The notes below the pieces were generated by a model. It searched no databases. It worked only from the letters and a program-made list of their open reading frames with translations, and was not told where the DNA came from. The position numbers were made by a program, and so were the translations under genes. A DNA stretch of 64,000 bases. Source: Trypanosoma brucei. Its lineage: Eukaryota. The stretch covers positions 832,001 to 896,000 of the forward strand of contig CP000066.1 of assembly GCA_000002445.1 (NCBI GenBank). Direction: 5' to 3'. Numbering within the stretch: position 1 is the stretch's first letter; every line of letters starts with the position of its first letter. Positions 1 through 64,000 of this stretch are shown in pieces.

Positions 1-756
1 GAAAGCAGATGAAGGATGGAAGGCGCCAGTGCCTTTACTCTCCCCTGCGAAACCGCACGGAAGTACAAAATGTCTGTTGTTTTGAGGAGTATCATCGCAT
101 TATCAGGAAAAACCTTCTGCAACCGCCGTACAACGTCTATGACCTCCTTTATTCTACGCTGCGCCAAATAGACAACGAGAAGTGACAGGAGCGCCGCTAC
201 GTCCTCTCCATTAACAGCCAAAGCACGTTCCAACCACTTTACCGCAGCGTCCATGCGCCCTAGGCGGTAAGCACAGAGCCCTAACCCAACCCGAACAATA
301 CCAGGTGCTGAGCTACCGACCGTCTCTAACACCGCGCGGTAGTGCGAGAAGCTCCTCTTGTAGTCCTTCATATAAAAACAAACCGCCGCAAGCCCCATTC
401 GTGCAAGAATGAAATGTTTATCTACACGAAGAGCTTCCTCAAATTTCATACTAGCGGTCTGAAGGCTTGTGCCACTTGTCATGGCAGCAACTCCTTCAAG
501 ATACAACAACACTGGACGGGAAAGGGGCGAAGCTGAGGCATCCGCCATGTAACCCTCCAGTGAGCGCTCACCACACATTGCCGCAATAGAAGCGCGCATG
601 CAGCTTACAACAAACACATCATGCAGCTCTGCGGTCCCTTTCTCCTCCCTGCGAGCAGCATCGAGCATTGCGACGGCATCGTCAACGCTTCCCTTTGTGA
701 ATGCCTCGAAGGAGTCGTCCAACAACCGTTGAACGGGTTCCGATATATATTGCATG
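1..756 (-). CDS. N-terminal part of a TPR-like protein; the gene continues past the window start (partial)
   Basis: Reverse-strand translation from the ATG at 756..754 stays open to position 1 (more than 250 codons). It contains TPR-like helical motifs such as AYRLGRMDAAVKWLERALAVN. A polypyrimidine tract lies upstream on the coding strand. Confidence 0.4.
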
Positions 757-904
757 GATAGCGAAGTCAAAGAAGTTCTTAGATCTTTTGTACACCTTAT
801 TTACTTGATTATCCTGCAGCTTCTCTTCCCTTCTTTTTTTTCTACGGTGGCACGAACCTTATCCCCCTTTACTTTCAACAACCTTATGGATACAGTTGTG
901 ACGT

Positions 905-940
905 GCCTGGAAAAAAAAAATTTAAAAAAAAAAGAGTTTA
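905..940 (-). promoter_or_regulatory. polypyrimidine tract, a putative trans-splicing acceptor signal for the downstream minus-strand gene
   Basis: The plus strand reads ggaaaaaaaaaatttaaaaaaaaaagag, which is a long C/T tract on the minus strand, in the intergenic region between two minus-strand ORFs. Confidence 0.4.
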
Positions 941-1220
941 GGTTTGGAAAGAGAAGGATTCAAACATCACAATGGTTTGATAATACCAGGTGAATAACTC
1001 TCTACGATATGGTGCATCTAAGACTAACAACTTGATGGCAACGGCTCGCCTGCACAACAACAATGTCCACAGTAATGATACACACGCTGATTAGTCACGA
1101 TATTCTTATTTACCACAATTACACCCCTTCCGATTCGCTCGGCTCCCAACACACTCATCCAAATCCTTCCGCCACCTCACGACTCGCCCCGACGAAGAAA
1201 AGCTTAAAAGAATGATCCCA

Positions 1221-3050
1221 TCAACTCTCTTCCGCGCAACACTCATCGGCCGCAGTACCATCCGCGGTGCATTCCACAAAGGGCAACCCGAGGGTTAACT
1301 TGAGGATCGACAGTTGCCACTCCGCCACCTTCGCCCCAAATTGCCCAGAAACTTTACGCTCCATGGCAACATATATGGTTTCAACAAGAGATGTCTTGCA
1401 CGAGAGCAAGAAGTTAGAATATGGGGGTGGAGGTGACGGAAGCTCTGATGCGGGCACAGTGCCATTCGCGCCAAGTCGCAACACAAACGCGGCATCTGCC
1501 TCTATAATAAACTCAGAGGGAAGAAGGGGCACCAAGGAGGCCGCTCCTTCGGTAGAAAAGCGCAACTTATCATTGCTGTACTTGGCGTAAGACTCAAACA
1601 TCTTACAACCGACGTGAACGATACGGGCGCCAAGCTTCGGGAAAAACTTACACGTGGCCTTGCTTGCGAAATAGAACTTCTGCTCCCGAGCAACCTCGTT
1701 CCTTACGTAGAGCTGACATGCAGGAAAGGACCCCGGAAGACCCAAGGAGCCACGTACTTGCTCCTGAAGCGCTGGCGAACAGAGGCTAAAGGGCTGTTTG
1801 GTTGCGGCTGTGCACACATCCGCATCTTCCAACGGGTAATCCTCCACACATTCCATTGCGGCAAAAAAGAATCCCCCTGTATCCTGTTGGTGAGGAACAA
1901 CACGCCGAGCGAAGTGTATGTTCTGTTCCCGCAGGACTTGAGCGTTTGAAAACATAGACTTACGGTAACGGAAACCATGCGCCTGCTTTGATTGGTTGTA
2001 GGCCTCAGCATCTTCAAACGTTCGAAGCTTCTGTGTGAGATCTTTGGTGAGTAGAAACCAATCCGTCTGCCCTGGAACCGTTACAAAGTCCTTTAGAAAG
2101 GGAGCCGGGTCAATAAGGCGGAAAGTGCCTTTTGCCTGTGAGAGACATTCAGACACAACGGCCTCGTCCTCCACAGGATTCAAACTGCAGGTGGAGTACA
2201 CCACGATGCCGCCCTTTTTGCAGAGCATCATACCACGTGTTAGAACCCGTACCTGTGTGACGTGTAAATCGGCGCCGTGCACAGTATTCCAGCGGGGCCA
2301 CATATCCATCGATTTCCGTAATGTGCCATCGCCCGAGCACATTACGTCACATAGCACACGGTCAAACTTATCCTCCTTTGGAAGGAGAGGGAACTGTGTT
2401 CCATCATAGTTAGTGACAATTAAATGCGGATGGGCACCAGGTGACCGAGCAGTCTGATGAAGCAGCACATCAAGACGTGCCACATTCAGGTCATTTGCCA
2501 CCACAACGCCATCCTGATTCGAAGATATAACTGCCTCCAGTATCTGTGAAGTTTTGCTCCCAGGCGCAGCACACATGTCAAGGACCCGATTCCCTGGAGC
2601 CACCTGCAGCAGCACGACAGGGATCATACTTACGGTTTCCTGACGGGTGAGGAAGCCTCCTTCATTAAGCGCAGAGATGAGCCGCTTGACTTCCTTCAGC
2701 TCCGTGGTGCGCTTGAGGTCCCCACGAGAAATGGAGCTTTGAAACGCCATATTGTCGGGAATAAATGGAATGGGTTGTACGGGCAATGCAGCGTGAAGAA
2801 GACGTGACCGCACATACTCCGAGACAGCAGTTGCGCAAGGAACAGATGGGTGTACACGAATAGCCGTGGGCAAAGCCCGGCGAAGAGCCTCCATGAAGGA
2901 CTCCCACTCCTCAGCGGGAATGACATTGTCCTTATAGTACGCCTCAAACGCAGCGTTGGATAACGTTGTCACATCGCGTTTATCTGTCGCCCACTCGCTG
3001 TTGGAGCGGCTGCGCTTGATTCCGCCCCTTCTGTTGTGATTTCGGCTCAT
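1221..3050 (-). CDS. NOL1/NOP2/Sun-family RNA (cytosine-C5) methyltransferase
   Basis: SAM-binding motif VLDMCAAPGSKT, motif IV DRVLCDVMCSGDGT and motif VI GIVVYSTCSLNPVEDE. The ORF extends to 3188, but its first 46 aa are hydrophobic junk, so the start is placed at the internal Met (MSRNHNRR) at 3050. Confidence 0.75.
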   Translation of the reverse strand: MSRNHNRRGGIKRSRSNSEWATDKRDVTTLSNAAFEAYYKDNVIPAEEWESFMEALRRALPTAIRVHPSVPCATAVSEYVRSRLLHAALPVQPIPFIPDNMAFQSSISRGDLKRTTELKEVKRLISALNEGGFLTRQETVSMIPVVLLQVAPGNRVLDMCAAPGSKTSQILEAVISSNQDGVVVANDLNVARLDVLLHQTARSPGAHPHLIVTNYDGTQFPLLPKEDKFDRVLCDVMCSGDGTLRKSMDMWPRWNTVHGADLHVTQVRVLTRGMMLCKKGGIVVYSTCSLNPVEDEAVVSECLSQAKGTFRLIDPAPFLKDFVTVPGQTDWFLLTKDLTQKLRTFEDAEAYNQSKQAHGFRYRKSMFSNAQVLREQNIHFARRVVPHQQDTGGFFFAAMECVEDYPLEDADVCTAATKQPFSLCSPALQEQVRGSLGLPGSFPACQLYVRNEVAREQKFYFASKATCKFFPKLGARIVHVGCKMFESYAKYSNDKLRFSTEGAASLVPLLPSEFIIEADAAFVLRLGANGTVPASELPSPPPPYSNFLLSCKTSLVETIYVAMERKVSGQFGAKVAEWQLSILKLTLGLPFVECTADGTAADECCAEES

Positions 3051-4365
3051 GCGGTGCCACTTTTCCCTCTCGAGAGCCCCGGTCCTGCCAAACCGATCAA
3101 CGCCCCAAACCTGTGGTAGCAAATGGAAAGCATAAACGGCAGCGGCGGCAGGAAACACGAGGAGGTGAAACAAACAAACAAACCACATGTGGCCGGAAAA
3201 GGAGAAAAGGCGGTGTTGGTGATGAGACAGAATACGAAGTCATCATTGCAAGGACAGCACAATAAGACCAATTCCAAGGAGAATAGATGTGATTATTATG
3301 GTGTGCTTCAGAGCAACAAGTAGAGGGACAATGTCGCTAGCAGGAGCGATAAAAGAAAAAAAAGAGAAAACGTTTAAAGGAGGGAAAGTTGCATAGCGTC
3401 CCTGTTATAAGCGGGTACCACTTTCCCTCCAAGTTTCCTGCATTCACGAAACACTAACAACAAAGCAAGCACTGCCTGCCACCATCATATGGTAGTTACC
3501 ATACTTTGAGAAGCACCAATGCAACGTCCTATTATCTTCACCTCGTCTAGAGAGAGGAATCGATGTGTCATATTCAAAAGGAAACACCGCAATTATTCTT
3601 CTTCACTACCCTGAATCTGTTCCATAATACTGTCTGCACGAATGCACGGTCGTACAGGCAACACTTCTCCTGTACAGACAATGTTGTTTCATCATCACTC
3701 CATGTCATACATGACATCCAACTCGCTGTTGTTGTCTGACTGCGGTGGCTTCTCCTCCTTGTGAAATACAGGCGGAGGAGAGCGCGGTCCATTGACACTG
3801 CCATTTAGGCTATTGCTGTTGTTGCCCCGAACCTCAGCTAAGTTGTGTCCGTCCTTTCTGAGCATGTATGATACTGTTGGAGTGGTCGAAAACTCCTTCA
3901 AGGAAACGCTTTTTTTCATTGTTTTCCGCTAGAACCAGTACTACCCACACGCCCCTGCCCAACCTAATCTCTCCTTTTTCCTATTTTATATTCGTTGCTC
4001 CTATTGGGCCTTTGCTATCTGTCTTTAATATCGCAGTTTGTTGCGCAACACAAGGGAAACAAACAGAGGTGGCAGAGTGGAAACGAAACGAAACGAGACT
4101 ACGAAAGCAACCGACCAACCATCAAGCAGAAGGATTTATTTACACTCCATTTTACCACCCGTTGGCGTCCCAACATATGATCTGAAACGACGTCAAGCAG
4201 TGAAACTCCGGGTCGCTACAGCGAACAAAGGGTGTAAGGTACTGCGCCGCAGTTTTGAACCATCAGAAAGTACATTTTCGCAAGCACACACACACAAAAA
4301 AAAAAATCACACTATGATGAAGGGTCATATGCACCCATGAGCACGTGGCACACTATCGATGTCCT

Positions 4366-5508
4366 TCACCTCCCAAGCGGGCTCTCGCCTCGTCGCTGCT
4401 CAGCCTCCATCATCACATCACCTTCCATCTTCACACAAACTGGCCGCACCTCCGCCTGCTTCTCCATTACATTGTATGAACCCGACTGCATGTCCCACAC
4501 AACAACGCAATCGACAGAAAGCACCCCGCCATTTCCTGAATAACGAGCCATGGCCTCCGCGAGGGCCTCGTCAACACGAACATTTTGAAGAGAAGTATAC
4601 TTTCCACAAAAGGGGCAGTTTGCCGCCGGAGAGGAGTCGCTGTCACTGCTGCTGCCGAGGCCGGCGCCAACACCGCCAGTGCCCCACCTTTGGATCAGTG
4701 CTCCATCAACACTCTCCCCGCGCCGTACCGCCACAAGCTGTACGGTGCGCACGAATGCACTGAGGTCAAACACTTCATGATGCTGACAAAGCACACCGCG
4801 GGCGGGAGTCGCAATCACGGAAAGGGAAATGGGATCGCGCAAAGGCAGTTGGCAACGCACAGCAACAGGTCCACTCCCTCCACCTATATCAGACTCACCG
4901 CACACTCGCTTTGGGGGCCCCTGATCATTACGTCGCCTCGCAGGTAGTTTTTCGAACAGAGAAAGCTCGGTTATGCAACGTGTGATGTGCTCCGTGTCCC
5001 AGCGGGATGCGGGTACACCTTTGGTTAGATCATCAAGGCGTTGACGATACCTAAGCCTCCTCGTGTTACGCAAGCCTTCAACCTCGCCTAGCGCGTACGC
5101 AAACAACGGAACTTGCGCAGAGGGAGCGGAGCAATTGATGCTTGAACTTAAGGACTCAGCATGCTTTGCCACATCTGAGGCCGCGATGGTGTCCAGGGTG
5201 GCCAAGCGCCTGCAGAAAGCACCACAGAGCATGGACACCTTGCAAAGGTCGTGTAAAGACGGTGGGGAACGCGAACACTCGCTTTTTAAAAGACTGACGA
5301 GTTGTGATCGCTCTGCCTCCACCGAAGCAGCAGAGCTCATGGAGCGTATCTCCTGCAGTAGTTTCCTGTGCGGCATCAGCCGGACGGTCTTTGCATAAAT
5401 GAAACGCATACAACGGCAAAATCGCCAATTGGCAAGGCAAACGTGATGGCAAGCAAGGAGTAAATCAGAAGAAACATAAAACAAACGGCAGGAGAGAGTG
5501 AGAGACAC
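4366..5508 (-). CDS. hypothetical protein with a candidate SP-RING/MIZ-type zinc finger
   Basis: The segment CQLPLRDPISLSVIATPARGVLCQHHEVFDLSAFV...NCPFCGK resembles the C-x-R-x-P-x-R-x-x-x-C-x-H-x-x-x-F-D ... CPxC pattern of PIAS/Siz SP-RING domains. The start is uncertain; alternative Met codons sit at 5376 and 5340. Confidence 0.4.
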   Translation of the reverse strand: MSLTLSCRLFYVSSDLLLACHHVCLANWRFCRCMRFIYAKTVRLMPHRKLLQEIRSMSSAASVEAERSQLVSLLKSECSRSPPSLHDLCKVSMLCGAFCRRLATLDTIAASDVAKHAESLSSSINCSAPSAQVPLFAYALGEVEGLRNTRRLRYRQRLDDLTKGVPASRWDTEHITRCITELSLFEKLPARRRNDQGPPKRVCGESDIGGGSGPVAVRCQLPLRDPISLSVIATPARGVLCQHHEVFDLSAFVRTVQLVAVRRGESVDGALIQRWGTGGVGAGLGSSSDSDSSPAANCPFCGKYTSLQNVRVDEALAEAMARYSGNGGVLSVDCVVVWDMQSGSYNVMEKQAEVRPVCVKMEGDVMMEAEQRRGESPLGR

Positions 5509-5685
5509 AGGGAAAATGGGTAAGTAGGTTCAGTGGGCATACGGTCCCATTTTAACCGGCATGGTTCGCAAACCAGCAGTGGAGCGGGGTAACCAAACTC
5601 GAGGTGAGGCCCCGTATCAGCTCTCATGCGCATGTTCGGCAGAAATATGCATGTTCTACACAAAAAAAGCAGCCAAGCTGCCATG

Positions 5686-6672
5686 TCACGCAGAACCTGC
5701 GAGAAGATCCTTCAAACGCCCATCGAAGCGCGTCGTTGGGAAACAGAGTTTAAACATACCCAAAAGTGCCTTGGCCGCAGCCGCCTCTTCGTTCTGAGAC
5801 TTGGGCCTTGGACGCTTAAACGAAAAACTACTCTGACTTGGCGTGACGCCTGCGGAGGTTGATGAATCCAACAACTGAGCGGATCTTACGTATCCGGTAT
5901 TTTCCAAAACAACCCCCGAGGAGATATCGGTGGCTTGCTCACACGTTGAATTCGGGACCTCCGCCTTCAGTTGGGTCGGAAAGGAAGGCCCTTCGACGGC
6001 AGAAGCGGCACTGCCGGCCACCGCCCCGCTCAAGGAGGATCCCCAAACTGAGGGATCAAGGATGACGGGAGGTGGAGAAACGTTGGAGCTCTCACTTGGG
6101 GACGGCCATGCGCTTCCTTGGCACGATGGTTCCAGACTGTTGCATTCATCAACGTTCAGTCCTTCACCACCTTCATCCCCCTGAGTGCCGCCGACGCTGT
6201 ACTTTTCACCCTCTTTGTGGTCTTCTTCAGCACTTGCCCCACTGCAGTCATCTATCATCATTTCAGATTCATCATAACACTCCTCATCCCCCTCCCCTTC
6301 TTCTTCGTCCCCCTCATCATCCACGGCTTCCTCCTCCTCTTCTTCGTCCCCCTCATCATCCACGGCTTCCTCCTCTTCTTCTTCGTCCCCCTCATCATCC
6401 ACGGCTTCCTCCTCCTCTTCTTCGTCCCCCTCATCATCCACGGCTTCCTCCTCCTCTTCTTCGTCCCCCTCATCATCATCATCCTCTTCGCCCATTACCG
6501 TTCCACCTTTTCCGTCGGACTCCTCATATGTCCCTTCCTCATTGCTCACACCCTCCATCTCCTCATGAAAGGAAGAGTTGGACGATGGCAGCTCAACGGA
6601 ACTCTCTTGTTCATCGTCATCGACGACGAAATGATTGTCATCGTGAAAGCTCATGCCGCCCCAACTGTGCAC
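5686..6672 (-). CDS. hypothetical highly acidic protein with tandem 14-aa repeats (EEAVDDEGDEEEEE, 5 copies)
   Basis: A 328-aa ORF encoded by near-perfect 42-nt DNA repeats. The Glu/Asp-rich core is flanked by Ser-rich tails. Plus-strand ORFs over the same interval are Pro/His-rich antisense artefacts. Confidence 0.5.
   Translation of the reverse strand: MHSWGGMSFHDDNHFVVDDDEQESSVELPSSNSSFHEEMEGVSNEEGTYEESDGKGGTVMGEEDDDDEGDEEEEEEAVDDEGDEEEEEEAVDDEGDEEEEEEAVDDEGDEEEEEEAVDDEGDEEEGEGDEECYDESEMMIDDCSGASAEEDHKEGEKYSVGGTQGDEGGEGLNVDECNSLEPSCQGSAWPSPSESSNVSPPPVILDPSVWGSSLSGAVAGSAASAVEGPSFPTQLKAEVPNSTCEQATDISSGVVLENTGYVRSAQLLDSSTSAGVTPSQSSFSFKRPRPKSQNEEAAAAKALLGMFKLCFPTTRFDGRLKDLLAGSA
6296..6480. 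repeat. 42-nt tandem repeat (about 4.5 copies) inside the coding sequence
   Basis: The unit cttcttcgtccccctcatcatccacggcttcctcctcctctt repeats head-to-tail with at most single-base variation. Confidence 0.85.
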
Positions 6673-7674
6673 GAACCCTCACCGTACCCAGCAGCCGTGG
6701 GGAGGAGAACGAACTGTGACCCCGAAAGGCAGTAACGCATAGCGGTGATGTTAATAGTAGCGAATAAGCAAATCCAAAGAAAGTGAGGAAACGAAGCGGT
6801 ACGGTGAAACGCAGAGGCGGAACTGGAAGAAATATGATAAAAAGCAAACCCAATTACACATCGGATGTTTGTCAACTACTTCGTAGTTCGCAAATTAAAC
6901 AAAAATTAGGAGATAAACAAAAAAATGAAAAAGTACCTTGACCCCAGCCCGACACAGAAAAAAAAACCTGAGTAGTTTATCCATAATTATAATAGCAGTG
7001 ACTTAGGGACAAAAATATGAAAATCAGCAAAAAAATGACCATGAAGGAACAAAAAAGAGGGGAGTCTGCTAGCAACAGTAATAGCAATCAAACTCCAAAA
7101 GAAAAAAAGGGACAAATATACAGCGCGTTACCGGTTGTTGCTCAACATTTGGTCAGCCAATAGTTTCTTAATTACCTTGTTTCTATTAACCTCTCTTTTA
7201 TTTGACTCCCCAACCACCATTAATGACCTTCCAACGTACAGGTTGCGCTTTAGAGTGTTCCCCTCTTTTCTCCCCCTTTTCCTTTTCCTTTGATTTTGTT
7301 TTGAATCCATTCTCTTCCGGTTAGTCTTGCTTTGTTGCTGTTGTTATTGTTTTTTGATGGGGAGGGGCCGTTAGTGGCTTCTTCAGTCACCATTTCATAC
7401 ATATTACTCCTTCGATCCTCTCTTCTTCCTTCTCTTTATTTGATTTCCCCATCCCTTCCAATGCGCATCCCTTAATTTAAGGTTTGGAATACACTTATCA
7501 TCGCAGTGAGAGGATGTCCCCATTTCCCATACACACGTTCATACAAATACATGCATATACATACACATATATCACCCCCCTTTAGCACACCCGGAAGTTC
7601 GTACGCTTTTAAAGGTGGGCTGAAGTGAATTGGGAAAGTTGGGTTGCGTGACTGAACAAACAAACAAAACTACG

Positions 7675-7694
7675 CGCACACACACACACACACA
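7675..7694. repeat. (CA)n microsatellite in a low-complexity intergenic region
   Basis: gcgcacacacacacacacacatgc lies within a 2.1 kb gene-free tract (6.7-8.8 kb) that also carries TA/AT and poly-A runs. Confidence 0.8.
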
Positions 7695-8817
7695 TGCAAA
7701 ATCATACGCATACATGTATAAATAAACATATACATATATGTTGACAGCATCAATACTACTGTGAGGCACGAGAGACGACGAGCGTCTCTCCTTTTTTTCT
7801 TCACCCTCTCCTCCATCTATTTTGAGTCTTACTCGTACAACCCAAAGGCATGTATTGATGTTGTGTGCAGTGCGGTGGTGGCAACGGTAACAATAAAGCA
7901 AGTGACAGAGGAAGGAAGGAAGGAATGAAGGAAAGAGGAGGGAATAAACCACTAGTGGAGAAATGATATAGAGAAATATAGGGGAAAGGGGAAAAAATGA
8001 ACGAAGAAATGAATGGAAAATAAACCAAAGGAAGGGGGAATGGAAGGAAACAACTTCCTTCCCTTTGTTGCTCCTTCTGTCCCAGAAGCACTCACCCCAC
8101 TCCTCCGCTGATCACGCACAATTATTACAAGCACCACTCATTTCACATTAACAGTTGGTGTACATTTTTCCACTGTCCCTTCTTGGTGATAGCCTGCTAA
8201 ATTTTGTTACATGCTGTTCCCCCCCCCCTTTCACAGCTGTTTGCTTTTCTTATTCCTATCCGAGCTTTATCACACAAGCAGATTACTTGGCATTGCTTTC
8301 GTCCTCATCATTCGGTCCATGTGTTCACCATTGATTTCTCTAATTCATTGATCTCCACTACATTTTCTTCACATATTCTCACCCCTCATGCATGTTTGTC
8401 TGGCTTGTCGGTATTCGCCTCCCCATTCACACAAGTGTCTCGCCCCTTTTGTGGAGAAGATCAAAGAGACAAAACTAAAAAAGGAAAAATCAAAAAGAAG
8501 AATAAGAGGGGTCCAACGCGCTGGGGTCACGTGGCCTTAATGCGCCTTTCTGTTTTCATCCTCATTTATTCTCATCATATTCCTTTCCCTCATTTGTCCA
8601 CTTACCCTCATTAAACCCCATAAAATTCGTTTTGGTGTGAATATTCTCCTGTTTTTAACACTTCTTTTTTTCCGTCTGATCGATGATGCTGCTGTTGTTT
8701 TAGTTTCTTAACTCTGTTTCGTGGCCCTCCCGGCTCACGCCTGGCTGACGTGGCGATATATCAGAGAGTGCCCTCCTCATTCTCCCTTTCCCAGAACTCC
8801 GTTACCAGAGGGTCATT

Positions 8818-10281
8818 TTAGAGCTTGGCCAGTTCCTCGTGGAGGCGGTCGCGATTCCTGTTGATTGCCTCCAGTTCACGGCGGATCTCCAATTTACGAG
8901 CCAGGCGGACGTCGCTGCCCAGATCCACTGTGATTTCACGCACCTGACGCCACAGCTGTCCGCGGAGGTCGAGCACACGGCGGACGGAAGTGGCCACCTT
9001 GATGGGCACAAGAATATAGTTGTTGTGCCGCATGGCAATAATGCAGCCCGTGGCACCAGCCATTGCCTCATGTACCGCAAGAGTGGCAAGGGTGGCGCAG
9101 AAGAGGGCGTCATTGGCCGACGGTGGGCAAGCACGAATCATGTACGAGGGGTCAATGTATTTAACTGTCGAGTCAGGGTAGCGAGACTTGTTTGCCTTGA
9201 GGAAAGCCTTCACTTTCTCCGTGAGGATAACGCCGATGTCAATCAGCTTCTTGTTGCCAGACGCGTCATAACCACCAGAGCCGCGGCCCCAGTCTTGCCC
9301 GAATCCCTCAGCGACGATGATGACGCAGGAACGGGAATGGCAGAATCGGCGCTCCAGAAGGGACATCACCTCCTGCTCGGAGATGGGGTTTTCAGGAACA
9401 AGGCAGATATTCGCCTGCGCACTGGCCACTGCAGCCTGAGCGGCAATGAAGCCGCTGTCACGACCCATGAGCTTCACAACGCCAACACCATAGTTGGCGG
9501 AGACAGCCTCAGCATACGCCGCGCGGATGGCCTGCACAGCCTTCTCAACAGCAGTCTGGAAGCCGAACGTGCGGTGAGAGAAGCTGAGGTCGTTGTCAAT
9601 AGTCTTGGGAACACCAAAAACGGAGATGTCAACACCCCGGCGCTTGGCTTCTTGAGAGATGACGAGCGCACCGCGCTGCGTGCCGTCACCACCGACGGTG
9701 AAGAGGATGTTGACACCGAGGCGCTCGAGAGTATCAACCATCTCCTTGGGGTCCTGCGGACCACGGCTGCTGCCTAGGATGGTGCCGCCATAGTGGTGGA
9801 TGTTGGTGACTCTTCCGCGGTGGAGTTCAATGGCCGTCTGACTGCCCTTCTTGGAAAGGCCCCAGTATCCGAAGCGGAAGCCAATCACGCGCTTTACGTT
9901 GTACACGTTGATGCCGGTAAGGGTGATGGAACGGATGACGTCGTTGAGGCCGGGGCAAATACCACCGCACGTGACAATACCAATGGTGGTCTCCGTCGGG
10001 TTGAAGTGAATGCGCGAGCGGGCAGCAGCAAGTTCGCAAAGGAGTGGGCTCACCGATACAGGGTTCTCCGAAGAGGGTTCATCCCTGGGGCGGGGGTTGT
10101 ACATGATGTAATCCGTCTTGTCACGGAACTCTGTGCGCGACGAATATTTTTTGGACGGGTTCGGGTAATCCGCACCGGGGAGGCGGTCCACCTTGAGGTC
10201 CTCCTGAGTCACGCTGTTCAGCATGGCGCGGTGGGCCTTGACGAGCTTGCTCGTAACGCGGCTGCGAGATTCAACGGCCAT
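8818..10281 (-). CDS. PFK: ATP-dependent 6-phosphofructokinase, glycosomal (PTS1 -AKL)
   Basis: A 487-aa protein with PFK motifs GGDGTQRGA and PKTIDNDL and a C-terminal tripeptide AKL. The full sequence matches my memory of the T. brucei PPi-PFK-like, ATP-dependent PFK. Confidence 0.92.
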   Translation of the reverse strand: MAVESRSRVTSKLVKAHRAMLNSVTQEDLKVDRLPGADYPNPSKKYSSRTEFRDKTDYIMYNPRPRDEPSSENPVSVSPLLCELAAARSRIHFNPTETTIGIVTCGGICPGLNDVIRSITLTGINVYNVKRVIGFRFGYWGLSKKGSQTAIELHRGRVTNIHHYGGTILGSSRGPQDPKEMVDTLERLGVNILFTVGGDGTQRGALVISQEAKRRGVDISVFGVPKTIDNDLSFSHRTFGFQTAVEKAVQAIRAAYAEAVSANYGVGVVKLMGRDSGFIAAQAAVASAQANICLVPENPISEQEVMSLLERRFCHSRSCVIIVAEGFGQDWGRGSGGYDASGNKKLIDIGVILTEKVKAFLKANKSRYPDSTVKYIDPSYMIRACPPSANDALFCATLATLAVHEAMAGATGCIIAMRHNNYILVPIKVATSVRRVLDLRGQLWRQVREITVDLGSDVRLARKLEIRRELEAINRNRDRLHEELAKL

Positions 10282-11270
10282 TTTGCTTTTAGAACTTGGA
10301 TAAAAATTATATGCTGTTTTCTTCTAATAATAACAATATGCTTTAATCTGTGTGCGTGTACACATTATTATTTAGGTTTTTGTTCATTTTTGTTTTGAAA
10401 ATGAAAAGTCAAAAAAGATGAAAGATGAAAGATGAAATGAGGAAGAATAGAAAAAACACGTAGTTAACGCGTACCTTTGTACGCATACATTGTCAGCTTT
10501 TAATGTCACTTACGCTTTGATGTTTGACAGCACATGCAATACGTCCAAGACGGGGAAAAGTGTCGATTACAGGTGGCCCTCCTAGGTTAAATGTGAAATG
10601 TGGTCCAAATGGTCCACGGACTTCCAACAACGGGAGGGCCGTCATGTATCCAACACGCTTCACAAAACTGCTTATCTCCCTCCACAATCTCCCCATATTT
10701 GTCCCGTACCCATACGCACACGCACGCTCATACGAATGCATTGTCTATTCGATACGCACAAAAACTTTCTCATACGATTCCGAATGGTATCTAAAATAGC
10801 ATAAAACTGACTTGAGCATCGTACCACGCACTTACTCACGGCATAACCCCCTCAACAGCAGCGACTACTTCAAAACAAAAAAAAAGGTAACAAAAATGAC
10901 TGAGCAAACAAAAGAAGGAGGGGGAAACAAAGTAAAAGGACATCACATCCTCACTTATCAGGCGTTAAATAATCTCCTCACACTGTGTGCTTACCATAGA
11001 GAACCTACCAAAGTACACCACCCAACGCAAATCATTTCCACACCACAGCCTCATACACACAAGGGTTTACGAAATACGGAAATTGGTGGAGTTCGTGAAG
11101 TGGGGGGAGCAGAAAAAAAAAGGAGACCCCGCGCAAGGGATGATATAAAAAACAAGAAAGAAACTCGCATGCGGAGGAAACAGAGCGCTTTGGGGAGGGA
11201 AGGGGAGCCCATGAAAATGTGAAAAGCTGTCACCTGCGCTTATGTTTGTTGTTTGCGCGGAGGTGTCCAA

Positions 11271-12605
11271 TTATCCCTCCTGCCCAAACTCTTCAGTGAA
11301 TTTAACATGCTGAGTAATGTCTTCACTCGATACGGAAGGACGGGCTGTGCGCAGTGCCTTGATAAAGTCCTGCATGGTCACTGGAAGCGGCATCAGTTTC
11401 TCAGACTCCGTAATATCATTCATTGTCATGGGAATGGCATTGGGGTCACCCGGCGAGCACGGCACAAGCCGATCGTTGACGGTCCGCGTTGGATCCTTCG
11501 GGTCCGGTCCCGTTACACGTTTGAAGTGAGTCGCTAACTGCACTGACCGAACGCACTCCATCATGGCATTCCGCACGACGATGCTGATATCACTGCCCGA
11601 GTACATTTCTGTCATTTTTGCCAAAGCGTTGCAGTCCTCATCCGTGAGGGAATGCTGAGTGTCACCGAGATGAATCTTAATCATTTGACATCGGGCATGG
11701 GCTTGCGGAAGCGGTATGTATATACGGCGCTCGAAGCGTCGCCGTACCGCACTGTCAAGGGCCCATGGTATATTCGTTGCGCCCAGCACTAAGACACCTT
11801 CGTCGTCGTGGCCTACTCCTTGCATCTGTACAAGGAATTCCGTTTTGATACGACGGGAGGCGTCATTCTCACCATCAGACCTCGCTGAGCAAAGAGAGTC
11901 AATCTCATCAATAAAAATAATAGCGGGTTTCCCCCCCTCCCTGTACGCCTCACGGGCCTTCTCGAAGAGGTTCCGCACCAATTTTTCCGAATCACCCAGC
12001 CAGCGGGACATCAAATCTGCACTACTAACGCTCAAGAATGTGCCGTCTGCTTCTGTCGCCACAGCCTTTGCAAGATACGACTTCCCTGTACCTGGTGGAC
12101 CATACAATAAAATTCCCTTCCATGGTTTTCTGTTTCCAGTGAACAGTTGTGGGAAACGAACGGGGAGAATAACAGCCTCTTTCAAAGCCTCCTTTGCAGC
12201 CTCCAACCCTGCAATCTGAGACCACTGTACGTTGGGCTTCACACGGATAATCGCATTATCTAACCCACTTTTCAGCCGCTTATCGTCTTCTTCATCCTCC
12301 TTGGCCTTCTTCGCGGATGAAGCTGTCTTCTGCCCCACAGCACTGGAAGCTTGACCGCCACTACGGTTTGCATCGCAGTTTTCGAGGTATTCTTTGATCT
12401 TTTCTGCCCGCTCCGTTATCTCCATCGTTTTCTTTCTTAGCAAATCCCTCTTTGTCACGTTCTTGGTCTCGTACTTAATGGCAGTAATAAAAACCTCAAT
12501 CGCCTCCATGTACCAGTGGTATGCTTCCCTGTACTCCCCCTGCTCATCGTGCCTGGCAGCTTTCTTGAATAATTCCACTGCCTTGGACGTGAAATCAACG
12601 GACAT
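11271..12605 (-). CDS. VPS4: vacuolar protein sorting-associated protein 4 (MIT domain plus AAA ATPase)
   Basis: An N-terminal MIT-like helix (AVELFKKAARHDEQGEYREAYHWYMEAIE), Walker A GPPGTGKSYLAKA, Walker B IIFIDEIDS, and a C-terminal Vps4 oligomerisation region. Confidence 0.85.
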   Translation of the reverse strand: MSVDFTSKAVELFKKAARHDEQGEYREAYHWYMEAIEVFITAIKYETKNVTKRDLLRKKTMEITERAEKIKEYLENCDANRSGGQASSAVGQKTASSAKKAKEDEEDDKRLKSGLDNAIIRVKPNVQWSQIAGLEAAKEALKEAVILPVRFPQLFTGNRKPWKGILLYGPPGTGKSYLAKAVATEADGTFLSVSSADLMSRWLGDSEKLVRNLFEKAREAYREGGKPAIIFIDEIDSLCSARSDGENDASRRIKTEFLVQMQGVGHDDEGVLVLGATNIPWALDSAVRRRFERRIYIPLPQAHARCQMIKIHLGDTQHSLTDEDCNALAKMTEMYSGSDISIVVRNAMMECVRSVQLATHFKRVTGPDPKDPTRTVNDRLVPCSPGDPNAIPMTMNDITESEKLMPLPVTMQDFIKALRTARPSVSSEDITQHVKFTEEFGQEG

Positions 12606-13529
12606 CGAAACCTCTGAACAGAGAAGCTATCAAATACGCGTTTCTCTCGTATCACGGATGTAAAGCTATATCTATAAAATAATGTATACGCCCACACTTG
12701 TACAGATACTTGCACGCACTTGGCTACCGCCGCAAATACACTGGCAACTCCTCTCCGTACGCAATGGGAGCTTCAGCGGTGACTGATGATGATGATGATG
12801 ACGCCACTTACCGTGGAGAAAAGGATACGGAGCCCCTCAAACTCCTGAGGAAGAAAATAAAATAAGCAGTAGCAGCAAGAAACAACGGCAACAAGTTGGC
12901 GCACCCTCACACACGAAAAAAAAAAACAAGTCTTATCTCCACACTTTGGCCTCTTCCTTCGCCTTTACCTCTTCGTCTTTCTGCAACCAAACTTTAAAAA
13001 GCGATGAGGGAAAGGGGAAAATGTCACAATTGATAGAGCTTTGAGTGAAACAGACAAACAAGGACAAACGGTCCTATGCATACCGCACATATGCACACAC
13101 AGTAATATATGTACTGAATGAAATGCTGACGCGCTGAGGAGTAGCAACTCCTTCCTCCCACACGCCCTTCCTCCCACTCAAAAGGAGACGAAAACGACTT
13201 TGCAACTGACAACAACAACAATAACAAAATAAGCCTACAACACACCCCGCCCTACGAAAAAGAAAAAAATACACAAATGTACAGCAATACGCACGTGCGG
13301 ACGAAAAGGCGGTGGGGTAGCAGAGAGCAGGTCAATTATGCGATGGGTGAGCCTGTGCAACAAAAGCCGTACAGACACACACACACGCACGCACGCACGC
13401 ACGTGTGGTTCCCTCTTAAGAAATGGAAAAAAAAACGAAAACTTGTATAAGAAGCAACCCGATGGTATCCAACAGCAGACACACCTAAAAAGAACACGTA
13501 CTTCTACGCAACGAAAACGGAAAAAAAAA

Positions 13530-14948
13530 TCACTTCTTCTTCAGAAGTAAACTTAACATTATGTCGGAAAGCCTCGCTTCCACCTCCGCTGCGGTTGGCC
13601 TTTCCCGAGGATCATGCCGCAACATCGCTACTATCAAGTTAACTAACTCATCCTTGTACTTACGCGGACGCCGACGGATAGCAGTGGAGACTGCCTTTTC
13701 TAGGGAGCTTTTGGTCCAATCGGAGTCACTCAAAACCGACTGAACCCCCTTTTCATTCCGCAACGTTGCAAACTCCGGCAGTGTGGCTAACACAAATATG
13801 AGCACACCGAAACTAAATATATCAGATTTTGGGCTACCAGATGAGTCGCCCATCTCCGGCGCACGGTACTCAAATGTGGGCGATGCTTGACCAAAGAAAA
13901 GTAAATCACTCTCTTCGGCATTATCCCCACCACAAGCATGGCACAAATCAAGATCCATCAAGAGTACCTGCTCCTCATTATTCAACAAAAGGACATTCTC
14001 AGGCTTGATATCACAATGAGCTATGGGAGGCGACTGATTGTGAAGGTATTTCAGGGCCTTCGCTATCTGAAGCGCAATGGAGCACAGTTTCTCCTCGGAC
14101 ACAGGTGCCTCCTGACGTCTAATGAACTTGGAAAGATCACCCTCGGAATAGTAACGCATAACAACACTGATCTTCAGCGGGTTTTCGGAACCCATCACAT
14201 CCAAGTACTCTATTACATGCCGATGTGAAAGTTTCTGCATGGTGGCTGCTTGGCGTAATCGCGCCTCGTAAACTGGTCGATTGCACTCTGCAAAACGCAT
14301 CTCCTTTAGCACGACAACTTCCCCATCCTTCGCTCGGCACTTGTATACCACGCCTTGGCCCCCTTCGCCTAGCTTTACATGATCATATAGTGTACTGTAT
14401 TTAGATTTCCTTTGTCCCGCCACGGAAGCAATGATTACCTTGAGTTGATCAGTCAGTTGAGTACGAACACACCTATTTTTAAGCAATCGCACGGGTGATG
14501 GGCAACATGCGAAACACTTCACCACACCGCACTCGAAGGAAAGCGGAAGACAGTGGCTACACAGAGTGTCCGCACAAATTTCACAGTAGTGTGCATCATT
14601 CACATTCGTTATGACCCCATCACAGCGGCTACATGCGTTCATCACTTCTGCAGGCGCTTGACAACTTGTGCAAATCACGAAGTGCGGGCGGTGCGTATAC
14701 ACCGTACGAACACATTGCCTACACACTTTCCTCCCACATGCAATACAAAGGTGTGTTGTTTCATTCATAAGTGGGCATGTGGGGCACAGTTTATCAGATG
14801 ATTCCACTGACTGTGCGCACTTACGGCATTGCCCGGCAGCGCTCACACAACATCTACAGAACTGACGCATGCAATCGCTGCAGCTGGCTAATGCCAGATT
14901 CGACGCGCCACATTCCCCGCACGCGGCGCTCTCCATTGTCGTGAACAT
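13530..14948 (-). CDS. serine/threonine protein kinase with an N-terminal cysteine-rich (multi-CxxC) domain
   Basis: Gly loop LGEGGQGVV, VVLKE lysine, catalytic loop HCDIKPENVLL, and YRAPE. The N-terminal roughly 170 aa hold at least 11 CxxC pairs. The ORF extends to 15206, but its first 86 aa look like spurious extension, so the start is placed at MFTTMES (14948). Confidence 0.75.
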   Translation of the reverse strand: MFTTMESAACGECGASNLALASCSDCMRQFCRCCVSAAGQCRKCAQSVESSDKLCPTCPLMNETTHLCIACGRKVCRQCVRTVYTHRPHFVICTSCQAPAEVMNACSRCDGVITNVNDAHYCEICADTLCSHCLPLSFECGVVKCFACCPSPVRLLKNRCVRTQLTDQLKVIIASVAGQRKSKYSTLYDHVKLGEGGQGVVYKCRAKDGEVVVLKEMRFAECNRPVYEARLRQAATMQKLSHRHVIEYLDVMGSENPLKISVVMRYYSEGDLSKFIRRQEAPVSEEKLCSIALQIAKALKYLHNQSPPIAHCDIKPENVLLLNNEEQVLLMDLDLCHACGGDNAEESDLLFFGQASPTFEYRAPEMGDSSGSPKSDIFSFGVLIFVLATLPEFATLRNEKGVQSVLSDSDWTKSSLEKAVSTAIRRRPRKYKDELVNLIVAMLRHDPRERPTAAEVEARLSDIMLSLLLKKK

Positions 14949-16038
14949 CGTCGTCGTCAATATTATTATCGCAAAAAAGAGGGAAAAAAATTGGCTACAC
15001 CTTTCCTTTCCGCCCTCTCCCTTTCCTCCACCCCTTAGTTGATGGTGCGCTGTTCGAGCTCCTTTAATGACACAACGGCTCTTTTCGGGGGGTATCCCTA
15101 CGCAAGACAAAAATAAGTAAATAAACGTCAGTGGAGAGAAAAAGAGAAAGTGACCTGTACAAGGAAAAGATAAAGGAAATAAAACACTGCGTGCATGCAC
15201 ACACAAATACCAACAACAAGGTGGAAGGGAAGCCAGTAGACCTCAGTCTCCTCCCACACTTTAACATATGGGGAATAACAAATGTGAAAAGGTGGGGAGG
15301 AGGAGTGTACCCCTTTATTGTATGTGCTGCATGCGGGCGGACGGTGCAGAAACGCATCAGCTTTGGGGAAACACAAATAATAATTAGAAGCACCTTAACA
15401 CAAAGGATGTGGCAATCAAATCGAAAGCAAGAGGTGTGGCGGCTCCACCCACTATCAGTAGAGGGGGAAAACACAGATGATCACCACACAGAATAAAGAA
15501 GTTATAACCATTTTAAAGGTAATTGTTCTCTGCCGCTTTTTCCCCTTCTTCTCCCCAGCCCTCCTACTTTTACCGTTGATATGCCCTTCGCTGGACTAAA
15601 CATACTCGTTGTCCCAATACCATCTTTCACAAGAAAGAAAAAGAAAAAAGCGAAATCTAAACATTTGTACATGACATGAAAAATATAAGTACCCCTCTGT
15701 CCATATTTCCTCCATATTTTCTTCTCTGTTTCTTTTCTTTTTTGTTAATTCTGTTCTTTTAAAAGAAAATGCATGCTACTACATATCATGTGCATGAAAT
15801 ATACATATTTCCATTCCTTCAGCTACATATCTCACCACCAAGTATAAAACCAGTGAAGCATTCTAACAAACTCCTCTAAGGTATCTCACCTTCGCTATTT
15901 TTCTTTTCTTTTTTTCTTCCCTTCTGACTGACTCCTTTTCTTTCTTGTGCCCTATTCCCCACTCAAAGGAAGGGGATGGAAAGGGGCGAGTAGAAGAATC
16001 AGATTCCAAACAAAAATAACGAAAAAAAAATGGTGACA

Positions 16039-18486
16039 CTAAGAACGCTGACGGTGCGCCTTCACCGGCTTCGATGTGCCCCTCTTGACTTTCTTTGCGT
16101 CGTAGTTTTGACGCATGAGTTCCACTATCTCAGGTTGGAAATTACAAGAGCTCTCAAACTGGCGCCTCCGATGCAATGCGTGAGCCTCCTCCAACTCATA
16201 TGGCGTCAAGTACAACCGCTTGTGGAAGGGTCCGTCACGCTCCAACGCTCTCGCGCGTGGGGAAATCTCTGGCCGGAATGAGGGGTCGTACTTTTCGTAC
16301 GGTGGGGGTTGGTGGGGCTCTAATAAGCGCTGGGAAACGGACACCGCACGGCGCGGTGAGGTTCGAGGCGGGGCTGATTTGGGTTCTTCCTCCTTCTGTT
16401 TGCGTGCCCGCTGCTCCTTAGAAGGATGAAGCCGATCGTAGAAGGGTTTGCTGCATTCTACACCCTTCGCACGAGGCGTGATCATTGGACGGAACGAAGG
16501 CAAACTCTCCGGTGGCGGCGGCTCCCGGCGGGCCAATAGGCGCGGAGAAATACTGATTGGCCGAGAAGTCGAAACACGAGGAGTAGGCACAGGTTTGGGT
16601 TCCTCGGGGCGCTTCCGGGCCAGTTCTTCCTTGGATGGATGGAGACGATCGTAGAAAGGCGCTTCGACCTCTAAAGCCCTTGCACGCTTTGATATGTGGG
16701 GACGGAACAACTCAAAACTGCTGTTGTTCACAAACTCCTGCAAACGCGGAGAGAGTGCCGGTGCCTCGTAGTCCTCACCATCTGCATTCTTGTTCCGTTG
16801 AACACTAGGTCTGGCTGAATACAGCCGTTCGTGACACGGAACATCTGAGCGAGGCAGCGCCTGCGCAAACTTGGAAATGGTGGGTTTGTAAGTGTGTTCT
16901 TTCCGATAATCCTCACCCCTTTTCGAGCGTCGGCGCTCAGGTAAACGATCGTTAGAGGCGCCCCTCGGGCTATAGCCGTAGCGATTGCCGTCAATTGTGG
17001 AATGGTACCTCCGCTGTGGTAACCGGTCATGGCCCCCCAACCTCGCGCTTCTTTCTGGGCTAACGGAATATCTTCTACCCATGCCAGCGGTGTGCAGCCA
17101 GTCGTCGCTGTTGCTCCCTTCCTCCGCCTGGCGCTCAGAAATACCCTTTTGATGCATATCGATTATCAACCTACGATGATAGGCTGGGATATTGAGCCTC
17201 TGGAGGGCTCTCCCGGTCCTTTCAATTTGTCGCCCACCTCCGCGTCGCACGCTCCGCTTCCTCCGAGAAGCTGTTTTGGGATCGGTGTTGAGAGAAACAC
17301 ATGATTTGAACAATGAAGACTCGCTGCTGTAACATCTCCGCGCTGTATATCCTTTGTGGACTCCCCCGGATTCGCGTATGTGTCTACCGACATTCTGTAG
17401 GGTAAGTGGGGAAATTTGCGGGGAGTTTTCCTTATCGTCAGCCTCAGTGCGGTACTCATTCACAAGCTTTCGTTTCCTTTTGGTGTAGATTCCAGAAATG
17501 TCGCCGACCACAACTCTGCCATCACCCCTGTTGGTATGGAACACTTTGTGCACACTAGGAACAGGTATGTCAACGACAACCGGCATTTGCTGACCGTCAG
17601 CACCCTCAGAAACATTTTCGCCATTCTTGTTGCCTTTTGAGCCCTCCCCATGACGGCTCGCCATCTTTCTAGGACTTCGGCTCAATTTTGCAGGTGAAGA
17701 ACCCGGCTGTGGGGATAGTCCATCTCCTCCAGAAACTGATACGATGTCGTGCAGTGAACCGGCGCCGATTCCGCATTTTTCTGCCTTCTTCATGAGGGAA
17801 ATCTCTTCCTCCAAATCGGTACGCTTTGACCGCGACTTCTTTTGAGTACCGTGCCGCTTCTCCCGTGTCTTCGAAGGCTTAGCTTCTGCTCCATCACCCG
17901 CCTGCGAGGTGCTCTTGCCATTAGGATCAACTTCGCGACTCGCTGGACTTACAGCAGCCGGACTTGGCTTCACAGACGACCGCTTCGACCGCACGGCTGC
18001 CGGGTCGAGGGGGGGAGCAACGCCTGGATTGGGCGCACTCTTTTCAGCCGCAGCACCCTGCTCTTGCTCACTCTTAGATGCACCCTCCCTCGGTGTCAGC
18101 TCCTTGGACACCTTACTACTCCCCGCTGCAGCGTTTGCATTTGCGTCTCCCCCTTCAGTTGCCTCCCGAGCTGATTCATCAGTCTTGCTTGCCGCATGAG
18201 TCAGTGTAGTAGATTCCGAAGATATCTTCTTGAAGGTTTTTTCCCCTTCCCCTTCCTTCCCTCCAGGGGATGTGCCTGAGCCATCCGCAGCGGCCTCACC
18301 TTCTTTAGGTGCTGCCTCTTCTCCCGCGCTGACACCAGCGGGGGCTGCCGCTTCTCCCGGGGCTGAGTTACCTTCCATTGCTGCTCCTTCTGCAGCAGCC
18401 GCGGCGTCTGGCCGCACAGCAAGCGGCGCCTCAGTACTGCTGTCGCTGTCAGAACCGACAGTTAAGTTGTTGAGGGTGGCCATCAC
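16039..18486 (-). CDS. hypothetical low-complexity protein (Ala/Ser/Pro/Arg-rich) with three C-terminal repeats of about 70 aa
   Basis: An 815-aa ORF. The unit FYDRLHPSKE(E/Q)xARK...P...SFRP.I(T/S)PRA recurs three times near the C-terminus, and the matching DNA repeats lie at about 16.1-16.7 kb. Confidence 0.55.
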   Translation of the reverse strand: MMATLNNLTVGSDSDSSTEAPLAVRPDAAAAAEGAAMEGNSAPGEAAAPAGVSAGEEAAPKEGEAAADGSGTSPGGKEGEGEKTFKKISSESTTLTHAASKTDESAREATEGGDANANAAAGSSKVSKELTPREGASKSEQEQGAAAEKSAPNPGVAPPLDPAAVRSKRSSVKPSPAAVSPASREVDPNGKSTSQAGDGAEAKPSKTREKRHGTQKKSRSKRTDLEEEISLMKKAEKCGIGAGSLHDIVSVSGGDGLSPQPGSSPAKLSRSPRKMASRHGEGSKGNKNGENVSEGADGQQMPVVVDIPVPSVHKVFHTNRGDGRVVVGDISGIYTKRKRKLVNEYRTEADDKENSPQISPLTLQNVGRHIRESGGVHKGYTARRCYSSESSLFKSCVSLNTDPKTASRRKRSVRRGGGRQIERTGRALQRLNIPAYHRRLIIDMHQKGISERQAEEGSNSDDWLHTAGMGRRYSVSPERSARLGGHDRLPQRRYHSTIDGNRYGYSPRGASNDRLPERRRSKRGEDYRKEHTYKPTISKFAQALPRSDVPCHERLYSARPSVQRNKNADGEDYEAPALSPRLQEFVNNSSFELFRPHISKRARALEVEAPFYDRLHPSKEELARKRPEEPKPVPTPRVSTSRPISISPRLLARREPPPPESLPSFRPMITPRAKGVECSKPFYDRLHPSKEQRARKQKEEEPKSAPPRTSPRRAVSVSQRLLEPHQPPPYEKYDPSFRPEISPRARALERDGPFHKRLYLTPYELEEAHALHRRRQFESSCNFQPEIVELMRQNYDAKKVKRGTSKPVKAHRQRS

Positions 18487-18897
18487 TAAAGTGCCGGTGT
18501 AACTTCCCTCTCTTTACTGTTTATTTCGTCCCTTTTACCCCCACCTTTGGACCTGTTAACTTTATCTTCTTCTCCCAACAAGCTATGCAAAGTATGCGCC
18601 AGGAGACCCACACCCAAAACCTTCACTTGGAAGCTATTGTTGTTTTGGAACAATGATATTTGTTAGACTTCCTTAGTTTGCGTATATATATATATGTGTG
18701 TGTGTGTATTATTGTTTGAATTTTTCGTGAAGAAGGAGCGGGAACATAAAGCAGGCGGTGTACGGTCCCTCAGAGAGTAAATAAAACAACAGAAGATCAG
18801 GTGGCGCATCCAAAGGCACTGGGGACGGGAAAAAGAACCCGAGAAAGAGACTATTTTCACTTAGAAAAATAAAGGAAAGGAACATGAGTTTTCTGCC

Positions 18898-19554
18898 TTA
18901 CTTCTTCTCGTTCTCCTTCGCCTCCTTGCGAGCGGCACGGCGGTTGCGGGCCCTGAAGAAGCGAACAGCGCTGTGGTTCTTCTTGAGGAATTTGTACATT
19001 TTCTTGGTGGATTCCTCCTCCGTTACCTTGCGTGGGGCCTCCCGTGCGGGGGTAACCAAACCTCCAACAGCAGCTGTGCCATACCGAGAGCGGTCCTGAG
19101 TTGCAGCTTTCACCTCCTCTTCAGTTGCATCTCCCTTCTGTGGCTTCTTGCGGTTCAGGGGGAACAGCACCAACTTGCTCATATATGTCTTCAGGCGTTG
19201 CACGTTAATATTCATACCCTCCTCGCTTTTATTCTTTCGGCGACGGTCAACACGAATGCCAATCGTCCTCGCATAGCGGGGTTTCACACCAGCAGCCTTC
19301 AGCTCCTCCAACGAGAAGCCACGTCCCAAGCGCCTCTTCATGTTGTAGCGAACTGTAGGGCAATTCACCTGCGGGCGAAGTGCCTTAAGCGGACGCGGGA
19401 AGATCTTCTTCGCCTTCAACAAACGCAAGCGGCGACGGCGCTGCTTCTGCGCAGGCTGATTGAAGAACACCTTAACGTTACCCTTCTGCGAGGAGCAGGG
19501 GTTCCAGTGCTTCCTCTGGTGCACATGGGGAATCGCGTTGTTTCCCTTCGGCAT
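18898..19554 (-). CDS. RPL13: 60S ribosomal protein L13 (eL13), copy 1
   Basis: MPKGNNAIPHVHQRKHWNPC...RPQVNCPTVRYNMKRRLGRGFSLEELKAAG is the characteristic eL13 signature. The start is placed at the conserved MPKGNN rather than at the ORF-track Met. Confidence 0.9.
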   Translation of the reverse strand: MPKGNNAIPHVHQRKHWNPCSSQKGNVKVFFNQPAQKQRRRRLRLLKAKKIFPRPLKALRPQVNCPTVRYNMKRRLGRGFSLEELKAAGVKPRYARTIGIRVDRRRKNKSEEGMNINVQRLKTYMSKLVLFPLNRKKPQKGDATEEEVKAATQDRSRYGTAAVGGLVTPAREAPRKVTEEESTKKMYKFLKKNHSAVRFFRARNRRAARKEAKENEKK

Positions 19555-19800
19555 TGGCGCTAAAACTCTTACGGCAATGAAAAGCATTAGGGTAAATACG
19601 GCCACGACAAGAGAATAACGGACGGGCGTGCGGTCAACAGCTTCCTGACCACCAAAAAAGCAAAAAAAAACAATTTACAGGAAAGTAATGCGTCTAAACA
19701 TCCCCTTTCGGATATTGCATAGAGCAAAAAAAATAAGAAAGTAGTGGTTTCGGAGAACATGCAAATGCCGCCGACGTGAACCTAAAAGAAAAAAACAAAT

Positions 19801-20457
19801 TTACTTCTTCTCGTTCTCCTTCGCCTCCTTGCGAGCGGCACGGCGGTTGCGGGCCCTGAAGAAGCGAACAGCGCTGTGGTTCTTCTTGAGGAATTTGTAC
19901 ATTTTCTTGGTGGATTCCTCCTCCGTTACCTTGCGTGGGGCCTCCCGTGCGGGGGTAACCAAACCTCCAACAGCAGCTGTGCCATACCGAGAGCGGTCCT
20001 GAGTTGCAGCTTTCACCTCCTCTTCAGTTGCATCTCCCTTCTGTGGCTTCTTGCGGTTCAGGGGGAACAGCACCAACTTGCTCATATATGTCTTCAGGCG
20101 TTGCACGTTAATATTCATACCCTCCTCGCTTTTATTCTTTCGGCGACGGTCAACACGAATGCCAATCGTCCTCGCATAGCGGGGTTTCACACCAGCAGCC
20201 TTCAGCTCCTCCAACGAGAAGCCACGTCCCAAGCGCCTCTTCATGTTGTAGCGAACTGTAGGGCAATTCACCTGCGGGCGAAGTGCCTTAAGCGGACGCG
20301 GGAAGATCTTCTTCGCCTTCAACAAACGCAAGCGGCGACGGCGCTGCTTCTGCGCAGGCTGATTGAAGAACACCTTAACGTTACCCTTCTGCGAGGAGCA
20401 GGGGTTCCAGTGCTTCCTCTGGTGCACATGGGGAATCGCGTTGTTTCCCTTCGGCAT
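19801..20457 (-). CDS. RPL13: 60S ribosomal protein L13 (eL13), copy 2
   Basis: The coding sequence is identical to copy 1, but the 5' flank differs (MDIIYARIGSRST in the ORF-track extension, against MAVFTL... for copy 1). Confidence 0.9.
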   Translation of the reverse strand: MPKGNNAIPHVHQRKHWNPCSSQKGNVKVFFNQPAQKQRRRRLRLLKAKKIFPRPLKALRPQVNCPTVRYNMKRRLGRGFSLEELKAAGVKPRYARTIGIRVDRRRKNKSEEGMNINVQRLKTYMSKLVLFPLNRKKPQKGDATEEEVKAATQDRSRYGTAAVGGLVTPAREAPRKVTEEESTKKMYKFLKKNHSAVRFFRARNRRAARKEAKENEKK

Positions 20458-21024
20458 GGTGCTCCTACTACCAATCCTTGCGTAAATAATATCCAATCAA
20501 AGATCAGGTTAAACACAAAGACACGGGAAAGAAAGATAAGACAAAGCCACACAAAGAATAAAAACAGAACGCCACAACGATTTTTCTGCCTCCCATGCGA
20601 GAGTCACTTTGATCCGCCGCAACGAAAATTAGTTCTTACCTCCGCAGAACAAAGAAATAAATAAACCGTTCACTTGAGTAGTTCGTTTTCCCTCCGTTTT
20701 ATGAGAGCCATACCCAACTACAGCCCTGCGACAACGATGGCACGAATAATAAAATTGGCAATAATGATAAGAGTAATAATGACGGAAATAAACCTTGCGA
20801 TGACTAAGTAGATAGTAACAACTCAACTTAAAAGCACAGCCTGAATACGCCAGCGGTGCACAATGGTGCTTCAACAAAAAAGAAAAAGTGGAAAAGGCGA
20901 CGAGGGTGGAAGCGAACAAAGTTATGGACAAAGCTCCTCCCCGCTCCTCCCTCACCAAAAAAAAAAAGAAAAAACATGGATGACGCAGGGGTTTTTCAGT
21001 AGCAACCGCTGCCGTTGTTGGAAA

Positions 21025-21450
21025 TTACTGAATCGTTACGGATGTTGCAGCGCTGCTCGCAGGGGAGTTATTTTTCTTCAACTCCACCACAAGAACAGAA
21101 TCCCTTAGCCTCGCCTTCACGCTTTCCTCGACAATAGGCGATGGCAAATTCATACAACGCTCAAACCGACCGTAGCCACGCTCCAGAAACACGGCAAGGT
21201 GTTGCTCATCATCTTTAAGTAATGACTTGCGATTGCCGCTGATGCATAACCGATTGTCCTCAATCCCCACTTGAATGTCCTCGCGATTCATGCCGGGGAG
21301 ATCCACCAGGAGTTTATACCCTTCAGGTTTCTCCACAAGGTCCATAGCGGGCGACCATGACCCACGGGAAAAAGAGCTGAATGAACCAGCACCTGTGAGA
21401 GGCAGAACGCGGTTAAATATGCGGTCAATATCACGAAAAGGGTCCCACAT
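21025..21450 (-). CDS. small heat-shock protein (HSP20, alpha-crystallin domain)
   Basis: A 141-aa protein. The MDLVEKPEGYKLLVDLPGMNREDIQV...ERGYGRFERCMNLP...LVVEL segment fits the alpha-crystallin domain fold motifs. Confidence 0.8.
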   Translation of the reverse strand: MWDPFRDIDRIFNRVLPLTGAGSFSSFSRGSWSPAMDLVEKPEGYKLLVDLPGMNREDIQVGIEDNRLCISGNRKSLLKDDEQHLAVFLERGYGRFERCMNLPSPIVEESVKARLRDSVLVVELKKNNSPASSAATSVTIQ

Positions 21451-23192
21451 GTTCTCCTTATTTCTTTCTCCTTTTTTACTTTTTTGCTTTCTTTTTCCTG
21501 CGTACGCTTCAAATGGCCTGAAATAACGTGTATTATTCTTCGTTGGGTCGATTTTTTTTTATTTTTTTCTTCTCCTTCTTTCCCTTCCTTGGCTTCCACG
21601 ATGTTCACCGTGCTGCCTCGTTTGTTTGTTGTCCTACGTTAGCGTAAACAACGTGAACAAATAAAGAAATTGAAAGAACACATGAAAGAAGTTATAAGAA
21701 CACAAATAGTGGAAATAGGGCAATGCTTCTATTGTCCATCGACTGGAAACAGTAGCGAGAAGATACAATAAATAAATAAATAAACAAGGGACACGCAAAA
21801 AAGGGAAAAGGAATGAACAACTGGGACAATTTATACGGTCGTAAAACACTGTTGGCTCTTTCCAGATACTTCCAAAATGTTTGAGCAGCCTTGTGGAGAA
21901 CTGCAGGCACATCTCACGCTGAATTCATGTTTTTGACCGTTATTACAGGTAAATGTGCTGCTGTCTCATACCGCAGTGAGGACAAGGACCAGAGGGCGCC
22001 TTTTTTTTTTTTTGCTTTTTCTTTTCTCTCTGAGTCTTAGTCCTTTCAATCCCCTACCCCATATTACCTTAATTTTTTTTATTTTATTTTTTTACATTTC
22101 ACTTATACTTGCAGCAGGGCATGGAGAGGAGCAGTGCATCCTCAACATGGAAAGGAAAAGTAACACAGGAGAGGAACATTAGCGCAGAAAACCAAGTAAG
22201 TAAAAAAATAGGGAAAAGACTAAATTAGCAAGGCAAGGAAAAACTTGTCATTACATGGCCGCTTCATAACACCGCCTGATGCCAGTAGAGGGAGAGAGAA
22301 AAAAAAAGAAACATATTACAACATTCTGGAAGCGATCCAATCAAACAATTTCGCCCCAATACACATACATACACATACACGCGCGCGCCTTACCTCCCCT
22401 TTTTATAGAAGAGTTAAACTGAGGTGTCGTAACAAAACGAAAGAGAGAGAGAAAGAGAGAGAGTGTGTGTGTGTCAGTAAATTATCATGTGTAAATGGAC
22501 AACGGCGTAAAGAATCAGAGAAGGAAAAGGGAAAAGAACAATCGGAGAAAACGGTAACAAAGAGGTAATAAACAAAAATACGCATCAAATAAGGAAGAGT
22601 AAGAGTAAGATCGAAACAGGGTGAGAACGGTGTAGAGGTGTGTGGTGACTGAATTCTATTTACATTCCATGTAACAAGTACGCAGCTTTACAACTTAAGT
22701 AACTGGTGTTATTCCGCATCAGCACAGGTATTGTCTTCCGATGTGAATTGCTTGACAAGAAAATTCAAGCACACAAATAGCCCCCACTCAAAAAATAAGG
22801 TAATGATAGTGATAGCGGTGATGACAGCGCCCATAACGATGATGATCAGTTTCATCGTAAAGATACAAAAAATCATACCACGGCGGAAAGAAAAAAAAAT
22901 AGAGAGAACAGATGGCAAAAAAAAATGACCAGTAAGTCGCTTAGGCACGTAAATAGTTGTTGTTATCAATATTTACTATTACTTGCACCCTCAGTTTACC
23001 CCTCACCCTTCAGTTTCTTCATTCTCTTCGTTCCTTTCTTGATTAGGTCAATGGAATGAAAGAATAAAAAGATGGGCGTTAAATAACCTAAAGAAATAAA
23101 TATTACCCCCACCCAACGCGTCGAACAAAAAACAAACATCCATACCACCCATAGGCATCCCGTAGGAGACTTATCTACCTTTTTCTTTCTCA

Positions 23193-25223
23193 CTACTCAC
23201 ACCATGCAGTGCGGTTATTTTCGCACAGTTGAAGGGTGAAACGGAGATGAGGGAGAAACATCACCACTGCTTCCATCATTGGTGCCACCACATATGTTAT
23301 AAATGACTTCTGTCCTTCAGGGAAGTCTTTGTCGCTCGTTTTACGATTCATGAAGGGGGAAATGGAGAGGTTGCTCCTCTCTTCTTCATCACCCTGCTTG
23401 TAGAACTCTTGTGCAATATACGAAGACCATTCCGAGTATATGTAATAGGGACGAATGCAATTTGAGAGATCGGCTGTTTTGATGCTCATAGAAAGTGCCA
23501 CAAGAACATCCTGTTTGTTCGCACTCCAGTCACTAGCCTCTACCAAGCGCGACTGGAACCTCTTCAGTATAGTTCCGTGATTTGACATATCCGTGGCTAG
23601 AACCATTTCTACCATTGTCTCGCGTACAGTGCGGAACTGCTCGTCATTCAGTGGTGCCAGAACGTTGTAAGACGGGTGCTTCAGCAACTGAAAGACGGAA
23701 GCTATGTGATGGTTTTCAAGGATTGACCTATCGTTGTAAAGTGTGCTCAAGTACGCATTCGTTCTAGTGTGAAAATTGTTATTCAAACCGGGGTGATCAA
23801 AGTCATGGACGGCTGCAGCGAGCACGGCGCCCAGCTGCTCCTCCGGCCGCAGCTGGCACCTCTCCTTCATTCCAGCGATAAAAATAATGTAGTAGTTAAC
23901 CTGCGTGACGTCTGCCGCATGCATCGAGTTGTGATAGGGATTGGGGTGATATCCCGATTGGACACCAAGTAGAAAGCGCTGCAGTGTCGCGTCGTCAAGT
24001 TGAAAGCGGGCCACTAGATCCAATTTATAAAGAATCGTGTAAGTCGTATAAAAGAGAGAGTTGCCATTTGTCATTATCTCTAGGCGGATCACATCGTAAC
24101 CCCATTTATCAATGCCACAAAGAATTTCAAGTACATCCCTCACAGCCTGCCTGGAAGAATTGTCGAGCAACGGTTGCAGCTCAGGAAGGTCCAAGACGTC
24201 CATCGCGCTCTCAGCAGGAGCACCGGGAGGGAGTGGAAAGGCTGCGCGAATGCACGCCAAAACGACCGTGTCAACGTCAGTTTCAACCGGGTAATACTTC
24301 ACTGCCTGCGTCGTGTGTTCAAAGTACTGTGCGCCCCCCTTGTCGTACAGCACATCTAATGGATCCTTTGAGGGTGGGGCAGCACACAGCAGGCGCAAAC
24401 GCTTTCTCAAATCATTGACACAGAAGGCAAGTTCCATTGTTTTCTGCGCCGCCACGGAAGATTCTTCCCGTAGCGGCTTCAAATCAGCAAGCAACCTCTC
24501 CACCTTCTTTTTGCTCTCTTGTAGCATCGCAGAACGCACGACACGCTCACACTCCAGAGATTCCAGAGAGAGACGTGGACAAATCATCTCGCTCCGGCGT
24601 CGGCGTATTTGAGTCATTCGAGTCATGGGCTCCACAATATATTCTACAACACGTACTCTGTAGTCTTCGTCACCGGGAAGTGAGACAAGGGGAAGCTTGC
24701 AAATGTATTTGTACATTAGGTCCGACTCTTTTATATTGGTAACGGTAAAATTCACATTTTTACCACCACCCGGAGCGGGAGTCACCGTTGCCTTTTGTCT
24801 TTGAACATCCGATGCAAGGGACTTGAAGAACGATCCCCATGAAAACGTGATGCCGGCGTCATCTTTCGAGTCTGCGAGCTCCTTGTCTGTGAAGGAGTGG
24901 GCGAATATTGCCCTCGTGTCGTGCTCAAGGTATGACACTGTGAAGTCGATGTGGTCTGTTGTGCAGTACAAAAGCAAAATACCAGCGGACGGCATATGTG
25001 CCACCGGTCGATCGTCCATAACAACTGCCCCTTGACTTATAATGTACTTCTCCTTTCCAAGCATGCGGGGCGGGTCCGACTGCTCCAAAGGGACCCTCAC
25101 CACCGCCTTCAGCTCCTTCAAATCGCTACTAGTGGACAATATATAATTTTCGCCTCTAACAGTTGTCGGAGACACACTACTCCCTTTAGAGTATGGAAAG
25201 AGCGTTGCGATTCCACAGCCCAT
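23193..25223 (-). CDS. class I 3',5'-cyclic-nucleotide phosphodiesterase
   Basis: The C-terminal half has the PDEase-I catalytic signature YHNPYHNSMHAADVTQ, HD-domain metal ligands, and ...DMSNHG.... The N-terminus MGCGIA is a candidate myristoylation/palmitoylation site. This is possibly the PDED-type enzyme of T. brucei chromosome 3, but that rests on memory only. Confidence 0.85.
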   Translation of the reverse strand: MGCGIATLFPYSKGSSVSPTTVRGENYILSTSSDLKELKAVVRVPLEQSDPPRMLGKEKYIISQGAVVMDDRPVAHMPSAGILLLYCTTDHIDFTVSYLEHDTRAIFAHSFTDKELADSKDDAGITFSWGSFFKSLASDVQRQKATVTPAPGGGKNVNFTVTNIKESDLMYKYICKLPLVSLPGDEDYRVRVVEYIVEPMTRMTQIRRRRSEMICPRLSLESLECERVVRSAMLQESKKKVERLLADLKPLREESSVAAQKTMELAFCVNDLRKRLRLLCAAPPSKDPLDVLYDKGGAQYFEHTTQAVKYYPVETDVDTVVLACIRAAFPLPPGAPAESAMDVLDLPELQPLLDNSSRQAVRDVLEILCGIDKWGYDVIRLEIMTNGNSLFYTTYTILYKLDLVARFQLDDATLQRFLLGVQSGYHPNPYHNSMHAADVTQVNYYIIFIAGMKERCQLRPEEQLGAVLAAAVHDFDHPGLNNNFHTRTNAYLSTLYNDRSILENHHIASVFQLLKHPSYNVLAPLNDEQFRTVRETMVEMVLATDMSNHGTILKRFQSRLVEASDWSANKQDVLVALSMSIKTADLSNCIRPYYIYSEWSSYIAQEFYKQGDEEERSNLSISPFMNRKTSDKDFPEGQKSFITYVVAPMMEAVVMFLPHLRFTLQLCENNRTAWCE

Positions 25224-26696
25224 AAATAGAGGTCCTTGGTGCGCCCCTATTTCCCCTTCTCACTTATTGAAATTAGAAGCTCCTTTCTGCCCCCCACCCT
25301 TTTCCTCCCTGTCGGTGACGAGGGGACGCCTTTTTTTGTTGGCGGTACAAAGAAGGCTGCACACGTCCCTCCTCCTCCTTCCCTGACCTGGCCACCCTGC
25401 GCACGGTAGCAGTGCGAAGTATTACCGGAGTATGCTAAAAGAACAAACGAAATGGTAAAAGGGGTAATAAAATAATGCAGCACAGAAAGAGAAAGAGAGA
25501 GAAAAGCGCTGAGCAAACAAAACCCAGCAAGTCGATATTACTGTAGGTGGTGCTGGTTATGGTCCCATACACACACACACCATGGCTACAACGCCACAAA
25601 CCCCACTCAGAACCGCAGGCAATAAACGGCAATATACAAATACATTACTATTATTTTCGTTTATAATCTCCTCGTTTTTCAGCGGGGTGGACGTTACGTT
25701 AAGCCACGATGTCTCCGGTTGAGGCATCACACCGAGAAGCTGCAAGGATGCCGGTAAGGCAGTCCCAATCGCCCACCGCTGTCCCCTACAAAGACACGTA
25801 GATGCATACGTTGCACCTCATACAATAAAAGCACAAACCTCACAACGGTGTTCAAGCACGATCGCCTGGCAATCCCAAGCGAGAGCCTTCCAAAGACGCC
25901 GGACTTGCAGGGGCGCTAGAAACAAATCCCCAGCATTGTCTCTAAACACTCGCATAATAGACGAGTAAATACGAGTCGAATGAGGCCACGATGAGAAAAG
26001 AAAAAAGGAAAGAAAAAGAAAGCGCACAATCGCACCCACCCACCTGCCCTCCCCCCTGCTCAAGCATAACCCGCCCCACCAGAAATCATATTAGCCCACA
26101 ACATAAAAAGTGGGGAAATTAAGCTAAGGGTACTGTCAGCACCCCACCTTTCCGGAGCCTACGACCCTTCCATCACGTTGCGTCATCAAATGACGACCTA
26201 TATGCCGTTAAAATTCCAGACTAAAAGCTGGAGTCCCTCCTTTAATGCCCGTTCCTATTTCTTCGTCTTTTTCTTTTTCTTTGCCCTGTCTTACCTCCTT
26301 TACATTGGCCGCTTATAATTCTAGTAGAAAACAGTTAGTTCAACGGACTGAATAGCACAGATTAATAGCGTCGCTCAATAGTACGACTAACCCTTTACGG
26401 CGAATGCGCCAACCCTATCTTCCTATGTAACACTACAGCTGTTCAAAGTATCTTTCCTTCAACCTGACGGCCGGGGGGTGAGAAGGGTAAGCTTTTTTTT
26501 TTGTTCTTTTTGTTACCATGATAAACACCTGCACATAGCACATCTGAACATTAAACAGCAGGTGCAGTGTAAGAACGGGAAAAATCGGGACACTTCGTGA
26601 CTAACGGTAGGTTGATGAGTGATTGCAACAAAAAAACCGCGGGTGTCGAATGGAAAAAATAGAGAAGGACTCAGAATACTAATCCACAGCAATTTA

Positions 26697-28253
26697 CTAG
26701 CGGCAGGCAGAACCAGTTGGTGGTGACTCAGCGCCACAGCAGCTTCCAGCCCCCTCGGGGTTACAAACACGATTGTAGATGCGCTCGAACACGGAAAAAT
26801 CACAGAGTGAGTGGGAGCTATGACCAGAAAGCTTTAGCTGCCTCTCTCTCTCTGACCTTGCACACCCTTGCGAGGCAAGTGGCCAACCTGCCCTCCTAAC
26901 ATGACGGCGAGGGGGAAAAGGGCTTCCCTCATCCAGTGAATTAAACCCCGAAGTTTGTGATTCGGATGCCCGCCCGAGAAACAGGGATGTCTCACACCTC
27001 TGCAACGACCCGTCATGTTGTGGACGCCAACGAGACCCCCGCGACTGCATCGTACGCATCCGACCGCCCCGGGGGGCATCTTTATCGCTGAAAACTTTTG
27101 GCACATGAGAAGTACCTGAGCCAGCCAGCGGTCGCCCTGGCTTGAAAGTGCAGTCCTTTAGCTGATTTTCCTCTTGTAACACTCGCAACTCGTTTAATTT
27201 CGCCTCCCTCTGATCCTTCCATTTCTGGCACCGTGCAACAACACTCCTTGAATCGCTCACACGCGTCCGTTGTCGAAAACGCTCCCTCGAGTATGCGTCA
27301 CGCCGCCCAAATCGTCCCAAGTTTCCTTCATGATACATGGTTTGCGACCACGGCGAATACTCGGTTAGATCTCTATTCAAATATAATGAGTGCTCGTTAA
27401 AATGGGGCGCACTACGGCACCGCCGCGGACCCAAACCGATCGGGTCGGGATCGACGTGCTGACACGCCAGAGCCAAAGATCTGTCGGAGCCGTGCGATAA
27501 CGGCGCACGCAATCCCCAGACAGAGCCCTCGGTCCGTGGTGCTCTTCCGGCAAAACTATGCCCCTGTCGCTCTCTATTCAAGACCGCTGCCCCTTCACCT
27601 ACAAACACAGCACTCGCTCCTGCTTTTGTCTGTACATTTTCCCCTCTCAAAGACAGTTGAGCACACATATTGTACATCGCAACGTCTTCAAGCCGCGCAT
27701 CAGCTGTGGCGATTCCAGCTAGGTGGTGACTACCACATTTTCCCACATGTCCCTCCCCCACATTACACCTCAACCACGCTGGGGTGCACTTACCGTTACC
27801 GCCGACGCTCCCACGGTTTGACAGCAAAACTTGACCACCGCCCCGCTGGTCCATTGGCATACCCAACAATTCTCCCTGCTTTGACTGCAGTGGGAGCCTC
27901 TGAACACCGCCATCACGTGCCAACGCAGATGTAAGTCTTTCCGTGGGATTCCGGAGGTCCCGTCCAGCAGCGGCGTCGGATGTAGCTAAGCCACTGGCGT
28001 TGTGCGACCCCTCTCCCTCTGCAGCCCCCGCATGAGCATCGGCGCCTAATTTGCTGCAGCCGACCCCTCGAGGGTCCCGCTGACACCAACTATCCCACTC
28101 ATCGGCAACCCCACCGTAAGTCACTCGATCATTTAGCTCGCTCCGCATGAGACATTCCGGCAACGGGGCTTCGAGAGCGCTTAACACACGTTTTTCGAAT
28201 GACCGTAGTGCCGACGACGCCTTCTCGCAGCCTTCGTCAAAACAATCTCCCAT
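26697..28253 (-). CDS. hypothetical protein (no recognisable domain)
   Basis: A long minus-strand ORF in the same orientation as its neighbours. The ORF-track N-terminus (to 28448) is hydrophobic and low-complexity, so the start is placed at MGDCFDEG (28253). It is Arg/Ser/Gly-rich. Confidence 0.4.
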   Translation of the reverse strand: MGDCFDEGCEKASSALRSFEKRVLSALEAPLPECLMRSELNDRVTYGGVADEWDSWCQRDPRGVGCSKLGADAHAGAAEGEGSHNASGLATSDAAAGRDLRNPTERLTSALARDGGVQRLPLQSKQGELLGMPMDQRGGGQVLLSNRGSVGGNGKCTPAWLRCNVGEGHVGKCGSHHLAGIATADARLEDVAMYNMCAQLSLRGENVQTKAGASAVFVGEGAAVLNRERQGHSFAGRAPRTEGSVWGLRAPLSHGSDRSLALACQHVDPDPIGLGPRRCRSAPHFNEHSLYLNRDLTEYSPWSQTMYHEGNLGRFGRRDAYSRERFRQRTRVSDSRSVVARCQKWKDQREAKLNELRVLQEENQLKDCTFKPGRPLAGSGTSHVPKVFSDKDAPRGGRMRTMQSRGSRWRPQHDGSLQRCETSLFLGRASESQTSGFNSLDEGSPFPPRRHVRRAGWPLASQGCARSERERQLKLSGHSSHSLCDFSVFERIYNRVCNPEGAGSCCGAESPPTGSACR

Positions 28254-28666
28254 TTGAATGTTTCTTCGGCCCGGCACATACAAAGAAAAAAAATGATGGC
28301 AATAATAATGAAAAGGCGCCATGCAAGTACGCGGAAGCCCACGCGGAAAAAAGGGATAACGGAGAGTATCGAAAATGCGAAGGAGAACGTACCATGGGAA
28401 ATATAGCTTATAAATCGCGACCGAAACAAGAACTAAAGAACTGAACATATATTTACAACGGAAACCGTGCTAGAAACGCAGTGTGGGTTTCGCTTCTTTA
28501 CTTCAGAGATTTCTACCCTCCCCCCACCCTAACCCGTTGCGTATCCATCCGTTGTCCAAGGGGACCTCATGACGAAGCAAACTCCTAAGTATATCATTAT
28601 ATGGTAATCCATATATTATCCTCGATGATTGTGTGTCGCGCAATAGCGCACGTCAAGTTCTCCATA

Positions 28667-30106
28667 TTATCCCTTGGTGAACCTCTTAGGTGGCACTGGC
28701 GCTGAAGCCGACTTCTCATTTAACAATGCGACATAGTCAGCATACGTACATTCGCTGACACCACAACCAAGCACGTTCGCCATCATCTCCTGACAGCGAT
28801 TGGCGTACAGAATCGGGTCCTCTCGCTCCGACTCAGTTGGAACGTAGATGGGCAGGGGCCGCACTTCAACACGGTTGACAAACTGAGAGCACAACCGAAG
28901 GATTAAAACACCAAAACTGTTACCCCCACAACAGCGACCGTTCCAGCAGGGATTGAAATGCTTGTACGGAAATCCCACGCAAATCATCTGAATGGGCTCA
29001 CCTGGCTCCATCGCGCCCTTTCGGAACATGAACAACGTCCTCTGATTTGTCGTTGTGCCCTCAGGAAATACAAGCAACTGAGGCACTAGGGGGTCCCTAT
29101 CCTTCGCGCGCTTTGCGATGGCCTCGGCGGCACGACGGCGGGACTCAGCGGCACTCCTGTCCACCAGAATGGAGTCTGACAATCTCACAATCGATTCGAA
29201 AAGAGGCAGTTTGGTCTCCTTGCGGGTAATGAACGATGGGAACTGCGCGAGAGCGAACAAGAGAACAACTTCGAATACACATGAGTGGTTAGAAATCAAT
29301 ATTTTGCACTCACTTCTGTCGGCAATACGCCCGAACACCCTGAAGTTGTAGAAGCCTATTCCCACAGAAGCAACGCAGAAGGTGATGTAGGCGAGGAGGG
29401 TGAAAAATGAAAACCACAAGGGGTTGTCATTGCGATTCCTCCCCCTCCGTCCTGCCATGCTCATTACAACCAGCGTCATGAAGGAGAAGAGAACGAATAT
29501 GAAAAGTCGCACTGCGAGTAAGCCTGTCACCGCGAAAAATGTTGTCTTCATCACCTCATAAAGACACCAAGGCGTGTCGTAGCTCAGCGCAACGTCCCGA
29601 CCAACACGTGGTGGCTTTTCTGTGAGGTACGAGTCTCCAAGACGCAACATCCGCGGACGAACATAAAGGAGGTCACGAACGTTCTCCGTAAAGTAAAGAA
29701 ATGTTAAGAGCAGTAGTAAAAACAGGAAATACCTCCACAGCATGTCTGGCCAGGTAAGGCACGAAAATGCGATCATCAGCTCCTGAATCCCAGGAATCAG
29801 GCCAAAAAGGCCTGGGAGAGCTCCCCCAACGCCGTGGCCTGCGCCCCAATTGCGAACGCTTCTGTCGGTGTCCATCCTAGAGTTTCTCGTAGACCTTCGA
29901 GGAACACCAACAGACACCTCCCCCATGGATCCTGCGTGTTGAAACGACTCACCCGGTGGGTGATCGTTGGCTCGGACTTCCAATGGCACCCGTGCGAATA
30001 TGCAGCCGAAGAGAAGCTTCATAAAAACAATAGCAGCTAACAGATGAAAAAGTTTACCGGCGTCCATTCTGCTCAGGTGAAAAATTGCTGGAAGTGCCAA
30101 CAGCAA
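28667..30106 (-). CDS. lysophospholipid/glycerol-phosphate acyltransferase-family membrane protein
   Basis: An HxxxxD/E-type block NHSCVFEVVLL and the FPEGT-like block VFPEGTTTN typical of LPLAT/PlsC acyltransferases. Several N-terminal TM helices are predicted. An alternative start at MDAGKLF (30067) is possible. Confidence 0.65.
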   Translation of the reverse strand: MLLALPAIFHLSRMDAGKLFHLLAAIVFMKLLFGCIFARVPLEVRANDHPPGESFQHAGSMGEVSVGVPRRSTRNSRMDTDRSVRNWGAGHGVGGALPGLFGLIPGIQELMIAFSCLTWPDMLWRYFLFLLLLLTFLYFTENVRDLLYVRPRMLRLGDSYLTEKPPRVGRDVALSYDTPWCLYEVMKTTFFAVTGLLAVRLFIFVLFSFMTLVVMSMAGRRGRNRNDNPLWFSFFTLLAYITFCVASVGIGFYNFRVFGRIADRSECKILISNHSCVFEVVLLFALAQFPSFITRKETKLPLFESIVRLSDSILVDRSAAESRRRAAEAIAKRAKDRDPLVPQLLVFPEGTTTNQRTLFMFRKGAMEPGEPIQMICVGFPYKHFNPCWNGRCCGGNSFGVLILRLCSQFVNRVEVRPLPIYVPTESEREDPILYANRCQEMMANVLGCGVSECTYADYVALLNEKSASAPVPPKRFTKG

Positions 30107-30436
30107 GCGATCCTACAAAAAAAGAAAAACAAAAAAAAAGAGTAAAGAAGCAGGTACGACCCACTGAGGAAAACACCAGCATCTCCAGCGACACATGTAC
30201 ACTGATGGAAAAAGATTTAAAAAAAAAAAGAAACAACCAGTGAACTCACAAATGCATAGCTTTTAGATACCCCTTCGCTTAGCGAAGCACGCATCTGCAT
30301 TAAAGCAAGCATTTTCATTTTTTTTCTCTGTACCCACTCCTGAGTTACGATGCTTTGCTACGCCGTCACAGTAGAGTCACGCGTGAGAGTTGTATTGATG
30401 TGTGGCACCATGTTTGATGTGAAGCTACCTCTCGAC

Positions 30437-31609
30437 TCAGCTTCGCTTTGAGTCATCCTCGATATCCACGAGGTGGTACGAGTCTGTGGCGCTGTCGTAG
30501 CCCACGTGACACTCCAACACGGCATCCTCCGCATCCGTTGTTGGCCAATGCCATAGAGCAAAACATACGGCACAATTTTTACTTTCAACCTGGTGAAATG
30601 TAAAGGCGTCATATGTGTAGGGGTACGAACGCGGGTACACTGGTCCATAGCCAATGAGAAGCTCCTCCCCCTTCCGAATACCCCGACAAGTCATAACGCT
30701 GAGTCTCCCATCCTTATTCTTCGTCTCTTGAATCCACCCACAGTTGCTCCTTTCATCTTCACCTGGCTCATTTATGAATGGTGTGAACGTGCTCTGAAAC
30801 TCTTCAAAAACAACATTAAAGTAATCCGCGCAGTTAAGGTCCATCAGAGCGTACTTGGCCGTTGGCCTCCCCAACTTGGCATGCTCGCCGCTTAGTGCAT
30901 CGCAGTATCCCGGGTAGACGCCAACAATAGTTAACGCAGGAATGTTCTTCAAGGCAACAACACCCACCCCTCCCTTACTTTCCTGACGCACCTTCGCGAA
31001 AAGGTGAAGCGAATTCCGGGGTTGGAAAAATCTGGTTACGGCTCGACAAACCATGCCCAGCAGCCTATCATCCTCTTCCTTCGAATGTGGCCTACAAGCC
31101 TTCTTCTCGAGGGACTCAAGTTCCCGCACAACCTCTTCCGGGTATTCGTCACGGACAACCAGTGCACGACGAACCACCCTTCGAGCGTCGGGCGCCTCTC
31201 TAACGGGGGGCGTAAAAGCGGCAGGGACTTCTACACCATCACAACTGCCACACACGCGCATATGCGAGACAAACTTTTTGTTCGCGTCCTTCCACTCAAT
31301 CTGGTCGCTCGCCGCCTTGGTCGAGCACAATTTGTGAACAGCCTGCCCACAGTAGCAACAAACCTTCAAGTCTTCATTCCCCTCAGGCTTGCGGCAGACT
31401 CCGCATAGTTTATAAACAGTGCTGATTTGAAACTGAAGGAACGCCTCCCAAACGCTGGTATCATCAAGCCCATCATATGGCTCGCTGAGGCCAAGTGTAT
31501 TGCTCCAAACACTAATGTTGTAGATGTTGTGCCATAGGAACAGCTTCCCAGACTCACTATCTGTGTTGAGCGACCAGTCCACGCAACGAGTAGGTACCAC
31601 CTCAGACAT
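30437..31609 (-). CDS. SET-domain-like protein with Cys-rich (PHD/zinc-ribbon-like) motifs
   Basis: C-terminal NCGW...GEELLIGYG resembles the SET NH(S)C ... ELxxxYG motifs. Upstream are CGVCRKPEGNEDLKVCCYCGQAVHKLC and RVCGSCDG. The ORF-track N-terminus (to 31843) is rejected, and the start is placed at MSEVVPT (31609). Confidence 0.5.
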   Translation of the reverse strand: MSEVVPTRCVDWSLNTDSESGKLFLWHNIYNISVWSNTLGLSEPYDGLDDTSVWEAFLQFQISTVYKLCGVCRKPEGNEDLKVCCYCGQAVHKLCSTKAASDQIEWKDANKKFVSHMRVCGSCDGVEVPAAFTPPVREAPDARRVVRRALVVRDEYPEEVVRELESLEKKACRPHSKEEDDRLLGMVCRAVTRFFQPRNSLHLFAKVRQESKGGVGVVALKNIPALTIVGVYPGYCDALSGEHAKLGRPTAKYALMDLNCADYFNVVFEEFQSTFTPFINEPGEDERSNCGWIQETKNKDGRLSVMTCRGIRKGEELLIGYGPVYPRSYPYTYDAFTFHQVESKNCAVCFALWHWPTTDAEDAVLECHVGYDSATDSYHLVDIEDDSKRS

Positions 31610-33110
31610 ACCAACTTGGAGTACAAAGAAGACGGAGCATGTGTTAAAGTGTGTAAGAAGCAATAGAAAAGAGCGGCGACGGCAACAGCAGAAGTGCCCC
31701 GCGAAAGAAACAGTTATTGGAATTCGATGCAGTAGGGAGCAATCAATCCTGAAACGGCAGAAATGGACAAAAGTTACACTAAACATAATCGCAACGGTTC
31801 TCACGCCCCACACACACAAAAAATTTACTACACATCGTTCCAACCACGTTGCTACTAAGAGGTCGTGATTCGATTATTTCCAGCCATCTTATATACACAT
31901 GTAAGTAAATTTTACCGTTTATGTCCGCCATTTCTCGTTCGACACCACAACCTCGATAACGCGGCCTTTCTAGCACATATATTGGAAGGAAACCCTGCAA
32001 AATAAAGGGGAAAGAACACGGGGGGATCGACTAAACATTTCTACATATCGGGAGCACCCAGAAAAGTGGATCATGCGCCTCAACAAAAAAGACACGTAGG
32101 CACCCCTTTCTAGGAACGACCATGGAACCCTCAGGGAGGAACCATGAAATTCCATATGCAATATTCCAAACTTTCCTTTGCCAGCTTCTCCCCCTTTCTT
32201 CCATTCTGTAACCAGCCCCGATCTTTACTTACCGCATCTTTTCCTTTCTAATTTATACCTCATCACCCTTCTTCATCGTATTTCGCTCTTATATATTCAT
32301 CCCCACCTGACAATACTCCACCATACCTCATATACGACTGGGAGAGAAGAGACTGGTGGCGATCGCTGTTGTTGTTTTTTCCTGACAAACATTTTGTTTT
32401 CATTCTCCTTTCGGAAAGAGGGGTAGACTGCCGCGGAGTGTATTAACGGCGAAACAAGCAAACGGAAGCAAAACTTTTAAAACGTATTTTTAAAAAAAAA
32501 GAGAGAAGCAAAGTCCCCCTCCCTACCACACACAACAAAAAAACAGAGCGAAAATGTGAGCATTGACAAGGGAGGTCAGTGTAATGAAACGGGAACAGTG
32601 GCATCCAAGTCACACCACTGGAGGGAAGACATGCCCCCGATTCATTGGTCCAAACTCCGTATTGTCCACCGAATCACGCAATGGGAGTCACACCCCACAC
32701 ATTTTGGAGGGCAATGCAACTTCATGGTGAGTACTAGCAACGCTCTTTTCCTTGTTTCGACATGTACGGGGGGGAGGGGTTACACAAGTATACAAGCAGA
32801 AAAGTACCAATTGAGAGAGCGGCGGATAAAGAATTATAACGAGAGGAAGTACTGTGGTAATAATACGCACAACGAGTGCGCACTTTCTTAAGTCTTTTGT
32901 GTCAGGGATTGAGGTGTATAAAAAAAGAAACTATTTACAAAAAAAAACTGGGTGGAGTGACAACAACAAGGGAAGAAATGCGCAATAGCGTTGCGCGGTA
33001 TGTACATGTTTACACTACGCGTGTAAGATACAAAACGACAATGAAGAAGAGGAATTACTCACCCCCCACAAGCAACCACAACGGGAGACCAACTTAATGC
33101 CCACAGCGTC

Positions 33111-34256
33111 CTATGGTATAAGTCTCTGCCACTGCTGTGCGGTAGTTGGCTTCCGCTGCGGTCGCCTGAAGCTTTCACATCGATCCTGTCTCAGTGTCAA
33201 AACTTCAATGGATCCCCCAGCGCTACACTTAATGAGTCTTCGTTGAAGCTGTGGATGGGCATGGAAAGATTCTATTGAAACTTTAGAAGAGCGCAGCACC
33301 TCATCGATTACATCAGCAATAACGTAGAGGGTTGTGTCCAGCTTCGCTCCCATCTGTTTCAACCCCATGAAGTCTGTGACGAGAAGCCCATTCCGAGGGT
33401 TTGCCCTTAAACACTCGGACATGTTGTCGATTAGTATAACACGATCCAGAGGCCTACCGAGGCTAGTCAAGTCCTTTACACAACCCGGGCCTTCTGTCCA
33501 CCACTTTTTGCTCCGGTAAACGCAGTGCTTAATACAACTAGCAGGGTCAATCATCCGTAGCACCTCCATCGCATACAGCCTCTCACCCGCCGTCCACACA
33601 AGCACCTCACAACGGCCGCGCAGCACATCAAAGAGCCGCTGTGAGCCAGGCCTCGGCACGATAGTACCTTCGCGTGAATACACGAGGGTCTCATCGAGGT
33701 CAAGCACAACAACGAGCTTTCCCACATCTTCCCCGTCTGGAGGGGGGACCAAAAGGCGTTTCTTCGAGCACCCAACCGACGAGGAACATCGGCCTGTGCC
33801 AGGGCGGGGCAGACGGTCAACTGTCTGTGGAGAGCACCGGCCATATGAAGTGGACATAGCGGATCGAGCACGTCTTGGGCATGGCACTTCGGGTGGCGAC
33901 GGTTGCACAAGGTTTGTCACCATCGAGAGTGTGTCCGCCTTCACTTTGAACAGGGAAGAAGAAACGGGAGGTGGAATACCATGATCCTGGAGGATGGCCT
34001 CCCTGCTCCCGTTGTTAGCAAAAAAACTTTTTGACTTACTACCGTCACAACTGCCCACTCGGTAGTTTAATCTGGGCCTTCCATATATGTCTCCCGATTT
34101 CCCGGAGGGTGCGCGCGGCTCTGGTAGAGTTAATGACGAAACTTGCTTTAACGCAGGGCAGCCTCCACCATAAGTCGAGAAACCTCCAGCGCACTCTGCG
34201 ACCATTGATATTTTTACGTCACCTTCGCCCTCGATCCCTTTCTTTACTAAAAACAC
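33111..34256 (-). CDS. NLI-interacting-factor (FCP1/SCP-like) HAD phosphatase
   Basis: The DxDxT catalytic motif sits in LVVVLDLDETLVYS and is followed by the NIF-domain core (LRPG..F...L...E..V.TA). Confidence 0.65.
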   Translation of the reverse strand: MFLVKKGIEGEGDVKISMVAECAGGFSTYGGGCPALKQVSSLTLPEPRAPSGKSGDIYGRPRLNYRVGSCDGSKSKSFFANNGSREAILQDHGIPPPVSSSLFKVKADTLSMVTNLVQPSPPEVPCPRRARSAMSTSYGRCSPQTVDRLPRPGTGRCSSSVGCSKKRLLVPPPDGEDVGKLVVVLDLDETLVYSREGTIVPRPGSQRLFDVLRGRCEVLVWTAGERLYAMEVLRMIDPASCIKHCVYRSKKWWTEGPGCVKDLTSLGRPLDRVILIDNMSECLRANPRNGLLVTDFMGLKQMGAKLDTTLYVIADVIDEVLRSSKVSIESFHAHPQLQRRLIKCSAGGSIEVLTLRQDRCESFRRPQRKPTTAQQWQRLIP

Positions 34257-34615
34257 ACAACCCCCAATGTTGCGATTTCACGACATGAAAGTAAAGTTTA
34301 TGTGTAGAGTGTGTACGCGGGTATATCGGCATGTGATAGTCAGACGAAAGTTCCTGTGACAAATAATTGCCCTTACGTAAGGGGTTTTGATACAGAACCT
34401 GTTAAGGCCTTCACACCCGTGGTTTGTGGATTTGGAACACCAAAATTTTAAACACATTTCTTCACGTCATTAACATAAAAATAAAAATGGGGTGGGGGAG
34501 CGGGCGTCTCAGCGAAAACGACGGCCGCGGTAAGCAAAGTCGAAACAAAATACCCGCGTGAAAGTGGTATATGATAAGCAGAAATAGGAACTAACACGCG
34601 CAAAAACAAAACTAC

Positions 34616-36391
34616 TCACTCCATGCCGAAGGCGAACACCTCAAACGTGAAAATCGGACGTTCGCAGAAGGAGCGAATGATCTCTTCCGTCAAGTTAGGC
34701 ACTTCAAACAGCTTCACAAAATTCCAACGAGGAGTTTGTGTATCGGTGCTGGCCCGCGTAGCAAAGTACCTTTCCTCATTATCAAACAACATGCTGAACC
34801 TGCAAAATACATGGGCACAGCAAGATTCCGGAATGCCAACGGCACCTACAACATTGAGACAAAAGCGAAGACTCTCCCCCACAAGTATCATGGGGTCCTC
34901 ACGCGCGTAGGCATGCGGATCACAAGGGAATAGCTGGATGTGGAGCTTCGCCTCAGTCAAAAATCCATAGTCATTTAAAAGACCCAGGGTGAATGAGCGT
35001 CGACCTCCTAACATAATACTCTTGGCCGAGATACTAGACTTTCCCTTGAAGTACTGTGTTGCGAGCCTGCCGTCAAGTGAAGCTATACAACCTTTGGTAG
35101 CCGCTTCCACCCTCCGTCGTAGGGCAATGTTACCAAGACGGATACTGTTCACTGCTCTAACTAGGTTCATATTCGTGTTCGACTGGGTATCAGAAGATGC
35201 TAGCGAGCGCCTAAGAGAATCACGTTCCCATATCAATTTGGAGAGCTCCTCCTGCTTTTTCAACCTCTCAGATCCCAATGATCCTAGCTTCTCCTCAAGA
35301 TGCACTGCACACTCCCTCAGTCGCTTCAATTCGTCACTCCCTGTCGCCTCATTAACTCTAACTTTGTTGGTAATTGCCGACGCGTTCTGTGCATACTCAA
35401 GTGTGGATATTGTCTCGGTTAAGTTCGAGGCGGAAGGGGACACTGTCGCAAGCATCCACGTTTTGCTGTTACCACCAAAGCTCTCTGAGAGAAGCCGAGT
35501 CAGTTTCGACGCGCGCAACGAGATGAAACCGTCACTCCCCTTCCGATCACTAAAGGAGTTCAGCGCCCGCCCGAGCATCAGAAGAGATTGGTTTATCTTC
35601 TTCGCTTCCTCAAAGGCAAGACCAGTGGATTCTGCTTTGCTCTGCCGCTCGCTTCCCGCCAAGTCCACCAGCATCGCAACACTTTCCACATCCTTCGTCT
35701 CAAGTGATTCGTGCTGCTGGGAAATAGTAAGCTGAATAATGGCATGCGATCGGGAGCTGGTTTCGTTCATTTTTGTCTCTCCCTTTTGCCGGTTAGCATT
35801 GCCGATGCTGAGTAACTCCATCAGACGATCCAAACTCAGCACAGGGTGTATACCAGCACCCTTCACATAAACACGTCGCTGATTGTCCTCATGAATTTCT
35901 AGCGCCTCCGGCTCCTGTCCTCGCACACGCGGGGCGAGCAGATCGCGCACCTTCTCCATATACACTTCTACCATTGTCAAGGAAAATCTGATCGTTGCGC
36001 GATTGTCCGCTTCCATACGGCGCTGGCCCTCCTCAATCATTGCCTGAGCAAAGCGCGGTGCAATTCCACACCTCGTCTTATCGTTCAGATCACCAAAAAG
36101 ACTATATGTTTTCCCTGTCCCCGTCTGCCCATATGCAAATAAACAAACATTGAAGCCTTCAAACGCCTCCTTCAGCATCGGTCTCCCAACAAAATCATAG
36201 ACCTCCTCCTGAGAGCCAGTGAACACTCGGTCGAATTTGAGGGCAGAGCCACCTTTAGTGCCCTCACCGTCTATCACAACGACATGATTGTCATCCGGGT
36301 CGCCGTGTACCACTGACCTCTCACCCTGACGCGTAGGGAAAATACGGACTCCCACCTGAACTCGGGTCCCCGTTCCCACAGAGTCATGCAT
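34616..36391 (-). CDS. kinesin (N-terminal motor domain), tail variant A
   Basis: P-loop GQTGTGKTY, switch I SSRSHAI and switch II LVDLAGSER. The motor is about 98% identical to the neighbouring gene, and the tail is unique. Confidence 0.9.
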   Translation of the reverse strand: MHDSVGTGTRVQVGVRIFPTRQGERSVVHGDPDDNHVVVIDGEGTKGGSALKFDRVFTGSQEEVYDFVGRPMLKEAFEGFNVCLFAYGQTGTGKTYSLFGDLNDKTRCGIAPRFAQAMIEEGQRRMEADNRATIRFSLTMVEVYMEKVRDLLAPRVRGQEPEALEIHEDNQRRVYVKGAGIHPVLSLDRLMELLSIGNANRQKGETKMNETSSRSHAIIQLTISQQHESLETKDVESVAMLVDLAGSERQSKAESTGLAFEEAKKINQSLLMLGRALNSFSDRKGSDGFISLRASKLTRLLSESFGGNSKTWMLATVSPSASNLTETISTLEYAQNASAITNKVRVNEATGSDELKRLRECAVHLEEKLGSLGSERLKKQEELSKLIWERDSLRRSLASSDTQSNTNMNLVRAVNSIRLGNIALRRRVEAATKGCIASLDGRLATQYFKGKSSISAKSIMLGGRRSFTLGLLNDYGFLTEAKLHIQLFPCDPHAYAREDPMILVGESLRFCLNVVGAVGIPESCCAHVFCRFSMLFDNEERYFATRASTDTQTPRWNFVKLFEVPNLTEEIIRSFCERPIFTFEVFAFGME

Positions 36392-38467
36392 TTCTAATAT
36401 CTAATATAAAGAACAACCTACCCTCAAGAGGCGAAGGGAAAAAATACATAATTGGGGGCCCAAATTCATACCCACTCCATCATGACGTTTTCCCACGTGT
36501 GGCCATGTGTCCTAAGTCCAGTTAAGTGCAAATAGAGGCAAGAGATATATGCATAGCTGGTTCACCACGTCAATCACATGAAACAAACCTACTGATAGCG
36601 AACCAACTGTACAAACACACAGCAAGGGATCATTTTTGGAAATATCGTCGTTTCCACCTGGTACCATTAAACACATTCAGATAGGATAAACCCGTCAACA
36701 CGAAAGTTTAGCACCTCCGCTCGCAGGAACCTTTCAATGTCCTTTGTATGTGGCCCTAATATATATGTCTGCTTGAGGGAAAACAAGGGGTTGCCGCCAT
36801 TAGACCCTACTATGGGCGTTCTTACGGAACTCGAGGAATGTCCCTCAAACCACATGGTCACCTGGGCCCCTCCCGTCACATAGTCAGGTAAGTGAAGGAT
36901 TTCACGAATACGAACAACAACGGCAACACAATTCTCGTCTGCGAGGTGGATATGTACGTGACAAATCAGAAGAGGAGGTGGCCCCGACAGGTTGTAACAT
37001 TGGACAACCATTGTTTCTACCTCAGAACCCCCTAACGGTATACTTCCCAGGGAAGTTTTACAGGTCCCATAAAAGCATGAAAGCGGTGGCTGAGCATGAA
37101 CGCTTGAAGAAGCATCTTGCCCTAAGGCGCTTTTAAGATGCAACAGCAGCTTCTCGCGCTCCTCAAGGGCCTCTCTCAACTCCACTTCAACGTCAAAATC
37201 ACATCTGCAAGATAACATGTTCTGGAGAAACTGAATTTCGTCACGAGCAGAAATTATGTCAACATCCAAATCCGAAACAACTTTCGCTTCACAGCCAAGT
37301 TGTTCCTTTAGTGTTGCAACACGAGACTGTATCGCTTCAAAATTTAGCCTCCTTTCCGCTCTGTTGACTCTAACTTTGTTGGTAATTGCCGACGCGTTCT
37401 GTGCATACTCAAGTGTGGATATTGTCTCGGTTAAGTTCGAGGCGGAAGGGGACACTGTCGCAAGCATCCACGTTTTGCTGTTACCACCAAAGCTCTCTGA
37501 GAGAAGCCGAGTCAGTTTCGACGCGCGCAACGAGATGAAACCCCCATTCCCCTTCCGGTCACTAAAGGAGTTCAGCGCCCGCCCGAGCATCAGAAGAGAT
37601 TGGTTTATCTTCTTCGCTTCCTCAAAGGCAAGACCAGTGGATTCTGCTTTGCTCTGCCGCTCGCTTCCCGCCAAGTCCACCAGCATCGCAACACTTTCCA
37701 CATCCTTCGTCTCAAGTGATTCGTGCTGCTGGGAAATAGTAAGCTGAATAATGGCATGCGATCGGGAGCTGGTTTCGTTCATTTTTGTCTCTCCCTTTTG
37801 CCGGTTAGCATTGCCGATGCTGAGTAACTCCATCAGACGATCCAAACTCAGCACAGGGTGTATACCAGCACCCTTCACATAAACACGTCGCTGATTGTCC
37901 TCATGAATTTCTAGCGCCTCCGGCTCCTGTCCTCGCACACGCGGGGCGAGCAGATCGCGCACCTTCTCCATATACACTTCTACCATTGTCAAGGAAAATC
38001 TGATCGTTGCGCGATTGTCCGCTTCCATACGGCGCTGGCCCTCCTCAATCATTGCCTGAGCAAAGCGCGGTGCAATTCCACACCTCGTCTTATCGTTCAG
38101 ATCACCAAAAAGACTATATGTTTTCCCTGTCCCCGTCTGCCCATATGCAAATAAACAAACATTGAAGCCTTCAAACGCCTCCTTCAGCATCGGTCTCCCA
38201 ACAAAATCATAGACCTCCTCCTGAGAGCCAGTGAACACTCGGTCGAATTTGAGGGCAGAGCCACCTTTAGTGCCCTCACCGTCTATCACAACGACATGAT
38301 TGTCATCCGGGTCGCCGTGTACCACTGACCTCTCACCCTGACGCGTAGGGAAAATACGGACTCCCACCTGAACTCGGGTCCCCGTTCCCACAGAGTCATG
38401 CATTTCTAATATCTAATATAAAGAACAACCTACCCTCAAGAGGCGAAGGGGGAAAATACATAATCGT
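35356..38467. repeat. tandem segmental duplication (2012-bp period) covering the kinesin 5' flank plus motor-domain coding region
   Basis: 35356-36455 is nearly identical to 37368-38467, including a 50-bp identical 5' flank (atttctaatatctaatataaagaacaacctaccctcaagaggcgaaggg). The 3' halves of the genes are unrelated. Confidence 0.85.
36667..38403 (-). CDS. kinesin (N-terminal motor domain), tail variant B
   Basis: The same motor domain as the gene at 34616..36391 (two substitutions across about 340 aa) with a completely different C-terminal 230 aa. Confidence 0.9.
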   Translation of the reverse strand: MHDSVGTGTRVQVGVRIFPTRQGERSVVHGDPDDNHVVVIDGEGTKGGSALKFDRVFTGSQEEVYDFVGRPMLKEAFEGFNVCLFAYGQTGTGKTYSLFGDLNDKTRCGIAPRFAQAMIEEGQRRMEADNRATIRFSLTMVEVYMEKVRDLLAPRVRGQEPEALEIHEDNQRRVYVKGAGIHPVLSLDRLMELLSIGNANRQKGETKMNETSSRSHAIIQLTISQQHESLETKDVESVAMLVDLAGSERQSKAESTGLAFEEAKKINQSLLMLGRALNSFSDRKGNGGFISLRASKLTRLLSESFGGNSKTWMLATVSPSASNLTETISTLEYAQNASAITNKVRVNRAERRLNFEAIQSRVATLKEQLGCEAKVVSDLDVDIISARDEIQFLQNMLSCRCDFDVEVELREALEEREKLLLHLKSALGQDASSSVHAQPPLSCFYGTCKTSLGSIPLGGSEVETMVVQCYNLSGPPPLLICHVHIHLADENCVAVVVRIREILHLPDYVTGGAQVTMWFEGHSSSSVRTPIVGSNGGNPLFSLKQTYILGPHTKDIERFLRAEVLNFRVDGFILSECV

Positions 38468-39163
38468 TACCATTTGTGTGATAGCACCATAGCACCCTGA
38501 AGACCACAAAAGCACTTCAAAGCCACACAATAAGAAACTCAACAGTGCAGTTATAGCATTCATACGTGAGAGTCAAGGAAATGAAAAGAAATATAAAAAC
38601 AAAAAAGCATGTTCTGCGTCTCATTTTAATACGATGCTCTAACGAGCCGTGTCAAAGTGGGCATAGTCCCGTTCAGGAAGAAGGCTAACTGAATCAATGT
38701 TGTAAGTCCTTTCCGCACCAACCCTGGCATGTTCGTGTCCTTTTATGTAATCTTTAGTGGGAAAATAATACAATACCTCGTTGACAACCTTTGTTTTACT
38801 TCCCCCTCCCCCCCCCCCCATGTGCTTCTCGCCGAGCAACTTCAGCCGACGCAAAGCTCACTGAAATATGTCCCTTCAAACACTAACAGTAATCGTCGGA
38901 AACGGTTGTTTGTAGAACGGTAGATAGTAAAGCGCAAAACGTTGTACACCCACTGAGGGGGGCGGCACAATTTTAAATATTTTTTTAATTGTGTGGAAGT
39001 ATTCGATGTTTCTCCCATGCTAATGACACTGTGATTGTTCCTGTCTCCCTTTATGCTTCGTCTTCTCTCCCCTACCCTGACATCAACTGCTTATTGGCCT
39101 CAGCGAAACTTGATATTATTTATAAATAACCCCAATATCTACTTCGCTAACTGGAGTTGGCAC

Positions 39164-40525
39164 TTAGGAGGTCACCATGTCCCTGGTGTAATGGTTAAAA
39201 AACGCCTCAAGAAGGTTCTTCAGATGAAGCAAATCGGCGGTCCCACACATCTCGCGAATGCTGTGCATGCTTAGCATCGGATTGCCCAAATCGACTGTTT
39301 GGATACCTGATAACGAGGACAAGATCGGCCCTATGGTTGAACCACACGGGGAATCATTCTTCACGCAAAATTCCTGAATGGGCACAGAAGCTCTTTTAGC
39401 GATTGCTTTTACAATCGCAGCGGTGACGCCATTTGTGGCATAGCGCATGTTTGCATTGTATTTGATGACTGGTCCCCGGTGAATAAGGGGGCGATGTTTT
39501 TCTTCGTGTTTATCCTGATAGTTAGGATGAACCGCGTGAGCGCCATCAACTGACATTAAGAATGAGTTAGCCACGAGCTGTGCACGAAGTCCTCCAGATG
39601 CAGAAATGTATTCAATCACATCTGGAACGAGTGAACCCCCGGCACCTTGAGAAGTAGATGATCCCACTTCTTCGTTATCGAAAAGGCACACCATTCTTAT
39701 CATGTTTTCTTCTTCCAGAGTTTTGTCTGATTCGAGAAGGGCTTTCACTCCGCAAAAACATGAAATAAGGTTATCAAGACGGGGTGCATATATGAATTCA
39801 TCGTTTGCCCCACCAACAACAGCATCCTGTGTATCGACTACGCTCAAGTCATAGTCGACTATCTCACTGGGCCGGCAACCAAGGGACTCCGCAAGCAAAA
39901 TAAGCAGCTGAGAGTTATGATGCTCGCTCACATCTCCATTTGGTGTGTGTGAGAGAGTAGTTGCTATTACAGGAACCAGATGTTTTTCTTTGTTTGGTCC
40001 GAACGCATTTCGCTCTTCCACTGACTGAAGGTGAATGGCGAGGGTTGGAATTCGCATAATCGGTTTATTCACCTTGACCAACCGTTTTACCAACTTAGAG
40101 GAGGAAATTATAACCCTTCCTGCAACAGTTAAATCACGATCAAACCAAGTGTGCCACAAGCCACCCCCGTAGCATTGTACCGCAACACCCTGGTAGTCAC
40201 TCCTCCCGGCCAGTGTTCGTGGTTTCAGTGCAAGATTCGGTGAATCGGTGTGAGCTCCAACAATTTTGAGTCCGTTTTCAGCTACGAACCGCCCTCCAAC
40301 GGAGAAGGCGACGAGACTACTGTCGTTTCTGGTTATAAAATACCTGTATCCATTCGTTAACTTAGGCCACGTTTCACCTTCCTTTAGTCTTTGGTAACCA
40401 GCGTTCGACAACCAAGATGAAAGTACCTCTACCGCATGAAAGGGGGTACATGCCTCATTTATAAAGTTGACAAACTCCTTCGCAAGCTGGGTTACAGGCG
40501 GTGAGTCAAGTGGCAACATAGACAA
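39164..40525 (-). CDS. aspartyl aminopeptidase (peptidase family M18)
   Basis: A 453-aa protein with the M18 signature GAHTDSPNLALKP, metal-binding His/Asp/Glu blocks, and a conserved C-terminal HSIRE region. Confidence 0.88.
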   Translation of the reverse strand: MSMLPLDSPPVTQLAKEFVNFINEACTPFHAVEVLSSWLSNAGYQRLKEGETWPKLTNGYRYFITRNDSSLVAFSVGGRFVAENGLKIVGAHTDSPNLALKPRTLAGRSDYQGVAVQCYGGGLWHTWFDRDLTVAGRVIISSSKLVKRLVKVNKPIMRIPTLAIHLQSVEERNAFGPNKEKHLVPVIATTLSHTPNGDVSEHHNSQLLILLAESLGCRPSEIVDYDLSVVDTQDAVVGGANDEFIYAPRLDNLISCFCGVKALLESDKTLEEENMIRMVCLFDNEEVGSSTSQGAGGSLVPDVIEYISASGGLRAQLVANSFLMSVDGAHAVHPNYQDKHEEKHRPLIHRGPVIKYNANMRYATNGVTAAIVKAIAKRASVPIQEFCVKNDSPCGSTIGPILSSLSGIQTVDLGNPMLSMHSIREMCGTADLLHLKNLLEAFFNHYTRDMVTS

Positions 40526-41005
40526 ATCGTGTGAGACTTACTAATATATATATATATATAAATATACCACGGGAAAGGAATGGTAATGAAAAATGCTCGA
40601 TACACACTGTATCAGCAACTGCAGTAAGTCATCACAAAAAGGCGTTTCATATCCTTTTATTTAACCTTTGACAGAAACCGGGATGGAACCGGTTACCTAG
40701 TTTCGTACGGTGAATTCCAACTCAGATTGAGGAACCGTAAAAGAAAATGAAGGAACTTCACGACGACCAAAAAAGTCGTTTGTTACATGAGTAAGCGGAA
40801 TGATATCAACACCACTTCCCTTATATTTTTCAAAAATGATAATAATAACAATAATAATAATAACTGGAAATTTTCTTGTGGGCTCAAGATAACGAGCTCC
40901 ATTACCACCGCCTAAACCATTAACATCAATGTGGAGAGAAGTAAATAGGCATGTTCCGCTGCTCTCCACCATCTTACTGTCAGGACTTTTTTTTACGCAG
41001 CGAGT

Positions 41006-41248
41006 TCACTCGGATCGATCCAACAACAAGTCCGTAAGAAAAAAAAAATAACTAACATTGGCAATACCCCAGTAGCACCACATAAACTCCTCGATAGGAG
41101 AATAAAAATGGGGACAAAACACAGAATCACGATACATATTCATAGATATATATTCAATACCTGTAGCAACCGAGCAATAAAATTGTGCTCGTACTGGGCG
41201 GTTCACAGGCTGCTTGTAGTGTCTAATCAAATTGTCGGTCGTAGCCAT
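41006..41248 (-). CDS. small hypothetical ORF (80 aa) at the head of the gene cluster
   Basis: It runs in the same orientation as the cluster, from MATTDNLIRHYKQ... to a stop codon. No domain was recognised, and it could be spurious. Confidence 0.2.
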   Translation of the reverse strand: MATTDNLIRHYKQPVNRPVRAQFYCSVATGIEYISMNMYRDSVFCPHFYSPIEEFMWCYWGIANVSYFFFLTDLLLDRSE

Positions 41249-43658
41249 ATCCCTCACAAAGGAAGAAAGGATGACCGCATAAACTCGGCGGTTGCCCCAG
41301 TCAGCACACCAACTGACTATTATTAAAAACTCCAGCCCTCCCTCCTTTCCACTTCGACACAAGCATCAAAACACCCGCAATCACTAATATGTGTAATCAC
41401 CTCGATGGAAGAAAACATATAAGAAAGGGTGACGAACTCTCATACTGACCTGAGTGTTCTGTAATAATCGTACAGCAGACCTTTACTGCGAGCGCAAAAT
41501 CAACTGAAAATGGTAACCCACACTACTCAACCGACCTTAATATATGATGGCAACGACGCTACGCACGTTATCACGAACATGAATAGACGCAGCGCGACGT
41601 TACAAGGAGGCACGCCATTCTAACTTGATTTTTTTTTTTGCGTGAATTAGTACTCCTTAAAAAGGAAAACATCTCTATCAACAAGCAATAATCCATATCC
41701 CTCCTCCCTCCCTCTGCACTAAGATTACAAAAACGACCGGACGACGTGACAATTGGTATTCAAGTAAACAAGTCATCCATACTGAACAAAACCCGGCCAG
41801 TTACTCAAAAACAGTCCCCCTCCATTAAAAAAAAAATGTTGGTAGTGTCAGCATCACACAATCACTCCCACTGCAATTCCCTTAAATCCAACAAGTCAGT
41901 TGATAGCCGATTAAAAAAAAGCTAAGATCGAATATATTATTTGATTAGCATACTACCTTGTTTAGTCACTTAGCATCTTTAAAAAAAAAATGAGAGCATG
42001 GCAACACTCGTACACCCTTGCCTCTGATTCAACCTGATACAATGTAACTGAAGGTGAATCGGAAGAAGTAACACACCCAACGGAACTTAAACACTCCCTA
42101 CTCGCAGCCCCAAGAATTGTAGGTGCAAGTCCAATGCCACAGTATCGAAAAAAAAGTCCAAACAGAAACAACCTTTTATTGTATATACCACACCTTTGCA
42201 ACATCGAGTGCAGGTGGACAATATCTCGCACACAAGTAGGTGGTTGAGATCGGCGAAAATAAGGTCATCCTCAGACGTAAAACTGCACCTGAAGGGCCTG
42301 TCAGCCCCACGCTACCCTTTCTACAAATTTTGCATGCTAAACAGTAAAAAAAAGAAAGAAAGAAATGGTTGGATTGCTGAACTCGGAGCTTCACGTTTTC
42401 CAGAAGTGCGCTCGTTCTTCAGAAGAGGGAAGAAGTCACCAAAATTCATAACAAAATCCATGACCGCGCTGGGAGCATCCAAAGGGGTGATGACAGCCCC
42501 TCATGCATCTATCCTGTAAAAGAACGATTGACCCCACGGTAAATGCGAGGACAAAACCGCGGGATCCCGACGTACTCCAGCCTGCGCGGTCAAGGTTAAA
42601 AAGGCTAAGTGAGGAACGAAATCACCAAGTTCTATTTTTAAAAAAAACGGGTGCTTTTAATCACTGAAAGCAAGCCAGAGAGCCCTTCCCTGTTCACCCC
42701 CTTGACAGGGCCACGTCACCCCGCAAACCCCACCGGCAGCCGACTGCGCACAAATACTCCGCAGTAAAAACGAAAAAATTATCAGAAGATATCAATCAAC
42801 CCAACAGTCCCAGAAAGCTCTTTCACACCCAAAAAAATCCCAAAGTCCCCACAGCGGTAGATAAATCGATACCGAAAAAAAAAAGGTCGCCCGCACCTCT
42901 ATTCCATACATTACCCAAGTAACGCAGGGAGAAAGAGCCAAATTCCACCTATTAACGCGGAATCATCTGCAGTGCCCTCATCACCCCTCGAACCAGCCGA
43001 CACCTTCTGTGCGCTAGAAGTGCTTGAAACTTCACACGGACCTCATGTGCACTAACGGAGCCTATCAACATCTCGAAGCGATACCCGTTTCGTCCTAAAC
43101 ACTTCCTCACAGACATGTCTCACTATAACAAAATATATACGCACCACTACGAACACCAGGTCTATGCCTGGTCGACCGTTACGCAACAAACAAAAAACTC
43201 TCCTCCTACCGATGTACCAAACAATAAGCACCCGCATGCATACCTCCTTTCTTTAATCAAAACGTTTAAAAAAAGTGTCCAGAGGAAAAGGGAAGAGAGA
43301 TGGAAAGAAGCCACGCTCAACCCACCTTATTAAAAAAGAAAAAAGCAAACCGACCTCCCCCCAGCCCGCCCACCCCATACACACCCCATTTTTTTTTGAA
43401 ATTTTCTTCGTGCCTTCGCGAGAGTTTCCCCCCACTGGCGCGGCCATCAGCCATCACCGTAGAGCTCTGAGATGCTATCGGTCTGGCGACTGTGGCAGAG
43501 TCTCCCTTTTTTATTCAGCCCAACACACTCTCTATAATTTTTGTTGTATTTCCGCGGCTGAACGGAATACAGCAGATGGGGCGAGAAGCCCCCCACCCTG
43601 GACTCTCCCAAAGATGTCAATTGGCAATCCTTTTGTTTTGATTTTTGTTATTCGTTTA

Positions 43659-44957
43659 TTATTCTCTCTCCCTCTTTCTGTTTCTGTTGCTTGTTGACTG
43701 CATACCTCCTCTGTCTCTGAGGGTGTCTGGACTATTCCTGCGTCCGGTGCTTTTCCTGCTAGCTCCACCCTCGGCAATAAGGGGGGAAGTTGCAGAAGGG
43801 AGAGTGGGTTGTATGACTGTTACATTAGGGGAGGACTTCACCCGCGGCCGGCTCCGTTCAACCGCAATGAGAAATTGCGCCAGCCTTTTGGAGAAACATA
43901 TATCCTGCACACACACCCCCTCTACCGCAAACCTGACACGTAACTCCTTCAAACCGGGACAGCTCATCAAGTGCAGCGACGTTTCTTCGCAGTCGCCGCG
44001 TTGGCTGGTAACAGCGCGCTCTACTTTCATACCGCGCATCTTCTTTTGATGTAGGGTGAGGCCAGTTTTGCTAGCACACTGCCTTCCGCATGTCGGGCAC
44101 ACCAACATGGATGTGTTTGTATGCGGGGAATCAGTGGCACACAATTTTGTGCTTTTGCTGCATTTAAGCTCGACTCCCTCACCTTTGTGGAAAGCCTTGC
44201 AGTGTCGGATGAGGGAGTCCCTGCAACTGAGCACTTTTTGGCACACACCACACTGCACCTCGCCTTTCCCCGGGACGTCAACGTTTCCCTCACGGGTACG
44301 CTTACGAGGGAATTGCACCACCACCACGGTACCGTCCTCCGTCACTATGCTCTTATGTTTGAATTTCTTGCGTAGTGACAGGGAAGAGCGTGTACCGAAG
44401 CTCGCCTCGCACAGGTCACATTGAAACGGCAGCTCCTGTGTATCCTGAGGGGCTGGCGCTGCTGGGACGCTACCATCTCCTTGCAATGAGTCCTCGTTCT
44501 CTCGCCCCCTTTTCACGCGGTAACTACCGCTGCCTATGCCATGTATTGTTCTAAGGTGGTGTAATAGTCGGCCTGGCACTGCGAATTTGGAGGCACAGAG
44601 GGTACAATGAAGCACCTGCGGTCTCATCGGGACTCGTGTGCTCGGTGGTAGAGGAACGATCGCCACCACTGGAGGGGGCTCCGGGGGGATATCCACTATA
44701 GGTGTTGCATCGCCGTATTTGATCCTCCGGAGGGCATCAGCTCGCACAAAGCCGTGTGTGTTTACCATGTGCGTTACAGCACTCGAGCGGCATTGGTATG
44801 TGGCATCACATACCGTACATTTGGTTGGTTCGGAGGTTCTCTGAACAGTGCGTGTCGCAACAGGTGGGGCTGTTTGTATTGTTGGTTCTATCGCTGTATG
44901 TTGCGGGTTACACCATCGGCACTGCGGGGGCACACTCGGGTTGATCTTCCGCAACAT
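43659..44957 (-). pseudogene. retroelement ORF fragment: C2H2 zinc-finger (nucleic-acid chaperone-like) C-terminal domain
   Basis: At least five Cx2Cx12Hx3-5H fingers (for example CTVCDATYQCRSSAVTHMVNTHG and CTLCASKFAVPGRLLHHLRTIHG), as in the C-terminus of L1Tc/ingi ORFs. Confidence 0.65.
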
Positions 44958-45107
44958 CCATCCATAGTGCCTTGAAGACCCAACCCGAAAGCGTGCCAGT
45001 GCCGTTTCTTCTTCCCTCGTCAGTTCTTCTTTATGTTTTGTTGGAAAGTGGTTGCCCGTGATACCAAACCTATGAGTGTTCTCATGGACTTCTTCCTACC
45101 TAAGCAC

Positions 45108-47639
45108 TCACTTCGCATAAGCAATGATGTCGGGGATCCATGTGTCTCGCAACTGTGGTAAATCTGCAGCCTTTTTGGCCATTTCATCGCAAACCTCATT
45201 CCGTTTCACGCCACAATGGCCAAACACAAATTGCAGTCGGATACGTATCTTCCTTCTCTGAACTTGAAGCAGAAGCCTCCATAGTCGTCTCAGAATTGGG
45301 TCCGTTACGGCTAGGGGGCCTGTCTGCAGTGCTGTTAACATTGACAGCGAGTCAGAGAAGATGGACAACCTGCTCGGTGTGCTTCTGTATGCCGGAAGCC
45401 ATTTCAGCAGCCGTTGCAGTCCTATCTCTAATGCTACGCATTCCGCTCTGTAACTGCATGAGAGTTCCCCTGCTCCGGTTTTGGGTGCGCAAATCAGCGT
45501 GTTGTTTCTATAGAGCAGGGCAGCTGCCTCGGACTTCTCACCGAGGGACACGGATCCATCAGTCCACAATTCGTAGTGCTCTCGCCGCGGTGGCTCCTTC
45601 CCCCTCCGTGCAAAATGCCGTTCAATCCACTTTTCGGAAGCCTCCCTTTTGACATCGTCAGGGTCATCAGCGCACACAGGCTTTATCTGCGTGTGAAATA
45701 GCGATCGGCAGCTGTGGCGGAGCGTCGATGTCTCTAGTGGGTGCTCGCGTGGCTCAATGCGGAGGTGGGGGTAGGACCGCATGATGCGGGAATGTAGGGC
45801 TCTGACTGGGTGTTTGCTGTGGTATACTTCCTCAGCACTGCGGCGCAAACATCCGCCTCGTGACTCACACATCAGCATGAATTTCATGCCGCGCACAAGA
45901 GTGGTCGTCTTGAGTGGCAGGAGGTTTGCTTCCAGCAGAGAGTCCTCTTTGCGCGTCCCATGCGGTATGCCAGCTATGATGCGACTGGCTTTGTGTTGTG
46001 CTGCTGCAAGGAGGTCGCGACTTCGTTCCGAAGCGTCCCAGTACCATACCTCAATGCCATACATGGTGTGTGCCTGTACGAGTGCTAGATAAAAAGCTCT
46101 CAGTAGTTGTCGTCTTGGCCCCCATGTAGAAGCTGAGATGGCTGCTATCTGCAGTAGTCGGAAGTCCATCTTGCGTCTCGTTTCGGCCGCATGTGTTGCC
46201 ATCCCTTGCAGACACTGGAATGTTACTCCTAGAAGCTTCGGTGTCCTGTCAGCTCCTATTCTTTCGCCGTCCAGTTGTAATGTAAGGGGGTGGCGCTCTA
46301 TACACCCGAAGAGTGTGCACTTTGTTTTCGCTACGTTGACAGACATGAAGTACTCTTTTGACCACTGTAACACTACGTTGAGGCCGCATTGCAGTGTGTG
46401 GTTGATGACATCCCTCTCTCTGTATCTCGCAAGTAGCGTCAGGTCGTCTGCAAAGAATCCGTTCTGCAGTAACGGCAGTCCTGCAAGGCGCTGGCTCAAC
46501 GAGTTCATGACAATAATGAACATGATTGGGCCAAGGACAGTTCCTTGTGGCACTCCTCGTTCAAATGTTCTGCTGCTGGAAAGCTTCTCCTTGAATCTCA
46601 CTCTGCCAGTTCGGTTACTCAGAAATGATACGCACCACTTCACAATGTGGGGTGATACCTTCATTATGTGCATTTCCCTCGCAATTTTGTCGTGGTCTGC
46701 TGTATCGAATGCCTTCTCGTAGTCAACGAATACAGCACCCGTACGAGATTGGTGCGTGGGGCGGCAGAGGGCAGCGCGGACGTGCAGGAGTTGTTCGAGC
46801 GTTGAGCATCCGGGGCGAAAGCCTGATTGCTGCGGCGTCAGCTGGGACTCAACAGTGTCTCTAAGCCTCGCGGCAATTATGCGCTCCATGACTTTGCAGA
46901 GACAGCTCGTGAGCGTCACAGGCCTGTAAGAATCGAGGTCCTCCGCCTTTTTTCCGGCCTTCAGGATGGGGATGATAACACCAGTCTTCCATGCAGGCGG
47001 CACGACTCCCGTTCGTAGGCTCTCATTGAATAGCCTCAGAACAACATTCAGCGCTGTTCTGCCGAGATGTTGCAGTGCCTCGTTGTATAAGCAATCAGGT
47101 CCGGCAGCGGATCCACTCGGTAGCAGTTTGATCGATCTCCGTAGTTCAGCCATCGTGATGGGACTGAACTCACTCGCTGTCGTCTTTATGGGTGCCGGTG
47201 GGTGTGAGTCGGGGTGTCTTCTTGCGCGGGACGAGTACAGTTTAATGAACCTCTCAGCTTGACGGTAGTCCGTGATGGCCGCGTTATCAACCAGCGCCGC
47301 CGGTGTGGTTAGTGGTCGTGGCGCATATACCTTCTTGACAATGTGCCAACTGCAGCGGTCTGACACCGCAAGTCTGGAGCATAGCGTGCTCCATCTCTTC
47401 TTTGTGGTACGGTCCAGGATCTGCTTACGCGTGGCTACCAACTTTTCCCTTCGGTGGGAGGGTCCACATCCAGCGATCTCTTCATCGACTTTCGCGAGCT
47501 CAGGTGTCCAATGTGGTGGCGTTGCTCTGCAGCCACGGGGGACGGAGACCTTCGTCGCAATGCGGATGGCGGAGCTCAATTTAATGTTCCAGGGTGTTGA
47601 CGTTCTTCTCTCTACCAATTTTCCTGCAGAGCTCGTCAA
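45108..47639 (-). pseudogene. retroelement ORF fragment: reverse transcriptase plus RNase H
   Basis: RT blocks (PDCLYNEAL, FVDYEKAFDTADH, GVPQGTVLGP, FADDLTLL) are followed by an RNase H-like LWTDGS...ECVALEIGLQ. It ends in TGA (45108-45110), in the same frame as the downstream zinc-finger ORF. Confidence 0.8.
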
Positions 47640-47904
47640 CCTTGAGACGGAAATTCCTCCAGTTAGCTTTTAGCCATGCGTACATGGGCTTTCGAAGCCG
47701 CGGTCGGCTCAGTGCATCTGTGCCGTCTCCAACGATAACGTCGAAAAATATGTGATGGTGATCGCTATTGGGAGAATACAGCGATGCCCACGTGTACACT
47801 GTACAATTCCTTGACAGTTTCACATCAGGGGTGGACTCCCCGTGGTGGCGCGTGTACCTGGTGCACTCACCAGTGTTGCAGACCAGAAACTGGTTGTCAA
47901 TGCA

Positions 47905-48657
47905 TCACTGTGTGAGGGTTTCACCCTTGGTATTTGGTGGGCTCGCGCGATCCCATGCCAACGTGTGTGCGTTAGCGTCTGCACCGATGAGCTGGGAACC
48001 GTCAGTCGTCAGAACCGTATATAGGTCAGTTGCCGTGAAGGTGTGTTTTGGTGGGATGTATGCCGACGTGACGGTCAGCGCCGTTTCACGTGCAAGGTGA
48101 ATTGTTGCATGCACTTGTTCAATGCGACCAACAACGGCCATACCGGTCTCGACTGGTAGGTCCTCCCTCACTAGTGTTGATACACCACCTCCTTTGCAGT
48201 TACGAGCTATTCCGTGATGTTTGTAGCCAGCAACGCTAAAGCAAGCCGCCTCTCCAGGCGTCATCCTTGTCTCGCTCAACAGACAAAAGGCGATCCGCTC
48301 ATCAACAAGGGTTTTGTGGAGTGCTAATCTCTTTCCTTGAGATAGCCCGGCGCAGTTCCACTTCATCCCGCGCAACGACGGGCCGGGATTCTCTTCCACA
48401 TCACCGGACAGCAGCATCTTAGTGCGGATGATACTGCTGATGGCACGCTGGCACGTGCCCAGGGACCGACAAATGAAAAACGGTGTCCCAGCAAGACGCT
48501 GCTGATCACTGTGCTGTATGATGCCGTAGCCGGAGCACAGCATTGTTCCCCATGAAAGGAACGCTGCTAGCTCTTGGCTTCCCCCGATGATACGGGGCAC
48601 TGGACCCTGGCACCACGTTGAGGTGGCCGGCGTCGCCCCTGAGCAGACTCTTGACAA
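47905..48657 (-). pseudogene. retroelement ORF fragment: 2A-like peptide plus apurinic/apyrimidinic endonuclease domain
   Basis: SSIIRTKMLLSGDVEENPGP is followed by the exonuclease-III/APE fold (LLSETRM..., ...GGGVSTLVRED...). It lies in frame 0 and ends at a stop, and the next domain is in frame 2, so a frameshift separates them. Confidence 0.7.
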
Positions 48658-51600
48658 TCACAAACTCGCTGTTGCCGCTCATGGTATTGGAAGCAGGCCC
48701 ATCCCACCGTGGCAGACCAACACCCAAATAAGCTACGGGTGCTTCTCCTACAAATACGGGAGGGAAAGCGTATACCACATTGAAGTTTGTATTTAGTTAC
48801 TGATGTGGAATGGAATGGGATGTTTGATGGTATGGTGGAAAGGGTGACTGACATGCCGCAGTTGCCTGACCCGAAGCTCCAGGACATTGTAACCTACATG
48901 GGACCGATATTGCTGTCAGCGGAAAAGGGAGTGAAGAAGAGGTGGCAGTGGCTCGTTCCCACCCCGTTGCCTCTCGGCATTGCGAATGTATGCTGCGAAA
49001 TATCAACACGCGGACACCGCTGCAGTGCCTGAAATGAAAAGTACAAAGCTCGGCTTACAAAGCGTCGAACTCCGACAACCCATGCGACCACTGCGACAGC
49101 GAAAAACAGTATGACCCACACTGGTGATGAAATGAGGTGGCGTGAGCACAAAGCCCATGGCTAGTGCCAGTCGAGTGCTGTAACGCATATGGTAAACAAA
49201 CACGAATATGTCCGCGCGGATGCGCCGTGAATATCGAGGTGCGGCGACACACCGTGCCTTTCATGTATTTTCCGGGATCCTCTTCCAACTGAGAATTCAC
49301 AGCTAGGAGTGCAGTGTGCGCCGGAATGGGTTTAAGCAAGGAGACTGCTCGGGGAGACGCCGCAGAGCGCATCACGGTGTGTGTGTGTGTTTGGGGGAGG
49401 AGGAGGAGCTTGAGCTCAAGAGGTGGACGCACAAATGAACGACAGACACCAAGCAAATGCACATTAACACCAATGTTTCCAACATGTGTGTCACAGCGCC
49501 GCAATCAAACCTGACCTTGTACTTTATAGAAAGACACGCGTGGCTTCCACGCGACACCTGAAATCACAACCCAATGCAACGATTTCGATTGAAAGTTACC
49601 ATTATTATTGAGCTGCCAATGGGTGAAAGATTTTCATGGACAGTGTGTTGTGGAAGAGTGATCATACGGGTCTAAAGGACTTTGGAGATAATTTGCATAG
49701 TTTCTCCTCGCGGTGGAACGGTACCACCAGGCGCCGCACCCATTTTCCACTTGTATCTTCTCTTCTTGACACCATAGAAGGATCTGACAACACAAACAGC
49801 GCACGCAGCGATCATAAGCAAAGAGCTACCCCCACATACGGGAAAGAAGAGGAGAAAGAGGGATAAAGGGAATCGATAACATCAAAAAAAATTTATGTCA
49901 GAAAGTTTAGCGACTTCGCATCTTTAAAATGAGCACACTGTGGGGAAGTGTGCTGTTCCGTCTCCTGTATACTGCGCTATGACGACTCTGAAGGAGTAAA
50001 AGAAAACATCGGAATGGAGGGAGGCATACATTATACATAACGAAGAGACTCAACCACATTCATCAACAACAAAAGCAATTCCAATATACACTAGTCAACA
50101 ACCACCTCAGCGGTGAAGTTAACTCCAACGCGAGGACAGGAAAATATCCCCTAAAAAGAGTCCTGCACGACTTGGTTCGTGATGGATTGGGAAAGGCTCA
50201 CATTGTACCTTACTTTATGGTAGACAAGACCGTATGCCTTTCCCAAGCCTAACGGTGACGAACGAGAGGACATTGTCTGATACCATAACGAAAGCTAACG
50301 GGCAGAAGGTGTCACTTACGTATTTGGTAGCGCGTACCATTTAGTCACATTTGGCATCATAAGCAGCTATAGCGCATTACTCTTCTTCAGGCAACCGAAG
50401 TTATGGTATCATTGTGTCATCGTCACTGAGCAGGAAATGTTTTCACAGATGGTATAAGGAAAAGAGTATGTGCTTCTTCTACATAAATTTCTACGAGAAG
50501 ATAGAGTTTAAGGCTGCGCTTGCATCGATGTATTTCTCAACGTTTCAAAGGAAAGAAGCAGTTGTGAGATGTTGTGGAGCAAGTGAAAGAGATTGAGATA
50601 AATATGGATGATATTGGATGATCGGATTCATATGGTGGGGCCTTTACTGCCTTTGTTGAATGGAACTTCCTACAAGCAATGCTGTGATGTGGAGGAACCA
50701 CGATATGAACTTACTGATTTAGTTGTAACAATTGTATGACGGTTCATGAAAGCATCAGAGTATCTGGAAAACGAGTGATGGGAATGTAAGACATGAGACA
50801 CACAGCAAAAAATGCAATTCTAATCCAAGTGAGTGGTGAGGTGATGCACAGACATGTTCGTTGTGTTACATTGCTCTGGAGAAGAGACTGAAAGCTTCGG
50901 TGTATGGAGTCCATATCATTGGGAGGAATCAACCGTACAAGACATTTTATCACGTACTTCAGTGAGATGTTACACAAGGTATTAGAGAATGTTACTGTGA
51001 ATAGTAGCCTTAATGGCTGACTTCACCGCAAACGACGTGGGTGGAGCTTACGAAATAAAACGCCTTCAGCGTGGTAAGGAGCTATCTTGACACAAATATG
51101 TGTTATTACAAGGAAAGATATCGCCATATGCGTATTATTTTCCTTATGTTGATGTTTTGTGCGTGGCATACAATCAAAAATGTAACGAAGGTTGGATACC
51201 CTTACACAACCCATCAAAGACAATTTTCCATCTTGCTGATACGTTTTGTTTGTGTGTGGGGGGGGGGGGGAATTACAGTCAAATGTAATGTCGATCCACA
51301 ATTGTTTTGATTCATGCAGTAACAGAATATATCGACATTGTGTTTCACCTGACTCAGTCATTATGTCTATAAGGGGAATAAAGGAGGCACTTGATCCTAG
51401 GGGGACTTTTGAAAGACAATCTGGAATGGGGAAATCATCTTTATGCGTCATGTGTACTGCACAGGAAGTGTTTGAGATTAAGCGTAAACTTCATTCAAAT
51501 GAAGAGAACACGAATCCGAAATGTGTGGGTATTATGAAAGCACGATCACCCCCCACACCCACTGAAGATGGGCAAATCGATGAGAAACTGTGGGGTAATG

Positions 51601-52170
51601 TCAACCACGATAAATGGTGAAGTTGGATACCGAGGTCATCAGTCGTTCTATCAATACTCTACACGATATCAATGGCACTAAAAAAACAACTCATGGCTCC
51701 GAAAAGGAAAAAAAAACAGTAGCTGATGTTATTGATCTGTTTCCTTATACTGTAACTTCGCTGCTGAATGCTTCCCTGGACGTGCGCTTCTTCGTGCGTG
51801 TAAACACGAAGTTATATCAGCTTTCAGAATGAGGACATGCATTGGTTTTCACGATGAGCGTCTTACACGACATTACAATATGTTATGCCACATCTACTTG
51901 AGGTTCAGCATACCTTCACAACATTTTCCCGCTATTGTATTTTTTTTTTTCGATATCATTCTGATTAGGGAAATTGGTTTTAGAATTGGCAGGCAAAAAA
52001 TATTGGGCAAATGGGTGTCACTTGTATGAGACATATCCTGTTTTGATTTTATGATAAAATATTATTTATGTTATCCTTCATTTTATTAAATATAAGTATG
52101 CTTGGTAGAAGTGTGCAAATAGTGCTGCATACGTGTGGGATTCGTCCTAGTGTGGTAGTTATATTATTAC

Positions 52171-52280
52171 NNNNNNNNNNNNNNNNNNNNNNNNNNNNNN
52201 NNNNNNNNNNNNNNNNNNNNNNNNNNNNNNNNNNNNNNNNNNNNNNNNNNNNNNNNNNNNNNNNNNNNNNNNNNNNNNNN
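52171..52280. other. assembly gap (110 N)
   Basis: A run of n characters at the proximal edge of the satellite array. The array length is therefore a minimum. Confidence 0.99.
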
Positions 52281-55200
52281 TATCGCACAAAACCCTGTTA
52301 CAGTGTGATTGGGTAACGCCCTTCCACTGATCACATGCATTGGTGGCACATCATGGCCCATCTTTCATGGTTATCGCCCCTACGGCGCATAATGGCGTGT
52401 TATCGCACAAAACCCTGTTACAGTGTGATTGGGTAACGCCCTTCCACTGATCACATGCATTGGTGGCACATCATGGCCCATCTTTCATGGTTATCGCCCC
52501 TACGGCGCATAATGGTGTGTTATCGCACAAAACCCTGTTACAATGCGATTGGGTAACGCCCTTCCACTGATCACATGCATTGGTGGCACATCATGGCCCA
52601 TGTTTCATGGTTATCGCCCCTACGGCGCATAATGGTGTGTTATCGCACAAAACCCTGTTACAATGCGATTGGGTAACGCCCTTCCACTGATCACATGCAT
52701 TGGTGGCACATCATGGCCCATATTTCATGGTTATCGCCCCTACGGCGCATAATGGCGTGTTATCGCACAAAACCCTGTTACAGTGTGATTGGGTAACGCC
52801 CTTCCACTGATCACATGCATTGGTGGCACATCATGGCCCATCTTTCATGGTTATCGCCCCTACGGCGCATAATGGCGTGTTATCGCACAAAACCCTGTTA
52901 CAGTGTGATTGGGTAACGCCCTTCCACTGATCACATGCATTGGTGGCACATCATGGCCCATCTTTCATGGTTATCGCCCCTACGGCGCATAATGGCGTGT
53001 TATCGCACAAAACCCTGTTACAGTGTGATTGGGTAACGCCCTTCCACTGATTACATGCATTGGTGGCACATCATGGCCCATCTTTCATGGTTATCGCCCC
53101 TACGGCGCATAATGGCGTGTTATCGCACAAAACCCTGTTACAGTGTGATTGGGTAACGCCCTTCCACTGATTACATGCATTGGTGGCACATCATGGCCCA
53201 TGTTTCATGGTTATCGCCCCTACGGCGCATAATGGCGTGTTATCGCACAAAACCCTGTTACAGTGTGATTGGGTAACGCCCTTCCACTGATCACATGCAT
53301 TGGTGGCACATCATGGCCCATCTTTCATGGTTATCGCCCCTACGGCGCATAATGGCGTGTTATCGCACAAAACCCTGTTACAATGCGATTGGGTAACGCC
53401 CTTCCACTGATCACATGCATTGGTGGCACATCATGGCCCATCTTTCATGGTTATCGCCCCTACGGCGCATAATGGCGTGTTATCGCACAAAACCCTGTTA
53501 CAGTGTGATTGGGTAACGCCCTTCCACTGATTACATGCATTGGTGGCACATCATGGCCCATGTTTCATGGTTATCGCCCCTACGGCGCATAATGGCGTGT
53601 TATCGCACAAAACCCTGTTACAGTGTGATTGGGTAACGCCCTTCCACTGATCACATGCATTGGTGGCACATCATGGCCCATCTTTCATGGTTATCGCCCC
53701 TACGGCGCATAATGGTGAGTTATCGCACAAAACCCTGTTACAGTGTGATTGGGTAACGCCCTTCCACTGATCACATGCATTGGTGGCACATCATGGCCCA
53801 TCTTTCATGGTTATCGCCCCTACGGCGCATAATGGTGAGTTATCGCACAAAACCCTGTTACAGTGTGATTGGGTAACGCCCTTCCACTGATCACATGCAT
53901 TGGTGGCACATCATGGCCCATCTTTCATGGTTATCGCCCCTACGGCGCATAATGGCGTGTTATCGCACAAAACCCTGTTACAGTGTGATTGGGTAACGCC
54001 CTTCCACTGATTACATGCATTGGTGGCACATCATGGCCCATGTTTCATGGTTATCGCCCCTACGGCGCATAATGGCGTGTTATCGCACAAAACCCTGTTA
54101 CAGTGTGATTGGGTAACGCCCTTCCACTGATCACATGCATTGGTGGCACATCATGGCCCATCTTTCATGGTTATCGCCCCTACGGCGCATAATGGTGTGT
54201 TATCGCACAAAACCCTGTTACAATGCGATTGGGTAACGCCCTTCCACTGATCACATGCATTGGTGGCACATCATGGCCCATCTTTCATGGTTATCGCCCC
54301 TACGGCGCATAATGGCGTGTTATCGCACAAAACCCTGTTACAGTGTGATTGGGTAACGCCCTTCCACTGATCACATGCATTGGTGGCACATCATGGCCCA
54401 TCTTTCATGGTTATCGCCCCTACGGCGCATAATGGTGTGTTATCGCACAAAACCCTGTTACAATGCGATTGGGTAACGCCCTTCCACTGATCACATGCAT
54501 TGGTGGCACATCATGGCCCATCTTTCATGGTTATCGCCCCTACGGCGCATAATGGTGTGTTATCGCACAAAACCCTGTTACAGTGTGATTGGGTAACGCC
54601 CTTCCACTGATCACATGCATTGGTGGCACATCATGGCCCATCTTTCATGGTTATCGCCCCTACGGCGCATAATGGCGTGTTATCGCACAAAACCCTGTTA
54701 CAGTGTGATTGGGTAACGCCCTTCCACTGATCACATGCATTGGTGGCACATCATGGCCCATCTTTCATGGTTATCGCCCCTACGGCGCATAATGGTGTGT
54801 TATCGCACAAAACCCTGTTACAATGCGATTGGGTAACGCCCTTCCACTGATCACATGCATTGGTGGCACATCATGGCCCATGTTTCATGGTTATCGCCCC
54901 TACGGCGCATAATGGTGTGTTATCGCACAAAACCCTGTTACAATGCGATTGGGTAACGCCCTTCCACTGATCACATGCATTGGTGGCACATCATGGCCCA
55001 TATTTCATGGTTATCGCCCCTACGGCGCATAATGGCGTGTTATCGCACAAAACCCTGTTACAATGCGATTGGGTAACGCCCTTCCACTGATCACATGCAT
55101 TGGTGGCACATCATGGCCCATCTTTCATGGTTATCGCCCCTACGGCGCATAATGGCGTGTTATCGCACAAAACCCTGTTACAGTGTGATTGGGTAACGCC

Positions 55201-58200
55201 CTTCCACTGATCACATGCATTGGTGGCACATCATGGCCCATCTTTCATGGTTATCGCCCCTACGGCGCATAATGGTGTGTTATCGCACAAAACCCTGTTA
55301 CAGTGTGATTGGGTAACGCCCTTCCACTGATCACATGCATTGGTGGCACATCATGGCCCATCTTTCATGGTTATCGCCCCTACGGCGCATAATGGCGTGT
55401 TATCGCACAAAACCCTGTTACAGTGTGATTGGGTAACGCCCTTCCACTGATCACATGCATTGGTGGCACATCATGGCCCATCTTTCATGGTTATCGCCCC
55501 TACGGCGCATAATGGTGTGTTATCGCACAAAACCCTGTTACAATGCGATTGGGTAACGCCCTTCCACTGATCACATGCATTGGTGGCACATCATGGCCCA
55601 TGTTTCATGGTTATCGCCCCTACGGCGCATAATGGTGTGTTATCGCACAAAACCCTGTTACAATGCGATTGGGTAACGCCCTTCCACTGATCACATGCAT
55701 TGGTGGCACATCATGGCCCATATTTCATGGTTATCGCCCCTACGGCGCATAATGGCGTGTTATCGCACAAAACCCTGTTACAGTGTGATTGGGTAACGCC
55801 CTTCCACTGATCACATGCATTGGTGGCACATCATGGCCCATCTTTCATGGTTATCGCCCCTACGGCGCATAATGGTGAGTTATCGCACAAAACCCTGTTA
55901 CAGTGTGATTGGGTAACGCCCTTCCACTGATCACATGCATTGGTGGCACATCATGGCCCATCTTTCATGGTTATCGCCCCTACGGCGCATAATGGTGAGT
56001 TATCGCACAAAACCCTGTTACAGTGTGATTGGGTAACGCCCTTCCACTGATCACATGCATTGGTGGCACATCATGGCCCATCTTTCATGGTTATCGCCCC
56101 TACGGCGCATAATGGTGAGTTATCGCACAAAACCCTGTTACAGTGTGATTGGGTAACGCCCTTCCACTGATCACATGCATTGGTGGCACATCATGGCCCA
56201 TCTTTCATGGTTATCGCCCCTACGGCGCATAATGGTGAGTTATCGCACAAAACCCTGTTACAGTGTGATTGGGTAACGCCCTTCCACTGATTACATGCAT
56301 TGGTGGCACATCATGGCCCATCTTTCATGGTTATCGCCCCTACGGCGCATAATGGCGTGTTATCGCACAAAACCCTGTTACAGTGTGATTGGGTAACGCC
56401 CTTCCACTGATTACATGCATTGGTGGCACATCATGGCCCATGTTTCATGGTTATCGCCCCTACGGCGCATAATGGCGTGTTATCGCACAAAACCCTGTTA
56501 CAGTGTGATTGGGTAACGCCCTTCCACTGATCACATGCATTGGTGGCACATCATGGCCCATCTTTCATGGTTATCGCCCCTACGGCGCATAATGGTGAGT
56601 TATCGCACAAAACCCTGTTACAGTGTGATTGGGTAACGCCCTTCCACTGATCACATGCATTGGTGGCACATCATGGCCCATCTTTCATGGTTATCGCCCC
56701 TACGGCGCATAATGGTGTGTTATCGCACAAAACCCTGTTACAATGCGATTGGGTAACGCCCTTCCACTGATCACATGCATTGGTGGCACATCATGGCCCA
56801 TCTTTCATGGTTATCGCCCCTACGGCGCATAATGGCGTGTTATCGCACAAAACCCTGTTACAGTGTGATTGGGTAACGCCCTTCCACTGATCACATGCAT
56901 TGGTGGCACATCATGGCCCATCTTTCATGGTTATCGCCCCTACGGCGCATAATGGCGTGTTATCGCACAAAACCCTGTTACAGTGTGATTGGGTAACGCC
57001 CTTCCACTGATCACATGCATTGGTGGCACATCATGGCCCATCTTTCATGGTTATCGCCCCTACGGCGCATAATGGCGTGTTATCGCACAAAACCCTGTTA
57101 CAATGCGATTGGGTAACGCCCTTCCACTGATCACATGCATTGGTGGCACATCATGGCCCATCTTTCATGGTTATCGCCCCTACGGCGCATAATGGCGTGT
57201 TATCGCACAAAACCCTGTTACAGTGTGATTGGGTAACGCCCTTCCACTGATCACATGCATTGGTGGCACATCATGGCCCATCTTTCATGGTTATCGCCCC
57301 TACGGCGCATAATGGTGTGTTATCGCACAAAACCCTGTTACAATGCGATTGGGTAACGCCCTTCCACTGATCACATGCATTGGTGGCACATCATGGCCCA
57401 TATTTCATGGTTATCGCCCCTACGGCGCATAATGGCGTGTTATCGCACAAAACCCTGTTACAGTGTGATTGGGTAACGCCCTTCCACTGATCACATGCAT
57501 TGGTGGCACATCATGGCCCATCTTTCATGGTTATCGCCCCTACGGCGCATAATGGTGAGTTATCGCACAAAACCCTGTTACAGTGTGATTGGGTAACGCC
57601 CTTCCACTGATCACATGCATTGGTGGCACATCATGGCCCATCTTTCATGGTTATCGCCCCTACGGCGCATAATGGTGAGTTATCGCACAAAACCCTGTTA
57701 CAGTGTGATTGGGTAACGCCCTTCCACTGATTACATGCATTGGTGGCACATCATGGCCCATCTTTCATGGTTATCGCCCCTACGGCGCATAATGGCGTGT
57801 TATCGCACAAAACCCTGTTACAGTGTGATTGGGTAACGCCCTTCCACTGATTACATGCATTGGTGGCACATCATGGCCCATGTTTCATGGTTATCGCCCC
57901 TACGGCGCATAATGGCGTGTTATCGCACAAAACCCTGTTACAGTGTGATTGGGTAACGCCCTTCCACTGATCACATGCATTGGTGGCACATCATGGCCCA
58001 TCTTTCATGGTTATCGCCCCTACGGCGCATAATGGTGTGTTATCGCACAAAACCCTGTTACAATGCGATTGGGTAACGCCCTTCCACTGATCACATGCAT
58101 TGGTGGCACATCATGGCCCATCTTTCATGGTTATCGCCCCTACGGCGCATAATGGCGTGTTATCGCACAAAACCCTGTTACAGTGTGATTGGGTAACGCC

Positions 58201-59990
58201 CTTCCACTGATCACATGCATTGGTGGCACATCATGGCCCATCTTTCATGGTTATCGCCCCTACGGCGCATAATGGTGTGTTATCGCACAAAACCCTGTTA
58301 CAATGCGATTGGGTAACGCCCTTCCACTGATCACATGCATTGGTGGCACATCATGGCCCATCTTTCATGGTTATCGCCCCTACGGCGCATAATGGCGTGT
58401 TATCGCACAAAACCCTGTTACAGTGTGATTGGGTAACGCCCTTCCACTGATCACATGCATTGGTGGCACATCATGGCCCATCTTTCATGGTTATCGCCCC
58501 TACGGCGCATAATGGTGTGTTATCGCACAAAACCCTGTTACAATGCGATTGGGTAACGCCCTTCCACTGATCACATGCATTGGTGGCACATCATGGCCCA
58601 TGTTTCATGGTTATCGCCCCTACGGCGCATAATGGTGTGTTATCGCACAAAACCCTGTTACAATGCGATTGGGTAACGCCCTTCCACTGATCACATGCAT
58701 TGGTGGCACATCATGGCCCATATTTCATGGTTATCGCCCCTACGGCGCATAATGGCGTGTTATCGCACAAAACCCTGTTACAGTGTGATTGGGTAACGCC
58801 CTTCCACTGATCACATGCATTGGTGGCACATCATGGCCCATCTTTCATGGTTATCGCCCCTACGGCGCATAATGGTGAGTTATCGCACAAAACCCTGTTA
58901 CAGTGTGATTGGGTAACGCCCTTCCACTGATCACATGCATTGGTGGCACATCATGGCCCATCTTTCATGGTTATCGCCCCTACGGCGCATAATGGTGAGT
59001 TATCGCACAAAACCCTGTTACAGTGTGATTGGGTAACGCCCTTCCACTGATCACATGCATTGGTGGCACATCATGGCCCATCTTTCATGGTTATCGCCCC
59101 TACGGCGCATAATGGTGAGTTATCGCACAAAACCCTGTTACAGTGTGATTGGGTAACGCCCTTCCACTGATTACATGCATTGGTGGCACATCATGGCCCA
59201 TCTTTCATGGTTATCGCCCCTACGGCGCATAATGGCGTGTTATCGCACAAAACCCTGTTACAGTGTGATTGGGTAACGCCCTTCCACTGATTACATGCAT
59301 TGGTGGCACATCATGGCCCATGTTTCATGGTTATCGCCCCTACGGCGCATAATGGCGTGTTATCGCACAAAACCCTGTTACAGTGTGATTGGGTAACGCC
59401 CTTCCACTGATCACATGCATTGGTGGCACATCATGGCCCATCTTTCATGGTTATCGCCCCTACGGCGCATAATGGTGAGTTATCGCACAAAACCCTGTTA
59501 CAGTGTGATTGGGTAACGCCCTTCCACTGATCACATGCATTGGTGGCACATCATGGCCCATCTTTCATGGTTATCGCCCCTACGGCGCATAATGGTGAGT
59601 TATCGCACAAAACCCTGTTACAGTGTGATTGGGTAACGCCCTTCCACTGGTTACATGCATTGGTGGCACATCATGGCCCATCTTTCATGGTTATCGCCCC
59701 TACGGCGCATAATGGCGTGTTATCGCACAAAACCCTGTTACAGTGTGATTGGGTAACGCCCTTCCACTGATTACATGCATTGGTGGCACATCATGGCCCA
59801 TGTTTCATGGTTATCGCCCCTACGGCGCATAATGGCGTGTTATCGCACAAAACCCTGTTACAGTGTGATTGGGTAACGCCCTTCCACTGATCACATGCAT
59901 TGGTGGCACATCATGGCCCATGTTTCATGGTTATCGCCCCTACGGCGCATAATGGTGTGTTATCGCACAAAACCCTGTTACAATGCGATT
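52281..59990. repeat. 120-bp tandem satellite array (about 64 copies, about 51% GC); candidate centromere-associated repeat
   Basis: The unit tacggcgcataatggcgtgttatcgcacaaaaccctgttacagtgtgattgggtaacgcccttccactgatcacatgcattggtggcacatcatggcccatctttcatggttatcgcccc repeats with an exact 120-bp period. Four polymorphic sites define variant units arranged in recurring blocks. Confidence 0.95.
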
Positions 59991-62900
59991 ATTTCTTGTG
60001 TGTTTTGTAACATCGGTGGGAATTCGTGATTGGTTGAGTTGATGGTTGCTGTTTCTGTGTTTCTTGCCTTAAATGTTTTTCCTCTCCATCACTCTGTGTC
60101 TTTTCTTTTATTAGACTTTTCACCTTATGTTTCTCCGCTACTTTTCCGCTTACATTGTCACATAACCTCGTTCCATTTAGAGGATTTTCAGCTGTTTGCT
60201 CAAGAAGTGTTGCGCCAGTGTATCTGTTTTTGGTGTTGTCGTCTGTGTTTCCATTCTTACCGGAGACAATAGCGTAACCTCCTTTATATTCCTATTTTCT
60301 TTGGGTCACGCTCGAGCCATTCTTTACCCCGTGCACCTGTGTTTGTTGGCAAGCTATTCAATCGTTCTTATTCTGCGAGTAGTGTGTGGTGAAAGTACAA
60401 AAAAAATGACTTTATCAGCATTCATGCACATCCCTACTTAGAATATGATTCTATTGCTGTCGCTAATTCAGTTCAATTTCGAGTTCCAGTTTAATACCCA
60501 GCACCCTCCGTATGTGGCCACGCCCAGCTGTGAGGACCAGTTACGCCTTCGAGGCTTTATTGCGGCCTTCCCAGAGTTGGCTCTCCTCAGTTTCCCTTCC
60601 AAATGCCCCTGGACGAGGCAGCCTGCTTCGCCTGGCTGTGTGTATGGAGCTAACTCCCGACTGCTCCAGTTCATATCGGCACCGGTCATCAATGCGCTAA
60701 CTGTTGGGCGGAGCGAATCCGGCGCTCGCCTTGTGGCCGCTTCCGCTTTTTAGGGATATGTTGGCAGAAATGTGACTTGTAGCCCCTGCCCGGCATCGAT
60801 TTAGCCGATGCTCTTTCATACCTCCCTGTACATCGCGGGGCCCAAAGCATACCGTCGCTACCCGTTTCAAGTATTGGTTCTGTCTTCATTTTCAGGGCCG
60901 TGCAATTTCTATGGTCTTCTGTTAATATTTCATTTTTGTATTCCGCTTCTTTGGGCACACGTAATCCTCGCAAAATTCAGAAATTGACGTCGTAACTGTG
61001 AAGTTGCTTTGCCAAAGCGAATCTTTTCGGCTGTGGGAGCTCCCTAGCTCCCCATTGCGATCCATGTGGGATTGTGTCCGGGTTATTTTTGTAGAGCGTG
61101 CTTGATGACTGTGCTGGCCTACAGACCACCGAAAAGGTGCCCTCACGATTGCAGAAGGGTAAGGTGATGTTCCTTTTCATCCCCGAGAACCGATGACTTT
61201 GATGCCTGCTCCCCCCGGAGGCCGACAATCATCTGCCTGCCCCAATCACTAAGGAACAGAATTCATGAACACGCTCGGTTTTCCCTCTCATCTGGAATAT
61301 GGGCCCTGACATTACTATGGAGTGTGCAACGTAATAAGGGGTGAGTGGTAGCTCAGCGACTTGACTGCTTGGAAGGGCAGAAACGCATACGCCAGTAAAG
61401 GTTTCGACCATGGACGGTCACCGCCAACTTCATTTCCGAAGCGGCAAAAGCAATCAAACTGGGGGAAAGCCATTTTCTTGAATCGTAGCGACTTTTCTAA
61501 ACTTAGAGATGATACTTGATTCAGTTGAGCACAGTCATGTCGTCCGTGCATCGGAGCAGCTGAAAGCAAGTTCTTTCCCAATGCAGTGGACAAAATGTTT
61601 AACGCCCAACGGAGCGGGAAGGGTCAGAAGCAATACGCTTTCTCAGAGCTCCAGTTGGACGTGTGGGATCCATAGGGGATCGGTGCTACGCCACCGACTC
61701 TCAACTGTAACGATGGAGCGGCAGGGTAAACTACTCGAAGGAACGTGGAGGAACCTACACCACCTTCGGCGCGGACAAATAACACCCAAAAAGACGAACT
61801 GAGAAAGTGAAAAAATGAGAGCTGCGCTGCAACGGAGAAGGTGGTTTTCGCGATAGTTGCTCAGAAGGTGCTTTATGGAAGTGGTGGAAAAAAAAAACGG
61901 GCCGCACGCCACTTGGATTGGGCGCTTGGAATCCACCAAGCCTCAGGCTGGCAAGAAAAAAGTTAAATGGTGCCAAGACCGAAAAGCTCCGAGCCCCTCT
62001 GCAGCCGTTGAAAGAGGTGCTGAAGCATGTTCAACAAACGGCAAATCAGAAAGGACGAAATTAAGGAGGCCCAAAGCCGCAGTGTTACCTGAACGGGGCT
62101 CCCCAGAAGGAAGCGTTTACAGCCCTCCACTCTGGGCCCACACCAGCAAAGATGAACTACGGTATCGCTTTTAGGTGGTTCTGGGCCCCCACTTGAAGCG
62201 GTGAGAGGGGAGGATGGAAGGCATGCGAACGCAGTCGGCATGCACGATTGCTTGGGTCTCATCGGACGCAAACAAACAAGACATGCTCAAAAAAACACGA
62301 CTGATATTTGTTTGAAAAGCGGCAAACAAGAGGGTGATGGAACGCAACCCGCTGTACAATGCTAAAAGGGGACGCTTTTCAGACAAAGTCGATGATTTCC
62401 TCAAGACCATTCAACACATGAATGGCTGAATTCAGTGGAGGCATGGTGCTCCGAGATCAAAAATCAGGGTGTACTCTATAAATGAGGCTCATTGAATGCT
62501 GGCCCCTGAATGTGCACAAATGTGTCTCCCCCTATGGGAGCGTGAGAACGGGTGCGCCGCGTGGAGAGAACTGGGTCCACACAGTGAAAAAAATGGAAAG
62601 ATGGATCGGGGAGGTTAAACACTTCTCGGGGCTCAGGGGAGATAATCTCAGACAAGGAGTATGGAAAAGTAAGGAAATAAAGAGGCACCGAAAGGTTAGC
62701 ACGCAGCCACCAGACGGGGTGTGTTGACAAGCCCGAAGGTCGCCGGAGCTTTCCTTCTTGCCGAAACGGTCCGCGCGTTCAAAGCGCGTCCCCTCATCGA
62801 CTATCGGTCGCTGCTTTTGGCACTGCAGAACAGGCTTACTGCGCTCGTGGATAAAGCCGCGCCGCTGATATAAGCGCTCCACCCGCGTGCGGACGCCGCG

Positions 62901-64000
62901 GGGCCCTCGTGCATTCACAGTTTATTTACAGTCGCTGAGGTGTGGCCGTGGCTGGGCTTTCAGGCGTGGAGGCCCAAGCCACCGCCAACTTTCAAGTGTG
63001 TGTGTGTGTATGGGGACGGGGGGGGGGGGGGTGGCATAAATACCCGAAGTCACTGGACTTGCCAAACGGGCCGTCAGAGTATTCAGGATAAAGGCACGTA
63101 GACAAATCAGAAACCACTATGAATTCACCCCGTAAGATGCATCGCCCAGCCCAGGACAGGCTAGTGAACTCGCGCCATGTTGGACGGGGAAACAGGCTTC
63201 ATGTGGGCGGGTCTTTTGAACCGGTGGGCTAGCACAAGAGGAAGAAAGGTGGCGACGAGCTCCTAGCAGGGGCCGGTAAGATTCAAAATAGCGACCCACC
63301 CCTAACCGTGTACGAATGCGATTGGATTCCTGCATAACCTTGCTGCATGATGGGGTTTCAACCCAGGGAAGTGGTGCGAGGCACACGCGTCGCGTGCGAA
63401 ATCTCTCTTTCGGCGAGACGTCGTATTAACTGAAATAGGACACGGAACTCGGGGTTGCGCCAGAACTCGCGGCTGATGCTTTGTCTTGCCCGCCAAAGCT
63501 GCATGTATGCTTTGTATGCCGCGCATCCTTTTTTTGTTTATCGCGCTCGGTGGGTCACATGCCATCAACTTGCTGCTACCGAAGTCAGAGCGAACCATAT
63601 TCACTTCCTGGAGGATTACTGTATGTTATGTCCGAACTAGTTATGCGTGACCAGTTGCAAACGTTCAGCTTTTAGTCCTCGGTCTTCCTTAATTGCGAAA
63701 ACAGTTTACTTGAGAGTGAAAGGCTTCTGCCTCTTTTTTTTTTTTTTTTGAGCCAAACGTAGAAGAGCATAGTGGAGTTTACAATTTTCATTCAGAGGAG
63801 TGGGCAGCTTTTTGTGTAGTCTATTCTCCTTTATAGGGGTGTTCCTCTCGAATGAAGAAAGTACATGTTGGAAGAGAATGAGGGGTTTCTTAATTTCTTG
63901 GAGGAATTGTGCAAGGTTCTTGGTGAACACTGTCTTCTGCATATTTTCGCCCTCAAGCCCGAAGTGACTGCGGAGCACTTTAGGCTTGAGCGCACGAGTA

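Follow-up and report, generated by a model that had tools for sequence, protein, structure and literature searches.

Among the tandem genes of trypanosomatids, the closest described counterparts of the locus considered here are the phosphoglycerate kinase genes PGKB and PGKC (and PGKA), the cores of which are 99.5% identical in Leishmania via gene conversion (PMC7729029, PMC1855330), with a distinct C-terminal part that sets localization in the cytosol versus the glycosome. A second group of related cases is represented by the 'mixed-dynamics' arrays (Jackson 2007, BMC Evol Biol 7:54) and by the THT1/THT2 hexose transporter array, in which concerted evolution is found beside retained orthology, and loss of homology spatially limits conversion. 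For tandem arrays, both unequal crossover and gene conversion are given as mechanisms in the same study, from whose Table 1 the kinesin pair described below is absent, as is the word kinesin from its text.

The two kinesins, hereafter A and B, are similar to PGKB/PGKC in having near-identical, putatively converted cores, and to the mixed-dynamics and THT1/THT2 arrays both in the coexistence of concerted evolution with retained orthology and in the spatial limit that loss of homology appears to set. Set beside these precedents, the pair offers a clean example of concerted evolution limited to one domain, though not the first one. The differences concern the extent and the age of the divergent part. 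In the phosphoglycerate kinases a complete enzyme carries a short extension or a targeting signal at its C-terminus, whereas in the kinesins the divergent part makes up approximately 40% of the protein (neck coil and folded domain); furthermore, unlike in the phosphoglycerate kinases, the kinesin tail variants are ancient homologues, and in the five species compared at the DNA level the tract ends at a domain boundary. In the arrays of Jackson (2007) whole gene copies evolve in concert or do not, whereas in the kinesins the switch takes place inside each gene.

The kinesin pair and its shared block

The window, namely the whole stretch of 64,000 nt that was analysed, derives from chromosome 3 of T. 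brucei TREU927 and contains the two kinesin genes, both on the (−) strand, approximately 14 kb from the centromeric 120-bp repeat. Kinesin A (34616..36391, 591 aa, XP_843932.1; ORF, Pfam and protein-cluster look-up) is made of motor, neck coil and A-type β-sandwich tail; kinesin B (36667..38403, 578 aa, XP_843933.1; ORF), with motor, neck coil and B-type β-sandwich tail, is 100% identical to the T. b. brucei TREU927 protein P0006. They most likely correspond to Tb927.3.3390 (A) and Tb927.3.3400 (B), the identifiers being assigned through the neighbouring genes and the centromere repeat. The neighbours, also on the (−) strand and useful as synteny anchors, are the downstream gene of a NIF/FCP1-like phosphatase (Tb927.3.3380, 33111..34256, Pfam NIF), named CTD phosphatase in PMC2771046, and the upstream gene of an M18 aspartyl aminopeptidase (Tb927.3.3410, 39164..40525, Pfam Peptidase_M18 8e-154), which the chromosome 3 centromere repeat adjoins (PMC1868937). 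Tb927.3.2020 and Tb927.3.2040 were rejected as identifiers of A and B, both being other chromosome 3 kinesins. One paper calls Tb927.3.3400 a Ca2+-ATPase, a label that is probably a typographical error in that paper because both the order of the genes and the list of kinesins in PMC3008729 agree with a kinesin identity. In the literature no paper on kinesins A and B was found, and neither Tb927.3.3390 nor Tb927.3.3400 is present in the text of the TrypTag paper supplement. The plus-strand ORFs at 34989-35735 and 37256-37747, which lie over the motors, were dismissed as antisense artefacts of the duplicated coding sequence.

Comparison of the two units by blastn yielded one gap-free block (1098 nt, 99.45% identity, 6 mismatches) and no second shared stretch. 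The copies of this homogenized block, at 35355..36452 (−) in gene A and 37367..38464 (−) in gene B (blastn and 50-nt identity profile), are spaced by a period of 2012 nt; they begin 61 nt before the ATG and end at codon 346, thereby including the 5′ flank (polypyrimidine tract, AG and 5′ UTR), the catalytic core and the neck linker. Identity in 50-nt windows drops from 1.00 inside the block to approximately 0.2-0.4, i.e. chance level, on either side, and the shared block cannot be due to chance. The 61 nt before the ATG are common to A and B with 2 mismatches, while an ungapped comparison of nt 1-1037 of the coding sequences gave 4 differing positions that cause 2 amino acid changes, S286N and D287G. 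The figures of the first-pass annotation (approx. 1.1 kb, approx. 340 aa with 2 substitutions and a 2012-bp period) were all found to be correct by the ungapped comparison and blastn. The four internal mismatches all fall in a 16-nt patch (35531..35546 (−) in A, with its counterpart at 37543-37558 in B; codons 282, 286 and 287) encoding GSDGF in A and GNGGF in B, which we take to belong to the loop L12 region from an alignment to kinesin-1 and KIF1A. Since this SD/NG patch persists in all T. brucei subspecies, being kept in T. b. gambiense and T. b. equiperdum, homogenization is incomplete. Of the 275 nt that separate B from A (36392..36666 (−); sequence read directly, blastn and identity profile), only the last 61 are in common with the region upstream of kinesin B; the 3′ UTR of B and its polyadenylation site must lie in this interval, together with the splice-acceptor region of A.

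Motors and tails across trypanosomatids

In 13 species comparisons the motors of A-tail and B-tail paralogues of the same species were found to be 95-99.4% identical (in one of them, for Leishmania, A is from L. major and B from L. donovani), as opposed to 64-86% for motors of the same tail type in different species, so that species, and not tail type, determines how the motors group. The tails behave in the opposite way. They sort by type, not by species, falling cleanly into A and B orthologue groups with zero cross-matches, a grouping that spans Trypanosoma, Leishmania, Novymonas, Porcisia, Angomonas, Strigomonas and Phytomonas. Synonymous divergence (Nei-Gojobori pS) within species is 0-0.016 for the motor and 0.74-0.81 for the tail; between species it reaches 0.70-0.85, i.e. 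saturation, for the motor, the dN of which is low (0.10-0.23).

At the DNA level, the shared block extends for 1016 nt with 99.8% identity in T. cruzi and for 1300 nt with 99.7% in T. melophagium, and identity is 100% in L. major (957 nt) and T. vivax (968-1308 nt). Its 3′ edge stays within a span of approximately 20 nt across the five species of Trypanosoma and Leishmania compared at this level (nt 1037 in both T. brucei and T. cruzi, 1039/1045 in L. major, 1049 in T. melophagium and 1058 in T. vivax). The 5′ boundary differs by lineage, from upstream of −248 to +89, and the shared 5′ flank extends for 61 nt in T. brucei and for approximately 250 nt in T. melophagium and T. vivax. Residue 103 is Asn in both paralogues of TREU927 and Asp in both paralogues of T. 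b. gambiense; at this single site, N103D would be a recent substitution carried by both copies. The hallmarks of concerted evolution, namely paralogues that are more alike than orthologues, identity at synonymous and non-coding positions, discrete tract edges and a shared recent substitution, are all found at this locus. The cross-species identities and the pS values decisively bear out the initial proposal that homogenization (by gene conversion or unequal crossover) keeps the motors identical and that each tail evolves on its own. The motor exceeds the tail in GC3 in four of the four species compared (e.g. 0.88 versus 0.61 in L. major), which is compatible with GC-biased conversion, selection on codon usage being also possible.

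The order M18 peptidase, kinesin B, kinesin A, NIF phosphatase is kept in T. melophagium, T. conorhini, T. cruzi, L. major and T. vivax, and the NIF/FCP1-like phosphatase gene is syntenic at every locus fetched from other species. Two kinesin copies are found in T. brucei, T. cruzi and L. major, three in T. melophagium (B,B,A) and four in T. vivax (B,B,B,A), the extra copies being always B-type. The arrangement of one motor on two tails had been described as unusual: the arrangement stands, but the adjective needs qualifying, as all trypanosomatid species that yielded both tail types have kept it, and it falls into a class of behaviour already known from trypanosomatid tandem arrays (PMC1855330). 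On indirect evidence, it is probably also present in Bodo. The B. saltans contig at the kinesin locus has assembly gaps, and the B-type protein comes from a metagenome. The metagenome A/B pairs P0038/P0057 and P0054/P0058 were dropped from the comparison because P0057 and P0058 had been typed as 'A' through a match inside the motor.

Tail homology and family assignment

Both proteins match the Pfam Kinesin profile (PF00225) at aa 37-340, with E values of 2e-90 and 4e-90, and their translations contain the GQTGTGKT, NETSSRSH and VDLAGSE motifs in an N-terminal motor. On these grounds A and B are members of the kinesin superfamily of the N-terminal motor type. Matches of the motor in the PDB include the KIF14, kinesin-1 and KIF13B motors (E 1e-59 to 1e-54), with KIF14 at the top and kinesin-1, KIF3B and KIF13B within a few bits. 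Among EukProt homologues, some carry the KEGG label KIF13 and one KIF3B.

The two tails had been initially regarded as unrelated and completely different, provided that no homology emerged on careful alignment. Such homology was found, and the tails are now seen to be deep homologues of the same architecture, as indicated by profile comparison, AF2 models and a common best structural match. By BLASTP no significant similarity was detected between tail A and tail B (aa 348-end); a match of 32 aa with E 0.023 was judged meaningless alone, and homology rests on profile and fold. With hhalign, the tail profiles align over 223 columns with a probability of 99.7% and E 5e-26, with negative controls, and the neck coils with E 6e-10. 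The AF2 models of both tails consist of one long helix followed by an eight-strand β-sandwich. In A (model m1b98773b1860) the neck/stalk helix, a predicted coiled coil, corresponds to 35087..35365 (−) (aa 343-435, H3-95) and the sandwich, C2-like and similar to the KLP-6 tail domain, to 34628..35053 (−) (aa 447-588). In B (model m7e18af6c43f7) the helix corresponds to 37105..37380 (−) (aa 342-433, H2-93) and the sandwich, a remote homologue of the tail A domain, to 36685..37083 (−) (aa 441-573). Tail B alone retrieved no protein in a word-indexed search, which reflects a limit of sensitivity, whereas a full HMMER scan led to 9 clusters; the full-length kinesin as the query recovered many B-type orthologues.

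The best structural match of either tail is the tail domain of the kinesin-3 KLP-6, the β-sandwich of which was named 'MATH domain' in the C. elegans protein by Wang et al. 2022 (PDB 7WRG). From the models, the fold of the tails is predicted to be C2-like. In comparison with C2 domains such as those of synaptotagmin, RIM and PI3K-C2, tail A scores 12.5-14.1 bits with Pfam C2 (PF00168), under the gathering cut-off of 22, and 22 of the 37 A-type relatives match the profile at E ≤ 0.1 (best, 1e-5); B-type tails and their relatives have no Pfam match, C2 included. A C-terminal β-sandwich of the KLP-6/KIF1A/KIF13 tail type is a kinesin-3 trait, which is present here. No FHA domain was detected by Pfam (E ≤ 0.1) in the proteins of the window or in 66 family members, and the lysine run of a K-loop is absent at SFSDRKG(SD/NG)GFISLR, the position that we take to be L12. 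Thus, while KLP-6 has a CC1-FHA-CC2-MBS segment between neck and sandwich, the trypanosome proteins have one long helix, with neither an FHA match nor a lysine-rich L12, and their membership of kinesin-3 is not demonstrable.

Maintenance of motor identity and its consequences

It is highly probable that the pair is an ancient whole-gene duplicate in which recurrent conversion causes concerted evolution restricted to the motor, the tails evolving separately. The ancestor would have been composed of a motor, a neck coiled coil and a C-terminal C2-like β-sandwich of the kinesin-3 KLP-6 tail kind, and its tandem duplication would predate the divergence of trypanosomatids and probably the split from Bodo. 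The tails would have since diverged to the point of similarity in profile and fold alone (approx. 13% identity), A and B being each under purifying selection as an orthologous lineage of its own. The motor half, which starts in the 5′ UTR or the first codons and ends with the final codon of the neck linker, would instead be repeatedly overwritten between copies by non-reciprocal homologous recombination (gene conversion), along with occasional unequal crossover altering the copy number, so that, inside a species, both motors would behave as a single evolving sequence. At its 3′ end the tract would be pinned at the neck-linker/neck-coil junction because homology ends there, and conversion into the tail would destroy tail identity.

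Recurrent unequal crossover in the motor block, with expansion and contraction of the array, may be the main homogenizing process rather than short-tract conversion, a possibility of some weight that we nevertheless consider rather unlikely. That unequal crossover also occurs follows from the B,B,A and B,B,B,A arrays; the copy number of 2-4 with extra copies all of B-type is what an exchange between A and B motors predicts, and entire repeat units of T. vivax are 100% identical. However, contraction by exchange between B and A motors would remove the B tail, yet both tails are kept everywhere, and the small unconverted SD/NG patch and the lineage-variable 5′ boundary better fit patchy conversion tracts. 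No conversion event was seen directly, and the data do not distinguish conversion from unequal crossover.

More doubtful is the proposal that motor identity is itself selected, A and B acting as a pair that needs kinetically matched heads (a heterodimer formed through the homologous necks, or co-operating homodimers on one cargo or track), with selection favouring converted haplotypes and holding the boundary at the neck-linker/neck-coil junction and conversion exploited presumably since before the divergence of trypanosomatids. It would account for a 3′ edge that stays within approximately 20 nt of the end of the neck linker in five species, though edges are expected to erode, for neck coils of A and B that are still recognizable homologues, and for the retention of the pair in every sampled species where both tail types were recovered. 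A fixed edge is, however, also expected if conversion cannot enter unalignable sequence and the end of the motor is too conserved to erode; moreover, the known heterodimeric kinesin-2 motors function with non-identical heads. Extreme purifying selection that keeps the motor protein identical while the tails drift, with no recombination, would be in line with the high conservation of kinesin motors and the low interspecies dN, but it is very improbable, as it is refuted by synonymous sites, to which identity within species extends, and also by the 61 nt of non-coding 5′ flank common to A and B and by the clustering of motors by species rather than tail type. Finally, an assembly artefact, with one motor collapsed or copied onto two 3′ halves in TREU927, is barely conceivable: repeated motors do damage other assemblies (truncated models, gaps or frameshifts in T. 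grayi, T. conorhini, T. rangeli, L. utingensis, T. melophagium and B. saltans), but the copies differ at 6 positions and in their flanks, and the block is found in independent assemblies of many species: T. b. gambiense DAL972 and T. b. equiperdum have the same two genes with the SD/NG patch, and for T. cruzi, L. major and T. vivax the same structure recurs in assemblies that are finished or based on long reads.

With motor-restricted conversion as the preferred explanation, one mechanochemical unit (5′ UTR and splice signal being common to both genes in T. brucei) would be joined to two different dimerization necks, two tail domains and two 3′ UTRs. The functional consequence may be that of two differently targeted or regulated motors, and the two cargo specificities on one motor initially envisaged are plausible. 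On a practical level, the repeated motor visibly disrupts gene models and assemblies in several species, and sequence identity implies that RNAi fragments, guide RNAs, N-terminal tagging arms, motor-derived peptides and short reads would fail to separate A from B, specificity being expected only with tail-directed reagents. The locus represents a very clean natural case of concerted evolution that halts at a protein-domain boundary, in a system that spans from Leishmania to African trypanosomes and probably includes the free-living Bodo. The link of both tails to the KLP-6 tail domain offers a first structural handle on two uncharacterized kinetoplastid kinesins, and the pair provides a natural 'same motor, two tails' experiment, in which functional differences must sit in the neck coil, in the C2-like tail domain or in the 3′ UTR.

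The gene pair and its surroundings

The two kinesin ORFs, A (34616-36391, 591 aa) and B (36667-38403, 578 aa), are arranged head to tail on the minus strand of the window, with a NIF/FCP-type phosphatase gene downstream, next to A, and an M18 aspartyl aminopeptidase gene upstream, next to B. The A protein is XP_843932.1, and B is 100% identical to XP_843933.1 (T. brucei brucei TREU927). The pair is found close to the start of its transcription unit, ~14 kb from a tandem repeat of 64 copies of 120 bp (52281-59990, 7.7 kb, 98% match), which fits the chromosome 3 centromeric 120-bp repeat located between Tb927.3.3410 and Tb927.3.3430 (PMC1868937). Tb927.3.3380 has been called a CTD phosphatase (PMC2771046). 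Because the flanking genes and the 120-bp array fit the published chromosome 3 positions, A is most likely Tb927.3.3390 and B Tb927.3.3400, both of which have been listed among the kinesin-like genes of T. brucei (PMC3008729); no functional study of either gene was found in the literature.

A non-LTR retrotransposon-like element (43659-48657, minus strand) occupies part of the interval from the M18 gene to the centromeric repeat. It carries an endonuclease fragment, reverse transcriptase with RNase H, and an ORF with a C2H2 zinc finger, and is probably degenerate, because its coding sequence is broken into three ORFs (43659-44957, 45108-47639 and 47905-48657). Elsewhere in the window, a 39-bp tandem repeat (6291-6477, 4.8 copies, 97% match) within a minus-strand ORF (5686-6672) would give a short in-frame 13-aa repeat.

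By blastn, a single block is common to the two full repeat units (35355-36452 in A, 37367-38464 in B, minus strand; 1098 nt, 99.45% identity, no gaps), with an identity (50-nt windows) of 1.00 inside it and of 0.16-0.42 on either side. It comprises the Pfam kinesin motor (aa 37-340 in both proteins) and the 61 nt preceding the ATG, with 2 mismatches. In an ungapped comparison of coding nt 1-1037 only 4 mismatches were found, all within a 16-nt patch (35531-35546 in A, 37543-37558 in B, minus strand), the sole internal motor difference, one being silent (codon 282) and the others leading to S286N and D287G (GSDGF in A, GNGGF in B). From alignment with kinesin-1 and KIF1A, this patch probably falls within the microtubule-binding loop L12. 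The figures of the first-pass annotation (~1.1 kb of common sequence, ~340 aa with 2 substitutions and a 2012-bp period) were all correct, the start-to-start distance being 2012 nt. The common 5' flank carries a polypyrimidine tract and AG dinucleotides directly 5' of the ATG; therefore, from general trypanosome biology, the A and B mRNAs should have the same trans-splice acceptor region and 5' UTR.

Lineage and fold of the tails

With the tails (residue 348 to the end) as phmmer queries, homologues split cleanly into A-type and B-type groups with zero cross-hits. A-type tails were found in T. brucei subspecies, T. congolense, T. vivax, T. cruzi, T. theileri, T. melophagium, T. grayi, T. conorhini and T. 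rangeli, in many Leishmania, in Novymonas, Porcisia, Phytomonas and Bodo and, more remotely, in transcriptomes of euglenozoans and other eukaryotes. The B-type group covers the same trypanosomatids together with Strigomonas, Angomonas and some metagenome sequences. The order M18 > B > A > NIF is kept in T. melophagium, T. conorhini, T. cruzi, L. major and T. vivax, with an RPL39 gene between M18 and B in T. cruzi (5615-5770 of locus L004), L. major (3839-3994 of L006) and T. melophagium (5112-5264 of L001); RPL39 is absent from the corresponding T. brucei interval (38404-39163) and gave no match in T. vivax. Comparison of tails between species gave pN values of ~0.30-0.44 versus a pS of ~0.8. 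The tails are two ancient orthologous lineages, evolving independently and each under purifying selection.

Pairwise BLASTP of tail A with tail B gave no convincing match, and the tails had initially been described as unrelated. This description is refuted at the level of profiles and fold. Alignment of the profiles of 37 A-type and 29 B-type tails with hhalign gave a probability of 99.7% (E 5e-26, 223 aligned columns, 13% identity), with 98.5% (E 4e-15) for the C-terminal domains alone and 96.6% (E 6e-10) for the coiled-coil parts alone, controls with cross-pairings and reversed sequences being negative. Confident AlphaFold2 models (mean pLDDT 90 and 87) predict for both tails the same architecture, namely a ~95-residue helix leading into an eight-strand beta-sandwich whose last strand is preceded by a short helix. 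The structural comparisons are concordant: Foldseek matched the tail B model to KLP-6 (E 1e-6) and next to C2 domains (probability 0.97-0.99), and the tail A sequence profile matches KLP-6 residues 750-831 (E 4.6e-6), part of a tail domain that has been named MATH and stated to be conserved in KIF1A/B and KIF13A/B (Wang et al. 2022). The Pfam C2 model matched 22 of the 37 A-type relatives (best E 1e-5) and none of the B-type proteins. Because neither an FHA domain nor a lysine-rich L12 loop was found in A or B, and the best PDB matches of the motor (KIF14, kinesin-1, KIF3B and KIF13B) score too closely to name a family, A and B are described as orphan kinesins whose tail domain is kinesin-3-type and C2-like, rather than as members of kinesin-3.

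Homogenisation of the motors

At the protein level, identity between A and B motors is 95-99.4% in 13 comparisons (12 within one species, one between L. major A and L. donovani B), as opposed to 64-86% for orthologous motors of different species, an A motor showing no greater similarity to foreign A than to foreign B motors. Common DNA blocks were found in T. cruzi (1016 nt, 99.8%), L. major (957 nt, 100%), T. vivax (968-1308 nt, 100%) and T. melophagium (1300 nt, 99.7%). The 3' edge falls directly after the neck-linker motif ...AITNK(A/V)(K/R)VN (nt 1037 in T. brucei and T. cruzi, 1039/1045 in L. major, 1049 in T. melophagium and 1058 in T. vivax), and the 5' edge is variable, its position ranging from upstream of -248 as far as +89; within species, A and B differ solely in the N-terminal 10-27 residues (T. 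cruzi, Leishmania and Novymonas) and beyond residue 347. GC3 of the motor exceeds GC3 of the tail in each of the four species analysed (L. major, 0.88 versus 0.61-0.63; T. vivax, 0.71 versus 0.39-0.51; T. cruzi, 0.58 versus 0.42; T. brucei, 0.55-0.56 versus 0.44-0.53), a pattern that fits GC-biased gene conversion but could also come from selection on codon usage.

The whole kinesin gene was duplicated long ago, and the motors are homogenised within species, probably by gene conversion between A and B supplemented by infrequent unequal crossover. The orthologous loci of T. cruzi and L. major hold one B and one A, and the extra copies found elsewhere are B-type without exception. Unequal crossover appears to operate too, because arrays of identical whole units are found (T. 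melophagium, B,B,A, L001 5503-11355; T. vivax, B,B,B,A, units 100% identical, L007 2004-9779). That it is the main homogenising mechanism is a minority possibility, since both tails are retained everywhere and the SD/NG difference is a patchy island, favouring conversion: the patch is retained in all T. brucei subspecies although homogenised sequence flanks it on both sides. In T. congolense A the corresponding sequence is the intermediate GNDGF. A sign of concerted change within T. brucei itself is residue 103, which both TREU927 paralogues have as N and both T. b. gambiense paralogues as D; G48S is found in gambiense B alone. Selection for matched motors, as in a putative heterodimer or co-operation, is considered rather unlikely.

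Within species, pS (Nei-Gojobori) is 0-0.016 in the motor core versus 0.74-0.81 (saturated) in the tails, while motor pS between species is 0.70-0.85. Because synonymous divergence is near zero within species and saturated between them, protein-level constraint cannot explain the motor identity, and purifying selection acting alone is refuted. These values, obtained by the comparison of motor and tail that the first-pass annotation had proposed, support its attribution of motor identity to gene conversion, and homogenisation has been recent and repeated in every lineage, over a sharply bounded block that includes synonymous and flanking sites.

Assemblies and gene models of other species are disrupted by the motor repeat: N-terminal truncation affects the A-type proteins of T. 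grayi, T. conorhini, T. rangeli and L. utingensis (P0001-P0005), the T. melophagium array contains frameshifts (L001 6327 and 9972-10396), and scaffold gaps fall exactly at the motor in T. conorhini, L. utingensis and Bodo saltans (N-runs in L002, L003 and L008). An assembly collapse as the source of the motor identity, the artefact that had been named as its possible undoing, is nevertheless ruled out for practical purposes by six differences between the A and B copies, by their distinct flanks and by the recurrence of the structure in independent assemblies and species.

Age and implications of the system

In Bodo saltans, an A-type gene lies upstream of the NIF gene and is preceded by pieces of a further motor copy cut by assembly gaps, and a metagenomic B-type protein has a motor sharing 94-97% identity with that of the Bodo A gene, which suggests that motor sharing is older than the trypanosomatids. 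Tandem arrays of T. brucei are known to evolve in concert, including loci that mix homogenisation and differentiation (Jackson 2007, BMC Evol Biol 7:54), and the pair resembles the classic case of PGKB/PGKC, where gene conversion keeps the core almost the same in two proteins whose C-termini differ (PMC7729029, PMC1855330). Because the kinesin pair is not among the loci listed by Jackson 2007 (PMC1855330), and no paper describing it was found in the literature, it is a new case, unusually deep and sharply domain-bounded, of an already known phenomenon rather than a new kind of system.

The stable 3' edge may reflect the end of homology at the start of the neck coil, with selection against conversion tracts entering the tails, and neck-linker codons under too much constraint to erode. 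One mechanochemical unit would be combined with a pair each of neck coils, tail domains and 3' UTRs, perhaps giving the two cargo specificities proposed in the first-pass annotation, and in trypanosomes mRNA levels are governed largely by 3' UTRs. A plausible outcome would be two motors that differ in dimerisation, targeting or regulation.

Follow-up and report, generated by a model that had tools for sequence, protein, structure and literature searches.

Beside a satellite array of Trypanosoma brucei lies a non-LTR retrotransposon whose coding sequence is broken, and the question is whether it is a disabled copy of the ingi retroposon or a DIRE, i.e. a long-extinct and heavily degenerated element related to ingi and L1Tc. 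Our analysis of the surrounding 64-kb stretch of DNA (hereafter the window) leaves very little doubt that the element is a full-length but disabled Tbingi non-LTR retrotransposon located beside the chromosome 3 centromeric repeat. The three main features of the locus are the following:

52281-59990, no strand: 120-bp satellite, 64 copies with 98% identity, the chromosome 3 centromeric array (Tandem Repeats Finder)
43389-48641, minus strand: full-length Tbingi retroposon of 5,253 bp, pseudogene copy (blastn, consensus comparison, GC content)
48657-49974, plus strand: DIRE-like relic, separate from the ingi copy (nhmmer, blastn, tblastn, GC content)

A Tbingi copy and an old relic at the chromosome 3 centromere

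The window is placed at the T. brucei chromosome 3 centromere (Obado et al. 2007) by its 120-bp satellite together with a flanking gene. The array has a GC content of 50.2%, and Table 1 of Obado et al. 2007 gives a repeat unit of 120 bp with 49% AT for chromosome 3 (PMC1868937); the flanking gene encodes an aspartyl aminopeptidase identical to the T. b. brucei TREU927 protein. The placement in a T. brucei centromeric domain, made in a preliminary description of this DNA, is supported by a 120-bp repeat of about 50% GC that matches the published chromosome 3 array. Like the published domain (PMC1868937), the locus combines a 120-bp unit of ~49-50% AT with one or more ingi or DIRE elements next to the array and a directional gene cluster on one side. 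It differs in that 7.7 kb of array lie inside the window, compared with up to 30 kb estimated, and in that rRNA arrays are described near the repeats in PMC1868937 whereas an Rfam scan of the whole window at the gathering threshold returned zero matches, neither rRNA genes nor any catalogued ribozyme. Exact-protein look-ups with the window's kinesin and C2H2 ORFs also gave zero matches. The ingi copy is separated from the satellite by 3.6 kb, so that the retrotransposon described as flanking the satellite is indeed nearby and does not abut it.

Tbingi is known as a 5.25-kb autonomous non-LTR retrotransposon (Kimmel 1987; Bringaud et al. 2004, cited in PMC3820030 and PMC2323293), and the length of the window copy matches this value. 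Family assignment was based on copies from T. b. equiperdum and T. b. gambiense assemblies together with source annotations. In blastn comparisons the window copy shares 95.5% DNA identity with copy L001 across 5,256 bp and 96.5% with the intact ingi copy L002 across 5,251 bp. The latter match strongly supports the proposed membership in the ingi/L1Tc clade, for which the preliminary description had named a lack of nucleotide similarity to ingi as the refuting observation. From a six-copy ingi consensus the window copy diverges by 2.5% (other copies, 1.2-4.7%). At the protein level, its RT ORF is 95% identical to the RT of T. brucei equiperdum; the next-best relatives are found in T. congolense (42%) and T. 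vivax (40%), no named match outside T. brucei exceeds 44% amino-acid identity, and no T. cruzi-named protein is among the named matches of this homology search. No RIME copy occurs in the 64-kb window or in the fetched loci.

The boundaries had to be revised. Homology to four other full-length ingi copies begins at 48637, and the canonical first base falls at 48641. The earlier length of about 5.5 kb, reaching to 48,900, was therefore too long, and the added stretch (48642-48900), taken for ingi, includes part of the separate relic on the opposite strand. Only 15 nt lie between the ingi 5' end and this relic, which is degenerate, internally deleted and without its 5' part. It gives three colinear nhmmer matches to ingi positions ~3280-5080 (E 1.5e-17 to 3.9e-7), two colinear tblastn matches with 53-64% identity (48933-49028 and 49165-49260) and 62-77% identity to ingi by blastn. 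The 3' flank (40526-43388) and the gene cluster were free of ingi-related sequence in blastn, tblastn, protein profile and nhmmer searches. Since the missing part of the relic is absent beyond the ingi 3' end, the relic was not simply split by the ingi insertion.

That the ingi copy could itself be a DIRE is extremely improbable. It shares with TbDIRE the clade and the centromeric or strand-switch location; the copy does sit in the kind of centromeric domain that typically harbours DIREs, and its ORF is broken. DIREs, however, cannot be aligned to ingi at high identity and are full of stops and frameshifts, whereas the window copy is ~96% identical over its full length to ingi copies, one of them intact, and has its ORF broken by only one frameshift and three stops, a smaller number of such lesions than in two other ingi copies. 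Its GC content of 53.6% also resembles that of ingi (published Tbingi, 52.3%; PMC2323293) and not that of TbDIRE (published, 48.7%). The genuine DIRE-like sequence is the adjacent relic, with its low identity to ingi and internal deletions: it has a GC content of 49.5% and displays the feature reported for TbDIRE, remote ingi similarity with many stops and frameshifts. From the alternatives of a dead copy or a DIRE-like relic, the former accordingly stands, and the latter is discarded on the small distance from the consensus and the few lesions.

Domain order and disabling lesions

The coding region, its lesions and the 3' end are arranged on the minus strand as listed here from 5' to 3':

48563-48641, minus strand: 79-nt 5' signature (Pr77 hallmark), damaged (alignment with four full-length copies)
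48633-48631, minus strand: lost start codon, ATG>ACG (alignment with other copies)
48379-48402, minus strand: 2A-like self-cleaving peptide motif DVEENPGP (direct translation)
47749-48360, minus strand: AP endonuclease domain, broken by the TGA at 47907-47905 (Pfam Exo_endo_phos_2)
47907-47905, minus strand: nonsense codon TGG>TGA in the AP endonuclease (codon-wise comparison)
47584, minus strand: +1 T insertion, frameshift after codon 350 (alignment to L002 and L001)
46218-46946, minus strand: reverse transcriptase domain, FADD box present (Pfam RVT_1, E 1.9e-41)
45165-45578, minus strand: RNase H domain (Pfam RNase_H, E 4e-9, 37.2 bits)
45096-45110, minus strand: two nonsense codons (codon-wise comparison with the intact L002 ORF)
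44040-44819, minus strand: C2H2 zinc-finger region (Pfam zf-C2H2_4 and zf-C2H2)
43398-43658, minus strand: 3' UTR of 261 nt (aligns with the 3' ends of other ingi copies)
43389-43397, minus strand: A9 tail (sequence)

Translation and Pfam searches reproduce the domain order given in the preliminary description (2A motif, AP endonuclease, RT, RNase H, C2H2 fingers), and the coding capacity is indeed divided among three ORFs, of 250, 843 and 432 aa. The 3' UTR of about 260 nt with an A9 tail was likewise read correctly; it follows the stop codon TAA at 43661-43659, and a T. equiperdum OVI contig terminates exactly at the A9 run. Once repaired, the translation is 94% identical (1564/1656 residues) to the intact 1,656-aa ingi polyprotein P0129, with which the window copy also shares an identical DVEENPGP motif. 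The Exo_endo_phos_2 profile scores 39.2 bits on the repaired translation (cutoff 27.4) and falls below threshold on the broken ORF.

The single long ORF of Tbingi (~1,657 aa) has thus kept its domain order and 94% identity, and five lesions interrupt its frame: the start codon change, three nonsense codons and a single frameshift from the +1 T. They are discrete events and not a general decay. By tblastn the reading frame switches between 47584 and 47582, and this frameshift cuts the endonuclease off from the RT. The two downstream nonsense codons, R1174 (CGA>TGA, 45110-45108) and S1178 (TCG>TAG, 45098-45096), separate the RNase H from the zinc-finger domain. Within the latter, two fingers have His>Arg at a zinc ligand (SLSLRKKFKH versus SLSLHKKFKH and HQKKMRG versus HQKKMHG, window versus P0129). 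The window ingi is unable to make its own polyprotein.

Compared with known elements, the copy agrees with Tbingi in length, 5' signature, 2A motif, the order of APE, RT, RNase H and C2H2 in one frame once repaired, the 3' UTR with poly(A) tail, the DNA identity of ~96% and the GC content of ~53%. It departs from Tbingi by the lost ATG, the three stops and the frameshift, by its altered first four bases and by the absence of a 12-bp target-site duplication. L1Tc of Trypanosoma cruzi has the same domain architecture and the same 2A motif but belongs to another species and family and measures 4.9 kb as opposed to 5.25 kb.

The 5' end, the insertion and the T. b. gambiense ortholog

The 5' end of L1Tc carries the Pr77/HDV-like ribozyme hallmark (PMC1874656, PMC3185411, PMC4035085), and the same hallmark is recognizable by sequence at the 5' end of the window copy. 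About 73 of the 79 signature positions agree with the other copies. The four full-length copies all start CCCTGGCGATGC; the window copy has CAGGGGCGACGC. Changes fall within the first four bases (positions 2-4 AGG instead of CCT), and ACG replaces the signature ATG at positions 9-11. Going by the homologous L1Tc ribozyme, the first four bases would form G-C pairs of helix P1, so that their alteration probably impairs the 5' promoter/ribozyme of this copy.

A 12-bp target-site duplication is the expected footprint of ingi and marks a clean insertion rather than membership in a sequence family. The preliminary description had proposed to look for this duplication around the element, and it is absent: in 40-nt flanks the best pair of 12-mers has 5 mismatches, the commonest value in 500 shuffles being 4, and none was found with the 5' end set at either 48641 or 48637. 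The same search, applied to the intact copy in L002, recovered TTCTCCT(T)CACA in its flanks. A 25-nt direct repeat (41960-41984 and 49905-49929) was considered as the footprint of a larger insertion and rejected; the match is marginal (E 0.012) and fails to extend.

Chromosome 3 of T. b. gambiense carries the same ingi insertion with identical junctions. Both copies have lost the ATG and carry the altered first four bases, and the tail is A12 in the ortholog versus A9 in the window. The four ORF-breaking lesions (three nonsense codons and the +1 T) are missing from the T. b. gambiense copy, the codons of which are intact; in T. b. gambiense DAL972 the orthologous copy is called as a 1,585-aa ORF. 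Either these four lesions are recent in the lineage of the window copy, or they reflect an effect of assembly or gene conversion in one of the two genomes. Judging from ingi-clade biology, the element would have arrived by target-primed reverse transcription of a polyadenylated ingi RNA, probably before T. b. brucei and T. b. gambiense separated. At present it is a passive pseudogene, which at most could be transcribed by read-through and supply the RNAi pathway, or could recombine or undergo gene conversion with other ingi copies.

The intact ortholog raises the question of whether the window copy is really intact or nearly so, and potentially active, its four ORF-breaking lesions being assembly errors. 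The DAL972 sequence, clean at all four sites, is what this idea can draw on. It is unlikely, however, that 2.8 kb of finished chromosome would contain four independent errors, of which three would be substitutions, and the "clean" gambiense ORF could just as well result from a collapsed repeat in that assembly. Moreover, the start codon and the first four bases are altered in both assemblies, and the two zinc-ligand changes represent further damage. We consider assembly error in the window very unlikely, and a truly disabled Tbingi copy remains the preferred reading.

A different question, compatible with a disabled Tbingi copy, is whether its history was that of a simple insertion. The element may have entered at a target-site deletion or a break, or may have been changed later by ectopic recombination or gene conversion; this is possible, but we hold it only tentatively. 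The missing target-site duplication and the aberrant 5' terminus point in this direction, as does the truncated relic 15 nt away, the missing part of which does not reappear beyond ingi. Window and T. b. gambiense copies also diverge by ~2.8% inside ingi and by 0.5% in the 3' flank; overall, brucei and gambiense differ ~6x more inside the retroelement DNA than in adjacent unique DNA. Among the lineage-specific changes 37-42% are synonymous, versus ~24% expected under neutral decay in place, and their substitution spectrum bears no deamination-like or other hypermutation signature. On the other hand, identity to each of the four other copies is fairly even along the element, and sliding-window identity against four full-length and two partial copies gave no clear mosaic or recombination breakpoints; only 19/80 window-derived states were found in the six other copies sampled. 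The non-ingi relic is likewise ~3% diverged, which conversion between ingi copies does not explain, and repeat mis-assembly could mimic all of these signals. A stronger version, in which gene conversion from other, selected ingi copies keeps overwriting those adjacent to centromeres, appears more doubtful still.

Significance

The element is an ordinary ingi copy, a well-described element in a well-described place, and as such already known: ingi pseudogenes and DIREs next to T. brucei centromeric repeats have been described since 2007. The value of the present analysis lies mainly in annotation, i.e. in the true boundaries and the exact disabling lesions of the copy, in the separation of a young ingi from an old neighbouring relic and in the identification of the window as the flank of the chromosome 3 centromere. 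The excess divergence between brucei and gambiense, confined to retroelement DNA, bears on whether ingi copies exchange sequence. If such overwriting is true and no assembly artefact, "dead" ingi copies could be repaired or killed without retrotransposition.

Family assignment and boundaries

The minus-strand element at 43389-48641 is of a known kind, a pseudogene copy of the Tbingi retrotransposon. Its RT ORF shows 95% identity with a protein of Trypanosoma brucei equiperdum labelled "reverse transcriptase"; among named relatives, those from T. congolense (at 42%) and T. vivax (at 40%) rank next. The intact 1,656-aa ingi polyprotein P0129 sits in the 90% cluster of that T. b. equiperdum protein. 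Alignments with ingi copies taken from assemblies of T. b. equiperdum and T. b. gambiense run from end to end (48637-43388 against locus L001, 95.5% over 5,256 bp; 48637-43389 against the intact copy at locus L002, 96.5% over 5,251 bp). All four other full-length copies start with CCCTGGCGATGCC, to which CAGGGGCGACGCC corresponds in the window; this alignment therefore places the canonical first base at 48641 and gives a length of 5,253 bp. The length equals the published 5.25 kb, and GC content is 53.6% compared to 52.3% published (PMC2323293). The 5.5 kb and the 5' end near 48,900 suggested in the preliminary description are thus about 260 bp too long, and the stretch 48642-48900 belongs to a DIRE-like relic on the opposite strand.

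From about 48.66 to 43.66 kb, the minus strand contains three large ORFs (250, 843 and 432 aa). According to stop-to-stop frame analysis all three represent a single reading frame, which is broken first by an in-frame stop, then by a change of frame and finally by a pair of stops close together. When the ORF pieces were scanned separately, Pfam identified RVT_1 (E 1.9e-41), RNase_H (E 4e-9) and C2H2 fingers, with endonuclease matches below threshold; in the repaired conceptual translation Exo_endo_phos_2 scored 39.2 bits, above the cutoff of 27.4 bits. The repaired translation is identical to P0129 at 1564/1656 positions (94%). The remaining landmarks are as follows:

48402-48379, minus strand: 2A-like motif DVEENPGP
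43661-43659, minus strand: stop codon TAA, end of the ORF
between TAA and the A9 run, minus strand: 3' UTR of 261 nt
43397-43389, minus strand: A9 run

With the Pfam domains as expected and these landmarks located, the domain order, 3' UTR and tail originally read from the sequence are therefore correct.

State of the copy

The intact L002 ORF was used as the reference for lesions in the coding region, and the L002 copy for the 3' UTR:

48633-48631, minus strand: canonical start, ATG>ACG
47907-47905, minus strand: W243, TGG>TGA
47584, minus strand: one-base T insertion, frame shifts after codon 350
45833, minus strand: in-frame 3-nt insertion, a polymorphism common to another copy
45110-45108, minus strand: R1174, CGA>TGA
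45098-45096, minus strand: S1178, TCG>TAG
about 43595, minus strand: 2-nt deletion in the 3' UTR

In addition, arginine replaces histidine at two zinc-ligand positions. The element had been described as a "dead copy or DIRE-like relic", of which only the dead copy holds. Its divergence from a consensus built from six other ingi copies is 2.5% (other copies 1.2 to 4.7%), and two of the consensus copies have a higher number of ORF-breaking lesions, each with two stops and four frameshifts. On these grounds a DIRE identity is rejected, leaving an ordinary pseudogene of the ingi family.

Within the 5' signature, bases 2-4 are altered. They occupy positions C1-C3; the counterparts of these bases in the L1Tc ribozyme, a homologue, are responsible for the triple G-C pairing in helix P1 (PMC3185411). 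By homology, the 5' ribozyme/promoter of this copy is probably impaired as well. A 12-bp duplication is usual for ingi-clade elements (PMC3820030), and the intact L002 copy has the target-site duplication TTCTCCT(T)CACA. The search proposed for such a duplication at the window copy found none: the best 12-mer common to the 40-nt flanks has 5 mismatches, no better than in shuffled flanks. A 25-nt direct repeat (41960-41984 / 49905-49929, 88% identity), with an A-run and TGAG after each copy, is of marginal significance (E 0.012) and shows no extension.

The insertion in other strains

The T. equiperdum OVI contig L004 (CZPT02000349) matches the 3' flank at 99.9% identity and breaks off precisely at the A9 tail of the ingi (contig position 1 = window 43397). 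This end is an assembly break at a repeat, and from the contig it is clear that T. equiperdum OVI and the window have at least the tail junction in common. Chromosome 3 of T. b. gambiense DAL972 is colinear with window 50509-40420 (97.4% identity) and has this ingi too, joined to its flanks at the same points, the CAGGGGCGACG 5' end included. Therefore the insertion, the odd 5' end and the missing duplication are all older than the brucei-gambiense split. A G-rich 16-nt stretch in the 3' flank (GGGGTGGGCGGGCTGG, minus strand, 43361-43376), beginning 12 nt past the A9 tail, is deleted in T. b. gambiense.

Unexpectedly, all four sites of ORF-breaking lesions are intact in the gambiense copy, for which a 1,585-aa ORF starting at M73 is called. 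Between window and gambiense, the unique 3' flank differs by 0.4-0.5%, the ingi by ~2.8%, the relic by ~2.9% and the sequence past 50.0 kb by ~1% again. When changes were polarised by the consensus, 80 proved window-specific, 65 gambiense-specific and 50 shared; the substitution spectra of the lineage-specific changes are unremarkable, and 37-42% of the lineage-specific coding changes are synonymous, in contrast to the ~24% expected under neutral decay in place. The intact sites, the divergence and the synonymous pattern fit either mis-assembly of the repeat or sequence exchange (gene conversion) between ingi copies. Comparison of the window ingi with other ingi copies revealed no clear mosaic breakpoints.

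Neighbouring relics and centromeric setting

The DIRE-like object in this region is the opposite-strand relic, whose start lies 15 nt past the 5' end of the ingi:

48657-49974, plus strand: degenerate ingi-related relic, internally deleted, without 5' part (nhmmer, blastn)

With an ingi-copy profile in nhmmer it matches ingi positions ~3280-5080 in three colinear segments and shows an internal deletion; its identity to ingi is 62-77% (blastn), and its GC content of 49.5% compares with 48.7% published for TbDIRE. The missing 5' part is absent from the other side of the ingi (blastn, nhmmer). Past the satellite lie a weak RT relic (61509-61718, plus strand, profile E 3e-5) and weaker ingi-like tblastn matches (60782-61327 and 63886-63981, both minus strand); the matches within 60782-61718 and 63886-63981 are probably further DIRE remnants.

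The satellite array (52281-59990; 120-bp unit, 64.2 copies, 98% identity, GC 50.2%) lies 3.6 kb from the ingi 5' end. It matches in unit length and base composition the chromosome 3 centromere array of T. brucei (120-bp unit, 49% AT), located between Tb927.3.3410 and Tb927.3.3430 (Obado et al. 2007, PMC1868937). The same study noted rRNA arrays in the vicinity of the repeats on chromosome 3, whereas Rfam found neither rRNA nor other Rfam families anywhere in the window. The product of the aspartyl aminopeptidase gene adjoining the ingi matches that of T. b. brucei TREU927 at every residue. Two tandem kinesin genes (34616-36391 and 36667-38403, minus strand) share nearly identical first ~347 residues (95% over 370 aa) and have unrelated C-terminal parts.

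The setting of the element is thus a known one, the chromosome 3 centromere flank, and at least one ingi or DIRE was reported in every centromeric domain (Obado et al. 2007, PMC1868937). The overall interpretation in the preliminary description was essentially right: this is a Tbingi pseudogene copy in the flank of the chromosome 3 centromere.

Follow-up and report, generated by a model that had tools for sequence, protein, structure and literature searches.

A canonical N-terminal 2A sequence in an inactivated ingi retrotransposon of Trypanosoma brucei

The 60 nucleotides at positions 48379-48438 of the 64,000-nucleotide stretch of Trypanosoma brucei DNA analysed here (the window) very probably encode the standard N-terminal 2A sequence of the T. 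brucei ingi non-LTR retrotransposon, carried in this instance by a dead copy of the element in which it has no function of its own. The 2A of this element is already known and published, and its sequence, position and context in the window are as described in the literature. This instance, found in the reference genome of TREU927, does not differ from the family consensus, and its interest is therefore slight beyond its correct annotation. The 2A sequences of ingi and L1Tc, the first non-viral ones to be described, have been known from publications since 2001-2006; both are reportedly contained in the work of Heras et al. 2006, where they are said to be active.

The 2A motif and its reading frame

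Translation of the minus strand from position 48438 to 48379 yields the peptide SSIIRTKMLLSGDVEENPGP, and translation of the plus strand over the same interval yields an unrelated peptide. The earlier note had located the motif at exactly these coordinates without giving a strand. The 20-mer corresponds to codons 66-85 of the ingi open reading frame (ORF) and to nucleotides 200-259 of the element. Its last nine residues, GDVEENPGP (48379-48405, minus strand), are a perfect fit to the C-terminal 2A signature -GD(V/I)ExNPGP-, and by position in the -NPG/P motif the predicted skip site falls between Gly84, encoded at 48382-48384, and Pro85, encoded at 48379-48381 (both minus strand). The 12 residues upstream of the motif, SSIIRTKMLLSG, are identical in other T. 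brucei ingi copies.

When the 64,000 nucleotides were scanned in six frames, D(V/I)ExNPGP and NPGP each occurred once, at the same site, and the canonical motif proposed from the sequence is thus the only one in the window. As the motif is short, and as NPGP alone arises about 0.9 times per shuffled window, we considered whether D(V/I)ExNPGP could have arisen by chance in DNA that is degenerate or does not code for protein, with no link to 2A biology. The full motif, however, was absent from all 300 mononucleotide shuffles of the window, and the back-translated DNA pattern GAYRTNGARNNNAAYCCNGGNCC, whose single match in the 64-kb window lies at 48380-48402 (minus strand), was matched in none of 100 dinucleotide-preserving shuffles. 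The same pattern is found at nucleotides 232-254 after the ATG in 5/5 other T. brucei-group copies, so that the motif is not only in frame with the ingi ORF but also occupies the same offset in each of them, and it has been kept in the T. grayi and T. theileri elements while the surrounding leader has fallen to 34-51% identity. These alignments with homologous copies effectively refute a chance match, to which we assign next to no probability; the D(V/I)ExNPGP motif is genuine and non-random in the window.

The frame of the 2A is that of the 65-codon leader and of the apurinic/apyrimidinic-type (APE-type) endonuclease domain, and it is common to the homologous ingi proteins, which start with MPATSTWCQGPVPRIIGG, carry SSIIRTKMLLSGDVEENPGP at residues 66-85 and continue with SLRGMQWNCAGLSQG, with which the endonuclease domain begins. 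The earlier note had placed the motif upstream of an endonuclease domain and had named a motif out of frame with the true ORF of the element as the finding that would count against it; the alignment shows the motif in frame, with the APE domain directly after the 2A.

DVEENPGP is intact in 9 of the 11 T. brucei-group sequences aligned, the window counted among them; P0003 reads DVEKNTGP, and the motif is disrupted in P0014. In four sequences from T. b. equiperdum, T. b. brucei and T. b. gambiense (P0004, P0008, P0009 and P0011), the whole 20-mer is identical to that of the window, and its distance from the initiator sequence MPATS is the same. The more distant relatives retain 18/20 residues of the 2A in T. 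grayi (P0006; 33/65 in the leader and 42/65 in the first 65 residues after the 2A), 15/20 in one T. theileri protein (P0010; 22/65 and 38/65, respectively) and 17/20 in another (P0018; 39/65 in the leader, and 5/5 aligned residues after the 2A, where the region is otherwise not covered). The 20-residue block is thus the best-conserved N-terminal part in the T. grayi and T. theileri relatives. In this small sample, the pattern is consistent with that expected if the 2A were under purifying selection in active elements, and conservation of the block above that of the leader and of the APE start is consistent with the functional importance in active elements that published work attributes to the 2A.

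Residues of the 20-mer were compared with database homologues of the ingi protein, and MLLSG is present in every database copy examined. An earlier assay of the T. brucei 'TSR1' 2A-like sequence is said to have used ...RTKMLVSGDVEENPGP (MLVSG), which differs at one residue. The exact 20-mer found here, with MLLSG, is presumed to be the ingi variant reported to be active. Trypanosome 2A sequences are absent from De Felipe 2004.

The ingi element and the state of its reading frame

The 2A lies within a full-length ingi (Tbingi) non-LTR retrotransposon of 5,249 bp at 43389..48637 on the minus strand, as delimited by blastn against L001, L004 and L005, the three full-length elements among the five T. 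brucei-group loci encoding ingi fragments that served as our comparison copies. Homology to each of these three starts at window position 48637, and in the two complete ones it ends at 43389; identity to L001 and L005 is 95.7-95.8% over approximately 5,260 aligned nucleotides (MAFFT pairwise). We also considered whether L002 and L003 might be RIME elements with a 2A, and rejected this, as they match the first 415 and 303 nucleotides of ingi, respectively, and not its 3' end, which makes them 5' fragments. When the protein encoded by the first ORF of the window element served as query, all sequences returned were from Trypanosoma. The best matches are ingi fragments from T. brucei equiperdum, gambiense and brucei at 86-96% identity; proteins from T. 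grayi, and those from T. theileri annotated as 'Tbingi protein', reach 50-58%.

The earlier note had associated the motif with L1Tc and ingi-related elements, and DIRE-like fragments adjoin the element, both of which might favour the view that it is an L1Tc (the T. cruzi type) or an old ingi-related DIRE and not ingi proper. The L1Tc motif, however, is DIEQNPGP, compared with DVEENPGP in the window, and DNA identity to Tbingi copies reaches 95.8% over the full 5.2 kb. In addition, the flanking genes encode exact T. b. brucei TREU927 proteins (AAZ10361-AAZ10374, on a contig of 1,653,225 bp), and DIREs are by definition degenerate, vestigial ingi-related elements (PMC3820030), a description that the window copy does not fit. 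Full-length Tbingi homology and the flanking T. brucei genes refute an L1Tc or DIRE identity, whose probability we regard as negligible; of the two names that had been put forward, the ingi affiliation stands, as Tbingi, and L1Tc does not.

As it stands in the window, the minus strand of the element contains an ORF with weak Pfam matches to Exo_endo_phos and Exo_endo_phos_2 (48657..47905), an ORF with RVT_1 and RNase_H (47639..45108), and an ORF with C2H2 zinc fingers (44957..43659). Conceptual repair of the lesions described below, by the consensus of the other copies, gives an ORF of approximately 1,657 codons whose order is leader, 2A (66-85), APE, reverse transcriptase, RNase H and C2H2, and whose natural stop codon, TAA, is at 43659..43661. 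On the minus strand of the window, the leader peptide coding region (codons 1-65, before the 2A 20-mer) was placed by alignment with homologues at 48439..48633, and the APE-type endonuclease domain by Exo_endo_phos_2 on the repaired protein at 47749..48378. These are followed by the reverse transcriptase domain at 46218..46946 (Pfam RVT_1, E = 1.9e-41), the RNase H domain at 45165..45578 (Pfam RNase_H, E = 4e-09) and the C2H2 zinc-finger region of the C-terminal domain at 44040..44255 (zf-C2H2_4 with 29.2 bits, and zf-C2H2). In the repaired protein, Exo_endo_phos_2 covers residues 187-295 with 41.8 bits (cut-off 27.4), RVT_1 residues 563-805 (E = 2.8e-41) and RNase_H residues 1019-1156 (E = 1e-08). 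The C2H2 finger at residues 1460-1482 scores 18.2 bits there, below the cut-off of 27, and zf-C2H2_4 exceeds its cut-off on the separate, unrepaired C-terminal ORF. The APE assignment is based on Pfam, and the endonuclease homologues carry PF03372/PF14529; a phmmer comparison of the APE region with PDB sequences gave no match.

At the 5' end of the element, the '79-bp signature', or Pr77 region, aligns at 48563..48637 (minus strand). This region has been described as an internal promoter and an HDV-like ribozyme (PMC1874656, PMC3185411, PMC4035085), and by analogy the 5' region in the window may have had promoter and ribozyme function. A search of the whole window for an HDV-like ribozyme or Pr77 gave no Rfam match at gathering thresholds, and at the 5' end Rfam at E values up to 1 returned just a chance match to mir-1249 (E = 0.92); Rfam appears to lack a model for the Pr77/HDV-like ribozyme of ingi. 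The ATG lies 9 nucleotides from the 5' end of the element, too close to it for an ORF1 to fit in between. In this copy the 5' signature differs at its first four nucleotides, CAGG standing before GGCG where the others read CCCTGGCG, and the sequence is conserved from GGCG onward; the change from CCCT to CAGG at 48638-48640 (minus strand) points to the loss of 4 nt by 5' truncation or to a rearranged junction.

The 3' end is marked by a short poly(A) of nine residues (A9; 43389..43397, minus strand), which in the other copies is A10-A11 at the same place. Tbingi elements normally have a 12-bp target-site duplication (PMC3820030, a study in which 63 Tbingi and 70 TbRIME copies were aligned). No shared word of at least 7 nucleotides was found here between 63 nucleotides of 5' flank and 69 nucleotides of 3' flank, and the directly adjacent 12-mers agree, by eye, at 2/12 positions. 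The missing duplication is in keeping with a copy that is old or has recombined, and leaves the identity of the element unaffected; in combination with the altered 5' tetranucleotide, it suggests that the 5' end was truncated, or that copies have undergone recombination or gene conversion with one another.

Alignment with the other copies identified five lesions that disable the ORF, all of them private to the window copy. The start codon at 48631..48633 (minus strand) has been changed from ATG to ACG by a private T>C at 48632, whereas it is ATG in 5/5 other copies, and the protein accordingly reads TPATSTWCQGP where its homologues begin MPATSTWCQGP. Three premature stop codons replace sense codons of the consensus: TGA for TGG at Trp243 (47905..47907), TGA for CGA (45108-45110) and TAG for TCG (45096-45098). 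A +1 frameshift at 47583..47585 combines a 1-nt insertion at approximately 47584 with a substitution, such that ACATTAAA stands against ACA-GAAA. With these lesions, the window copy of ingi is a dead pseudogene. Despite them, the copy is young or well kept, with private changes at 108 of 5,260 sites (2.05%, taking the agreement of L001 and L005 as reference) and with only 0-3 of these in several 300-nt bins of the element. Positions 48632, 48598, 48569, 48543, 48508 and 48363 are among those with private changes. The description of this copy as otherwise decayed thus holds for its ORF, and is too strong for an element that is full length and has so little private divergence.

All 60 bases encoding the 2A agree with the six-copy consensus, and in this sense the motif is preserved, as had been claimed. 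This preservation carries no signal, however: a divergence of 2.05% predicts 1.23 changes per 60 nucleotides, with a Poisson probability of approximately 0.29 for none, so the intact stretch needs nothing beyond chance. The useful outcome is a negative one, namely that the motif has been preserved without the need for a special explanation, as 60 nucleotides would not be expected to have decayed at so low a divergence.

A different account of the same 60 nucleotides would be that the 2A, or its DNA, has been selectively retained in the dead copy through co-option, either as a leader-2A peptide made from a new ATG or in a centromeric DNA or RNA role. This would accord with the lack of any difference in the 60 nucleotides against 108 private substitutions elsewhere, with the position of the element approximately 3.5 kb from a centromeric array region, and with a private CTG>ATG change at codon 31 (48541..48543, minus strand), which supplies a replacement in-frame AUG 30 codons past the lost start. 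Against it stand the Poisson expectation given above and the several 300-nt bins that are as little changed; moreover, the downstream ORF stops within the APE domain, and Pr77-driven transcripts of ingi and L1Tc have been described as unspliced and poorly translated (PMC1874656, PMC3383444). On the Poisson expectation we reject the idea that selection has preserved the 2A here, consider such co-option very unlikely, and regard the CTG>ATG change as a coincidence. It is still more improbable that the dead ingi is partly expressed from the AUG at 48541-48543, which would give a 54-residue leader ending in NPG and a 158-residue truncated APE beginning at Pro85. If true, such expression would amount to a residual or co-opted coding role for a centromere-adjacent pseudogene, with the 2A kept for that purpose. 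By far the preferred reading remains that of an ordinary ingi 2A, intact by chance in a pseudogene.

Genomic surroundings of the element

All ORFs of at least 200 residues at 1221-40525 are on the minus strand and form one directional (polycistronic) gene cluster, with the ingi in the same orientation at the upstream edge of the cluster. Genes in this region, all on the minus strand, encode phosphofructokinase (8818-10281), a katanin/VPS4-like protein (11271-12605), a cyclic-nucleotide phosphodiesterase (23193-25223) and an M18 aspartyl aminopeptidase (39164-40519), along with two tandem kinesin paralogues that cross-match in DNA (34616-36391 and 36667-38403).

On the plus strand, 48742-49290 and 61488-61742 have weak protein similarity to ingi residues 1119-1321 and 632-717, respectively (27-53% identity), and 49165-49223 is a 59-nt DNA match to ingi that is 83% identical. 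The segments at 48742-49290 and 61488-61742 are probably degenerate ingi/L1Tc-related (DIRE) remnants that flank the ingi and a repeat array. Except for this weak DIRE-like protein similarity, no other ingi or 2A copies were found in the window.

The repeat array begins directly past an assembly gap of 110 N (52171-52280) and extends over 7.7 kb (52281-59990), comprising 64 copies of a 120-bp unit with 98% matches and an AT content of 49.8%. Its features agree with those published for the repeat associated with the chromosome 3 centromere of T. brucei, an array of 120-bp units with an AT content of only 49% that is flanked by ingi and DIRE sequences and lies between directional gene clusters (PMC1868937, Obado et al. 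2007). As the true chromosome 3 array has been estimated at approximately 30 kb (PMC1868937), compared with 7.7 kb here, the array has probably been collapsed in the assembly.

The T. equiperdum OVI contig CZPT02000349.1 (L006) is collinear with the window and 99.9-100% identical to it, and ends, with its position 1, exactly at the ingi poly(A), at window position 43397; the ingi is probably present at the orthologous site in T. equiperdum and broke that assembly. In L001, from T. b. equiperdum, the inverted last ~690 nucleotides of an ingi (6304-6992) directly precede the full ingi. This inverted fragment is 92% identical to window positions 44072-43391, and its poly(A) end abuts the 5' end of the full copy.

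Predicted mechanism and comparison with known 2A systems

In an intact ingi, the ribosome would be expected to make an 84-residue leader ending ...GDVEENPG, at which point the nascent 2A in the exit tunnel would block the bond between Gly84 and Pro85 and the leader would be freed without a stop codon. Translation would next either resume at Pro85 or end. Resumption would yield a separate polyprotein of 1,573 residues comprising APE, reverse transcriptase, RNase H and zinc finger, and overall less of the retrotransposition enzymes would be made. This account of skipping, together with the activity and the down-regulating role of the ingi 2A, is drawn here from published work on 2A sequences, and would apply to intact members of the family. 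In the window copy the mechanism is moot, as the canonical AUG is lost and the downstream frame ends at codon 243.

According to that work, the 2A blocks formation of its final Gly-Pro bond, such that the upstream product ends in ...NPG and a restart at Pro is possible; the C-terminal motif by itself is inactive and requires a suitable upstream tract, and the L1Tc and ingi 2A sequences are reported to have been tested and to be active (PMC3708506). The presence of 2A sequences in trypanosome non-LTR elements, which the earlier note had treated as known, has indeed been described for both ingi and L1Tc, and in these elements the 2A has been proposed to down-regulate the APE and reverse transcriptase products (PMC3708506, PMC3894237). 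Such down-regulation, which is a hypothesis even in the literature (PMC3708506, PMC3894237), would fit the abundance of L1Tc mRNA alongside scant ORF2 protein. In non-LTR elements, 2A sequences lie 40-80 residues from the N-terminus, and in L1Tc and ingi directly before the APE (PMC3708506), a placement that the 2A of the window, at codons 66-85, fits. Of the 'class A' 2A peptides found in Excavata, almost 90% are from Trypanosoma (PMC12338488).

The closest known system is the Tbingi 2A itself (PMC3708506), with which the window shares the species group, the element, the position (codons 66-85, directly before the APE) and the 20-mer. There is no difference in the 2A, and the two are set apart only by the pseudogenised state of the host copy in the window. 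The 2A of L1Tc from T. cruzi belongs to the same ingi clade and shares the N-terminal site, the single ORF without an ORF1 and the proposed role (PMC3708506, PMC3894237), but its core is -DIEQNPGP-, with variants such as -DIEQHPGP-, in a T. cruzi host, whereas that of the window is -DVEENPGP- in T. brucei.

Among the viral NPGP 2A sequences, those of Thosea asigna virus (T2A) and porcine teschovirus (P2A) provide tools whose GDVEENPGP, a string that occurs in 287 papers, is the same as the C-terminal sequence in the window, and the limnipivirus 2A sequences ...RLLLSGDVEQNPGP and ...RLKMSGDVEENPGP have a Leu-rich xLLSG context that resembles the one found here. The viral sequences separate domains of RNA-virus polyproteins, whereas the ingi 2A would detach a short leader from the polyprotein of a retrotransposon in a cellular genome. 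Lastly, metazoan APE-type non-LTR elements (Rex1, L2, CR1, Crack and Ingi-1_AC; Odon et al. 2013) carry their 2A in the long ORF, 40-80 residues from its N-terminus; in these elements the presence of a 2A correlates with the absence of ORF1, as in ingi. They belong to other clades and hosts, and in many of them the key Glu is substituted and the 2A inactive, whereas the 2A sequence of the window is fully canonical.

Follow-up and report, generated by a model that had tools for sequence, protein, structure and literature searches.

Very probably, the tandem array described here is the assembled part of a longer 120-bp satellite, the one at the sole regional centromere of chromosome 3 in Trypanosoma brucei strain TREU927. 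The surrounding domain is non-coding, is found at the head of a polycistronic cluster of genes and also contains an ingi element and degenerate remnants of the ingi type (Table 1). The satellite is already known and is not a discovery: its locus was mapped in 2007 and its size measured in 2012, KKT proteins were probed there in 2014, and a full assembly from another strain followed in 2025. The earlier note on this DNA had both sighted and interpreted it correctly. The centromere of chromosome 3 stands apart from the others in T. brucei, with a repeat that is not AT-rich, no siRNAs and a kinetochore-protein peak beside the repeat. These peculiarities suit it to the question of whether the positioning of kinetochores requires satellite DNA in an organism that has no CENP-A.

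Table 1. Features around the chromosome 3 satellite (positions in the window, the whole 64-kb stretch of DNA that was analysed).
Feature	Position	Strand	Evidence
Aspartyl aminopeptidase Tb927.3.3410, published left-hand marker, first gene of the leftward cluster	39164..40525	-	Pfam Peptidase_M18, E = 8e-154
Near-full-length ingi retrotransposon	43662..48417	-	tblastn, 93-96% identity over residues 1-1585
Degenerate ingi-like (DIRE-type) fragment, head-to-head with the ingi element	48642..49224	+	tblastn
AT-richer spacer from the left retroelement fragment to the gap	49225..52170		~40-42% GC from 50 kb on
Assembly gap, exactly 110 N, stand-in for the unassembled remainder of the array	52171..52280		N run
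CEN3 satellite array, 64.25 copies x 120 bp, 11 variants	52281..59990	+	TRF, variant table, 38-mer counts, block duplication
Mosaic of degenerate retroelement remnants directly right of the array	60435..62265		tblastn, E = 5e-4 and 6e-8
Endonuclease-like remnant	60435..61090	-	tblastn with ingi protein
Reverse-transcriptase-like remnant	61488..62265	+	tblastn with ingi protein

Identity of the locus on chromosome 3

The window is from chromosome 3 of T. brucei brucei TREU927, as indicated by an identical protein, by the order of the genes and by an array whose assembled size agrees with the published 7.8 kb. Tb927.3.3410 is annotated as aspartyl aminopeptidase, and the aspartyl aminopeptidase of the window had no mismatch in 451 residues to the TREU927 protein XP_843934.1 and one mismatch to that of T. 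b. gambiense DAL972. A tandem pair of kinesin genes beside this gene fits Tb927.3.3390/3400. The window was 98.6% identical in nucleotide sequence to the syntenic DAL972 chromosome 3 over the compared stretch, which ends about 1.7 kb before the gap. All 17 long ORFs between 1221 and 40525 are on the minus strand, and thus the array lies beyond the head of a directional gene cluster, as had been claimed. The right-hand gene cluster is beyond the window.

Obado et al. (2007) described a chromosome 3 repeat with a 120-bp unit and 49% AT between Tb927.3.3410 and Tb927.3.3430 (PMC1868937, Table 1), at a site of etoposide/topoisomerase-II cleavage, and they reported that each array is a single site per chromosome (PMC1868937). 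The left marker is present in the window and the right marker is beyond its end. The array is this published CEN3 120-bp repeat, matched by unit length, composition, position and assembled size and not base by base. The AT content is 49% as published and 49.2% here, both adjoin Tb927.3.3410 and have an unclosed gap, and the 7.8 kb assembled in GeneDB compares with 7.7 kb plus the gap here. No difference from the repeat of Obado et al. was detected, the published consensus being given only as an image (Figure 7); as text, it was found neither in the Obado supplements nor by full-text search with two monomer fragments (14 and 16 bases). The published match supports the reading of the array in the earlier note as a chromosome-specific centromeric satellite. 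Moreover, the 120-bp unit mentioned there as reported for one megabase chromosome is that of chromosome 3, which is not AT-rich (49% AT, PMC1868937), and topoisomerase-II cleavage at this locus, proposed as a check, had already been published (PMC1868937).

Structure of the array and its flanks

Tandem Repeats Finder reported a period of 120 bp and 64.2 copies, with 98% matches, 0% indels and a score of 14643. Parsed unit by unit, the array contained 64 full units and a 30-bp partial unit, all head-to-tail, with the 120-bp consensus TATCGCACAAAACCCTGTTACAGTGTGATTGGGTAACGCCCTTCCACTGATCACATGCATTGGTGGCACATCATGGCCCATCTTTCATGGTTATCGCCCCTACGGCGCATAATGGCGTGT (50.8% GC). The variants in Table 1 are from a per-unit table. 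A 38-mer of the unit occurred 64 times at three or fewer mismatches, always on the plus strand and at 120-bp spacing, while none was found in 100 shuffles. These data agree with the earlier count of about 64 copies at about 51% GC, and with a 110-N gap abutting the array.

The right junction of the array (59990/59991) is abrupt and inside a monomer, and neither its edges nor its flanks contained degenerate monomers. In a sensitive blastn search, the monomer had no meaningful match in the array-masked window (best E = 5.7), and neither copies nor relics of it were found beyond the array, whether in the window or in two related loci that were compared. The monomer had no sub-repeats (best circular self-match 43 of 120 positions, versus 41.0 +/- 2.2 in shuffles), no dyad symmetry or hairpin potential and no inverted 7-mers, and its dimer folded as single-stranded DNA gave z = -0.48 versus shuffles. 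A coding array was rejected since the monomer has stops in all six frames.

Repeated three-unit blocks of variants numbered 19, versus 3.2 +/- 1.8 in shuffles (0 of 2000 shuffles reached 19), in a variant order that comes from a collapsed Sanger-era assembly and may differ from that of the true array. No fixed higher-order period of the variants was found, the best lags (24-25) giving only 10-14 identical pairs of 39-40. As no lag gave consistent identity, a higher-order repeat of the alpha-satellite type is tentatively rejected for this collapsed assembly. The structure of the array suggests that unequal exchange may keep it homogeneous and alter its length, which would lead to the duplicated multi-unit blocks, to a length difference between homologues and to the failure of assembly.

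The true array is longer than the assembled one, as had been suspected. By restriction mapping, the chromosome 3 array in TREU927 measures 75 and 80 kb, versus 7.8 kb in GeneDB (PMC3292466), and from these published sizes the TREU927 reference includes only about 10% of it. In the nanopore assembly of Lister 427 the array, complete on contig tig00000642, is 30.2 kb and 50% AT (PMC11739655, Supplementary Table 4), which answers the long-read sizing that had been proposed.

The near-full-length ingi element encodes endonuclease, reverse transcriptase, RNase H and zinc-finger tail domains (Pfam RVT_1, RNase_H, Exo_endo_phos_2, zf-C2H2) and has 96% protein identity to an intact copy in DAL972. It is interrupted by a single frameshift, near 47583, and by a single in-frame stop, at 45108-45110. 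The description of a degenerate ingi beside the array therefore does not hold for this element, which is nearly intact, but it does hold for the smaller fragments nearby. Degenerate retroelement fragments are on both sides of the array, and the left one corresponds to residues 1015-1228 of the DAL972 ingi protein at 35-85% identity (tblastn, E = 4e-9). The spacer contained no credible gene or RNA by ORF list, Rfam and tRNA search. At gathering thresholds Rfam had no match anywhere in the window, at E <= 0.1 it had none in 48.5-64 kb, and ARAGORN found no tRNAs. Since Rfam had no match in the window, the rRNA genes that are said to adjoin the chromosome 3 repeat lie outside it.

Comparison with other centromere repeats

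The CIR147 repeat of T. brucei forms canonical arrays on chromosomes 4, 5 and 8, and similar 147-bp units have been assigned to chromosomes 9-11. CIR147 resembles the chromosome 3 array in being a tandemly repeated satellite with one site per chromosome, in lying between gene clusters with ingi or degenerate ingi-like elements nearby, and in coinciding with the topoisomerase-II and KKT site. However, CIR147 has a unit of about 147 bp with 59-62% AT and sub-repeats of about 48 and 30 bp, it produces siRNAs, and its KKT peak is on the array. The chromosome 3 unit is 120 bp long with 49% AT and no sub-repeat signal, no small RNAs or siRNAs accumulate at this centromere (PMC3447711), and the KKT peak is beside the array (PMC3978658). 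The 120-bp unit and CIR147 have only 53% identity according to Obado et al. (PMC1868937), and the conserved CIR147 15-mer TTGACGTGAAAATAC, the target of a synthetic TALE, is absent from the 120-bp unit (best match 6-7 mismatches). Membership in the CIR147 family was therefore rejected on unit length, AT content, sub-repeats, the 15-mer and siRNAs, and the unit is indeed distinct from the AT-rich 147-bp family, as first proposed from its composition.

The centromeres of T. cruzi resemble this locus in being domains that are not AT-rich at a gene-cluster boundary with degenerate non-LTR retroelements. They differ in that they are GC-rich strand-switch domains without any satellite, whereas chromosome 3 has an array of tens of kb. 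The mouse minor satellite also has a 120-bp monomer, and its tandem array is likewise homogeneous and belongs to a regional centromere, but there is no sequence relationship and the equal length is a coincidence. Moreover, the mouse array binds CENP-A and CENP-B, while trypanosomes lack CENP-A and use KKT proteins.

Position of the kinetochore

Akiyoshi and Gull (2014) found a strong KKT2/KKT3 ChIP-seq peak on chromosome 3 beside the repeats and not on them, while on chromosomes 1, 2 and 4-8, the seven others that were examined, the peak was on the arrays (PMC3978658). The enrichment ratios were input-normalised (PMC3978658). The earlier note had looked to KKT2/KKT3 enrichment over the array; a peak at the locus has been published, but it adjoins the array. 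The locus is thus centromeric, but the kinetochore platform may be something other than the satellite. The same authors placed a segment at 892,214-893,422 "in the centromere of chromosome 3" (PMC3978658), and we infer that the remnant mosaic right of the array overlaps it, from a coordinate transfer anchored on the array end at 891,983 (PMC3292466) with an uncertainty of about +/-60 bp.

We consider it about as likely as not that, as on other T. brucei chromosomes, the kinetochore platform is the 120-bp array itself, with the "adjacent" signal being an artefact of mapping and assembly. The KKT peaks on the arrays of chromosomes 1, 2 and 4-8 (PMC3978658) argue for this, as do the topoisomerase-II cleavage that maps to the array region (PMC1868937) and the small part of the TREU927 array in the reference (PMC3292466). 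The only array-resolved published result that we found, however, says that the peak is adjacent (PMC3978658), and input normalisation argues against a simple loss of signal. Somewhat less probable is that the satellite only flanks the kinetochore, which would then be on neighbouring DNA (~60-64 kb and beyond) that is GC-neutral and has abundant degenerate retroelements, and the array would be a boundary, a cohesion/decatenation zone or a replication-origin zone. This placement agrees with the strong KKT2/KKT3 enrichment beside the repeats, unlike on chromosomes 1, 2 and 4-8 (PMC3978658), which a collapsed repeat should not mask after input normalisation. It also agrees with the degenerate ingi-like remnants directly right of the array and with the centromeres of T. 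cruzi, which function with degenerate retroelements and without a satellite (PMC1868937). On the other hand, the mapping of short reads is poor for an array that is 98% homogeneous and of which the reference includes 4 to 10 times too little, and arrays carry the kinetochores on the other seven chromosomes examined (PMC3978658). In addition, a 2026 TALE study reported that the DNA of all centromeres, chromosome 3 included, was enriched in KKT2 ChIP, with array and flank not separated.

A tentative proposal that we regard as rather unlikely is that chromosome 3 naturally separates its satellite from its kinetochore. The kinetochore would then be maintained, as in T. cruzi, on the flank rich in degenerate retroelements (~60-64 kb and beyond), and the GC-neutral array, which has neither siRNAs nor sub-repeats, would be free of KKT proteins and serve, for example, as boundary, decatenation zone or replication origin. 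Such a separation was hinted at by the 2014 ChIP-seq, and we found no re-examination of it on a gap-free assembly in the literature. That the array is just a common tandem repeat with no centromeric role, or a product of faulty assembly, and is in a gene-poor region by chance is extremely improbable. The array does abut an assembly gap and its monomer has no recognisable motif or structure, but topoisomerase-II cleavage, KKT ChIP and FISH with the CEN3 120-bp probe, which has been used to track the segregation of chromosome 3, independently place the chromosome 3 centromere here (PMC1868937, PMC3978658). Furthermore, restriction mapping and the nanopore assembly confirmed that a large array is real (PMC3292466, PMC11739655).

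Because the KKT2/KKT3 peak is beside the satellite, the array is best seen as a part of the centromere domain and not as a proven kinetochore-binding sequence. From the literature, the satellite and retroelement domain would be where the kinetoplastid kinetochore of KKT proteins, which lacks CENP-A, is maintained. KKT2 binds DNA whatever its sequence (PMC8178753). Since the DNA contacts of the kinetochore are not sequence-specific, the position of the centromere is probably inherited epigenetically and not read from the 120-bp sequence. Topoisomerase II is probably concentrated in the same domain, where it would resolve catenated sister chromatids. The centromeres of T. brucei are the most prominent MFA-seq (replication timing) peaks and early origins, a statement made for the class and not for chromosome 3 in particular (PMC11739655).

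The 120-bp array and the adjacent gap

Tandem Repeats Finder identified one dominant array in the window, with no indels between its copies (52281-59990). Division at 120-bp steps yielded 64 whole units, with a partial unit of 30 bp left over. The first complete unit starts directly after a run of exactly 110 N, and the right junction (59990/59991) is abrupt and lies within a unit. A 38-mer of the unit occurred 64 times in the window with no more than 3 mismatches (expected by chance 0, 100 shuffles), always on the + strand and spaced 120 bp apart, and sensitive blastn with the array masked found no further monomer copies elsewhere in the window. The consensus has a GC content of 50.8%. The earlier note had described about 64 head-to-tail copies of a unit of about 51% GC, not AT-rich, abutting a 110-N gap, and every detail of this observation was confirmed. 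The finding is real, the proposal of a centromeric repeat is supported, including the 120-bp unit that the note ascribed to one megabase chromosome, and the array is an already known, well characterised object.

Locus identity and flanking sequences

Between 1221 and 40525, the 17 ORFs that reach 150 aa or more all run on the - strand, and thus the array does lie just beyond the head of a directional gene cluster, as had been noted. From the aminopeptidase identity, the synteny, the kinesin pair, and the array size, we infer that the window covers roughly 832-896 kb of chromosome 3 of TREU927. The top protein matches of the aminopeptidase were trypanosome proteins; over 451 residues it shows no mismatch to XP_843934.1, shared by T. 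b. brucei TREU927 and T. equiperdum, and it differs at one residue from the protein of T. b. gambiense DAL972. Window 29164-50509 is 98.6% identical to a syntenic stretch of 21 kb on chromosome 3 of DAL972 (FN554966.1), which makes the sequence T. brucei but a strain other than DAL972. In the literature, Tb927.3.3410 is named aspartyl aminopeptidase, and Tb927.3.3390 and Tb927.3.3400 are kinesins. The 7.71 kb plus gap found here agrees with the 7.8 kb GeneDB array of TREU927 (884223-891983, PMC3292466).

Features of the window around the array
Feature	Position	Strand	Remark
Kinesin gene, tandem pair	34616-36391	-	591 aa
Kinesin gene, tandem pair	36667-38403	-	578 aa
M18 aspartyl aminopeptidase gene	39164-40525	-	nearest array
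NIF phosphatase, SET-domain protein, acyltransferase genes		-	also among array-nearest genes
ingi retrotransposon, nearly intact	43662-48417	-	93-96% protein identity to intact 1585-aa DAL972 copy
Degenerate ingi-like fragment	48642-49224	+	left of gap
AT-richer spacer, ~3 kb	49225-52170		between retroelement fragment and gap; 40-42% GC from 50 kb on
Assembly gap	52171-52280		110 N
120-bp array	52281-59990	+	period 120, 64.2 copies, 98% matches, score 14643
Endonuclease-like degenerate retroelement remnant	60435-61090	-	E = 5e-4
Reverse-transcriptase-like degenerate retroelement remnant	61488-62265	+	E = 6e-8

The neighbouring ingi element had been called degenerate, which did not hold: only two lesions were found, a frameshift near 47583 and an in-frame stop at 45108-45110, and the DAL972 annotation gives the syntenic copy as a single uninterrupted gene of 1585 aa. 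The spacer contains no credible ORF, RNA family match, or repeat. Right of the array, the remains of strongly decayed retroelements form a mosaic. Akiyoshi and Gull placed the segment 892,214-893,422 "in the centromere of chromosome 3" (PMC3978658); with the array end 891,983 set on 59990, it would correspond to window positions of about 60.2-61.4 kb (about +/-60 bp). Searches of the whole window for rRNA, tRNA, and other Rfam families found none, and thus the rRNA genes and Tb927.3.3430 must lie beyond the 64 kb.

Some minor features were also observed. Directly after the array, the + strand at 59991-60400 is strongly enriched in T and in pyrimidines overall (AT skew -0.31 over 60-61 kb), resembling the polypyrimidine tracts found ahead of trans-splice sites. 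A (GT)n run followed by about 14 G (62990-63035) lies within the degenerate retroelement region right of the array. Over stretches of 1.1 kb, the tandem kinesin genes are about 99.3% identical to each other, which points to a recent duplication or gene conversion. A T. equiperdum contig has a single split copy, probably owing to assembly collapse. A 39-bp tandem repeat (6291-6477, 4.8 copies, 97% matching) inside a - strand ORF (5686-6672, 328 aa) would encode a 13-residue repeat.

The chromosome 3 centromere and its kinetochore

The checks proposed in the earlier note have all been published. Obado et al. (2007) mapped etoposide-induced topoisomerase-II cleavage on chromosomes 1-8, and each site lay between directional gene clusters and contained a tandem array as well as elements of the ingi or degenerate ingi-like (DIRE) type (PMC1868937). 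In their Table 1, the chromosome 3 entry is a unit of 120 bp, 49% AT, between Tb927.3.3410 and Tb927.3.3430; they termed it distinctive and put its identity to the unit of chromosome 4 at only 53%. The array size was open owing to an unclosed gap, with up to 30 kb in one BAC. According to Echeverry et al. (2012), the actual array measures 75 kb on one homologue and 80 kb on the other (PMC3292466), and the full assembly in Lister 427 by Krasilnikova et al. (2025) gives 30.2 kb, 50% AT (PMC11739655, Supplementary Table 4). Small RNAs arise from CIR147, the 147-bp centromere repeat family of other chromosomes, but Tschudi et al. (2012) found none from the chromosome 3 array (PMC3447711). Among early replication peaks, those at T. 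brucei centromeres stand out most, which is published for the class rather than for chromosome 3 in particular (PMC11739655). Akiyoshi and Gull (2014) found strong ChIP-seq peaks of the kinetochore proteins KKT2 and KKT3 at all mapped centromeres, and followed the segregation of chromosome 3 by FISH with the 120-bp repeat as probe (PMC3978658). KKT enrichment is present at the chromosome 3 locus, but the peak adjoins the repeats rather than covering them (PMC3978658); this and the nearly intact ingi are the only corrections to the earlier note.

Sequence in the window shows the array, how homogeneous it is, what flanks it, and that it sits at the gene-cluster head, while topoisomerase-II cleavage, the KKT2/KKT3 peak, the tens-of-kb array, and the lack of siRNAs at the locus come from published experiment (PMC1868937, PMC3978658, PMC3292466, PMC11739655, PMC3447711). 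That the array itself carries the chromosome 3 kinetochore is, in our estimate, about an even call. The right flank is a possible but somewhat doubtful carrier: a single published statement places the peak "adjacent" (PMC3978658), but the short reads behind this wording were mapped to a reference that contains about 10% of the array. The idea that satellite and kinetochore might be separate on chromosome 3 is already in the literature. KKT2 binds DNA without sequence preference (PMC8178753), and T. cruzi centromeres lack such repeats whereas T. brucei chromosome 3 has one. Since KKT2 binding is sequence-independent, the repeats differ by chromosome, and T. cruzi has none, the 120-bp sequence would not itself dictate where the kinetochore forms, and its position would be passed on epigenetically.

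Monomer properties and variation

The monomer has nothing remarkable about it, and stop codons interrupt each of its six reading frames. Compared with itself in circular form, it agrees at 43 of 120 positions at best (41.0 +/- 2.2 in shuffles), and thus internal sub-repeats are not significant. Inverted 7-mers and excess single-strand folding (z = -0.48) are absent, and the CIR147 15-mer targeted by a synthetic TALE protein has at least 6 mismatches at its best place in the monomer. On all features tested, the unit is not of the CIR147 type.

Only seven positions vary, giving 11 monomer types, and no fixed higher-order period was found among them in the assembled array. Their order is far from random: 19 three-unit blocks are repeated (3.2 +/- 1.8 in shuffles; the observed value was reached in 0 of 2000), although about nine-tenths of the array is absent from this assembly and the order may partly reflect read collapse. 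A six-unit block occurs twice, at units 27 and 52, which are 25 units apart. Repeated multi-unit blocks are what unequal exchange within an array yields, and such exchange, which may have homogenised the array, is in keeping with published array lengths, which differ from one homologue to the other and from strain to strain.

Follow-up and report, generated by a model that had tools for sequence, protein, structure and literature searches.

Short recurring blocks of variant units in the assembled part of the 120-bp centromere-associated repeat of Trypanosoma brucei chromosome 3

A tandem array of 120-bp units on chromosome 3 of Trypanosoma brucei raises the question of whether its slightly different units follow one another in any order and, if so, whether that order is a regular higher-order repeat, a local by-product of recombination or a product of the assembly. 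We analysed a window of 64,000 nucleotides (GCA_000002445.1, contig CP000066.1, positions 832,001 to 896,000), in which the array has the following surroundings (window coordinates).

39164..40519, minus strand: M18 aspartyl aminopeptidase gene, product identical to XP_843934.1 (T. b. brucei TREU927)
43659..48657, minus strand: degenerate ingi/DIRE-type non-LTR retroelement, three ORFs
52171..52280, no strand: assembly gap of 110 N, at which the array 'ends' on the left
52281..59990, no strand: 120-bp satellite array, 64.2 units, 7710 bp, chromosome 3 centromere-associated repeat
59991..64000, no strand: right flank, non-coding in profile and similarity searches

The aminopeptidase gene is presumably locus Tb927.3.3410. 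The retroelement ORFs encode an endonuclease, a reverse transcriptase with RNase H and a C2H2 zinc finger, and its orthologue in T. b. gambiense DAL972 is a single ORF of 1585 aa. All ORFs of at least 200 aa left of the array lie on the minus strand, pointing away from it. The right flank (59991..64000) showed no satellite relics, Pfam domain, Rfam match or similarity to the left flank, no degenerate relic units were found beyond the array, and an Rfam scan of the window for structured RNA or rRNA returned no match, relaxed threshold included.

The array is the known centromere-associated 120-bp repeat of T. brucei TREU927 chromosome 3 (Obado 2007), the 'CEN3' repeat of Obado et al. 2007, Echeverry et al. 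2012 and Akiyoshi and Gull 2014. A 120-bp unit with 49% AT has been described for this chromosome only (Obado 2007), and unit length, composition, chromosome, flanking gene, retroelement, a size of 7.8 kb and the gap all agree, with no feature of the present array differing. Like CIR147, the repeat of chromosomes 4, 5 and 8-11, it is a centromeric array next to an ingi/DIRE element at a directional gene cluster boundary; by its published description, however, CIR147 has a 147-bp AT-rich unit, and the units of chromosomes 3 and 4 are 53% identical (Obado et al.). Topoisomerase-II cleavage has been mapped to the region of the chromosome 3 array (Obado 2007), while the KKT2/KKT3 ChIP-seq peak of this chromosome adjoins the array instead of lying on it; KKT2 sits on CIR147 arrays but beside this one, probably at about 60.2-61.4 kb in the right flank if its coordinates are transferred to the window. 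A sequence-only reading had compared the array with active centromeric satellites: the centromeric association is borne out by unit, flanking gene and assembled size, whereas the position of the published peak calls for caution over the word 'active'. The published accounts of the chromosome 3 repeat that we consulted give a consensus unit and an array size but not the sequence in which variant units follow one another, Obado et al. report fully sequenced arrays to be without a divergence gradient from centre to edge, and the literature searched yielded no account of a higher-order organisation of centromere repeats in T. brucei.

The units are very uniform. Tandem Repeats Finder describes 52281-59990 as period 120, 64.2 copies, 98% matches and 0% indels; the consensus has 50.8% GC (49.2% AT), the whole array contains neither ambiguous bases nor indels, and its right boundary is sharp and cuts within a unit. 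Cut in register and without gaps, the units vary in seven columns. These comprise all four polymorphic sites that had been read by eye (aatggCGTGt/TGTGt/TGAGt; caGtgTgatt/caAtgCgatt, whose two changes are in complete linkage; tgatCac/tgatTac; tCtttc/tGtttc/tAtttc) and a singleton A>G in unit 61. In the unit phase of that reading, starting at 52382, 63 units can be assigned to 12 types, which carry 0-4 changes relative to the consensus across the 120 positions; two units differ on average at 2.4 positions. The resulting string is

ABCAADEAFEAGGEAHAHIABCFAIABCAGGGJEAGHAAFACAGJEAHAHABCAGGJEAGKEL

Coding potential was rejected because each unit carries a stop codon in all six frames. Protein searches with six-frame translations of the array gave no matches, nor did exact-pattern scans of bacterial and archaeal genome and metagenome collections, as expected; single-strand folding of the unit is unremarkable (z-score -0.74), and a bacterial promoter and terminator scan was disregarded as meaningless for a trypanosome.

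Recurring blocks are evident in the string. The three-unit block that had been placed at four positions is present as three exact copies of BCA (52502, 55502, 58502), the fourth place, 54782, holding a partial copy (BCF) in which the first two units agree and the third differs; successive BC copies are spaced by 19, 6 and 25 units. The four-unit block reported at 56.10, 57.54 and 58.98 kb is exact in all three places (GJEA at 56102, 57542 and 58982), with a spacing of exactly 12 units. Both blocks are halves of one super-block of variable length, (B)CA-G(n)-JEA, of which there are three copies and a fourth, older-looking one. These and the other multi-unit features, none of which has a strand, are as follows.

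52502..53341: super-block copy 1, BCA-A-DEA (string parsed by eye)
55502..56581: super-block copy 2, BCA-GGG-JEA (from the unit string)
57302..58021: super-block copy 3, CA-G-JEA, shortened, including the four-unit block at 57.54 kb
58502..59461: super-block copy 4, BCA-GG-JEA, including the three-unit block at 58.50 kb and the four-unit block at 58.98 kb
54542..55981: tandem duplication of six units, IABCFA then IABCAG (from the unit string and exact repeats)
54062..54541: AHAH cassette, second copy at 57902-58381
59462..59941: edge copy GKEL, a diverged GJEA bearing the sole private substitution of the array

Copy 1 has the layout of the later copies without the TGAGT variant at two middle positions, and copy 2 links the three-unit block at 55.50 kb to the four-unit block at 56.10 kb. 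Copies 2 and 4 form the best local self-alignment of the string (55382-56701 against 58382-59581, with one unit indel), which contains exact repeats of 865 and 839 bp and corresponds to an 11-unit duplicate, units 25-35 matching units 50-59. At lag 6 the longest exact repeat is 596 bp (54467 against 55187), and the AHAH copies lie in an exact repeat of 663 bp at lag 32.

Taken together, we give a probability of about 0.65 to the reading that this is an edge of the TREU927 chromosome 3 array in which out-of-register recombination has produced irregular multi-unit cassettes and the super-block. The most serious competitor, a minority possibility to be kept in mind throughout, is that the 7.7 kb are a collapsed or chimeric rendering of a 75-80 kb array, put together from reads of about 700-900 bp, so that positions, copy numbers and the 11-unit duplicate were made by the assembler and only arrangements within a read are real. 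The assembled 7710 bp begin at the 110-N gap; the reference database gives 7.8 kb (Echeverry Table 1), while restriction mapping of the real array gives 75 and 80 kb, and the region in BAC RPCI93-3K10 had 'not yet been closed' and might span up to 30 kb (Obado 2007). About a tenth of the array is thus assembled, beside a gap, and long-range order and copy numbers are therefore untrustworthy; the longest exact repeats (839-865 bp) have about the length of one Sanger read, so that the assembler may have misplaced blocks, whose positions and counts need not mirror the chromosome.

The orthologous locus of DAL972 points the same way: reached by walking from the aminopeptidase and the retroelement ORF, it is colinear with the window up to exactly 52170 and runs on past the gap position into unrelated AT-rich DNA without a 120-bp unit. 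The T. equiperdum OVI contig with the aminopeptidase stops 2.9 kb upstream of the gene. A reverse-transcriptase homologue in a long-read assembly of T. b. equiperdum sits in a VSG region instead of at this centromere, and among the listed members of the reverse-transcriptase cluster, all 93-97% identical, there was no obvious orthologue. Against an assembly origin, cassettes of two to four units (240-480 bp) fit within one read and hold the statistical signal, a collapsed consensus would be expected to drift to the majority unit and not to yield clean recurring minority haplotypes, and the array is free of indels and ambiguous bases. We infer that any block shorter than a single Sanger read is true to the chromosome.

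Far less probable is that the full array follows a genuinely regular higher-order period, about 12 or 24-25 units in length (1.4 or 3 kb), of which some 2.5 cycles would be visible. A variant-only match statistic, picked after seeing the data, peaks at lag 24 (z=3.8, family-wise p=0.027), followed by lags 25, 19 and 12; the exact 12-unit recurrence of GJEA and the match of units 25-35 with 50-59 fit such a period. In mean divergence by lag, however, none of the lags remains significant after correction (24 and 25 being the best, family-wise p=0.11), the super-block copies lie 15 and 10 units apart and are of unequal length, the left half of the array departs from the period, and the lag-24 signal reflects a single two-copy duplication. 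Dependence between variant sites extends over one to two units and is absent by lag 3. The higher-order periodicity of the sequence-only reading, in the usual sense of a fixed period, is therefore not borne out: the variant structure is short-range and irregular. In an alpha-satellite higher-order repeat, the number of monomers is fixed, the monomers are clearly diverged, and the whole set is repeated head to tail in near-identical copies. The human repeats and the present array are alike in being tandem satellites of a centromere region homogenised in multi-monomer recombination steps; in contrast, no more than 4 of the 120 positions distinguish monomers here, no period is fixed, and blocks are dispersed, not reiterated head to tail. 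By the same slim chance, the full 75-80 kb array might be built on a semi-regular unit (roughly 12 or 24-25 monomers) whose core is (B)CA-G(n)-JEA, and how far this unit is homogenised might relate to the site at the array edge where the unconventional, CENP-A-free kinetochore assembles; if true, no earlier description of a kinetoplastid centromere with a higher-order repeat would exist.

A random order, in which the blocks would be coincidences spotted by eye, can be practically dismissed, its one argument being that the blocks were picked after inspection, since in a permutation test (the very test that had been named as able to overturn the claim of non-random order; unit order shuffled 20,000 times, two unit phases) global statistics independent of these blocks reject it, repeated two-, three- and four-unit words being in excess at p<5e-5 and five-unit words at p=2e-4, with both phases in agreement and the excess persisting when shuffling is confined to windows of 8, 16 or 21 units. 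Repeated three-unit words number 21 against 5.5 expected, 48 of the 63 units lie within a recurring three-unit word (22 expected), and, given one unit, the next has a conditional entropy of 1.47 bits, compared with 2.02 +/- 0.09 after permutation. Successor rules are strict in places: B is followed by C in 4/4 cases, J, K and D by E in 5/5, and E by A in 6/7. Shuffles that preserve neighbour pairs reproduce the three- to five-unit words (p=0.08-0.5) and the best self-alignment (p=0.13), so that statistically the neighbour rules alone are established; with so many null-model parameters for 63 units, this last test has little power.

Out-of-register recombination of several units at a time is most likely the cause of the blocks. 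Neighbouring units are identical in 6 cases where 9.8 would be expected, so that single-unit slippage does not account for the recurring words, and the earlier proposal of multi-unit amplification or unequal exchange stands as the natural explanation of words of unlike units and of the six-unit and 11-unit duplications. The assembled array is the right-hand edge of the chromosome 3 satellite, with units about 98% alike and a few differing sites common to many of them. These sites make up short cassettes in which unlike units stand together (BC, xEA, AH, runs of G), and the cassettes combine into the (B)CA-G(n)-JEA super-block of variable length and irregular spacing. Repeated out-of-register homologous recombination, whether as unequal sister-chromatid exchange, break-induced replication or gene conversion, would copy or delete several units in each event, and new point variants such as TGAGT would arise within one copy and thereafter travel with it.

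The pattern resembles the small local patterns of plant satellites and not the regular ones of the human type. The patterns in maize CentC and in Arabidopsis comprise about 4 monomers, occur about 3 times and stay within about 10 kb; they are irregularly spaced, show no tie to kinetochore position and have been ascribed to unequal crossing over and break-induced replication (PMC13011684). Runs of three variant units likewise recur above chance here, and blocks of 3-4 units occur 3-4 times in the assembled 7.7 kb (BCA three times and once in part, GJEA three times, AHAH twice), with the KKT2 peak beside the array. The comparison spans a different organism, kinetochore type and classification pipeline, and the present sample is 63 units from an incomplete assembly.

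Non-random short recurring blocks are an ordinary feature of satellites, seen here in about a tenth of an array that is itself already known as a published centromere repeat. As it stands, the finding is of limited importance, a block-wise order of variants being usual under recombination-driven homogenisation, and with about 10% of the array in the reference, beside a gap, structural readings call for long-read data. If the cassettes persist in long reads, they would serve as markers of array turnover between homologues and between strains, and they could probe whether the kinetochores of kinetoplastids, which lack CENP-A (PMC3978658), occupy a particular layer of the array.

The order of variant units in the 120-bp satellite is non-random between neighbouring units, and the array is an irregular mosaic rather than a fixed-period higher-order repeat. 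It is the only large array found in the window by Tandem Repeats Finder, and no diverged relic units lie elsewhere in the window. On the right its boundary is abrupt, falling mid-unit at 59990 with unrelated sequence beyond; on the left it directly abuts a run of 110 N (52171-52280), so that its left "end" is a contig end.

52281-59990: 120-bp tandem array, 64.2 copies, 98% matches, no indels (Tandem Repeats Finder)
43659-48657, minus strand: degenerate ingi/DIRE-type retroelement

When the array is cut in register, just seven columns vary across 64 full units, namely the four polymorphic sites scored in the sequence-only reading plus one singleton, with full linkage between two columns (G/A and T/C in caGtgTgatt). 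Every unit carries at least one stop codon in each reading frame of the array, no predicted protein was matched when translations in all frames were used in protein-based searches, and scans for the array pattern in bacterial and archaeal genome and metagenome DNA collections gave zero matches. The single-stranded DNA fold of a unit dimer is unremarkable (z=-0.74). Only one substitution is private to a single unit: an A>G change within ctgAt of unit 61 (59602-59721), three units from the right edge, which abolishes that frame's one stop and creates the array's only ORF of at least 50 aa (59540-59770), for which no homologue was found.

In the phase of the earlier reading (first unit starting at 52382), 12 unit types are distinguished by variant state (A-L, with A the consensus unit), and successive units read ABCAADEAFEAGGEAHAHIABCFAIABCAGGGJEAGHAAFACAGJEAHAHABCAGGJEAGKEL. 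That reading had proposed recurring three-unit and four-unit blocks: the latter (GJEA) has exact copies at 56102, 57542 and 58982, while the former (BCA) is exact at 52502, 55502 and 58502 but not at 54782, where the third unit differs (BCF). Permutation of unit order, the test named there as a possible refutation, shows that the order is non-random: with 20000 shuffles, run in two unit phases with the same outcome, repeated 2-, 3- and 4-unit words are in excess at p<5e-5, and repeated 5-unit words at p=2e-4. The excess persists when shuffling is confined to windows of 8, 16 or 21 units, and regional composition is therefore not its cause. Recurring 3-unit words cover 48 of the 63 units (22 expected). 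Knowing one unit leaves a conditional entropy of 1.47 bits for its successor, where permuted arrays give 2.02 +/- 0.09. The original observation is thus confirmed, and is statistically solid for neighbouring units.

The reach of this structure is short. Variant sites in adjacent units are significantly correlated (lag 1, p<5e-4), as are those two units apart (lag 2, p=0.0025); at lag 3 and beyond the correlation does not exceed the null. Shuffles preserving neighbour pairs recover the counts of 3-5-unit words (p=0.08-0.5) and nearly recover the best local self-alignment (p=0.13), a null that has little power because it carries many parameters for 63 units. Neighbour preferences are strong: B is followed by C in 4/4 cases, J, K and D each by E (5/5), E by A in 6/7 and H by A in 4/5. 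Identical neighbours are not enriched (6 vs 9.8 expected), and the source of the signal is ordered cassettes of unlike units, not runs of single-unit slippage. The term "higher-order periodicity" overreaches: no lag in the mean-divergence profile passes correction (family-wise p=0.11 for the best, lags 24 and 25), and when only matches of non-consensus units are counted, a statistic picked post hoc, lag 24 reaches z=3.8 (family-wise p=0.027), followed in rank by lags 25, 19 and 12. The lag-24 signal mostly reflects a single duplicate, of units 25-35 (55382-56701; ABCAGGGJEAG) and units 50-59 (58382-59581; ABCAGG-JEAG), with exact repeats 865 and 839 bp long inside it.

The two proposed blocks are halves of one super-block of variable length, (B)CA-G(n)-JEA.

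52502-53341: fourth super-block copy, BCAADEA, without the TGAGT variant of the first scored site
54542-55981: six-unit tandem duplication, IABCFA then IABCAG
55502-56581: super-block (B)CA-G(n)-JEA
57302-58021: super-block (B)CA-G(n)-JEA
58502-59461: super-block (B)CA-G(n)-JEA
Array edge: diverged copy, GKEL

The minus-strand gene at 39164-40519 encodes an M18 aspartyl aminopeptidase with exactly the sequence of XP_843934.1 from Trypanosoma brucei brucei TREU927. Obado et al. 2007 described a distinctive chromosome 3 centromeric array, built of 120-bp units with just 49% AT and flanked by Tb927.3.3410 and Tb927.3.3430, and a BAC (RPCI93-3K10), unclosed in this region, holding many 120 bp repeats over up to 30 kb; Echeverry et al. 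2012 gave 7.8 kb for the array in the database and, by long-range restriction mapping, 75 kb for one homologue and 80 kb for the other (PMC3292466). The locus match and the window context thus identify the array as the published chromosome 3 centromere repeat, at about one tenth of its full length.

All ORFs of at least 200 aa left of the retroelement lie on the minus strand; across window 1-48657 GC skew is negative throughout and ORFs of at least 200 aa with recognisable domains are all on the minus strand, which fits a single polycistronic directional gene cluster transcribed away from the array and centromere. Within this region, two tandem kinesin genes (34616-36391 and 36667-38403, minus strand) have nearly identical motor domains (first ~347 aa) and unrelated C-terminal tails, which suggests gene conversion limited to the 5' part. 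A 328-aa ORF (5686-6672, minus strand) includes an acidic repeat of 13 residues, AVDDEGDEEEEEE, encoded by an in-frame tandem repeat of 39 bp (6291-6477) with 4.8 copies at 97% matches. The retroelement is split into three ORFs (250, 843 and 432 aa); its orthologous copy in T. b. gambiense DAL972 is a single 1585-aa ORF, ~96% identical at the protein level.

The sequence-only reading took no account of the array being an unclosed fragment, bounded by the N gap. The orthologous DAL972 region is colinear with window 33658-52170 (98.3%), and colinearity breaks off exactly at 52170, the base preceding the gap. Beyond this point the DAL972 locus sequence (L005) runs on, uninterrupted by N, into unrelated AT-rich DNA of 6.2 kb (L005 1-6247, 28-45% GC). 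This DNA carries RHS-like ORFs on the minus strand at L005 3146-4333, lacks the 120-bp unit and has no counterpart within the window. Either the TREU927 gap conceals other DNA besides satellite units, or DAL972 is misjoined here. Cassettes of 2-4 units are probably real, since 240-480 bp fits inside single Sanger reads, while their placement, how many copies exist and the 1.3-kb duplicate all rest on assembly across exact repeats that appear to be about one read long.

The suggestion of an "active" centromeric satellite calls for qualification: topoisomerase-II cleavage maps to the array region (Obado et al. 2007), but the KKT2/KKT3 ChIP-seq peak of chromosome 3, for which the 120-bp repeat serves as FISH probe, was reported "adjacent to the repetitive sequences" at 892,214-893,422 (PMC3978658). 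With the array end at 891,983 (PMC3292466), the peak would lie at window ~60,221-61,429, by coordinate arithmetic from two papers whose genome versions may differ. In a subsequent paper, the centromeres listed as having KKT2-bound repeats include centromere 3 (PMC12975129). The right flank (59991-64000) is non-coding, with no ORF carrying a domain and no Rfam match, and it does not resemble the left flank; one stretch of this region is said to be identical to chromosome 1 sequence.

The original proposal, that recombination amplified multi-unit blocks of a centromere satellite, is right in spirit, and the cassettes, the duplications and TGAGT fit it. Repeated out-of-register homologous recombination within the array would generate ordered cassettes of unlike units, as well as nested 6-unit and ~11-unit duplications that carry whole-unit indels, and would leave the point variant TGAGT marking a subset of super-block copies; unequal homologous recombination has been invoked for centromeric arrays generally (Echeverry et al.). 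Human-type regular higher-order repeats are no match, as fixed period, diverged monomers and head-to-tail reiteration all failed here. The closest match in kind is offered by maize and Arabidopsis satellites, where small patterns of ~4 monomers occur ~3 times, mostly within ~10 kb, with no link to kinetochore position, and are attributed to break-induced replication and unequal crossing over (PMC13011684). The repeat itself has been described before, and variant order of this kind is an ordinary phenomenon; our literature search found no paper on variant order in the chromosome 3 array, and this order is, pending long-read confirmation, a small addition to knowledge of the trypanosome centromere repeat.
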